Assembly: GCA_965195285.1 (NCBI GenBank)
Contig: CBDAFS010000027.1
Span: 1 to 28,315, forward strand
Source of the DNA: an uncultured Aminicenantes bacterium
GTDB taxonomy: Bacteria; Acidobacteriota; Aminicenantia; UBA2199
Reading direction: 5' to 3'
DNA length: 28,315 nucleotides
A program made the position numbers and the translations under genes. Of this stretch, positions 1 to 28,315 are shown piece by piece. How positions within the stretch are numbered: position 1 is the first letter of the stretch; every line of letters starts with the position of its first letter. The notes beneath the pieces were generated by a model, which did no database searches, had not been told where the DNA came from, and worked only from the letters and a program-made list of their open reading frames with translations.

Positions 1-1441
1 CCTTTACAAACTCTTCTCTTTGCTCTCTCTCAGGAAATGGTGCCTGGGGGAACTGTCCTTCAATCTGGGTAATATTTATCTTCTCGCCGGTACAATACAT
101 AAGGAAATAAATGGGATTCAGCATTGACAGTTTGAGAGGCAGCTGTTCATGTTTCTTAATATTATTATGAGCATATGCTTCTGCACCGTTACCGATCTCT
201 TTGGCCGCCCAATACGTACCATTGGCCAACACATCTCCTATCCCTTCCCGCCGGACAATTTTGTCAAGTAACCAGTAAAATCTTTCCTCATTATCGGCCG
301 GCATTCCTGGAAAGTCTTTGTCAGTTAAAATTCCGTTTTCATAAAGTTCAAGGGCAAAGGCCATAACCTGCGGGGTTGAAAATCCGTCCACTCCATACTC
401 CGTAGCACGTTGGGCGATTTTTAAACCAAAATCCAGGTCTGACATGGCCGCCATTGTATACGTAAGTTTTGTGAAGCATTTCATCATGTATGTTGGAAGT
501 CCCGGCATGGAAATTGTTGCCGCGCATTTCATCGGACAGTTATAGCAACTTATTAGCCGTGTCCGCACATTTTCCATAGTCTCGGTCCAATTCTTTTCGA
601 TTTCCTCGGTCCAAAAACCTTTTCTGCGGTGGCGGGAATTTCCCCACATGAAATTCTCGGTGTGCCACTTCTCATCATGGACTTTCATCTCCTGCGGTGA
701 CCCAAGCCCGGCTAAAATGGTCATTACCCCCGGAATCGGATTTTCTTCTCGGTGTTTTATATATTCCAGCACTTCGTTGCAAAGTTCCATGAATTCAGCC
801 GGCCTGGCAATATTAACGTCCTGTGTTCCTCGAACAACGATTGCCTTTAACCCTTTGTCTCCCATACCGGCGCCTATTCCGCCTCGGCTGGCACTGGACC
901 TGCCCTGCTCGATGGAAGCATAATAAACCCTGTTTTCACCGGCCAGGCCGATAGCAGCCACCTGGGCTTTCGGTTCCTTCAGCTCCTGCCGAATAAGTTC
1001 TGCTGTTTCAATAGCGCCTTTACCCTGTAAATGAGAGGCATCACGTATTTCTACTTTGTCATTGTTTATCCACAAATAAACCAGATTGGGGGACTTGCCG
1101 CGAAAGATCACTTTATCATAACCGGCATACTTCAATTCTGGTGCCCAAAATCCCCCCATCATTGAAAATGCCATTAACCTGGTCTGAGGTGAAATGGTAG
1201 AAACAATGGTACGATTACATCCGGTAGCAGGTGTGCCACATAAAAGACCAGTGGCAAATATAAGTAGATTATCAGGGGAAAAGGGTTCAACTTCAGGGGG
1301 AACTCTATCCCATAATATCTTGGCGTTAGTACCTAACCCCCCCAGATAAAGCTCGGTGTCTCTTGGGTCAGTTTCGACCCTCTCAATGTTTCCTCGGGTC
1401 AGATCGACTTCTAAATTAAATCCTGTCTCTGCGTACCTCAT
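1..1441 (-). CDS. bamB: Class II (tungsten-dependent) benzoyl-CoA reductase active-site subunit BamB, AOR family; 3' end runs off the window
   Basis: Not in the ORF track. Manual translation from ATG at 1441 gives MRYAETGFNLEVDLTRGNIERVETDPRDTELYLGGLGTNAK..., open to the window edge (480 codons). It contains SPQEMKVHDEKWHTENF, the 4Fe-4S motif SCYNCPMKC, YMMKCFTKL (W-ligand Cys region) and TQIEGQFPQAP, which match Geobacter-type BamB as I recall it. It also neighbours dch and a had-like gene. Confidence 0.93.
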   Translation of the reverse strand, partial: MRYAETGFNLEVDLTRGNIERVETDPRDTELYLGGLGTNAKILWDRVPPEVEPFSPDNLLIFATGLLCGTPATGCNRTIVSTISPQTRLMAFSMMGGFWAPELKYAGYDKVIFRGKSPNLVYLWINNDKVEIRDASHLQGKGAIETAELIRQELKEPKAQVAAIGLAGENRVYYASIEQGRSSASRGGIGAGMGDKGLKAIVVRGTQDVNIARPAEFMELCNEVLEYIKHREENPIPGVMTILAGLGSPQEMKVHDEKWHTENFMWGNSRHRRKGFWTEEIEKNWTETMENVRTRLISCYNCPMKCAATISMPGLPTYMMKCFTKLTYTMAAMSDLDFGLKIAQRATEYGVDGFSTPQVMAFALELYENGILTDKDFPGMPADNEERFYWLLDKIVRREGIGDVLANGTYWAAKEIGNGAEAYAHNNIKKHEQLPLKLSMLNPIYFLMYCTGEKINITQIEGQFPQAPFPEREQREEFVK

Positions 1442-1465
1442 TTATTTCCTTTTTATTCATAACAA

Positions 1466-1494
1466 ATCGTAAATTAATTTCTAATAGGAGTCAA
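1466..1494 (-). promoter_or_regulatory. Putative sigma70 promoter of bamB
   Basis: Minus strand TTGACT (1494-1489), 17-nt spacer, TACGAT (1471-1466); AAGGA precedes the ATG. Confidence 0.5.
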
Positions 1495-1502
1495 TGTTTT
1501 AA

Positions 1503-2759
1503 TTACATTTTGAAATAGACCCTTCCCATCACTTTACTCGTCCTGAGATCTTCTACTCCTTCTGAAAATCCCGCTTCTGTGAATGGAAGTTGCTTTCCAA
1601 GCAGGAGCTCGAGTTGATTTATTCCTATTTTACCTTCTTTTATATACTGAAGCACAATTTTTGCATCCTCCGGAGTACCCCCCCATGGACCACTTGAGGT
1701 GACTTCGGTTTCCATGAACTTTCCAGTGGGGCGCAATATATGATCTCCTCTGCTTCCAATAACCTCAACATGACCACCGTTTCTTACAATATCATAGGCA
1801 TCAGAAATTGTTCCTTGAGACATGAAATTTTCAAGTAGCCAATATTTAACACTCTTTTTGTTAAACTGATTTTCTTCATCACCAACTCCAGCTTTTACAA
1901 GTTCTTCAAGTGAGGCATAGGCTTTTTTGATGTTGCCACCCGATCCAAAACAGTCAATAACTGCATCCACTCTACCTCCAGCCATTTGCTTAATCTGTCC
2001 CGCTACTTTTTGACCCTCTGAATTAATGATATTAAGTCCCAAGTTCTCTTTTAGCTCATCCAAATACTGTTGTCTTACATCGACTGCATATATGTATTCG
2101 GGTTTGACACCTGCTCCAATTAGGTTAAGAATAGTAGCCACACCCAATCCGCCAGTGGCACCATAAACAACAACCTTTGGAGTCTCGCCTTTCTCATAAT
2201 CTGGCATAAGTTTTGAAACAGCGTGTCTCGAAGTCATTAATGCATCTCCTGCTGCGAATGCCTGCTTGGTTGAAATATCTTTGGGTATGGATATGAGGTA
2301 TTCCGGTTTAATTTTAAAATAATCGGCAAATCCACCATCAACTGCAACTCCCGTGAAAATTGCATCTCTACTTAAATTTGGCTGCCTGCCGGTCCCACCA
2401 TACAATGCCAATGCAACCATCTGTTTATCTAAATAGTTTGCATCTACATCCTGCGCAGCAGCAACCACCGTCCCTGAAAATTCGTGCCCTGGAATTCTAG
2501 GTTTTTTTATTACCAGAATCCCATCAAGACATAGTAGATCTGTATGACAAATTCCAGAATATTCTACTTTTAGTAAAACTTCACCATTATCAAGCCGCGG
2601 TGTATCACGATTTTCTTTAAATTCATGTCCCAATGGTACCCCTTTCCTGTCACCATCTTTTTTACCTAGTGCCACAACTGCCTTCATAACAGTTGGGACA
2701 TCCTCAGAAGCTATTACTCCCGAATTATCCCCTTTTGCCTGATATAGAATATCGGACAT
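1503..2759 (-). CDS. Zn-dependent MDR alcohol dehydrogenase, probably a divergent 6-hydroxycyclohex-1-ene-1-carbonyl-CoA dehydrogenase (Had/BamQ-like)
   Basis: Motifs GICHTDL, GHEFSG, GGFAD, AGDALMT and Rossmann YGATGGLG. GPWGG resembles Had GNWGC. It lies between dch and bamB, with an AGGAGG RBS 8 nt upstream. The four-Cys structural Zn lobe is absent. Confidence 0.65.
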   Translation of the reverse strand: MSDILYQAKGDNSGVIASEDVPTVMKAVVALGKKDGDRKGVPLGHEFKENRDTPRLDNGEVLLKVEYSGICHTDLLCLDGILVIKKPRIPGHEFSGTVVAAAQDVDANYLDKQMVALALYGGTGRQPNLSRDAIFTGVAVDGGFADYFKIKPEYLISIPKDISTKQAFAAGDALMTSRHAVSKLMPDYEKGETPKVVVYGATGGLGVATILNLIGAGVKPEYIYAVDVRQQYLDELKENLGLNIINSEGQKVAGQIKQMAGGRVDAVIDCFGSGGNIKKAYASLEELVKAGVGDEENQFNKKSVKYWLLENFMSQGTISDAYDIVRNGGHVEVIGSRGDHILRPTGKFMETEVTSSGPWGGTPEDAKIVLQYIKEGKIGINQLELLLGKQLPFTEAGFSEGVEDLRTSKVMGRVYFKM

Positions 2760-2823
2760 TTCATCATCCTCCTATAATTTTTTTAACAGTTTCTTTCGAT
2801 AGAGAACTACTTTTTTTTTACGT

Positions 2824-3570
2824 CTACTCGTGTTTCCATTCCGGCTTTCTCTTTTCAGTAAAACTGGCAATACCTTCCTTCAAATCATCTATCTGGTATA
2901 AATCCTTGAGGAAGAGGTCATTGACAATTGATTCGAATGCCTCTTCAACTGAGATTTTTTCGCCTAATTTAAATGCTTTTTTGGCCAGTCGGAGTACCGG
3001 AACACTGGTTTTATTCAACTGGTTGATCATCTGTTCCCATTCAGCCTGGGGGGAAATTTTTTGAACCAGTCCCATCTGCAAGGCATGCTCGGCATGGATG
3101 GATTCCCCGGTATAAATCAGGTATGAGGCGTTTTGACGGCCCACGATTCCCGCCAGAACCGAACAGGCAAAGGGGGGGAAGAATGCCAGCTTTATCTCGG
3201 GCACACCGAATTTGGCCGATGGATCGGCAATTAAAAAATCACAATACATGGTGAGTTCAAAACCGCCCCCGAAACAAAAACCGTGAATGAGGCCAACGGT
3301 TGGGACCGGCATCCGGTACAGGGCCCTACAGGCTTCGGTAAAGGCCAGTATCATCTCTCTGGATCGTTCCTCCCGGTGGTCCTCGACCGAGGCGCCGGCG
3401 GAAAAACATTTTCCTTCTCCGGAAATAACCACTCCGGCCAGTGACTGATCCAGGGCGGCTGCTTTCAGTTGTTCAGCCAGTTCATTGCAGGTTTTGATGT
3501 CAATCACATTTACCGGTGGAACATTGATTTTTAGTTGAAGTACCCGATCTTTTATCTCAGCCGATATCAT
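2824..3570 (-). CDS. dch: Cyclohexa-1,5-diene-1-carbonyl-CoA hydratase (Dch/BamR), crotonase family
   Basis: Crotonase motifs FSAGASVEDH, CFGGGFEL and FGVPEIKLAFFPP, typical of Dch; clustered with bamB. Confidence 0.8.
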   Translation of the reverse strand: MISAEIKDRVLQLKINVPPVNVIDIKTCNELAEQLKAAALDQSLAGVVISGEGKCFSAGASVEDHREERSREMILAFTEACRALYRMPVPTVGLIHGFCFGGGFELTMYCDFLIADPSAKFGVPEIKLAFFPPFACSVLAGIVGRQNASYLIYTGESIHAEHALQMGLVQKISPQAEWEQMINQLNKTSVPVLRLAKKAFKLGEKISVEEAFESIVNDLFLKDLYQIDDLKEGIASFTEKRKPEWKHE

Positions 3571-3588
3571 TTCATTCTCCTGAAAAAA

Positions 3589-3649
3589 ATTATTACGAAA
3601 AAAGAAATAATTGTCAACCGGTTAATTAAATTTTGTTTCTAACAAATTT
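3589..3649 (-). promoter_or_regulatory. Putative sigma70 promoter of dch with upstream palindromic operator
   Basis: Minus strand TTGACA (3617-3612), 17 nt, AATAAT (3594-3589), then an AGGAG RBS. Palindrome TTTGTT-N3-AACAAA at 3632-3646. Confidence 0.6.
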
Positions 3650-3665
3650 GTAATAAATAGAAAAA

Positions 3666-3692
3666 ATAGAGACATCCATGGTTTTTCTCTAT
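3666..3692. repeat. Small palindrome, degenerate REP-like
   Basis: ATAGAGA-catccatggtttt-TCTCTAT: 7-bp arms with CCATGG in the loop. Confidence 0.3.
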
Positions 3693-3869
3693 GATGAAAA
3701 TAAGATTAGAGGGAGGGGGCCAGATTTAGAATTGACAAAAATTTGTTTATCATTTTTTCATAATTTTAGGGGTAATGTACTGTTACCTGGTTTTGATTTG
3801 AAGGTTAAGGTCGGGAGAAAAAACAAGAAGACCAGTTAACCAGCCACCAAATCCCATTGGTTTCCAATC

Positions 3870-3896
3870 AATTTCTACCTTTCCACGCACCGAGTA
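3870..3896. repeat. Site A1, 27-bp direct-repeat boundary site
   Basis: AATTTCTACCTTTCCACGCACCGAGTA; 24/27 identical to 8987-9013; ends 7 nt from the stop of the TPR lipoprotein gene. Confidence 0.8.
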
Positions 3897-3903
3897 CTAT
3901 TTT

Positions 3904-4428
3904 TCACAGTGCAGAGATAAGCTTTCTCATTTTTTCCACCGCTTTATCCCGATTATTGTTCTGGTAAACATTCATGGCTTCTCCATATTCATCTGTCGCT
4001 TCTTGATTTCGCCCCAACTTTTTATACAGATGGCCAAGATTTTCATGGGCTGCTCCTGTCAACATCTTGTTCCGCCCAAGATATTTCGTATATATATTAA
4101 TCTTTTTTTTGAGGATTGGCTCAAGTTCAGCGTGTTTGTTCTGGGTACGGAAAATAGTCTCAATCTCACCAAATAATTCTCGCATGTCCTTGGTGTGCAC
4201 AGGCTCCCGGCCTAAAGCTTTTTCCAACTTATCCAAAGCTAAAAGATATATTTCTTCCGCCCTAATAAATCGTTCTTGCGCAGGGATACTGGTATCAGCA
4301 CGAATCTTCTTCCCTCGCTCCAGAACTTCCGTCCAGGATAGGTTGGCATACTTCCCACAGCCTGCGATAAAGAGTATTATTAAAGGAATAAGAATACATC
4401 CGAACTTAGATGAATAAGAAACCCTCAT
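3904..4428 (-). CDS. TPR-containing putative lipoprotein
   Basis: Signal peptide with lipobox FIAG-C; TPR-like helices (AHENLGHLYKKLGRNQEATDEYGEAM); GGAGGTG RBS. Confidence 0.75.
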   Translation of the reverse strand: MRVSYSSKFGCILIPLIILFIAGCGKYANLSWTEVLERGKKIRADTSIPAQERFIRAEEIYLLALDKLEKALGREPVHTKDMRELFGEIETIFRTQNKHAELEPILKKKINIYTKYLGRNKMLTGAAHENLGHLYKKLGRNQEATDEYGEAMNVYQNNNRDKAVEKMRKLISAL

Positions 4429-4590
4429 TTGTCACCTCCTGATACTAAAGCCCTTTTTGCTCCCATTGGCTGATAGGAAAATTGTTTTTTAACCACAGGA
4501 ATATTTTATTGAAAGTATTGAAATAAATCAATAGATTAAAGATAAAAACAATTATCAATGGTATGGAGTAAAACTTTTCACCCAGCACTC

Positions 4591-4625
4591 TATTTCAACA
4601 TTTGCACTTTTGCACGCACCAATCA
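4591..4625. repeat. Site A2, diverged copy of the A boundary site
   Basis: TATTTCAA CATTTGCA CTTTTGCA CGCACC AATCA: same 8-mer units plus CGCACC core and same orientation as A1/A3; 18/27 identical to A3. Confidence 0.6.
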
Positions 4626-4701
4626 TTTTTTTTTCGCGTAGTATAATATTATATTTAAATACAAATTAATATATTATTCGAAATTTTTTTCAAAATTTCA
4701 A

Positions 4702-4730
4702 TTGATTTTTACAAAAAATATTTTTATAAT
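4702..4730 (+). promoter_or_regulatory. Putative sigma70 promoter of the MBL / E2-E1-JAB operon
   Basis: TTGATT (4702-4707), 17 nt, TATAAT (4725-4730). Confidence 0.55.
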
Positions 4731-4853
4731 ACATATAATATAGTGTGAAGTAGAGTAATAGTAAAATAACATAAGGGGGAATATTGTATTAGTATTATAG
4801 AGATAAAGCATAATTGCAAATACTTTAATTAATCCAGTAGAATAAAGATTATT

Positions 4854-5573
4854 ATGAATAAAATTAAATTTTGGGATGAATACGAAATAAAGGCCAGGTA
4901 TTTACCAACTTTTTTATCAGTTGTACCACTGGTTCATTTTTTAACATTGTTCTTAGGTGAAGTATTCTGGAAAGAACTAATTGGTAACATTGGTTGGATG
5001 CTCGTTGTTACTAATTTAGGCCTTTCATTATTAGTTATGCTTACACTTGTCCAAATTCAATGTGGATTTTCAAAGCATTGGGTGGAGGAATCAGTTTTTG
5101 GAAAAGGTGGCGAACGATTTCCCACCACAGATATGCTTCTCTACAATGGGGGATTGATTTCTTTTGAGAGGAAAGAACAAATACATAGTGAAATTACCAA
5201 GCAGTTCAGCTCTACATTATCATCAAGAGCTGAAGAAAAGAATAATCCTGATAATGCAAGATTACAGGCTCGTGAAGCTGTTGGGCATGTGAGAGGTACT
5301 GTTGGTAAGGGTGCCATGATACTTCAATACAATATTCGCTATGGTTTCTTTCGAAATCTCATTGGTGGTGTAATTTGGAGTACAGTTGGTTCTATTGGTT
5401 GTTCTATCATTTATGGAATAAACAATAACTGGAAGACTATGAGTTTCTTCATTGTCTTTTTCGTAATTCACTTAACTATGTTTCTTTTTAAAAAAGCGAT
5501 CCTCGAAAAGTTTGCATTTAGTTATGCAGATGCCCTCTTTAATGAATTCTTAAATCAAAATAAAGGAGGTTAA
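4854..5573 (+). CDS. Multi-pass membrane protein, first gene of a 6A-MBL-type defence operon (putative effector)
   Basis: About 4 hydrophobic segments (two N-terminal, two C-terminal) flanking a soluble loop; 2-nt gap to the MBL gene. Confidence 0.7.
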   Translation: MNKIKFWDEYEIKARYLPTFLSVVPLVHFLTLFLGEVFWKELIGNIGWMLVVTNLGLSLLVMLTLVQIQCGFSKHWVEESVFGKGGERFPTTDMLLYNGGLISFERKEQIHSEITKQFSSTLSSRAEEKNNPDNARLQAREAVGHVRGTVGKGAMILQYNIRYGFFRNLIGGVIWSTVGSIGCSIIYGINNNWKTMSFFIVFFVIHLTMFLFKKAILEKFAFSYADALFNEFLNQNKGG

Positions 5574-5575
5574 CA

Positions 5576-6739
5576 ATGTCTAATTCAATAATTTCATTTT
5601 TTCCCGTAGGTGAGAAGAACGGTGGTATGATTCTTATTAAACTAAATGATTCTTACATGACAACTATTTTGATTGATTGCTCTATTGGTGACGAATCAAT
5701 TGCTGATCACTGTGATGTCAATCAAGAACTTAGAGACCGGTTGCCAACAGATTCGAATGGATGTCCTTATATAGATGCTTTTATATTAACTCATAGACAT
5801 GAGGATCACATTAAAGGATTCCAAAAACATTTTCACCTGGGGCCACTTGAAAACTATAAAGATGATGATGATGAATTAAAAATTATAATCAAAGAGCTAT
5901 GGAGCAACTATAATTTTTGGAAGCCTTCCTCAAGCAACTATATACTATGTGATGATGCCAAAGCGTTCAATAAAGAAATGAAACGCCGTATAAAGCTTTT
6001 TGAGGATAACAAATCTATCCAATCTGAAGGTGATAGGGCTATTATAATAGGTAAAGATCCTGATGGCAGAACAGATAACCTTGAAGAAATCAGTTATGAT
6101 ATTGGATTTCTTTTTACAAAAATAAACAACTGTAATATTTCATCTAAGATTAATGGTTTTATTCTTAGTCCAATAGAAAAACAAGAAGATGAAGAGGATG
6201 ATTGCTTTACTGATGAAAACCGTCAAAGCATAGCACTTCAATTAACTGTAAAACAAGGTGGGTATGAAAATAAACTGCTGATGGCAGCCGATGCAGAATG
6301 TCTTGTGTGGGAAACTCTTTGGGGGAAATATAAAAATGATGTTAGTAAATTAGAATATGATATTCTTTCTGCTCCTCATCACTGTTCTTGGCATTCATTG
6401 TCTTATGATAGTCAGTCAAATGATGATGATCCACAAGTTTGTGAAGATGCAAAAATGGCTTTAAGTCAGAATAAAGAAGGTGCTTTTATTGTTTCACAGA
6501 GCAAAATTATAAAAAATGCTGATCAAGATCCACCAAGTGAGGCAGCCAAAGATGAGTATTTAGATATTGTTGGAGAAGGTCAGTTTATTTGTACAAATGA
6601 GCACCCTAATGACAACAAACCAGAACCACTTGAATTCAATCTGACGGGAGATGGGCCTCAAAAAAAAGGTGTACCGGAAAAATCAAAGCTTTCTGCTGCT
6701 GCTTTATCATCAACCAAAGAATCATATCCTCATGGTTGA
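5576..6739 (+). CDS. Metallo-beta-lactamase-fold (ComEC/Rec2-like) hydrolase with C-terminal Gly tail; 6A-MBL system
   Basis: THRHEDH (HxHxDH), ADAE and APHHCS metal-binding motifs; low-complexity tail ending ...KESYPHG; AAGGAGGT RBS. Confidence 0.88.
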   Translation: MSNSIISFFPVGEKNGGMILIKLNDSYMTTILIDCSIGDESIADHCDVNQELRDRLPTDSNGCPYIDAFILTHRHEDHIKGFQKHFHLGPLENYKDDDDELKIIIKELWSNYNFWKPSSSNYILCDDAKAFNKEMKRRIKLFEDNKSIQSEGDRAIIIGKDPDGRTDNLEEISYDIGFLFTKINNCNISSKINGFILSPIEKQEDEEDDCFTDENRQSIALQLTVKQGGYENKLLMAADAECLVWETLWGKYKNDVSKLEYDILSAPHHCSWHSLSYDSQSNDDDPQVCEDAKMALSQNKEGAFIVSQSKIIKNADQDPPSEAAKDEYLDIVGEGQFICTNEHPNDNKPEPLEFNLTGDGPQKKGVPEKSKLSAAALSSTKESYPHG

Positions 6740-8813
6740 ATTTTGGTTAGAAAAAGCTCGAAAATATATACGAGACCATAATGCTTTTGAGGGCGTCTCA
6801 GAATTCAGTTTTTCTGATACATCCAAAAATGCAACTATTTCAGCAATCGTTTCGATTGGCCTGCCCAGCAAATTTATCAAAGTAGGAATTACTGATATAG
6901 GGGTTAATAGTAATGAAGAAGTTAGATTTATTTTTACCGATCAGTTTCCATTAAAAGCTCCAAGAATCCTTCTAAGAAATGATTTTCCAAGATGTTTTCC
7001 TCATATCAATCCATCAAAGTCCGATGTAATTCCATGTATTTACGAAGGAGACCTCTCAGAACTTTTGCAACAATCTGAATGGATGAATGGTATTTTGAAT
7101 CAATTGGTTGATTGGCTTGAGAAAGCAGCTTCAAATGATTTGCTGAATTATGATCAAGGATGGGAGCCGATGAGAAACGATCATTACTCTGGATTTATAC
7201 TTTATGATCTCAACGAAGTAGTTTCTGCTTATACCAGTAAAAATAGTTTATATTTGACTAAGGAGATTTCTTATGAAGAGTGTAAGAATATTATTGTTAC
7301 AGGTACTCTTTGTGATTATAAAAAAAAGAAGACAGCTCGTGCAGTATACTATATGAGTCCCTACTCTATAAAAACTTATGTTCCAAATTCAATAACAAAT
7401 TTGTCTGATCTTTATTTCTATGCAAAAACTATAGGAATCAGTGACCTTGAAGAAGCTATAGAGAAAATTGATTTAAGTCATTTAAATGAAGATAAATTAT
7501 TTGTGGTACTGTCTGTTAAAAGACCGGTCAAACTTATCGGTTCTGATTGTGATATTGAGTTCCTAAATTTTGTAATTCATAAATCTAAACCAAGCAATGG
7601 GAAAAAACGAGTTCTTCCTGATTGCAAAGTTGGAATGCTGTTGCATATAGCAGAGAGAACACCCAATTTATTAAAACATCTCTCAGGGACGCAGACAAGG
7701 ATCAATGAATCAAAAAGTATTGCATTGGTAGGTTGTGGCAGCCTTGGTTCAAAAATCGGAATGCATTTGGTTCGCAATGGGAATGGTCCATTTCTATGTA
7801 TTGATAATGATATTTTTATGCCTCACAACAATGCACGTCATGCATTAACCTTCACTTGGGCAAAAAACAAGGCAGAACTTTTATCAATGTCTATGTTTAA
7901 CACTAGTAAGGTTTTAGCCGAAGCAGTTCCCGAGTCTGCATTTAATGCAGATTATAGTAAATCTAGATTAATAATTGATACAACAGCTTCTCTTTCAGTT
8001 AAAAACTTTTTAATGAGAAATATTGATTTACCGCCTATTATTTCTGGTGGGTTATATGGAAAGGGACGATATGGTATTTTACTTATTGAAAACAAATCAA
8101 AGACTAATCGATTAACAAACCTCTGGGCTCATTTATATTATCAATCCTTAAAGGATAGCTCCATACGAGAAGTATTGTTTTTATCACAGATAAATCGCGC
8201 ACAAATTGGACAAGCCTGTAGTTCTCAAACACTGATTGTTGATGATGCACGTATCTCTCTCATGGCTGCAATAATGAGTCTTAAAATTCAACAACTCCTT
8301 GAAGATGGTTTCCTTGAAAATGGCGAGATTTTATTTTTAAAATACGATGATAATTACTCTTTAACGAAAGAAATTATATCGGTTCCTAAAAGCATTTTGG
8401 TCCTGTCTGTAAAGAAACGAGATTGGCAAGTTTATCTTTCTGAAACAGTACTTATTCAAATGAAAGAACTCATGACTCAAAAAAGTCCCAATGAAACAGG
8501 CGGTGTTTTGTTGGGAACTGTATTTTTATATGCAAAAACAATTGTGGTTACAGATATTTTACCGGCTCCACCCGATAGTGTCGAAAGTCCATGTCTTTTT
8601 ATGTTGGGAACAGAGGGGTTGGAAAAACAAATTAAAAAAGTAGAGATAAAAACAAATGCGAAAGTTACTTATTTAGGAACATGGCATAGCCATCCACATG
8701 GTGGAAACGCTTCTCAGACGGATAATAATACCTATAAAAAGCTTTTATTTGTAAGAAACTATGAACCGACTATATGCCTTATTGTAACACCGGAAAAGAT
8801 AATGCAAGTGTGA
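6732..8813 (+). CDS. Prokaryotic E2-E1(ThiF)-JAB fusion (Cap2/Cap3-like) of a 6A-MBL-type system
   Basis: E2: FPLKAPRI...PHINP...PCIY. E1: VGCGSLGS, DNDIFMPHNNARH, IIDTTAS, candidate catalytic Cys in GQACSS. JAB: PNETGG and WHSHP...SQTD. The start is placed at ATG 6732 (8-nt overlap with the MBL gene) rather than 6651. Confidence 0.9.
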   Translation: MVEFWLEKARKYIRDHNAFEGVSEFSFSDTSKNATISAIVSIGLPSKFIKVGITDIGVNSNEEVRFIFTDQFPLKAPRILLRNDFPRCFPHINPSKSDVIPCIYEGDLSELLQQSEWMNGILNQLVDWLEKAASNDLLNYDQGWEPMRNDHYSGFILYDLNEVVSAYTSKNSLYLTKEISYEECKNIIVTGTLCDYKKKKTARAVYYMSPYSIKTYVPNSITNLSDLYFYAKTIGISDLEEAIEKIDLSHLNEDKLFVVLSVKRPVKLIGSDCDIEFLNFVIHKSKPSNGKKRVLPDCKVGMLLHIAERTPNLLKHLSGTQTRINESKSIALVGCGSLGSKIGMHLVRNGNGPFLCIDNDIFMPHNNARHALTFTWAKNKAELLSMSMFNTSKVLAEAVPESAFNADYSKSRLIIDTTASLSVKNFLMRNIDLPPIISGGLYGKGRYGILLIENKSKTNRLTNLWAHLYYQSLKDSSIREVLFLSQINRAQIGQACSSQTLIVDDARISLMAAIMSLKIQQLLEDGFLENGEILFLKYDDNYSLTKEIISVPKSILVLSVKKRDWQVYLSETVLIQMKELMTQKSPNETGGVLLGTVFLYAKTIVVTDILPAPPDSVESPCLFMLGTEGLEKQIKKVEIKTNAKVTYLGTWHSHPHGGNASQTDNNTYKKLLFVRNYEPTICLIVTPEKIMQV

Positions 8814-8825
8814 AGATTAAGTGCG

Positions 8826-8914
8826 GGGGACGGTCTTTTGAAATTTTGTTTTTTTTAAATTTTTATTTATAAAAATATATTTATAAAAAATCAAAAAAAC
8901 AAAAGACCGTCCCC
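8826..8914. repeat. Palindromic element B1 (REPIN/MITE-like, 89 bp)
   Basis: Perfect 15-bp terminal IR GGGGACGGTCTTTTG / CAAAAGACCGTCCCC around an AT-rich imperfect palindrome; starts 12 nt after the E2-E1-JAB stop. Confidence 0.85.
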
Positions 8915-8946
8915 AAAGGTAAGGCTGGGAAAAAATTGTTTTTTTA

Positions 8947-9013
8947 CATGCATCCATGCATACGTTCATTCATGCATTCATATATCTATTTCTACGTTTC
9001 TACGCACCGAGTA
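8947..9013. repeat. Site A3 preceded by a degenerate 8-mer tandem array
   Basis: CATGCATC CATGCATA CGTTCATT CATGCATT CATATATC TATTTCTA CGTTTCTA CGCACCGAGTA; the last 27 bp are 24/27 identical to A1. Confidence 0.8.
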
Positions 9014-9023
9014 TTTTTTTGAA

Positions 9024-9103
9024 GAAAAAATTATTACCAAAAAAGGTTTTAAAGTCAACCGCTTAATAAAATTTTGATTTTAACGAATTTACAAAATTAG
9101 AAA
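9024..9103 (-). promoter_or_regulatory. Orphan promoter-like segment homologous to the dch promoter region
   Basis: Minus strand TTGACT (9058-9053), 17 nt, AATAAT (9035-9030); aligns by eye with 3582-3663, including the upstream operator-like segment. Confidence 0.55.
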
Positions 9104-9177
9104 TTTAATTCTAATTATTCCATCTCAATTTGAATAATTTCAAGTTACTTATCTCAAGCATCTCTGAAATAAATAAT

Positions 9178-11826
9178 TCAATTTATTAATTCATCTGATT
9201 TACTTAAACATTTTTTGGATTTTTTTATATTCCCGACTTTTTTATATGCTTCTCCCAGATTTTTCCAGTATTCAGCACAATCATTTTTTAAATTTATTGC
9301 CATTTTAAAATGCTCTATAGCTTTCTTGAATTCACTTTTTTCGTAATAAATAATTCCAATTCTATTCCAAGCGTCATGGTCTTTTTCGTTTATTTTAATA
9401 ACTTTTGTGAAGCATCTTTCTCCTTCATTATATGATTTCATATTGTGATAGACGCTGCCTAATGTAAACCATGCTTCCAAAAAATTTTCTTTTTGTTCAA
9501 TTGCTTTTTCACAATATTTAATTGCCTCAAGATACTTTTTGTTTATGTTATAAATATTTGCAATATTATTTAATATTTCTGGAGATTCTCCGTTTAACCT
9601 AATAACTTTTTGATAGCAATTTAACGCTCTTTTTAGTTCGTTTGTTTGAAAATAAATATCTCCCAAGTATCTCCATGCAGAATAATCTTTATTATTTATT
9701 TTAAGTGCTTTTTTTAATGTTAATATTGACTCCTCTACATATCCATGTCTGCAGAATTCAAGACCATTACGAAGTAAGTCTTTATAATTTTGTGTCAGTT
9801 TTATTGCTTTTATAAAACTTTTTTTTGCTTCAATTTTGTCTCCTTTTTTATCATACATAATACCTCTTCTATACCATGTTTCATTACATTTTGGATCAAT
9901 TTCAATCAACTGATTTATTACATTCACAGCTTTATCAATTTCATTAATAGATGAGAATAGAGAAAATTTATATTTTAATAACTCTGCATTCGATGGATCT
10001 AGTTCTGATGCAATTTCGAATGCTTTCAGAGATGGAATATTGTTTTTCATTCTTAGATTTATTATGCCGATTCTCAACCAAGACATGAAATCTTTTGGAT
10101 CTTGTTTTGTGATTTGGGTAAATATTTTTTGTGATTCCTTATACTTTCTTAATTGGAATAAAGTTTCAGCTTTCAGCTTAGCAGTATAGATATTATCTTT
10201 TTTTGATATATCGGCTTTTAAAAGGAAACTTAATGCTTCTTTATATTGATCTAGTTCGAAATAAGCTTTTCCTATCCATAAATAAATTTCATGGTCATCA
10301 TTAACAAGTTCTAGTGCTTGTTTCAAAATATCAATTGCTTTATTGTATTGATTCAATTTAAGTTTAACTCTACCATTTATTTTTAAAATTTTAAAAGATT
10401 TTGGTTCAATCAACAGCGATTTATCAAAAGCGAATGAAGCTTCTGAATAATTTTTCATTTTTTCAAGTAATGAACCTTTATTGAACCATGCTTCATACCG
10501 ATTAGAGTCAATTTTTATTGCCGTTTCGTATGCTTCAAGAGCTGCATCATTTTTTTTAATATCTTCTAATACTGTGCCTTTGTTTACCCAAGCATCATAA
10601 TAATCATTTTTTATTAAGATAGCTTTATTATATGCATTCAACTCTTTTTCAATGAGTCCTTGTTTTCCAAGAGCAAATCCTTTTTCAAGCCAAGCTTCAT
10701 GATTAGAAGGATCAAATTTGATTATTTGATTAAAAATTTCTATTGCATCTTTTATATTTCCAAGATTTCCTAAAACTTTACCCTTATTTAATAATAATTC
10801 AATGTCATCTTTTTTTAATGATAGAGTTTTGTTTAGGGTAATTAATGATTTTTTGTATTTTCCGATATAAGCCAGAAATAAACTAAATTCTTTTAAAATC
10901 TCAAAATCATAGGGAAAGATTTTTAGTACTTCAGTGTAAGATTGCTCAATTTCATTATTATTTTTTTGGAGTCGTAATAAATTGATTTTATTTTTCCAAG
11001 CAATCTTGTTGTTTGGATTCAATTCTAGTGCTCTGTTAAATGCATATATTGAATCTGAAACATCTTCTTTTTGAATTAATAGGAATCCTTTTATATTCAA
11101 TATCTCTGAATCATTTGGGTAAAAATCTTCTAAATCACTAACAATTTTCATTGCTTCTTCATTATTATTTAATACAGATAAAGTGAGTGATTTTAATATA
11201 AGAGCATCTTTATGATTTTTGTTTATATATAGTATTGAATTTAAAATTGATAAAATAGATTCATTATCTTTTTTTCCGAGTGCAAGAAAAGCTTTTCCCA
11301 TTAAGGCTTTAATTAGATTGTCTTCTTCTGTGAAAGTATCTTCACTTTGAATTTTAGATAATGATTTTCCGCCCATTCTAGTTGAAAGTAGATCTATGTT
11401 TTCATTAAATTTTTTAAATAAATCGTACTGTTGCCACATTGACAGTCTATTGTCTCCCCTATCACAATCTTCTAATCGTACAGGGATAATAATAAATTCA
11501 TTTTCAGGTTGATTATTTGCGATCTCAACAGATAAAGTCAATTCTTCATCAAGCATGGTTGATGTTTCCAAATTACTGATTTTATTTAGTGAGTTATTGC
11601 TTATACAAAAAATGAAAAACTTAGTTCTATAAATTGCTTTTTTTATTTGAGGTTTCCATCTACCAGGTCGCATAGATTTCTTGGAGAACCAAACATTCAA
11701 GCGTCTTTTTGTCAGCTCAGTGAATATTTTTTCTACAAATTTTTCATCTTCATCTGCATAACTCAGAAACACTAAATCTCGATCTGGAATTGAGTGCCTT
11801 CCCATTTTTGCTTTCAATTTTACCAT
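9178..11826 (-). CDS. TIR domain + long TPR array protein (putative immune sensor/effector)
   Basis: N-terminal TIR_2 pattern VFLSYADED...LNVWF...IKKAI..KFFIFCIS...EEL...IIPVRLEDC, followed by many 34-aa TPRs (AWxNKG..L....A...Y..A); very AT-rich. Confidence 0.88.
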   Translation of the reverse strand: MVKLKAKMGRHSIPDRDLVFLSYADEDEKFVEKIFTELTKRRLNVWFSKKSMRPGRWKPQIKKAIYRTKFFIFCISNNSLNKISNLETSTMLDEELTLSVEIANNQPENEFIIIPVRLEDCDRGDNRLSMWQQYDLFKKFNENIDLLSTRMGGKSLSKIQSEDTFTEEDNLIKALMGKAFLALGKKDNESILSILNSILYINKNHKDALILKSLTLSVLNNNEEAMKIVSDLEDFYPNDSEILNIKGFLLIQKEDVSDSIYAFNRALELNPNNKIAWKNKINLLRLQKNNNEIEQSYTEVLKIFPYDFEILKEFSLFLAYIGKYKKSLITLNKTLSLKKDDIELLLNKGKVLGNLGNIKDAIEIFNQIIKFDPSNHEAWLEKGFALGKQGLIEKELNAYNKAILIKNDYYDAWVNKGTVLEDIKKNDAALEAYETAIKIDSNRYEAWFNKGSLLEKMKNYSEASFAFDKSLLIEPKSFKILKINGRVKLKLNQYNKAIDILKQALELVNDDHEIYLWIGKAYFELDQYKEALSFLLKADISKKDNIYTAKLKAETLFQLRKYKESQKIFTQITKQDPKDFMSWLRIGIINLRMKNNIPSLKAFEIASELDPSNAELLKYKFSLFSSINEIDKAVNVINQLIEIDPKCNETWYRRGIMYDKKGDKIEAKKSFIKAIKLTQNYKDLLRNGLEFCRHGYVEESILTLKKALKINNKDYSAWRYLGDIYFQTNELKRALNCYQKVIRLNGESPEILNNIANIYNINKKYLEAIKYCEKAIEQKENFLEAWFTLGSVYHNMKSYNEGERCFTKVIKINEKDHDAWNRIGIIYYEKSEFKKAIEHFKMAINLKNDCAEYWKNLGEAYKKVGNIKKSKKCLSKSDELIN

Positions 11827-12163
11827 GTTGAGTCGCCAACTTCAATTAGACGGGAATAGGGATATTTGAATTGAAACTCTGAAAAAGAAATTTGAATAAA
11901 AATATCGATACAATATAATCATTTCTCGATTCAAGTAATAATAATATGTGTATTGCTATAGATTGGATTAATAATGCATCATAGTATAAACTAATTTAAA
12001 TTAACCAGAACGACATCGTTAACAATAAATGTTTTTTGATATCAGAATGAGAGAAAATAATTGATCTTTGTCATACAAAAAATGTAATATTCATTTTGTT
12101 TGAAAATGTATTTGCTATATGTTATTTTTAAAATTAAATAATATTAATTAAATAAGGGGAAAT

Positions 12164-12712
12164 ATGGAAAATAAAAATGATTCAATAATTTTTTGTGGTA
12201 ATTGTGGTCAAAAAGTATCATTAAAATCAAATTTTTGCTGGAAATGTGGCTCTAAAATAAATAGGGTAGATGAACAAAAAGAAATTGATAAGAAATTAGA
12301 TAATAATATTTCGAAAAATTTGGGAACAATAAAAATTTCAGAAGAAAAGGACACAAAACCGGAATTAAAAATCTATAATAAGAAAAAGAGTGATAATATT
12401 ATTTTTAAAATAGTAATTCTAATAATATTAACAATAATTTTGGGATTAGTTGTTAATTCTCCTGATTTATCAGTAATAACAAATATATTCAAAGGAAAAT
12501 TTATTGGAAAGGTTGTTAATATTACATTTCCTACTGAAAAGAGTGGGTGGTCAGGATTAGTAAAATCATATAAAGAGAATAAATATATAGATATTCAATA
12601 TATCAATAAATTTAATAAAACCCTTGGTAAAGAAAGCAGGCTGATTTTAAAAAATAGAAAATATTCAATAACAATAATAGCTGATAGCGTCAATGAATAC
12701 TTTTACAGATAA
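12164..12712 (+). CDS. Double zinc-ribbon, single-TM membrane protein
   Basis: FCGNCG...FCWKCG, then hydrophobic IVILIILTIILGLVV; AAGGGG RBS. Confidence 0.75.
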   Translation: MENKNDSIIFCGNCGQKVSLKSNFCWKCGSKINRVDEQKEIDKKLDNNISKNLGTIKISEEKDTKPELKIYNKKKSDNIIFKIVILIILTIILGLVVNSPDLSVITNIFKGKFIGKVVNITFPTEKSGWSGLVKSYKENKYIDIQYINKFNKTLGKESRLILKNRKYSITIIADSVNEYFYR

Positions 12713-12724
12713 TTTTATAATATG

Positions 12725-12812
12725 GGGGAGGATCTTTTGAAATTTTGTTTTTTTTAATTATTATTTATAAAAATGTATTTATGAAAAATCAAAAAAACAA
12801 AAAACCGTCCCC
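12725..12812. repeat. Palindromic element B2 (second copy of B1)
   Basis: GGGGAGGATCTTTTG...CAAAAAACCGTCCCC; about 7 differences from B1 over ~96 bp by manual alignment; starts 12 nt after the zinc-ribbon stop; both copies are followed by AAAGGT. Confidence 0.85.
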
Positions 12813-12832
12813 AAAGGTCTGACCTCACAGGC

Positions 12833-14431
12833 CTAATTGGAAATGGTTGTTTTGAGGAGTTGGGTGTCGCTGATGGTGGTGTAGAGATCATTGACATCCA
12901 CCACAACATTGTATTCCCCGTTTTTTAAGGCACTGATATTTAAATTAATATTTATATGAATATTTTTCCGGGTGGCCTTCATAATTTTTTTCTGGTCAAA
13001 AACAGATTTTCCCTGCTGGTCTTCAATTCGAATATGGATACGGAGTATTCCCCCGTCTTCTTTATCCATGTAGAAATCCGAAACATTAAACATCAGTTTG
13101 CCTTTTATCAGCCTCAGATTTTCAATATTAATGGGTTTTCCCTTGACCTGTTTTTCCTCAAGGTACTGGCCGAGGTAACCGGTTCTGAGGTTGGGGCTGT
13201 AAATCAATTTGTATTTGGGGTTTTTCAGTTTCACTTTAATTCTCCCCACCTTATCCGGATTGGCCGGGGCATAGGTTAAAATATAATAAATGTCTTCAGC
13301 CTCGACGATACGATCCAGAGCTTTTTCGAGTTTATTGGAAACCACCAGTTTTCCGCCGGTTCGCTTGGTGATGGCGCGCAGGCTGTTTTCCAGCTCACTG
13401 GCAACTTCCCGGTACTCGACATCCTGCAGCAGGGTAAAGAATGTGCTTTTCATGAACACCGAGTGAAAAGTGGTATCCACATTGTGAAATATTTTTGCCA
13501 CCTCGTCCGAGGGAAAATCCTTGGCCACACTGAGTTCCCTTTCAATTTCACTCAGTAGGCGAAATATGAGCCGTGAAAAAGTGATTAATTCCGGATTATC
13601 ACTTGTCTGCCAGGCTCCGATCAGCCGCCTGATCCGTCTCATGCTTTCACTGTTGATGAGAATATCGGGAAATAGCTCGAACTGGTAGAAATTGATAACC
13701 CACTTTTCTTTTTTGATTCTCTTCAAGAACCGGGCAAAATTGTAATACTTGTTGATGTCCGGAATCAGGTATTTCTTTTTATAATTTCTCCAGATCTCCA
13801 GAAATTTCTCCAGATAATTGTAAATTATAAAATGCAGTTCCATACCCCCCCGTTCCGTATTGATCAGTTTCAATTCGAATTTATGTTTTTCCACTTCCCT
13901 TTCAACTGCTTTTAAATGCATGAGCAATTTATTTCGTGCGTTCCGGGATACCTCTTGGAGGATTTTAGCCACTTTGGCTTTCACAGAAGGCTTATCATTC
14001 AGGAATTTAAAATAAGTGCTTCGGTCATTGGCAAAAACCAGGAGTTGATCAGCATCAGTCAAAATGGTATCGAATATATGATCCAGGCCTTTTTTTATAT
14101 CATCGTTGTAGTGGGTGAAACGGAATACCAGGACAAAGAAACGGGGTTCACGGGTCATGACCTGTTCGGCATTCAATTTCAACTCCTGGGTTTTGATCTT
14201 TTTTCGTTTCAAAATAAATCCGTGAATATCCTGTTGTTTTCCCCTTTCAAACAGTTTGAAATCGTTTTTGGTCAGGTTGTCCACCGGTTTACCCCGGTAG
14301 ACCACCCGCACCGGCACCTCGACATTGACCACCCTCACGGTTTCCTGAAGAATCTCGTCTTCCTGCTGGCCACACAGAAATCCACCCCATAGAAATGTAA
14401 TCATGAGCCATAAGCAGAATGAATTTTTCAA
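12833..14431 (-). CDS. Secreted VWA-related (Acidobacterial VWFA-like) domain protein
   Basis: Signal peptide; ETVRVVNVEVPVRV...PVDNLTKNDFKLFE N-terminal signature; L..ITKRTGG and YYILTYAP...IKVKLK C-terminal signature; TTG start with GGGAG RBS. Confidence 0.7.
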   Translation of the reverse strand: MKNSFCLWLMITFLWGGFLCGQQEDEILQETVRVVNVEVPVRVVYRGKPVDNLTKNDFKLFERGKQQDIHGFILKRKKIKTQELKLNAEQVMTREPRFFVLVFRFTHYNDDIKKGLDHIFDTILTDADQLLVFANDRSTYFKFLNDKPSVKAKVAKILQEVSRNARNKLLMHLKAVEREVEKHKFELKLINTERGGMELHFIIYNYLEKFLEIWRNYKKKYLIPDINKYYNFARFLKRIKKEKWVINFYQFELFPDILINSESMRRIRRLIGAWQTSDNPELITFSRLIFRLLSEIERELSVAKDFPSDEVAKIFHNVDTTFHSVFMKSTFFTLLQDVEYREVASELENSLRAITKRTGGKLVVSNKLEKALDRIVEAEDIYYILTYAPANPDKVGRIKVKLKNPKYKLIYSPNLRTGYLGQYLEEKQVKGKPINIENLRLIKGKLMFNVSDFYMDKEDGGILRIHIRIEDQQGKSVFDQKKIMKATRKNIHININLNISALKNGEYNVVVDVNDLYTTISDTQLLKTTISN

Positions 14432-14549
14432 TATGGTTCTCCCATTTTTTTTATAACCAATTCATTAAAGATATACGAAAATAAAAAAAAAAACGGAAAA
14501 ATAGATCTAAAAAAAAAATCGTTTAATGTTCAACCGGGGTGAATGATTA

Positions 14550-15692
14550 CTATTTTTCTTCTTTGGGTTTGGGCAGAACCGATTCGATGAGATCGCTATC
14601 AAAGGTCTTGGCCTGGGAGAGCAATTGACGGTATTTGATAAAATCAATGGTTCTCTGTCCGGTTATTTTCTGGGTATTGAAGGCGTTAAAACCGATATCC
14701 GCTTCCATGTTCATGTTGGCACCCAGCCAGTAGATTTGACTGCTCTTCTGCATATCCCAATAAAATTTCTTTTTGACCCGGATGCTTTCAATGGTGTTCA
14801 TCAGGCAGAGGAAGGTGGTGTTGGTCAGGGTCCAGTTCATTTTATCGACAAAGGCATCCATCTGGCTCCAATCGGTCTGGAGGCCCTTCAATTCGTCCTT
14901 GGCGGCCTTAAATGCCTCTCCTTTTTTAAACTCCCCGTAAACAATTTCGCCGTTTTCCACATACCGCTCGGTGACCACCCTGGGATCACGCACCCATTCA
15001 CCCTGGCTGTTCTTTTTGATGGGAATGGCCTTGGTGATCAATCCCATTCGCTCCATCTTGGCCGCACTCCACAACTCATTGGCGGTGGCCTGCCACATGG
15101 CCTGTTCCATGCTCAGGTTCCAGGGCAGGAAATCGGTTGATCCTCCGGTTGGGGTGGAACCGTGACGGGTTCCGGCCTGGCCGAATGAGGCCGTATCAGC
15201 TGCTACGGTAAAATCACAGGCCTGGCCAATTTCCTGACCACCGGCGATTCTCATTCCGTTGCAACGGCAAATAACCGGCTTGCGCGACTTTAAAATACCG
15301 TCGATCATTCCGGAAAAGAGATCCATGTACTGGGTATACTCCAGGGGTCTCCGGGAATAGTACTCGGCATACTCCTTGGTGTTTCCTCCCGTGCAAAATG
15401 CCCGGTCTCCGGCGGCTGTGAATACAATGGTCATCACATCTCTTTCCATGGATGCCTTATGCATTCCGGCGGTCACACCCTTGATCATCTGGGTTGTGTA
15501 AGAGTTAAGCTGGCCCGGATTGTTGAGGGTGATCCAGGCCGAATACAATCCATCAACCGTTTCTCCGGTTTCCGGATTGATCAGTGGTTTCTTCTCGTAA
15601 ACCGTACAGGGGGATTCTGTACCAAAGTGCTCATCACCGTATATCTGATGATCCTTGATTTCGTTGTCACGTGGTAACCAGTCTAATGCCAT
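14550..15692 (-). CDS. oah: 6-oxocyclohex-1-ene-1-carbonyl-CoA hydrolase (ring-opening, BamA/Oah)
   Basis: AWITLNNPGQLNSYTT, AFCTGGNTKEYAEYY and NGMRIAGGQEIG motifs diagnostic of Oah/BamA; 380 aa; AAGGAGG RBS. Confidence 0.93.
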   Translation of the reverse strand: MALDWLPRDNEIKDHQIYGDEHFGTESPCTVYEKKPLINPETGETVDGLYSAWITLNNPGQLNSYTTQMIKGVTAGMHKASMERDVMTIVFTAAGDRAFCTGGNTKEYAEYYSRRPLEYTQYMDLFSGMIDGILKSRKPVICRCNGMRIAGGQEIGQACDFTVAADTASFGQAGTRHGSTPTGGSTDFLPWNLSMEQAMWQATANELWSAAKMERMGLITKAIPIKKNSQGEWVRDPRVVTERYVENGEIVYGEFKKGEAFKAAKDELKGLQTDWSQMDAFVDKMNWTLTNTTFLCLMNTIESIRVKKKFYWDMQKSSQIYWLGANMNMEADIGFNAFNTQKITGQRTIDFIKYRQLLSQAKTFDSDLIESVLPKPKEEK

Positions 15693-15729
15693 GATGGTCC
15701 TCCTTTACATTCATTTTAATTTTTATTCT

Positions 15730-15759
15730 ATTTTAATCTGAAAAAGAATTCAAGGTCAA
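15730..15759 (-). promoter_or_regulatory. Possible promoter of oah
   Basis: Minus strand TTGACC (15759-15754), 18 nt, TAAAAT (15735-15730). Confidence 0.4.
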
Positions 15760-15772
15760 AAAAATCAGTCCC

Positions 15773-17200
15773 TCATTTTCTTGAGAATCTATTTTTTTTG
15801 GCGGGTTCCGGTGGTTTATTACCGGTTGCGGTTTTTAAAAAAGCCTCGACTTCGGGTATGCCTCCCTGAAAAATCAAATAACCGTTAAAGGGTTCCCTTT
15901 CGGTTATCTCGCTGCATATGGGAGTGAGCATGATTTCCTTGACCCTGTCCAGGTCATCGGTCTGACCCAGTGCCCATGCCAGCTTGATGTAGGCCACTTC
16001 CGGAAGCATGTTTTCTGTGGGTATCACACCGATTTTTTGCATGTCCCTGCCGGTTTCGTACACAAACATGTGAACAAATCCCCAGAGGGTCTGAACGGTC
16101 ATGTATATGGCCACTCCCGCCTTGCTGGCCCTTTCGATAGCCGGATACAGGGGTTTGTTGACATGACCCAGGCCAGTGCCGGCTATAACGATCCCGCGAT
16201 AACCGTTTTCAACCAGCGAGTCAATCATATCGGGATGCATGTTGGGATAATAATAGAGCAAAGTCACCCGTTCTTCAAAATAAGGATAGATATCAACCCG
16301 GCGGTCCTGACGCCGGCGGTTGTAGTCATGTCTCAGGAGAGTGATGTTATCCCTTTTGACCGTGGCCAGGGGAATATCTCCGATGGTCCGGAAGGTGGAC
16401 CGGTAAGAAGAGTGCATTTTACGAACCCGGGTTCCCCGGTGAAGGAGGGCATAATCATCCGAAGTGGTGCCGAACATACAGACCATGACCTCGGCAATAT
16501 CGGATTGGCTGGCAGTGGTAGTGGCATGGATCAAATTTAGAGCCGCATCCGAGGAGGGCCGGTCTGATGATCGCTGGGATCCAACCATAACAATGGGAAC
16601 CGGTGAATTCTGTATCATGAAGGCCAGTGCCGAAGCGGTATGATGCATGGTATCGGTCCCATGTCCGATAACAATGCCGTCAATACCCTGCCTGATCTCT
16701 TCCCCGATGGCGATGGCCAGGGTTTTGTATTGGTCAGGACCCATATTTTCACTGAACACGGAAAATAATTTTTCAGTAGTCAGATTGCAGATATCAGCCA
16801 GTTCCGGTACGGCACCGTATAGTTCTCCGGGTGAAAATGCCGGAATCACGGCCCCGGTACGGTAATCCAGCCTGGAGGCAATGGTGCCGCCGGTACCAAA
16901 AAGTTTGATGTTTGGCTTATCTTCGGATATGGGAAATTCCTTTTCCGGAATCTTGTAATGGGCCTCTTTGTAGCCCAATTCCTTGATATGGGTAATGGTT
17001 TGGATATCGATACCCACGTTGTATCCATTGCCCAGTTTCAGGACCAGGTGGATATCATCATCATACTCGGATCGGGGCAGAATGATCCCATGGAATCCTC
17101 CACGCGTGGTTTCGATGGAAACCTCGCTCCAGACCCGGACTTTATATTTCTTTAGTATATCCAATCCTCTGCCCTTGTATCCTTTGTAGAGATCGTTCAT
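15773..17200 (-). CDS. gatD: Glu-tRNA(Gln) amidotransferase subunit D
   Basis: GatD N-terminal domain (LKLGNGYNVGI) plus asparaginase-like motifs GTGGTIASRLDYRTGAV, HGTDTM, GSQRSSDRPSSDA and RKMHSS; 4-nt overlap with gatE. Confidence 0.93.
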   Translation of the reverse strand: MNDLYKGYKGRGLDILKKYKVRVWSEVSIETTRGGFHGIILPRSEYDDDIHLVLKLGNGYNVGIDIQTITHIKELGYKEAHYKIPEKEFPISEDKPNIKLFGTGGTIASRLDYRTGAVIPAFSPGELYGAVPELADICNLTTEKLFSVFSENMGPDQYKTLAIAIGEEIRQGIDGIVIGHGTDTMHHTASALAFMIQNSPVPIVMVGSQRSSDRPSSDAALNLIHATTTASQSDIAEVMVCMFGTTSDDYALLHRGTRVRKMHSSYRSTFRTIGDIPLATVKRDNITLLRHDYNRRRQDRRVDIYPYFEERVTLLYYYPNMHPDMIDSLVENGYRGIVIAGTGLGHVNKPLYPAIERASKAGVAIYMTVQTLWGFVHMFVYETGRDMQKIGVIPTENMLPEVAYIKLAWALGQTDDLDRVKEIMLTPICSEITEREPFNGYLIFQGGIPEVEAFLKTATGNKPPEPAKKNRFSRK

Positions 17201-19140
17201 TTTCGACCCCCGTTGATATGTTTTCTGAGTGTATTCAATTCAATATTGCCCAAAGCCACCGGTTTCAGCTGGCCCATCAGCCAGCGTTCCCGGGCGCCCG
17301 GAGCTTTTGATGTTCTAATATTGTTGAATTTGACATTCAAGGCCGGCAATATGGAGAGGATTTCTTTCTCTGATTTGTTGCGATATTTCAGGATTTTCAG
17401 GACCGAATCAAAATCGGATTCGGGATGCTGGTAAGCAATGGGGAGCATACTTTTTATGATGTCTGTTTTAAGCTTTTTTTTCCGGATAAATTTAAAAAGC
17501 TCGTAGACTTTTTGATAATCTATGGAGGCATTCCCAACCTGCTGGCCCTCAATATGTTTCAGGGTATGGCCGATCAGGGTGCCGACCAGGAGTGGGTTTT
17601 CCTGGAAATCAGTGATGATACCGGCCAGCAGGGGGAAGAGGTTTTTGCTCAGAATATAGGTGAAGGTAGTGGCCGGAATTTTCCATTTTATCATCTGGTC
17701 GATATGGGCAGTGACCTCGGAAGGAAGTTGCTTTTCGATATCCCGGATCATCCGGTCATCGATGGGGATAGGAGAGGAATCGGTGTCCGGGTACATGCGG
17801 TCGGGTCCGGGCAATACCCGCTCAAAAATCGTGGTCCCGTTTTTAAGGGCTTTGCGGGTTTCGTTGGGAACTCCCTGCAGGGCCAGCCGACAGCGCTCAT
17901 CGATAGTTTCCAGGGCAGTCGGCATGTCAGTTTCTGGTCCCCACAGGATGATCTGGGCATCGTTTTCACCACTCTTCAGGGTTTTTCTGACCCGGGCCCA
18001 GTCTTTGGCCTCCAGCCGGGATGCCAGTGCCTCCGAATGGGTCATACTAGGCCTATTCAAGCAGGCAATAACGGTTAAGCGGTCATGAATTTCATCGGCA
18101 AATATTTTTCCGGGCTGGGTGAAAAAGCTGAGAATCCCCTTGAACAAGGGCAGGTTCACCCCGATAAACCGGTTGTTTGGCTCGGAATTTAATTTCAGGT
18201 CCGGTAATGCACTGGATTTCAATTTCCATTTATTGATGTCCGGGATTCGTTTTTTCAGAATTTTACGGATTTCCAACAGTGATTTCTGGCGGAAGGCCTC
18301 ATTGTGGGTGAGTTCGGGAATGGAACGCAGATGGGCCACGCCTTTGATTTCAACCCGGGTACCACCGTTAATGCTGACATTGACATCCTGACGGGCTGCA
18401 CCGATACCGGTTCTGACATGATTGGTACTTCGGCACAAAAAACGAATGTACTGCCCGGCTTCGGCGGCTTCATCCGGTGTTTTCATGTCGGGATGGGTTA
18501 CGGTTTCCACCAGGGGCATGCCCAGGCGGTCGGTCATGTATACCCGGTCGTGCCGGATATCCGAGACCTCGCGGCAGGAATCCTCTTCCACACTCAACTG
18601 GATGATACGGATAATTTTTTCTCTGAGCGGGATTTCACCTTCGATTCCGATAATACCGGTGCGTTGAAACCCGGTGGGGATACTTCCGTCCAGATACTGC
18701 TTGCGAGTGATATGCAGCTCACCCACGATACTGGTCTTGAGCAGCAGGGCAATTTCAATGGCAATCTCCAGTGCTTCACGATTCAATTTAAAGGGGGGTG
18801 TGTCATCAATTTCATAGGTGCAGGCGGTTCGATGCTTGATCCGGTAAAAGATGTTCTTTTTGGTTTTGAATTCCATCAAGGCGGTTCCATCGTATTCTCC
18901 CAGTTCACTCAGGGTGGGGCGCATATGCCGAATGATTTCGGCATCATAATCATCGCTCTGTTGATATATTCCGGCCGGACAACGGCAGAAGAGTTTTTTT
19001 TTGGTTTTCAGTTGCTGGTGAATTTCAAGCCCGCAGCGATAGCCCAGAGACTCATAGATTTTCCGGTCCGCTTTTCTACGCTCCACATACCCGACTGTTT
19101 TTCGGGTTTTTTCAAGATTCTGCTTCGGATCAAATGTCAT
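17197..19140 (-). CDS. gatE: Glu-tRNA(Gln) amidotransferase subunit E
   Basis: CGLEIHQQL, RPTLSELGEYD, RKQYLDGSIPTGFQRT, RVEIKGV, GVPNETRKA and PGPDRMYPDTD; 647 aa with the internal insertion typical of GatE rather than GatB. Confidence 0.93.
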   Translation of the reverse strand: MTFDPKQNLEKTRKTVGYVERRKADRKIYESLGYRCGLEIHQQLKTKKKLFCRCPAGIYQQSDDYDAEIIRHMRPTLSELGEYDGTALMEFKTKKNIFYRIKHRTACTYEIDDTPPFKLNREALEIAIEIALLLKTSIVGELHITRKQYLDGSIPTGFQRTGIIGIEGEIPLREKIIRIIQLSVEEDSCREVSDIRHDRVYMTDRLGMPLVETVTHPDMKTPDEAAEAGQYIRFLCRSTNHVRTGIGAARQDVNVSINGGTRVEIKGVAHLRSIPELTHNEAFRQKSLLEIRKILKKRIPDINKWKLKSSALPDLKLNSEPNNRFIGVNLPLFKGILSFFTQPGKIFADEIHDRLTVIACLNRPSMTHSEALASRLEAKDWARVRKTLKSGENDAQIILWGPETDMPTALETIDERCRLALQGVPNETRKALKNGTTIFERVLPGPDRMYPDTDSSPIPIDDRMIRDIEKQLPSEVTAHIDQMIKWKIPATTFTYILSKNLFPLLAGIITDFQENPLLVGTLIGHTLKHIEGQQVGNASIDYQKVYELFKFIRKKKLKTDIIKSMLPIAYQHPESDFDSVLKILKYRNKSEKEILSILPALNVKFNNIRTSKAPGARERWLMGQLKPVALGNIELNTLRKHINGGRK

Positions 19141-19356
19141 GGGTTAACTGTTTTCCTTTACCGATGGGTATCGGGTGTAAGCCAATCTGTTTTGTATCAT
19201 ATTGCCTCATTGAAGTCAACTTAAATAAATTACCTTTTTATTTAAAAAGAATTAGAAAATCGGTTGACATTTGAATGGTAATATTGACAATCTTTATTTT
19301 TTACCGCAAAATCAATTTATATATTCTTGTTGATATCAAATCTAGAGGTGAGTGAA

Positions 19357-20460
19357 ATGTCAGAAGAAATTCGAGTCAGGGCAGAACCACTCAAGTCGTT
19401 CTGCATCCGCATTTTTCAAAAGTTGAATGTGACTGCCGAGGATGCCGCAGTAGTTGCCGATAACCTGGTTGCTGCTGACCTGAGGGGAATCGCCTCTCAT
19501 GGTGTGGCCCGTTTGAGGCGTTATGTCAAGGGGATACAGACCGGAATCATACGGTCCCGGGCCGAAGCCCGGGTGGTGATGGAAACCGCGGCCACTGCCC
19601 TCCTGGATGGAGGCGGTGGGCTGGGGCAGCCCATATCCAACCGGGCCATGCACATGGCTATTCAAAAGGCCCGGGAAGCCGGCGCCGGATTTGTCAATGT
19701 ACGGAATTCCAATCACTACGGTATTGCCGGGTATTATGCCATGATGGCGCTGGAATACGACATGATCGGGGTTTCCATGACCAATTCCGGTGTACTGGTG
19801 GTTCCCACCTTTGGCCGCCATTCGATGCTGGGAACCAACCCGATTAGTCTGGCAGCCCCGGCCGGACAGGAACGCCCTTTTGTGTTGGATATGGCCACAA
19901 GCACCGTGCCCCGTGGAAAACTGGAAGTGTACAACCGTCAGCAGAAACTGTTGCCAATGGGGTGGGCGACCGATGAAACCGGAGATCCCACTGACGATGC
20001 CAGCCGGGTTTTGAATAATCTGGTTGAATCGAAAGGGGGTGGCCTGTTGCCCCTGGGAGGCTCCGGCGAATTATTCAGTGGACATAAAGGTTATGGCCTG
20101 GCGCTGATGGTGGATATTTTGTCCGGTGTTCTTTCCGGAGCCGGTTATGCGGATAATATTTATACCAAAGAGCCGTCTGGCCAGCCCAAGCCGGCCAATG
20201 TCGGACATTTTTTTGGTGCTCTGCGCGTAGATGGTTTCAGGCCCATTGATGATTTTAAGCAAACCATGGATGACCTCATCAACCGGCTCCGTAATGTTCC
20301 CAAAGCCAGCGGTCAGGACCGGGTCTATATTCACGGTGAGAAGGAATTTGAAATTGAAGAAGATCGGAAAGTCAATGGGGTTATTCTGCACCCCAAAGTA
20401 GAACAGGACCTGAAGTCCCTGGCCCGTGAACTGGAAGAGGATTACGATCTGATCTCATAA
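19357..20460 (+). CDS. Ldh_2 family NAD(P)-dependent oxidoreductase (malate/L-lactate/L-sulfolactate dehydrogenase-like)
   Basis: ADLRGIASHG, RNSNHYG, GTNPI, LDMATS and HKGYGL motifs; ATG 19357 preceded by GAGGTG. Confidence 0.88.
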   Translation: MSEEIRVRAEPLKSFCIRIFQKLNVTAEDAAVVADNLVAADLRGIASHGVARLRRYVKGIQTGIIRSRAEARVVMETAATALLDGGGGLGQPISNRAMHMAIQKAREAGAGFVNVRNSNHYGIAGYYAMMALEYDMIGVSMTNSGVLVVPTFGRHSMLGTNPISLAAPAGQERPFVLDMATSTVPRGKLEVYNRQQKLLPMGWATDETGDPTDDASRVLNNLVESKGGGLLPLGGSGELFSGHKGYGLALMVDILSGVLSGAGYADNIYTKEPSGQPKPANVGHFFGALRVDGFRPIDDFKQTMDDLINRLRNVPKASGQDRVYIHGEKEFEIEEDRKVNGVILHPKVEQDLKSLARELEEDYDLIS

Positions 20461-20466
20461 ATTGTC

Positions 20467-20495
20467 TTGATATTTTGGTCATTTTTATTTAGAAT
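20467..20495 (+). promoter_or_regulatory. Putative sigma70 promoter of the acyl-CoA synthetase pair
   Basis: TTGATA (20467-20472), 17 nt, TAGAAT (20490-20495). Confidence 0.55.
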
Positions 20496-20558
20496 CAAAT
20501 CATATCAACGGTAGCTCCCGGGCCTGAAGGCTCAGAGTGATCAGGCTGTTAGGAGGAA

Positions 20559-22685
20559 ATGACCATGCCAGACTTAGATGCATTGTTTAAACCCAGGAAT
20601 ATTGCCATTATCGGTGCATCCAACCGTCCCCTGACCATCGGACACCGGATCATGACAAATTTGAATAGATATGGTTTCAAAGGTCAGGTGTTCCCGGTGA
20701 ATCCCAAGGGAGAGCCCATTCTCGATATTCCTTCTCATAAATCCATTTTGGATATTGGCCCCGAGGTGGATCTGGTTCATATAATCGTACGCAATAACCT
20801 GGTGGCTCAGACCCTTGAGGATTGTGCGACCAGAGGAGTTAAGGTTGCCATTGTCAATACATCCGGTTTCAAGGAGACCGGCCCCGAGGGTGCTGAGCTG
20901 GAACGGGAACTGGTGGCGATCGGAAAACGAACCGGACTGCGCCTGTTCGGTCCCAACTGCCAGGGGGTCATGAATTCCGATCCCCAGGTCAGCCTGTATT
21001 CGAATTTTACCTTTGCCGAAATGATTCCCGGACATGTGTCCATGGTTGCCCAGGGCGGGGGTGTGGCCGAGGTGATCAACAATTATTTTGGCATGAACCG
21101 GGTGGGACAGCGAATGTATGCCTCCAATGGCAATGCCTGTGATATTTCGGTTCCTGAAATCATTGAATACTATGGACAGGATGAACAAACCCATGTCATT
21201 GTTCTGCATGCCGAAAGTTTTCCCGATCCCCGGGAATTTCTGGAGCGGGTGGCCCCGGTAGCAGAGAAAAAACCGGTTCTGGCCTTGAAGAGCGGTGTCA
21301 CGGCCGAGGGAGCCAGGGCGGTCTCCTCCCATACCGGAGGTCTGATGGAAGCGGATACGGTCACCGACGTTCTGTTTGATAAATGCGGGGTTTTACGGTT
21401 TGCCAGCCTTCTGGAACTGTGTGAAACCGCTCAGGCTTTTGCTACCCAGAACGTCCCCAAAGGGAAGCACGTGGGAATGGTCACCAATGCCGGTTCACCG
21501 GCCATTATTGTCACCGATGAGGTGGTGAAAGCGGGACTGGAAGTCCCGGATTTAAGCCCTGCATCAAAAGTTTTTTTACAGGATAAACTCCAGTCCATTG
21601 CCAGTATTGCCAATCCCATTGATATGATGGCCACGGCAGCCGGGATCGAGTACCGCGCATCTCTGGATGCCCTGGTTGGGGATCCGGGTATCGATTCCAT
21701 TGTGGTCTGTTTCATGACTCCCTTTTTTGTTGATACCCTTCAGATTGCAGAGGCCATTGAACAGGTCGCTGCTTCAGCCGAGAAGACCTTGATTGCTGTG
21801 GCCATGACCAACCCGGATGAAAAACCGGAATGGCAGGAAACGGTTGAGCGGGTTCGACAGGCCGGAGTCCCGGTCTACTATTTCCCGGAAAGTGCGGCCA
21901 GGGTATTGGTCAATATGAACCGCTACCGGAAACTCCGGGATCGGCCCCGATTGAAGCCGGCAGAAATCCAGGTTGAAGTGGACCAGGCAAATCGGTTATT
22001 GAAGGAGGCAAAACCGGGACCGGAGGGTTTCCTGGCTCCCGGAGATGCCAGTGCATTATTGACGATCTATGGTATTCCCCTGGTCCGGGAAAAACGCTCT
22101 GAAAATTGGGATGGATTAAGGACAGTTGCTGCTGAGATCGGTTATCCGGTAGTGCTCAAAGCAGAAGCCCCTTCGCTGATTCACAAAACCGACGCCGGAG
22201 CCGTGATATTGAATATCAATGATGAATCCGAGTTAAAGAATGCCTATGAGGGTTTAAATAGGAAAGTCGGAAACCATCCGGAATTGGCTTTTCTACTCCA
22301 GTCCCAGTTGGATCCGGGGCTGGAGATCATTATCGGTGGAAGCCGGGCACCGGGACTGGGCGCCATGATCATGTTCGGCCTGGGCGGCATTCATGTGGAG
22401 GTATTCAAGGATGTCATGTTCAAATTAGGACCTCTCAATCGGTCAGAGGCTCTGGAAATGCTGGAAGGTATCCGGGCCTCAGCGCTGCTGGACGGGGTCA
22501 GGGGCCAGCCTGGAATTGATAAGATGAGTGTGGCGGATATCATGCTGCGGATATCGGAATTGCTGGAAAATCATCCGGAAATTGTTGAACTTGATTTGAA
22601 TCCGGTTATGGCTTATCCAGCCGGGAAACCGGTGGCTGTGGTGGATTTCCGAATCAAGATATGTCAATCCGAGAGCGGGGGATGA
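20559..22685 (+). CDS. ADP-forming acetate/acyl-CoA ligase, fused alpha-beta
   Basis: CoA-binding IAIIGAS, GPNCQG, phospho-His SSHTG, NPIDM, ATP-grasp GYPVVLK...HKTDAG and ELDLNP; no GNAT domain. Confidence 0.88.
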   Translation: MTMPDLDALFKPRNIAIIGASNRPLTIGHRIMTNLNRYGFKGQVFPVNPKGEPILDIPSHKSILDIGPEVDLVHIIVRNNLVAQTLEDCATRGVKVAIVNTSGFKETGPEGAELERELVAIGKRTGLRLFGPNCQGVMNSDPQVSLYSNFTFAEMIPGHVSMVAQGGGVAEVINNYFGMNRVGQRMYASNGNACDISVPEIIEYYGQDEQTHVIVLHAESFPDPREFLERVAPVAEKKPVLALKSGVTAEGARAVSSHTGGLMEADTVTDVLFDKCGVLRFASLLELCETAQAFATQNVPKGKHVGMVTNAGSPAIIVTDEVVKAGLEVPDLSPASKVFLQDKLQSIASIANPIDMMATAAGIEYRASLDALVGDPGIDSIVVCFMTPFFVDTLQIAEAIEQVAASAEKTLIAVAMTNPDEKPEWQETVERVRQAGVPVYYFPESAARVLVNMNRYRKLRDRPRLKPAEIQVEVDQANRLLKEAKPGPEGFLAPGDASALLTIYGIPLVREKRSENWDGLRTVAAEIGYPVVLKAEAPSLIHKTDAGAVILNINDESELKNAYEGLNRKVGNHPELAFLLQSQLDPGLEIIIGGSRAPGLGAMIMFGLGGIHVEVFKDVMFKLGPLNRSEALEMLEGIRASALLDGVRGQPGIDKMSVADIMLRISELLENHPEIVELDLNPVMAYPAGKPVAVVDFRIKICQSESGG

Positions 22686-22686
22686 A

Positions 22687-24234
22687 ATGACCAACTGGCT
22701 GAACCTGGGTGAAATGTTGAAACTGAATGCCCATAAGTATCCGCAAACCGTCTGCTTGATGGATGCGGAACGGTCATTTACTTTTCCGGAAACCAACCGC
22801 AGAGTCTGCCAGTTAGCCAATGCCCTGCTTTCACTCGGTCTTGTCAAGGGGGATATCATTTCAGTGTTGCTGGAAAATTGCCTTGAATTTGCTGAAATAT
22901 ATCTGGCTGCTGCGAAAACCGGCATGGTGGTGAATCCCATCCATTTTAGGCTGGTGGGTTCGGAAATGGTTGAAATTGCCAATCATGCCGATGCCAAAGC
23001 CCTGATTGTTCATGATGAGTTCTGTCCGGTTATTGAAGATATCCGCCCCCGCTTACATATTGATCAAAATCGCTATGTGGTGGTGGGACAATCCCGGGAT
23101 CAATTTATTTCCTATGAATCTTTTCTGGACAGTGGAAAGCCCAATGAACCGGGAATCAAGGTGAAACCCGAGGAAACCTGGATACTGTTGTATACCTCCG
23201 GGACCACCGGCAGGCCCAAGGGCGTGGTCCGTTCTCACGAATCCTACATTGCCTTTTATTTGATCAATGCCATTGATTTTGATTTCCGGCCCCACGACCG
23301 GGTGCTTAATGTCATGCCTCTCTGCCATGTAAACACCACCTTTTTTACCTTTACCTTCACCTATATCGGGGGTTCCACCTATGTGCACCCGGCCCGTGGA
23401 TTTGATGCCCGGGAAGTTTTAGGCATCATTGAAAAGGCCCGGATCAATTTCATTTCTTTGATCCCAACCCACTATGCCCTCATACTGGATGTGCCCCCGG
23501 AGCAGCGGAACCGGGTGGATGTGTCATCCATTAAAAAATTATTGTGTTCGTCTGCCCCGGCCCGGGTGGAGCAGAAAAAGGCCATCATGAAATATTTCAG
23601 GGGAGTAGAACTCTATGAAGCCTACGGTTCCACCGAAGCCGGAATTGTCACCACCAGCTTTCCCCGGGAGCAGCTCACCAAACCGGGTTCAATCGGGAGG
23701 GAAAACCTGGGTACGGACTTTGTTAAGCTTCTGGATGAAAACAAAAAACCGGTGAAAAGAGGAGAAATCGGTGAACTATACAGCCGGGGGCCCATGATGT
23801 TTGACGGTTATTACAAGGATCCGGAAAAGACATCGGACAGCTTTGTCGGTGAATACTTTTCAGCCGGTGATATGGCCTATCAGGACAGCGACGGATATTT
23901 TTACCTGGTTGATCGCAAGAACAACATGATCATAACCGGAGGAGAAAATGTGTTTCCCTCTGAAATAGAAAAAATCATCTGCCAACACCCGGCCGTGTTT
24001 GAGGCAGCCGTGATCGGGGTACCCGATAACAAGTGGGGGGAAGCGGCTAAAGCGGTGGTGATATTGAAAAAAAATGTAAGTTGTTCTGAAAAGGAGATTA
24101 TCGATTTTTGCCGGGATAAGCTGGCTGGATTCAAGCGGCCCAAGACCGTTGATTTTATCGATTCCGAAGAGATGCCCCGTACGGGTTCGGGAAAAATCCT
24201 TCACCGGGTGCTCCGGGAACGGTTTTCAAAATAA
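22687..24234 (+). CDS. AMP-forming acyl-CoA synthetase (class I adenylate-forming), substrate unknown
   Basis: YTSGTTGRPKG, YGSTE, GDMAY, DRKNNMIITGGENV and PRTGSGKI. Confidence 0.88.
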   Translation: MTNWLNLGEMLKLNAHKYPQTVCLMDAERSFTFPETNRRVCQLANALLSLGLVKGDIISVLLENCLEFAEIYLAAAKTGMVVNPIHFRLVGSEMVEIANHADAKALIVHDEFCPVIEDIRPRLHIDQNRYVVVGQSRDQFISYESFLDSGKPNEPGIKVKPEETWILLYTSGTTGRPKGVVRSHESYIAFYLINAIDFDFRPHDRVLNVMPLCHVNTTFFTFTFTYIGGSTYVHPARGFDAREVLGIIEKARINFISLIPTHYALILDVPPEQRNRVDVSSIKKLLCSSAPARVEQKKAIMKYFRGVELYEAYGSTEAGIVTTSFPREQLTKPGSIGRENLGTDFVKLLDENKKPVKRGEIGELYSRGPMMFDGYYKDPEKTSDSFVGEYFSAGDMAYQDSDGYFYLVDRKNNMIITGGENVFPSEIEKIICQHPAVFEAAVIGVPDNKWGEAAKAVVILKKNVSCSEKEIIDFCRDKLAGFKRPKTVDFIDSEEMPRTGSGKILHRVLRERFSK

Positions 24235-24246
24235 ATTTAACTCAGA

Positions 24247-24281
24247 AGGGAAGGAGGGTGTGGGAAGAGGGAAGGAGGGTG
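24247..24281 (+). repeat. Purine-rich 7-mer array with a canonical G-quadruplex motif
   Basis: AGGGAAG GAGGGTG TGGGAAG AGGGAAG GAGGGTG; five GGG runs with 3-5-nt loops. Confidence 0.6.
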
Positions 24282-25256
24282 ACGGTGCTTGACAATTTGA
24301 CAATTTCATTTTTCCCTCAGTCTCAATTTTGTCCTCTTATACAACTGTCCGATCGAATGAAGTTTCAAATCACTGAACAAATCCATTTTTATAATTTCAG
24401 TATATTTTAAGCCTCCCCTCTCCCTGAGATTAAAAAGCAACTCACCTCTAAGTCTCTTTCCAAAATGAGTTGTTGTATCAATATTTTCGATATTGATTTT
24501 ATACTTTTTCTCAAATTCCATATATATTTTTTTAACCGGTTCAAAATAGAGATCATCAATCCTTTTCCCTTCCATACTTTCTCTATTATTTCTGCGGTCA
24601 AATTTATTTTTTGCTTCTGAAATATAACCTTTCCCCCCAATTATTTTTCCAACTCTCGTCTCAATAACCGGAAGTGATTCTAAATTAGAACTGTTAACCA
24701 TATTAATTAAATTATTTTCATCCCGAAAAAGATCTTCAACATATGATCTGTCTATAATTTCACAATCATTATACTTATTATAATAGTAAGATGCACTCGA
24801 CCATTCATACTCATGGAAATTACTTAATATCCCTGCGCGAACAGGATTATTTAAAACATAGGCTATCGATAAAAGAAGATATGTATCATCCTGAATTAAC
24901 ATAGATTTAAATCGTCCCTGGAATACATATCCCTTTCCACCATGTTCTGATCTGTATAAACTTCCGAAATTCCCATTCAATTGTTTAAGAAAATCTGACA
25001 TCCTACCGGAACTGTTTTCAAGGATCAAATGATAGTGGTTATCCATCAGACAATAAGCAAATATTCTTATTTTCAACTCTTGAGAATATAACCCTAATAA
25101 ACTCAGAAATTTTTCTTTATCTTTTCTCTCCTTAAAGATCGGTTTCCCATCATATCCCCGGTTCATAACATGGTGATAGGCTCCCCGGTATGTTACCCTT
25201 GCTCGGCGCATAAATAATCTTTATAACAAAAATGTCAAAATGTCAAGCACCGTCAC
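24279..25256 (-). mobile_element. RAYT/Y1 transposase unit bounded by 24-bp inverted repeats
   Basis: Left GTGACGGTGCTTGACAATTTGACA (24279-24302); right TGTCAAAATGTCAAGCACCGTCAC (25233-25256); 1 mismatch; no target-site duplication seen. Confidence 0.8.
24306..25211 (-). CDS. REP-associated tyrosine transposase (RAYT-like HUH/Y1) with C-terminal helical/HTH extension
   Basis: YHHVMNRG, AYCLMDNHYHL (HUH), FQGRFKS, YVLNNPVRAG (catalytic Tyr) and YEWSS; 301 aa. Confidence 0.9.
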   Translation of the reverse strand: MRRARVTYRGAYHHVMNRGYDGKPIFKERKDKEKFLSLLGLYSQELKIRIFAYCLMDNHYHLILENSSGRMSDFLKQLNGNFGSLYRSEHGGKGYVFQGRFKSMLIQDDTYLLLSIAYVLNNPVRAGILSNFHEYEWSSASYYYNKYNDCEIIDRSYVEDLFRDENNLINMVNSSNLESLPVIETRVGKIIGGKGYISEAKNKFDRRNNRESMEGKRIDDLYFEPVKKIYMEFEKKYKINIENIDTTTHFGKRLRGELLFNLRERGGLKYTEIIKMDLFSDLKLHSIGQLYKRTKLRLREK

Positions 25257-25289
25257 TCTTGATTGTATATTGATTGAGAAAAAATCAAA

Positions 25290-25868
25290 TTATTTATTCT
25301 CTTTTGATTTTTCATCTCTCAATTGTTCTTCCATTAACTCATTTAATTTCTTGTGATCTTTTTCACCAAATCTATCAATTTGAATAGTAATATATTGTTT
25401 GTTATTATTGGGTTTACAAAGATTACGTAATTCTTCTATATTCTCTTCTTGAGAATAATATATAAGAAGAATTGAAGCAATTCTTTTCTTGGATTCATCA
25501 GTATAATTTTTTATAAAGTGATGAACTAACTCAGTTTTATTGTCTGGTCTACCTTTTAAATAATTTACCCAATCAGAAGTGCCTTTAAGAAATTCAATAT
25601 CTCCTTCATAAAATTTCCATCCACATTGTAACAACTGTTTTTCGAGATTATAAAAAGCTTTTTTTGATGGATATTCATCTTCATATTTAAAGTGAATATA
25701 AGCTCTTTTCTTCTCAATCACCCACTTTGGTTTTTGTTCAAACAACTGGATTTTTTTCTCACATGGCCCAATTAATGAAAAAGAAGTTAATTTAACATTA
25801 GATTTTTTTAAATCACATCCAGGTAAAAATATTATAATGAATAATATCAAGCATAAAAAGTTTTTCAT
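25290..25868 (-). CDS. Lipoprotein, putative immunity protein of the orphan Rhs toxin
   Basis: Lipobox FLPG-C; starts 1 nt after the orphan Rhs stop. Confidence 0.65.
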   Translation of the reverse strand: MKNFLCLILFIIIFLPGCDLKKSNVKLTSFSLIGPCEKKIQLFEQKPKWVIEKKRAYIHFKYEDEYPSKKAFYNLEKQLLQCGWKFYEGDIEFLKGTSDWVNYLKGRPDNKTELVHHFIKNYTDESKKRIASILLIYYSQEENIEELRNLCKPNNNKQYITIQIDRFGEKDHKKLNELMEEQLRDEKSKENK

Positions 25869-25869
25869 T

Positions 25870-26463
25870 TTACCATCTTCTCCCTAGATCTTTTTGAAAG
25901 TAATATTCTCCTTTTTTATATTTCTTTTGTTCACACTCTGGACAACCTTTTTGTGGACCTGGTGGAGAGCAGAAACAACTATCACCTCTCTTTACATCAC
26001 GACCAGTGTGCCGCAAAACTCCGGTTGAACTAGGTAAGGTATGAATGAATGTCAGGCTCCAGATAACCTTACCTTTACATGGGATGCAAAGCCAGTAACA
26101 TCTACATACAATATTAAATGAACGAGTCCATCCAGCCATTACCCACTGACCATTACAATAATGCCTTAATCCTGAGGGATCAATAAAATTCACTGGATTA
26201 TTTCCTTCAAAAACATAAAAGTTTTCTTTTCCATGAAATCCAATCGGATCTTCGTTGATGAACCTTCCAATCGAAGGATAATAATACCTGTGGTAATAAT
26301 AATTTAGTCCGGATTCCTGGTCGAAATATTTACTCTGAAAACCCAGGTTTCCTGATGATGAGCCGGTCTGATTTACTATATTCCCAAAAACATCATAGGT
26401 TCTAGTATTGACCATCTGTTTGGTTTCGTGTTTATAGACTTTGGTGATGGTTCCGACCTGATC
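25870..26463 (-). CDS. Orphan Rhs module: truncated RHS core plus Cys-rich C-terminal toxin domain
   Basis: DQVGTITK...GFQSKYFDQESGLNYYYHRYY.PSIGRFINEDPIG...PVNFIDPSGL closely duplicates the upstream Rhs core (27637-27933); a 98-aa CT follows; true start uncertain. Confidence 0.82.
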   Translation of the reverse strand, partial: DQVGTITKVYKHETKQMVNTRTYDVFGNIVNQTGSSSGNLGFQSKYFDQESGLNYYYHRYYYPSIGRFINEDPIGFHGKENFYVFEGNNPVNFIDPSGLRHYCNGQWVMAGWTRSFNIVCRCYWLCIPCKGKVIWSLTFIHTLPSSTGVLRHTGRDVKRGDSCFCSPPGPQKGCPECEQKKYKKGEYYFQKDLGRRW

Positions 26464-26469
26464 CAGAGA

Positions 26470-26502
26470 CATGTTAGATGTTGCATGTGTCATGTTACAT
26501 GT
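26470..26502. repeat. 7-bp-period ATGT array at the orphan Rhs junction
   Basis: ATGT at 26471, 26478, 26485, 26492 and 26499. Confidence 0.6.
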
Positions 26503-26555
26503 AAATGATAAATTTATGAACAAATCATTTCCATTCCTTAAATCGAGATATTTCT

Positions 26556-27257
26556 TTAACTCGAAATGAATTGTTTATAATTTATTGCAAGAATAATAAA
26601 ATTATGAAATGCATGTATTATGAATCCTGGAACAATTGATTTACTTATATAATATAAATAACAAAAAGCAAATCCAAGCAAAAAAGATGGAAAAAAACTG
26701 TAAATATTATACACAGAGATATGACCTAAAGCAAAAATTAATGAACTTAAAACCGCTGCTTTCTTCCATCCATAATATGTTGAAAGACCAGCAAAAATAA
26801 ATCCCCTATCAAAGACTTCTTCAACAAAAGGACCTATAATAGAAAAATCCAAAATGAGCAACCCAATACTATGACCTACATCAAAAATATATTTTAAATC
26901 TATTGATGGGATCTCTATATTTAATAATTTTAGAAAAATTTTAAAAAGAAAGATAATAAAATAACATAAAAGAAGAATACCAGCCCCTTCAACCAAAAAT
27001 TCTTTCTTAAATTTTATCAAGCCAAGGAATTGCAACCAATACTTTTTTCTACGTAACAAAAAAATAAAAATAATTGTAATTAAAATGAAATCAAAAATGA
27101 ACATCAACAATAAGGAGTCAATTTTAAAATTTATAGATAGATTAATAAAAGTAATTGTTAGAACTATTAGTATTCCTACTTTTACTTCACTTATTTTCCA
27201 ATTAGAATAATCTCCTGTATTTTTTATTGTTCGTAGATCACTATTCATTTGATTCAT
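26556..27257 (-). CDS. CPBP/Abi (CAAX-protease-like) intramembrane metalloprotease, putative Rhs immunity protein
   Basis: Multi-TM; motifs EEVFDRG, FALGH and HAFHN; directly downstream of the Rhs toxin gene. Confidence 0.85.
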   Translation of the reverse strand: MNQMNSDLRTIKNTGDYSNWKISEVKVGILIVLTITFINLSINFKIDSLLLMFIFDFILITIIFIFLLRRKKYWLQFLGLIKFKKEFLVEGAGILLLCYFIIFLFKIFLKLLNIEIPSIDLKYIFDVGHSIGLLILDFSIIGPFVEEVFDRGFIFAGLSTYYGWKKAAVLSSLIFALGHISVYNIYSFFPSFLLGFAFCYLYYISKSIVPGFIIHAFHNFIILAINYKQFISS

Positions 27258-27330
27258 TTTTATTAGTTTTTCTTTTTATATTATTTATTTAAAAAATTAA
27301 ATAAAAGCTAACAGATAACCAATTTTTAAA

Positions 27331-28315
27331 TCAGTTATATCGCTTATTTATTAAAGATTCATCAAAAAATTTTTTAATGACACCAACAATATCTGTAGGA
27401 GGAATTAATGAATACAAATCATAAAGCATTTGAGTCATATCTAGAAGACCTTGATATGGGTCCCAACCAATCATTCCTTCATCACATTCCCTTGGGCGTA
27501 CGAGTAAATAATTATTTGGAAGATCTAAAGGAATATAATACCAAGGTTCACCATTTTCCCATATAACTTGATATGGAGAATTCAGTAATTTATCAAATTC
27601 CTTCATTTTTTTGGGAATATTATTATGGGGATCATATAATCCAAATTTATCAATATAATTTACTGGATTGTTTATTGTTATTAGAAACATATTCAATCCA
27701 CCGGTTAACCCAATCGGATCCTCGTTGATGAACCTTCCAATTGAGGGTGAATAATACCTGAAATAATAGTAATTAAGTCCTGATTCCTGGTCATAATATT
27801 TGGATTGGAAGCCAAGATTGCCGCTTGAACTTCCGGTTTGGTTTATTAGATTTCCGAACGTGTCATAGGTTCGGGTGTTGATCATTTGTTTGGTTTCGTG
27901 TTTGTAAATTTTGGTAATGGTGCCAACCTGGTCTTTGATGTAACTGTACCAGCCTTTTCTTTCAAAGGAAAAATACTGGGGATCATCAACTTCTGCATAT
28001 TCAACATGTCCCTGCACATCATCCTTTCCATTCTCGTAGATGTATCTTCTAATGGGTTGAAAATTTACATTCAATTCAAAAGACAAATTATTGCCTTCCC
28101 AGTGGAAGTTGGTGATGGTGCCGTTGACATTTTTTTGGATGCGGCGGCCGTAAATGTCGTATTTGTATTCAGCAACGACGTTTGCGGGCTCGATTTCGGT
28201 GGGGTAGTGTTCGTATTTGATCATCCGGTTTTCCGAGTTGTAATAGAACTTCTTGGTTTCTGTGGTGGTTATGTTTTTTTCCTCTGTCATATTTCCATCA
28301 GCATCGTAAGAATAG
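27331..28315 (-). CDS. Rhs/YD-repeat toxin, C-terminal part (5' end outside window)
   Basis: The frame stays open beyond 28290 (YSYDADGN-MTEEK). YD repeats (YKYDIYGRR), RHS core ending PVNYIDKFGL, then a 101-aa CT. Confidence 0.9.
   Translation of the reverse strand, partial: YSYDADGNMTEEKNITTTETKKFYYNSENRMIKYEHYPTEIEPANVVAEYKYDIYGRRIQKNVNGTITNFHWEGNNLSFELNVNFQPIRRYIYENGKDDVQGHVEYAEVDDPQYFSFERKGWYSYIKDQVGTITKIYKHETKQMINTRTYDTFGNLINQTGSSSGNLGFQSKYYDQESGLNYYYFRYYSPSIGRFINEDPIGLTGGLNMFLITINNPVNYIDKFGLYDPHNNIPKKMKEFDKLLNSPYQVIWENGEPWYYIPLDLPNNYLLVRPRECDEGMIGWDPYQGLLDMTQMLYDLYSLIPPTDIVGVIKKFFDESLINKRYN

Follow-up and report, generated by a model that had tools for sequence, protein, structure and literature searches.

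The short repeats around the accessory genes in the DNA analysed here (the window, a stretch of 28,315 nucleotides from an uncultured Aminicenantes bacterium) are most probably end copies (terminal inverted repeats, TIRs) from one diversified family of TIR-associated tyrosine transposases, the TIRYT genes of TIRtrons; they would have been seeded as extragenic repeats and are probably not cassette sites of the integron type. The repeats A1, A2, A3, B1 and B2, as well as the ends of the transposase gene, were all found where the initial annotation had placed them (Table 1), and they share a common design, in which two tandem 8-bp units come after a CGGT(G/C)C core. One kind of site, tied to HUH/Y1 enzymes, is indeed represented by A, B and the "RAYT end", as borne out by the arms of B, which are identical to the ends of the transposase unit on contig 9, and by A2-type sites, which flank transposase genes in metagenomes. 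The design shared by A, B and the transposase ends is not due to chance. Genome-wide, [CT]GGTGC was matched 1914 times, and 55 of the matches directly precede two 8-mers alike at ≥6/8 positions, compared with 12-20 matches in six offset controls; at the stricter likeness of ≥7/8, 23 sites were counted versus 2-4 in the offset controls. Sites are present in four of the five spacers of 3571-12832, and elsewhere in the window the sites found were limited to the two ends of the transposase gene itself. The cargo genes lie on the outer side of the repeats, and the short distances reported earlier between their stop codons and the sites hold: the stop of the TPR gene (3904) is 6 nt past A1, that of E2-E1-JAB (8813) is 12 nt before B1, and that of the zinc-ribbon gene (12712) is 12 nt ahead of B2. 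No known RNA families or tRNA genes were found in the window.

Table 1. Coordinates of the repeats, genes and mobile unit discussed in the text.
Feature	Position	Strand	Description
D3	3584..3665		dch promoter region in its native place; first of two ~80-nt direct repeats
A1	3869..3897	-	Single TIR copy, GTAGAAAC family
TPR lipoprotein gene	3904..4428	-	94% identity match in other context in congener G002
A2	4598..4625	-	Single degenerate TIR copy, GTGCAAAA family
Dispersed repeat, 92 nt	4640..4731		Adjoins A2; copies on contigs C60 and C35 and in G003
6A-MBL anti-phage operon	4854..8813	+	NCBIfam matches
239-aa gene	4854-5573	+	6A-MBL operon; function unassigned
MBL-fold protein	5576-6739	+	6A-MBL operon
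E2-E1-JAB (cap2_3)	6651-8813	+	6A-MBL operon
B1	8826..8920		95-bp TIR dimer (miniature inverted-repeat element), contig-9 TIRtron family
A3	8986..9014	-	Single TIR copy, GTAGAAAC family; outer edge adjoins D3'
D3'	9025..9105		Orphan second dch promoter copy, 82% over 66 nt
TIR-domain (Toll/interleukin receptor) + TPR protein, 882 aa	9178..11826	-	PF13676, E 4.6e-19
Zinc-ribbon membrane protein, 182 aa	12164..12712	+	Pfam scan
B2	12724..12818		Decayed B dimer copy; left-arm core mutated; at sharp G+C rise
VWA-like gene, 532 aa	12833..14431	-	Genome-specific at this place; 75% paralogue of contig-14 gene
Complete TIRtron	24276..25257	-	Transposase gene 24306-25211; TIRs 24278-24305 and 25230-25257

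The TIRtron of the window is bounded by 28-nt inverted repeats, which do not fold as hairpins. Its transposase matches PF01797 (E 9.1e-8) and reaches 62.6 bits with the RAYT model NF047646, under the cut-off of 80. The HUH motif (H59, H61) and Y118-x3-N-P are invariant in 5/5 aligned transposase proteins, and the C-terminal domain is conserved in the alignment and gave no Pfam match at E up to 10. Eight full-length TIRtrons of ~980 bp, each bounded by its own inverted TIR variant, are present in the genome, and their transposase paralogues share 45-100% identity; G000, with 15 matches, has the highest count among 41 relatives. The TIRs are built of a conserved G-rich core (GGGG..CGGT[G/C]C) and two tandem 8-bp units, and their outer parts are stuttered at several TIRtrons. 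The window TIRtron is homologous to a G001 copy exactly from end to end, and the units occupy different locations in different species. A GGGGWSAS-like motif reads GGGGTGAC at the C21 and C15 units, GGGGACGG at others, and GGGTGACG and AGTGACG in the window's own copies; it is absent from the A1/A3 family. Four hallmarks of TIRtrons were found, namely a Y1 HUH enzyme, long flanking TIRs instead of REP hairpins, a GGGGWSAS-like motif, and extra TIR copies.

TIRtrons, or TIRYT elements, were described by Di Nocera, De Gregorio & Rocco (2013, PMC3733652) and correspond to TnpA-Y1 subclass 2.1 of Quentin et al. (2018, PMC6006769). According to the passages on this class in both papers, TIRYT genes are flanked by TIRs sharing GGGGWSAS, and TIR copies occur as single, dimeric and grouped repeats, including in an acidobacterium. 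The initial annotation knew of no described system of this form; going by these passages, the system is already in print. As in the published accounts of TIRtrons, a RAYT-like HUH/Y1 gene is bounded by long inverted repeats instead of hairpins, the outer motif is G-rich and near GGGGWSAS, extra TIRs are found singly, in dimers and in groups, a genome contains several paralogues with differing TIRs, and the protein extends C-terminally past the catalytic tyrosine. Unlike those accounts, the fixed core is followed here by two tandem 8-bp units that vary by paralogue, a feature unmentioned in the text passages of PMC3733652 and PMC6006769 (figures and supplements aside); a single genome of 3.3 Mb contains at least eight full-length units and 13 TIR families; and the A families of this genome are without the GGGG prefix. 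Subclass 2.1 is described with a C-terminal helix-turn-helix (Bac_DnaA_C, HTH_23, HTH_28); the conserved C-terminal domain here gave no Pfam HTH match.

On the present evidence, what had been proposed as a new system is a rich example of the already known TIRtrons. To our knowledge, this class, named in 2013, has been without bench study. Eight enzyme paralogues and their matching ends are found in one genome, with the core kept and the two 8-bp units changed, which offers a ready-made set for the study of DNA recognition and cutting by tyrosine transposases. The repeats also point to the flexible regions of Aminicenantes genomes that are rich in defence genes, which makes them useful for annotation and explains assembly breaks in these regions.

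B1 and B2 are miniature non-coding derivatives of the contig-9 unit. Both are 95 nt long, each is a pair of inverted repeats, and they share 84% identity ungapped (92.7% by BLAST), while the right arm of B1 agrees with the C9 TIR at 31/31 positions. The hairpin of B1 is calculated at -27 kcal/mol (z -7.55), and the fold of B2 has a z of only -1.66. Short and non-coding, with inverted ends matching those of an autonomous element, indeed identical to those of a full-length element of the same genome, both resemble MITEs; they differ in that only three B dimers are present in the genome, single ends making up most of the copies, and in that neither B1 nor B2 showed a target-site duplication. Both are complete miniature elements and not one-sided recombination sites. 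The enzyme encoded at 24306, which had been proposed, along with its paralogues, to act between these sites, is cognate to neither A nor B.

The single TIRs A1 and A3 represent a family known only from this genus, and A2, likewise single but decayed, represents one with complete units in metagenomes. The outer (core) side of A1 faces the TPR gene stop and its inner side the dch upstream region. Within family D2, A1/A3 are 86% alike and A2 is 65% alike, and A2 has 4 mismatches to the intact form of its own family. Complete TIRtrons bearing the A2-family TIR were found at metagenome loci L041, L049, L058, and L050; a TIRYT gene or fragment lies within ~100 nt of an A2-type site at 8 of 23 metagenome loci, L041 having both ends. 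For a transposase of the A1/A3 family, the scan of the genome contig collection gave two loci, both single sites in congeners, and the metagenome scan gave none; the family recurs in three congeneric genomes, beside other TIR types. According to folding computations, single A sites are unstructured as single strands, and the folds of single TIR units, at 0 to -2.8 kcal/mol, are no better than those of shuffled sequences. A sharp compositional edge considered at A2 was rejected, the G+C drop beginning ~100 nt earlier in ordinary spacer.

Repeats were surveyed with 16-mers, 13-mers being too noisy. Across the genome, 112 sites match the 13 TIR family strings; 16 flank the eight TIRtrons, and ~96 are TIR copies without transposase, occurring as singles, dimers, and clusters, nearly all intergenic. 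Consecutive sites are less than 2 kb apart in 34/59 cases. With crude ORF calls made for this analysis, a stop codon was located on the outer side of 49/79 sites and a gene start on the inner side of 38/73 (vs 35 not), and convergent spacers held 21/72 sites, compared with 15% of spacer length. Site orientation agrees with the local GC skew at 56/80 sites. Enrichment next to AT-rich genes and within variable regions, both in line with the initial annotation, was indeed observed: on the same ORF calls, AT-richer neighbour genes accompany 24/40 spacers with sites vs 158/537, and G003 covers 12-18% of two site-rich regions, chosen because they contained sites, vs 91-100% of two site-free controls.

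TIR copies may have been seeded by cognate enzymes acting on single-stranded DNA, with an orientation that would follow GC skew, as expected of Y1 transposition at replication forks, and they may persist in flexible-genome spacers in the manner of REP/BIME repeats. The core is probably read by the catalytic domain and the 8-bp units probably by the conserved C-terminal domain, because the units differ between paralogues and the core does not. REP/REPIN/BIME repeats with RAYT resemble this arrangement in having a related enzyme family (NF047646 match) and transposase-less cognate repeats in spacers, which are more frequent downstream of genes and where genes converge, with dimers that form hairpins and different repeats that cluster. 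However, the units here are non-palindromic and lack the GTAG tag, the enzyme scores under the RAYT-model cut-off, and the transposase units differ in location between species rather than being fixed. IS200/IS605 elements (IS608, ISDra2) share the Y1 HUH catalytic domain and a copy orientation that follows the replication strand, but their ends are subterminal hairpins, not inverted repeats, and they often carry tnpB.

The cargo includes an operon of the 6A-MBL anti-phage system (NF058524, 364.3 bits, cut-off 220; NF058523, 504.4 bits, cut-off 320). PADLOC named only its MBL and E1-E2/JAB parts and gave nothing for the 239-aa, zinc-ribbon, or TPR lipoprotein genes. Among five related loci, MBL precedes E2-E1-JAB in four and the 239-aa gene is whole in three; TIR-type sites were found at 0/5 of these closest loci. 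The three genes form a unit conserved across phyla without such sites. The low-G+C defence genes (the 6A-MBL operon and TIR-TPR) probably arrived horizontally, and the repeats in and around them would be extragenic repeats with occasional recombination scars.

The island had been read as an integron-like array. Integron arrays do likewise have short sites between accessory genes, near stop codons, in a variable region. However, no integrase (IntI) was found among the 21 window ORFs scanned against Pfam, single sites lack an attC-like fold, and the B dimers are derivatives of transposase ends. The genes lie on both strands with their own promoters, a three-gene operon forms one cargo and moves without sites, and the sites belong to several families, being repeats of the host that do not move along with the cargo. 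The integron-like reading is only weakly supported, because there is neither an integrase nor an attC-like fold, the cargo lies on the outer side of the repeats, and the closest 6A-MBL operons are without sites. Capture or shuffling of defence cassettes by a RAYT-family enzyme is likewise not supported. What stands of the earlier interpretation is the kind of site, the enzyme class, the excess of sites next to AT-rich genes and within variable regions, and some of the edge junctions. The outer-edge junctions, AT-rich neighbours, and low G003 coverage of site-rich regions would also be compatible with a more active part in gene exchange.

It is rather unlikely that gene modules are inserted, lost, or swapped at the TIR copies themselves, either by TIRYT strand transfer at the outer TIR edge or with TIRs anchoring homologous or homology-facilitated recombination with incoming DNA; if true, this would represent a new route of gene capture. 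Junctions had been expected at site edges, and some do coincide with outer TIR edges: at A1, with TPR gene homology to G002; at A3, where the homology between D3 (conserved upstream of dch in G001) and D3' ends as the A3 unit starts; and before a gene preceded by an A-type site in G003 and, in G000, by a site of type F1, the type that belongs to the window's own enzyme. Such exchange would also accord with the four occupied spacers out of five, the AT-rich neighbour genes, the patchiness of site-rich regions (single genes on separate contigs in G001), the stuttered outer TIR parts, and the long direct repeats beside outer TIR edges, namely 91 nt around the C15 TIRtron, ~65 nt beside the window TIRtron (a copy of the AMP-ligase 3' end), and ~80 nt for D3/D3'. 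However, no site was found at 14555 (the right edge of the variable region, vs G003), at both G014 junctions, or at either end of the 3.47-kb indel on C31. The 6A-MBL operon moves without a site, the site-rich regions were selected for having sites, and only 8/98 local direct repeats adjoin one. Repeats are where the relatives' contigs break, and at 75% identity spacers no longer show homology, therefore homology blocks end near spacers anyway. Mobile repeats collect in the flexible regions of most bacteria without causing the flexibility, which also counts against exchange at the TIR copies.

Several candidates were dropped. The idea that long local direct repeats generally go with TIR sites was rejected, as 11 of the 98 repeats are sites themselves and so few adjoin one; the survey missed D3/D3'. 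The contig-15 TIRtron has no simple empty site in G003, which is without 1.7 kb rather than the unit alone. A TIR-bounded composite transposon at 3666-9024 was given up for lack of a left inverted TIR end, the GGGGGCCAG stretch at ~3708 being similar to a G002 gene promoter rather than to a TIR.

A more doubtful proposal is HUH-driven cassette exchange distinct from integrons, in which DNA would be joined at the outer TIR edge with a target duplication of 65-91 nt, the duplicated target being a gene 3' end or promoter, and stacked co-oriented TIRs would be the scars of successive events. Leads in this direction are the C15 repeats together with a small-gene insert near that TIRtron, at the same gene end, which G003 lacks, the AMP-ligase 3'-end copy, the orphan dch promoter copy, and the A1 and F1/A junctions.

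Retention of the TIRs for an effect on neighbouring genes is improbable. TTGACA units would serve as -35 boxes for the inner-side gene, and transcripts would be ended or stabilised by RNA hairpins from dimers after stop codons; F1 units do read TTGACA, the spacing from TTGACA to GAAAAT upstream of one C31 gene is the same in G000 and G003 despite a differing outer site part, gene starts lie on the inner side of 38/73 sites, and the strong B1 hairpin is 12 nt past a stop codon. However, starts show no orientation preference (38 vs 35), many families, A included, have no -35-like unit, B2 is decayed, and no T run follows the B hairpin.

Finally, a chance likeness of unrelated AT-rich intergenic motifs, which the A1/A3 family might suggest by its missing GGGG prefix and the absence of a transposase in two collection scans, is hardly credible against the 55 matches vs 12-20 in offset controls, the A2-type sites flanking TIRYT genes, and the presence of the A1/A3 family beside other TIR types in three congeneric genomes.

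The repeated motifs between the defence genes of the window (A1, A2, A3, B1 and B2) are likely to belong to a large population of end-repeats of TIR-associated tyrosine (HUH/Y1) transposases (TIRYTs; TIR, terminal inverted repeat), residing in the spacers of a flexible genome as REP/BIME repeats do. The genome (G000) comprises 3.28 Mb in 62 contigs at 42% G+C, of which contig 27 (C27), in full, forms the window, and the close homologues of the window proteins are labelled Candidatus Aminicenantes or Acidobacteriota. A stretch of 21-36% G+C (about 4500-12800) is enclosed by genes of anaerobic benzoyl-CoA breakdown. GatD- and GatE-type genes (archaeal-type Glu-tRNA(Gln) amidotransferase) are also located in the window of this bacterial genome, at 15773-19140, and 96-98% protein identity is kept in the relative G003.

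Genes in and around the low-G+C stretch, and places of partial outer-TIR copies (C, contig of G000; L, compared locus; TIR-domain, Toll/interleukin receptor domain)
Feature	Position	Model match	Location
Aldehyde ferredoxin oxidoreductase (AFOR)			flank of low-G+C stretch
Alcohol dehydrogenase			flank of low-G+C stretch
Dienoyl-CoA hydratase-like gene (dch)	2824-3570		flank of low-G+C stretch
TPR lipoprotein gene	3904-4428		left of low-G+C stretch
6A-MBL anti-phage operon, three genes, within low-G+C stretch	4854-8813	NF058524 and NF058523, both above cut-off	
TIR-domain/TPR protein	9178-11826		within low-G+C stretch
Zinc-ribbon membrane protein	12164-12712		within low-G+C stretch
VWA-like gene	12833-14431		right of low-G+C stretch
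6-Oxocyclohexene-carbonyl-CoA hydrolase (oah)	14550-15692	TIGR03200, 473 bits	flank of low-G+C stretch
Outer-TIR stutter	window 24240-24280; C50 34254-34300; C12 67720-67780; C49 48750-48795; L086 about 10230-10290; L096		

All positions that the initial annotation gave for A1-A3, B1, B2 and the transposase ends were confirmed, as were its three distances from cargo stop codons to sites. A1-A3 are all in minus-strand orientation; each of B1 and B2 is a 95-nt inverted-repeat element; 28-nt inverted ends lie on both sides of the transposase gene (24306-25211). The proposed common design, a CGGT(G/C)C core (outer side) followed immediately by two tandem 8-bp units (inner side), was likewise found in genome-wide excess: the two 8-mers after [CT]GGTGC were alike at six or more of eight positions at 55 of 1914 sites, versus 12-20 in six offset controls, and at seven or more at 23 sites, versus 2-4. 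Single TIR ends do not fold as single strands; B1 folds stably, as a hairpin of -27 kcal/mol (z -7.55), and the fold of B2, whose left core is mutated, is not better than many shuffles (z -1.66).

The window transposase (301 aa) matches Y1_Tnp (PF01797), and the REP-associated tyrosine transposase model scores it at 62.6 bits, below its cut-off of 80. Eight full-length paralogues (45-100% identity) and more distant ones are present in G000. Every full-length gene lies in a unit of ~980 bp between inverted ends, which have the core in common and an 8-bp unit of their own, such as TTGACATT, TTGTAAAC, TTTACAAT and CTTACTTT. An alignment of five proteins shows conservation of the histidines of HUH, of Y118-x3-N-P and of a C-terminal domain, for which a Pfam search gave no match. 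According to Di Nocera et al. 2013 (PMC3733652), RAYT-like genes between long inverted repeats are named TIRtrons and their enzymes TIRYTs, the TIRs have a GGGGWSAS motif in common, and TIR copies occur as singles, dimers and groups, the acidobacterium Koribacter included; Quentin et al. 2018 (PMC6006769) equated TIRtrons with TnpA-Y1 subclass 2.1. The window's own TIRtron (F1) has a copy in the relative G001 with homology strictly end to end (24276-25256) and different genes around it, and the contig-15 TIRtron has a copy at 91% identity elsewhere in the genome of the congener G002. Several TIRtrons are bordered on the outside by partial, "stuttered" copies of the outer TIR or adjoining G-rich sequence.

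The initial annotation was right that A, B and the transposase ends are one kind of site linked to HUH/Y1 enzymes. The right arm of B1 is identical to an end of the contig-9 TIRtron (31/31), and B1 and B2 are therefore its miniature derivatives; the only other B-type dimer in G000 is on contig 57. The intact form of A2 is present at 23 metagenome loci, at 8 of which a whole or fragmentary TIRYT gene, about 50% identical to that of the window, is located no more than ~100 nt away; both inverted A2-type ends are found at L041, and L050 is a unit with an internal deletion. The A1/A3 family was found in the genome-contig search as single copies in two congeneric genomes only, and no site of it in the metagenome collection. 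The transposase at 24306, which, or paralogues of which, had been proposed to act on the A and B sites, has its cognate sites in the F1-type ends that flank it, and in neither A nor B.

A catalogue of sites with at most six mismatches from any of 13 family strings held 112 sites in G000, 16 of which flank the eight TIRtrons. The distribution statistics are based on our own crude ORF calls (2817 ORFs), and since the sites occur in clusters (34 of 59 consecutive distances below 2 kb), the counts are not independent of one another. Of the 80 sites that lie apart from TIRtrons and have no more than four mismatches, 49 have a stop codon and 30 a start on the outer side; on the inner side, 38 have a start and 35 a stop. 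Such sites are contained in 45 of 1365 spacers; of the 72 sites having genes on both sides, 21 are in convergent spacers, which make up 15% of spacer length. As predicted, the sites are enriched next to AT-rich accessory genes: the median G+C of the AT-richer neighbour is 0.35 at site spacers versus 0.40 (p 1e-5), and among spacers of at least 150 nt, a neighbour below 0.36 G+C occurs at 24 of 40 with sites versus 158 of 537. In 20 of 24 pairs of neighbouring sites both have the same orientation, and for 56 of 80 sites the orientation follows the local GC skew in sign, a known pattern of single-strand Y1 transposition at replication forks. Further abundant short repeat families are present in G000 (e.g., C41 12605-12673, C53 37568-37650), one with 83 segments of TTACG-type 8-bp periodic units, and another, the GGGGTCAGGTCT type (54 segments), also found ahead of the more distant Y1 paralogues.

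Comparison of the dch-oah interval across relatives agreed with the initial annotation only in part. In G014 (another genus, same family), oah, had, a dch-like gene and AFOR are contiguous in this order, and the island is absent. In favour of breakpoints at the sites, the TPR lipoprotein gene (3903-4585) is found at 94% identity in G002 among other genes, and homology breaks at its stop codon, 6 nt from A1; on that G002 contig, TIRs of the A1/A3 type, the A2 type and a third type are adjacent to one another. Against it, homology to G003 (95% DNA identity) ends at the oah stop codon (14555), followed by a different gene, and there is no repeat at this junction. The VWA-like gene, which has a 75% paralogue on contig 14, is therefore likewise specific to G000 at this position. 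At 9025-9105, the dch promoter region recurs as an orphan 80-nt copy, D3' (82% over 66 nt), which stops at the beginning of the A3 unit. A promoter-like stretch, TTGACAAAAATTTGTTTAT, at 3700-3770 has no gene behind it and precedes an enoyl-CoA hydratase gene in G002 (L027 430-480); it is the scar of an earlier arrangement.

The initial annotation put forward the array as a candidate integron-like cassette system, so far undescribed. This claim is unsupported for several reasons: this kind of system is already published (TIRtrons); the defining features of integrons, when tested, were absent; each of the two B sites is a miniature element complete in itself; the outer side of the TIRs is where the cargo is found; and several boundaries have no site.

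We regard it as improbable that TIR ends are active joints of gene exchange, the part of the proposal that is worth testing. Upstream of one contig-31 gene (C31 166959-166986; L028 2594-2680), an F1-type TIR in G000 is replaced by an A1/A3-type TIR in G003, and the sequences are unrelated past this point; the TTGACA-N17-GAAAAT arrangement upstream of the gene is retained in both, which hints that TIR units may supply a -35 box. Two site-rich regions of 19-20 kb are covered in G003 to only about 12% and 18%, and their genes occur singly on separate contigs in G001, versus about 91% and 100% collinear G003 coverage of two site-free control regions; however, the former were selected for holding sites and the relatives' contigs break at repeats, which weakens a causal reading. 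Also against it, a clean 3.47-kb indel (C31 155126-158598; TonB-dependent receptor and repeat protein), absent from G003, has a TIR at neither end and only a few bases of microhomology at the junction, and no TIR-type site was found at the five closest 6A-MBL operons (59-77% identity, other phyla). Where these contigs reach, upstream genes are kept (MBL in 4 of 5 loci, the 239-aa gene whole in 3). This first gene of the operon (window 4854-5573) has no Pfam, NCBIfam or PADLOC match; its counterpart 5' of the MBL gene is 60-79% identical in L032 and L033, weak (26%) in a third locus, and a contig-end fragment only in a fourth.

Finally, long duplications were identified beside TIRtrons, which are a lead rather than a rule, since only 8 of 98 local direct repeats surveyed adjoin a TIR site. 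Direct repeats of 91 nt (98% identity), including part of the neighbouring gene's 3' end, lie on both sides of the contig-15 TIRtron (C15 51260-51350 and 52359-52449; L093 2761-2851 and 3860-3950), with a third, partial copy 590 nt further, past a small-gene insert; G003 has one copy here and lacks all 1.7 kb. In the window, about 65 nt of the AMP-ligase 3' end, together with 17 nt that follow it (24186-24250), recur inverted near the end of contig 20 (C20 53715-53775). As the AMP ligase is directly followed by the C20 gene in G003 and G001, window 24251-28315 (low G+C, TIRtron first) seems to belong to an island that was inserted at the ligase 3' end, with C27 and C20 as probable neighbours.

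Follow-up and report, generated by a model that had tools for sequence, protein, structure and literature searches.

A resident gatE-gatD operon of a large bacterial GatDE branch in an Aminicenantes bacterium that also encodes GlnRS

We analysed a stretch of 28,315 nt (contig CBDAFS010000027.1; in the following, "the window" denotes this whole stretch) from an uncultured Aminicenantes bacterium. The host is a sediment bacterium represented by a metagenome-assembled genome (MAG) that is 94.9% complete and holds a bacterial 16S rRNA gene and a tmRNA gene. The window also encodes Rhs core domains and a 6A-MBL defence system, and the bacterial context named in the original prediction is confirmed. 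The subject of this study are the genes gatE and gatD, which are listed with their flanking features in Table 1.

Table 1. Features of the gatE-gatD locus, with positions given in window coordinates.
Feature	Coordinates	Strand	Role	Evidence
gatE, 647 aa	17197..19140	-	kinase/amidotransferase subunit	NF003107 471.5 bits (cut-off 456); TIGR00134 404.2 (cut-off 319.55)
gatD, 475 aa	15773..17200	-	asparaginase-type glutaminase subunit	NF003217 521.4 bits (cut-off 310); TIGR02153 516.3 (cut-off 324)
ATGA overlap	17197..17200	-	gatE stop / gatD start	sequence read directly
Intergenic region 5' of gatE	19141..19326	-	common to gatE and divergent Ldh_2-family gene	sequence read

Both genes are full length and overlap with intact motifs, as had been predicted; the open reading frames are in place, the respective NCBI models are passed and the catalytic residues are kept. 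The ATGA overlap suggests translational coupling of gatE and gatD. Reading the intergenic region, we find AAAGGAAAA 11 nt ahead of the gatE ATG, and the region presumably holds a putative promoter and the ribosome-binding site of gatE-gatD. Here, the promoter is one that we infer, since no minus-strand promoter-like site 5' of gatE passed the rule of our consensus scan. The gene order is a general property of such loci: gatE is followed by gatD on one strand in all 72 loci with both genes in full length. In 70 of these, the gap is below 210 bp, and the other two hold inserts of 1.3 and 2.3 kb. Downstream of gatD (80 bp, same strand) lies oah (TIGR03200, 472.9 bits, cut-off 464.45), and the consensus scan places a promoter-like site between the two genes. 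Two CoA ligases and the Ldh_2-family dehydrogenase are found on the far side of gatE and read divergently.

With regard to family membership, GatE passes the GatE models (Table 1), while GatB models stay far below their cut-offs (TIGR00133: 126 vs. 314.8 bits; best GatB model: 135.8 vs. 338 bits). GatD shows the Pfam domains GatD_N (PF18195, E 5.7e-14), Asparaginase and Asparaginase_C. It matches P. abyssi GatD (1zq1_A) with a phmmer E of 2e-118, where the Thr, Thr-Asp and Lys motifs are aligned, i.e., GTGGTIASR (102-110), HGTDTM (180-185) and RVRKMH (258-263). We judged the asparaginase-type catalytic Thr and the Thr-Lys-Asp triad by this motif alignment. The motifs are retained in 72/72 bacterial loci, which we read as a sign of selection.

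For GatE of M. thermautotrophicus, a passage of a 2008 review gives His15, Glu157 and Glu184 as Mg ligands (PMC2330236). H41, E185 and E212 of our GatE align to them and are invariant across 30 diverse GatE sequences. The query keeps all 48 invariant columns of this 30-sequence alignment, which holds by construction given that it is part of the alignment defining them. The protein is laid out as a catalytic cradle (about 29-300), an AspRS-like insertion (about 302-426) and a helical C-terminal part predicted to bind tRNA (about 462-642), preceded by an N-terminal extension of 28 aa that is specific to the bacterial sub-branch of the host. The AlphaFold model (mean pLDDT 81.2) superimposes on archaeal GatE (2d6f_D) with Z 29.4 and an rmsd of 6.6 A over 478 residues (VIA-align), and on GatB chains with Z of about 25, reflecting the cradle fold. 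Residues 305-423 match the AspRS insertion domain over 109 residues (P. aeruginosa: Z 10.9, rmsd 2.8 A; E. coli: Z 10.7, rmsd 2.7 A), and the respective Pfam model PF02938 was not detected in GatE at E 0.001 or better. As far as a predicted structure can tell, the GatE fold thus matches the archaeal one, and the match extends to the AspRS-like insertion domain, which is missing from GatB.

The C-terminal part shows a different picture. In the model, residues 462-642 are all-helical with high pLDDT, and the alignment with full-length GatB chains extends to residue 647, compared to only 569 for 2d6f_D. None of the Pfam models PF02637 (GatB_Yqey), GAD and YqeY was detected in the query GatE. Its C-terminal 185 aa reach at most 43 bits in BLAST comparisons with archaeal GatE and at most about 31 bits with other bacterial GatE types, whereas for the other bacterial type, archaeal tails still give 40-85 bits. 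Compared with Asgard GatE, identity is 46-58% in the cradle and 17-23% in the C-terminal part (about 180 aa). Versus the other bacterial type, the last 177 residues are 10-19% identical. Within the sub-branch of the host, 51 GatE sequences have a mean column identity of 65%, and invariant or near-invariant positions are also found in the C-terminal part. Judged by these comparisons, the predicted tRNA-binding part at the C-terminus of GatE is strongly remodelled in the sub-branch of the host.

Next to the archaeal enzymes of known structure (M. thermautotrophicus 2D6F with tRNA(Gln); P. abyssi 1ZQ1), the pair from our window is alike in its two subunits, Mg ligands, asparaginase-type motifs, GatD_N and AspRS-like insertion. 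The GatE match extends over query residues 29-640 vs. 3-613 (phmmer E 2.8e-89), and the E-value of the GatD match is given above. It differs in that the genes are joined in a gatE-gatD operon, GatE carries the 28-aa extension and the C-terminal 180 aa or so are barely alignable in sequence. Furthermore, the host is a bacterium with GlnRS and a U1-A72 tRNA(Gln), and GatDE is not its sole Gln-tRNA route.

The pair is by no means restricted to our host. A scan of species genomes yielded 594 relatives, the best 80 of which are all bacterial, cultured Bacteroidales among them. The nearest named homologues of gatDE are bacterial, and the gene pair is already annotated in bacteria. GatE scores above the cut-off in 20/25 genomes of the host family and in both genomes of a second family of the class. 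The GatDE type of the host is found in Aminicenantes and other Acidobacteriota, Bacteroidales, Zixibacteria, Cloacimonadota, WOR-3 and others. With the pair so widespread and annotated in bacteria, the original prediction starts from a wrong premise when it treats gatDE as an exceptional 'archaeal signature' in a bacterial genome. The gatDE of the window is not rare; it is an ordinary member of a large bacterial clade. The operon is intact and, given the 20/25 genomes with GatE, a long-standing resident of the host family. Among the titles and abstracts listed in our literature search of sources outside subscription journals, none dealt with bacterial GatDE, and the search gave no activity data for any such enzyme.

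Trees rooted with GatB unite the query with all 21 bacterial-labelled GatE in a single clade (SH-aLRT 100), where tip labels stem from the homologue searches and the genome scan, and many tips carry no label. The sister of this clade is Asgard-dominated (SH-aLRT 98-99), and the pair of clades is nested among other archaeal lineages. Asgard GatE (labelled Heimdallarchaeota or Thorarchaeota) is therefore the nearest archaeal relative of the bacterial clade in these trees; unlike the query, it still shows Pfam GAD, GatB_Yqey and YqeY in precomputed annotation. In the combined GatD+GatE tree, 9 of the 10 included copies from the host family share a clade (SH-aLRT 96) with a single unlabelled locus (L042), and the remaining copy (G015) is placed elsewhere. 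Here, a locus labelled 'Omnitrophota' (L040) was counted as family genome G019, given identical glnS coordinates and score. The stem branch leading to the sub-branch of the host is long (0.45-0.83 substitutions per site). Across phyla, GatD identity amounts to 67-80%; compared with the other bacterial type, GatD is 71-72% and GatE 43-48% identical. Because the bacterial-labelled GatE are monophyletic in these trees with an Asgard-dominated sister, an old archaea-to-bacteria transfer of GatDE, as originally proposed, is plausible from the phylogeny, and the residency in the host family fits it as well.

The other bacterial type (Coatesbacteria, Planctomycetota, Rhodothermaceae and the second family of the class) shares the clade (SH-aLRT 100) and the gatE-gatD operon. 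In contrast, its GatE C-terminal part is unrelated to that of the query at BLAST level. In 2 of 5 genomes with this type (completeness unstated), neither GlnRS nor GatB was found, so GatDE may be the sole route in these two.

To place the host's GatDE, we consider the tRNAs. Both tRNA(Gln) genes, UUG (contig C49) and CUG (contig C50), show U1-A72, G2-C71, G3-C70 and G73. U1-A72 and a small D-loop are common to tRNA(Gln) and tRNA(Asn), and the D-loops of tRNA(Glu) (G1-U72) and tRNA(Asp) (G1-C72) are larger. According to passages of the review cited above, archaeal GatDE reads A1-U72 of tRNA(Gln), and bacterial amidotransferases read the pattern of U1-A72 and small D-loop (PMC2330236). The co-adaptation of tRNA(Gln) identity elements that had been suggested is therefore not seen: the 1-72 pair of both genes is bacterial and not archaeal. 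If anything adapted, then it was the enzyme, i.e., the remodelled C-terminal part of GatE. As the tRNA(Gln) end is bacterial, substrate recognition by this GatE must differ from that of archaeal GatDE.

The genome encodes a single GluRS of bacterial type, in which the residue equivalent to T. thermophilus Arg358 is also Arg. We tried this residue as a predictor of GluRS discrimination and found it uninformative, because Arg is also present in 6/7 single GluRS from genomes of the same phylum with GatCAB and without GlnRS, which must mischarge. This calibration left out rows of GC-rich genomes whose longest open reading frame lay in the wrong frame (e.g., G017, G056, G073, G075a, G082, G088 and G041). 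A phylum-specific effect of Arg358 is stated in part of an earlier study (PMC3927822).

The inventory proposed with the original prediction gave GlnRS (749 bits, cut-off 425.8; adjoining gltX), AsnRS (480 bits) and the single GluRS as present, and GatCAB as absent. That is, gatA has no match in the 94.9% complete genome, and the sole gatB-like match is gatE itself (97 bits). The genome further encodes two glutamine synthetases, asnA and three asnB-type genes. Among 41 relatives, GatB exceeds the cut-off in 0/27 genomes of two families (f1 and f3), while the other families show GatB in 14/14 and GatE in 0/14. In our phylum sample, GatE is present in 20/40 GatB-negative and 12/111 GatB-positive genomes, which are kin and hence not independent. 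The 32 GatE-positive genomes split into 20 with GlnRS only, 8 with GlnRS and GatB, 4 with GatB only and none with neither. Across phyla, all 25 genomes with the GatE type of the host have GlnRS.

Two further roles were considered and rejected. GatDE as a replacement of GatCAB in Asp-tRNA(Asn) conversion leaves no genome in need of it, given AsnRS above cut-off in 146/151 genomes of the phylum (31/32 of the GatE-positive ones). GatDE as a supplier for Gln/Asn biosynthesis does not fit the presence of the respective synthetases listed above.

Since a bacterial GlnRS is encoded beside gltX, GatDE is not the sole route to Gln-tRNA(Gln) and would consequently act in parallel or as a back-up. We favour, with somewhat better than even confidence, that GatDE is a resident tRNA-dependent amidotransferase of a bacterial branch that provides such a parallel or back-up route to Gln-tRNA(Gln) beside GlnRS. 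In its favour are the family membership with intact catalytic residues, the archaeal-like fold, the sequence conservation, the residency in the host family, the complementary occurrence of GatE and GatB among relatives and a tRNA set of the kind read by bacterial amidotransferases. By homology, GatE would bind Glu-tRNA(Gln) and, with ATP/Mg2+ (ligands H41, E185, E212), phosphorylate its glutamyl side chain. GatD would hydrolyse Gln or Asn, and the ammonia would pass a GatD-GatE tunnel and amidate the intermediate to Gln-tRNA(Gln). In this way, whatever Glu-tRNA(Gln) the single GluRS produces may be converted by GatDE, which would fill the place that GatCAB has in sister lineages. The remodelled C-terminal part of GatE would fit the recognition of a U1-A72 tRNA. 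Against this stands that nothing in the genome requires the GatDE route, that GatE is the sole route in none of the GatE-positive genomes of the phylum sample, that the host lacks the A1-U72 pair on which archaeal GatDE depends, and that the C-terminal part of GatE has so little similarity to other GatE.

Bacterial GatCAB, whose GatB is a paralogue of GatE, is a useful comparison: it shares the kinase/amidotransferase cradle fold, U1-A72 tRNAs and the same place in sister lineages, and differs in an amidase-type GatA instead of the asparaginase-type GatD and in a GatB without insertion domain. In Deinococcus and Thermus, GatCAB supplies asparagine. This explanation does not transfer directly to our host, which encodes asnA and asnB-type genes as well as two glutamine synthetases. 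Still, Thermus, Deinococcus and Bdellovibrio provide a precedent for an amidotransferase that is maintained despite both direct synthetases, as their GatCAB is kept beside GlnRS and AsnRS according to part of a published account (PMC4206432).

The strongest competitor is a retargeted enzyme, which would have kept the chemistry (phosphorylating a carboxylate and amidating it) and would act on another substrate or under particular conditions, with Asp-tRNA(Asn), a special tRNA or a stress/back-up function as candidates. This would explain why GatDE is retained beside GlnRS and agrees with its permanent redundancy with GlnRS or GatCAB (alone in 0/32; GlnRS in 25/25), its tendency to occur where GatCAB is missing, the long stem branch and the uneven divergence from the other bacterial type, where GatD is well conserved and GatE, above all its last 177 residues, is not. 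tRNA(Asn) moreover has the same U1-A72 pair as tRNA(Gln). However, AsnRS and Asn synthetases are present, and with them the need for converting Asp-tRNA(Asn) is no greater than that for forming Gln-tRNA(Gln). GatE also keeps the AspRS-like insertion domain, which according to modelling covered in a section of the 2008 review is suggested to clash with AspRS (PMC2330236). Finally, the residues of the catalytic pocket are unchanged and conserved neighbours point to no alternative substrate. On balance, we consider retargeting unlikely, though still worth weighing.

Far less probable is an artefact or recent import, i.e., an archaeal, chimeric or mis-binned contig, or a gatDE pair that newly arrived on a GC-rich block. 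Composition is an argument in its favour. The GC content of gatDE (49.3%) resembles that of its neighbours (48.6-53.3%), and in this respect the original prediction stands, but the surrounding sequence is atypical of the genome (mean 42.2%). Among 3111 windows of the genome, gatDE ranks at the 96th percentile. The tested 11.3 kb (13001-24300) are GC-richer than the genome, and their tetranucleotide correlation to its rest (0.86) falls short of the value of 0.90 that marks the 5th percentile for 150 random stretches. Furthermore, contigs of other samples stop at both borders of the block (about 12.8-24.3 kb), and outside the genus none of these neighbours accompanies gatDE. On the other hand, housekeeping aaRS genes of this genome are likewise above mean GC (45-48%). 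In two runs of another study, the block is assembled as single contigs of 11.5 and 11.6 kb spanning 12836-24222 and 12836-24245; one run shows 10 differences along 9.7 kb. An independent MAG of the same genus shows oah, gatD, gatE and ldh2 collinear with 92-98% amino-acid identity. This counters an archaeal or chimeric contig, which the original prediction had listed as something that would refute it. The nearest named homologues, which are bacterial, the 20/25 family genomes with gatE and the common clade of 9/10 family copies likewise speak against an artefact or a recent arrival.

As a side observation from the compared runs, one metatranscriptome run gave short contigs that map to the stretch, and two of these fall within gatE (18648-18830 and 18976-19166); from contigs of such a library, neither strand nor transcription can be read, and DNA is a possible source. 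Window parts uncovered in these runs (e.g., 24456-25099) carry no meaning.

Least probable of all, and hardly to be expected, is a recruitment of GatDE into the neighbouring aromatic-acid/CoA-ester pathway, e.g., for making amides rather than acting on tRNA, which the proximity of oah, the CoA ligases and the Ldh_2 dehydrogenase might suggest: this neighbourhood is confined to the genus, as 11 other relatives examined keep gatE and gatD together without it, the promoter-like site separates gatD from oah and the GatE model retains a putative tRNA-binding architecture of insertion, helical and tail parts.

Beyond the favoured parallel or back-up route, a bolder and less likely proposal is possible, and we put it forward tentatively. 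The GatDE type of the host may no longer be a maker of Gln-tRNA(Gln) but a re-specialised enzyme long kept beside GlnRS. Its tail would have been rebuilt on the stem of the clade, either for reading a bacterial tRNA or a new substrate, or for a conditional use (e.g., amino-acid or nitrogen stress), and the whole clade would derive from one ancient transfer from an Asgard-like archaeal lineage.

Reviews hold GatDE to be confined to archaea, with the term 'archaeal signature protein' used in a passage of the 2008 review (PMC2330236), and models for the co-evolution of Gln-tRNA routes and tRNA(Gln) identity rest on this statement. Here, we find a large bacterial GatDE clade that faces U1-A72 tRNA(Gln) and whose type present in our host always occurs with GlnRS in the genomes sampled. 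The clade reaches cultured strains such as Marinifilum flexuosum DSM 21950, Perlabentimonas gracilis and Labilibaculum sp. K2S. This raises the question of what role a second, tRNA-dependent route has in cells with direct charging, and how the tRNA reading of GatE changed.

Two full-length ORFs on the minus strand pass the respective GatE and GatD models with intact motifs, as had been predicted from the sequence, and the stop of gatE overlaps the start of gatD (ATGA). In the profile search, the GatE product is far under the cut-off of every GatB model. The GatD product passes the GatD equivalogs and carries the Pfam domain GatD_N ahead of two asparaginase domains. When both were searched against solved structures, two archaeal enzymes were the top matches (GatE vs. 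2d6f_C, E 2.8e-89, collinear across residues 29-640; GatD vs. 1zq1_A, E 2e-118). According to a review (PMC2330236), His15, Glu157 and Glu184 of M. thermautotrophicus GatE are Mg2+ ligands whose mutation kills the enzyme; their aligned counterparts here are H41, E185 and E212. GatD keeps its motifs intact at the Thr nucleophile, at the Thr-Asp pair and at the Lys. An AlphaFold model of GatE, made from a 51-sequence alignment, has a mean pLDDT of 81.2. Its closest fold is archaeal GatE (Foldseek E 1.6e-38; VIA-align Z 29.4, rmsd 6.6 Å, 478 residues), and its residues 305-423 match the AspRS insertion domain (Z 10.9), i.e., the domain that marks GatE and is lacking in GatB.

Features of the window and, in the last row, of genome contig C24 (empty cells: no value reported)
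Feature	Position	Strand	Description
Ring-degradation genes	2-3570 and 14550-15692		anaerobic benzoyl-CoA type
Low-GC block (33-35%)	4854-8813		three genes: unknown 239-aa ORF; MBL-fold protein, NF058524 '6A-MBL' 364 bits (cut-off 220); fused E2/E1/JAB protein, NF058523 '6A-MBL cap2_3' 504 bits (cut-off 320)
TIR-TPR gene	9178-11826	-	882 aa; N-terminal TIR domain (PF13676, E 4.6e-19), then long TPR array
VWA-like gene	12833-14431
gatD	15773-17200	-	475 aa; both NCBIfam GatD equivalogs passed (521.4 and 516.3 bits)
gatE	17197-19140	-	647 aa; NF003107 471.5 bits (cut-off 456), TIGR00134 404.2 bits (cut-off 319.55)
REP-associated tyrosine transposase-like gene	24306-25211	-	PF01797; NF047646 62.6 bits (under cut-off 80)
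Rhs ORFs	25290-28290		two ORFs with Rhs-associated core domain; the C-terminal ends that follow are short (217 and 319 aa) and unrelated
gltX and glnS	C24:58933-62086		head to tail on one strand, 137 bp apart

The genome bin comprises 3.28 Mb in 62 contigs (94.9% complete, 1.7% contaminated), and the window is its contig C27 in full length. The 16S rRNA gene of the bin is bacterial (1533 bits on RF00177), a tmRNA gene, GlnRS and a bacterial-type GluRS are present too, and the nearest named homologues carry the labels Aminicenantes, Acidobacteria and Omnitrophota. The gene order oah-gatD-gatE-ldh2 is the same in a same-genus genome at 92-98% amino-acid identity. Two runs of another study each yielded one contig (11.5 and 11.6 kb) that spans window positions 12836-24222 and 12836-24245, respectively; one of the two has 10 differences across 14559-24222. 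Within the host family, GatE is above cut-off in 20/25 genomes; in the remaining five, completeness is 70-88%, and one of these contains fragments. Synteny, independent spanning contigs and the presence in most of the family argue against a chimera or recent import, and the 16S rRNA and tmRNA genes mark the host as a bacterium.

With regard to base composition, the predicted likeness to the neighbours stands for gatDE itself (GC 49.3%, like adjacent genes; 96th percentile among 3111 genome windows), but the whole stretch 13001-24300 (11.3 kb) is richer in GC than the genome (mean 42.2%). Its tetranucleotide profile correlates at 0.86 with that of the remaining genome, which is below the 5th percentile of 150 same-size random stretches (0.90). 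Contigs from other samples stop at both borders of this GC-rich block, such that the low-GC flanks, with the defence island on one side and the Rhs tips on the other, look variable between strains. The other-study contig with the 10 differences shows 153 differing positions in 12836-14370, and the next 188 bases are replaced by 199 other letters. This sharp change of divergence inside or just past the VWA-like gene is probably a recombination border.

Judged by its gene content, the low-GC block is a candidate for a complete 6A-MBL anti-phage system. The TIR-TPR gene adjoins it in DNA of 25-28% GC; the almost absent depth from contigs of three other runs in 9000-12219 says nothing either way. 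At the other end, contigs of two other samples match the window up to 24245 and then run on into unlike sequence, so the transposase-like spot may differ between strains. Three further genera of the family have related genes (28-47% identity) directly beside gatE-gatD (loci L121, L122 and L126). The Rhs ORFs, with a CPBP-family membrane protease gene and a small unknown ORF between and after them (29-32% GC), look like spare Rhs toxin tips with possible immunity genes. Among the ring-degradation genes, which would be of interest for this lineage's metabolism, oah is barely over its cut-off (TIGR03200, 472.9 vs. 464.45 bits). The dienoyl-CoA-hydratase-like crotonase and the had-like Zn-dehydrogenase are both under their equivalog cut-offs, as is an aldehyde:ferredoxin-oxidoreductase-family gene truncated by the contig end.

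We computed GatB-rooted trees from representatives of 50%-identity clusters and labelled sequences. These are a FastTree phylogeny (122 rows), a quick IQ-TREE run (LG+G4, SH-aLRT only) with 74 rows picked from the 122 plus 12 named loci, and a second quick tree (69 rows, 32 labelled). All 21 GatE with a bacterial label group with the query in one clade (SH-aLRT 100). This clade also includes one protein labelled 'Thermoplasmata archaeon', a label that we doubt since the protein sits on a 5.16-Mb contig. The sister clade (SH-aLRT 98) combines Heimdallarchaeota-, Thorarchaeota- and 'Asgard group'-labelled proteins with one Bathyarchaeia-labelled protein, and other archaea are further out. This fits a single old transfer from archaea to bacteria. 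The old inter-domain transfer of the original prediction is therefore plausible, given one bacterial clade with an Asgard-dominated sister, but deeper nodes are weak (5-87), the outgroup branch is long (1.5-1.7), the model is simple and many tips are unlabelled.

The query is placed in a tight sub-branch with a long stem (0.45-0.55), which comprises the labels Aminicenantes, Acidobacteria, Zixibacteria, WOR-3, Cloacimonas, Bacteroidales (two cultured strains), Lentisphaeria, Calditrichaeota, Omnitrophota and Chloroflexia. When 34 operons were placed in a GatD+GatE tree, 9/10 host-family copies shared one clade (SH-aLRT 96) with the unlabelled row L042, where the count takes the 'Omnitrophota'-labelled locus L040 as family genome G019 (identical glnS coordinates and score). 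The remaining copy (genome G015) is placed elsewhere, beside an Aminicenantes-labelled MAG. The shared clade speaks for a long residence of gatDE in the host family.

GatD identity is 67-80% across phyla and 71-72% to the other bacterial type (Coatesbacteria, Planctomycetota, Rhodothermaceae and a second family of the class), while the same comparisons yield 51-63% and 43-46% for GatE. This divergence is local. That is, the cradle domain (29-300) is 68-84% identical inside the sub-branch, while the last 177 residues show 26-50% identity even inside the family and 10-23% to everything beyond the sub-branch. In BLAST comparisons of the last 185 residues, sub-branch members match one another at 92-184 bits, but reach at most 31 bits with other bacterial types and at most 57 bits with archaeal tails (query at most 43). 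Tails of the other bacterial types match archaeal tails at 40-85 bits. Among 51 sequences, N500, W620, G623 and G631 are invariant in the sub-branch tail, along with many near-invariant positions, and AlphaFold models the tail as a confident helical domain. Given low similarity outside and conservation inside the sub-branch, we take the tRNA-binding end of GatE to have been rebuilt on the stem and kept since.

The tRNA itself shows no shift towards the archaeal form. Both host tRNA(Gln) genes have U1-A72, G2-C71, G3-C70 and G73; U1-A72 is also found in tRNA(Asn), and tRNA(Glu) and tRNA(Asp) have G1-U72 and G1-C72, respectively, both with larger D-loops. According to PMC2330236, this is the bacterial pattern recognised by GatCAB, and archaeal GatDE recognises A1-U72 together with the D-loop. 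The suggested co-adaptation of tRNA(Gln) is thus refuted for this genome.

An inventory of gatCAB, glnS, gltX and asnS revealed no gatA or gatB proper in the 94.9% complete genome, the sole gatB-like match being gatE itself. GlnRS (749 bits, gene adjoining gltX), AsnRS (480 bits) and the bacterial-type GluRS are found, as are two glutamine synthetases, asnA and three asnB-type genes, such that nothing known requires GatDE here. The gltX-glnS pairing recurs in several relatives (e.g., G001, G004, G015, G017), and both genes may be co-transcribed in the host family.

This redundancy extends beyond the one genome as a general pattern. Within the host class, families f1 and f3 (27 of 41 relatives) have GatE above cut-off in 22/27, GlnRS in 24/27 and GatB in 0/27 genomes. 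The other five families (14 of 41) have GatB in 14/14 and neither GatE nor GlnRS (both 0/14). Two GluRS-like genes are present in all 14 of these GatCAB-positive, GlnRS-negative relatives (G025, G027-G035, G037-G040; families f2, f4-f7), and two full GluRS were confirmed in four of them. The equivalent of T. thermophilus GluRS Arg358, a proposed marker of discriminating GluRS, is Arg in one copy and Asn or Glu in the other for two of the examined pairs; the pairing recalls the GluRS1/GluRS2 split of Helicobacter. As a sign of GluRS mischarging, the Arg358-type marker failed calibration within the phylum.

In the phylum sample, AsnRS is found in 146/151 and GatE in 32/151 genomes, the latter with GlnRS but no GatB (20), both (8), GatB but no GlnRS (4) or neither (0). 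The 119 GatE-negative genomes, the only group entered by the unpublished genomes G063 and G086, include 78 with GlnRS and 99 with GatB. Among 30 GatE-bearing genomes drawn from other phyla via the loci of a species-genome scan, 27 have GlnRS and 8 GatB. GlnRS is present in 25/25 genomes whose GatE is of the query's type, and 2/5 with the other bacterial type show neither GlnRS nor GatB (completeness not stated). Since sampled genomes are kin and samples partly overlap, all counts describe a pattern and do not amount to a test.

Intact chemistry, conservation and complementary distribution lead us to consider as most likely, with moderate confidence, a working Glu-tRNA(Gln) amidotransferase beside GlnRS, in the position taken by GatCAB in sister lineages. 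GatDE would then take up any Glu-tRNA(Gln) that the single GluRS forms. The main rival, i.e., an altered substrate or a conditional role of the sub-branch GatDE, has to be weighed with the rebuilt tail and the redundancy noted for this genome on one side and the intact catalytic residues on the other; we consider it a distinctly less probable reading. GatDE is unlikely to be tied to the adjacent benzoyl-CoA-type genes, since this neighbourhood is limited to the genus.

The gene pair is widespread in bacteria. A homologue search gave at least 8000 matches, the best 120 of which have 60-97% identity; all named sequences among these 120 are bacterial (Acidobacteria, Aminicenantes, Omnitrophota, Calditrichaeota and Chloroflexia labels). 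Scanning one genome per species gave at least 594 relatives. The best 80 are all bacterial, from many phyla, and include the cultured Perlabentimonas gracilis, Marinifilum flexuosum DSM 21950 and Labilibaculum sp. K2S. gatE is upstream of gatD on one strand in 72/72 loci with both genes full length; inserted DNA parts the two genes in 2/72 operons (L131 of genome G009, 2.3 kb; L059, 1.3 kb). Bacterial GatDE is absent from the surveyed titles and abstracts of the GatDE literature since 2014. The query is an ordinary member of a large bacterial GatDE clade that is annotated in databases yet little discussed, and it is the clade-wide coexistence of GatDE with GlnRS, together with the apparently rebuilt GatE tail, that is worth follow-up.
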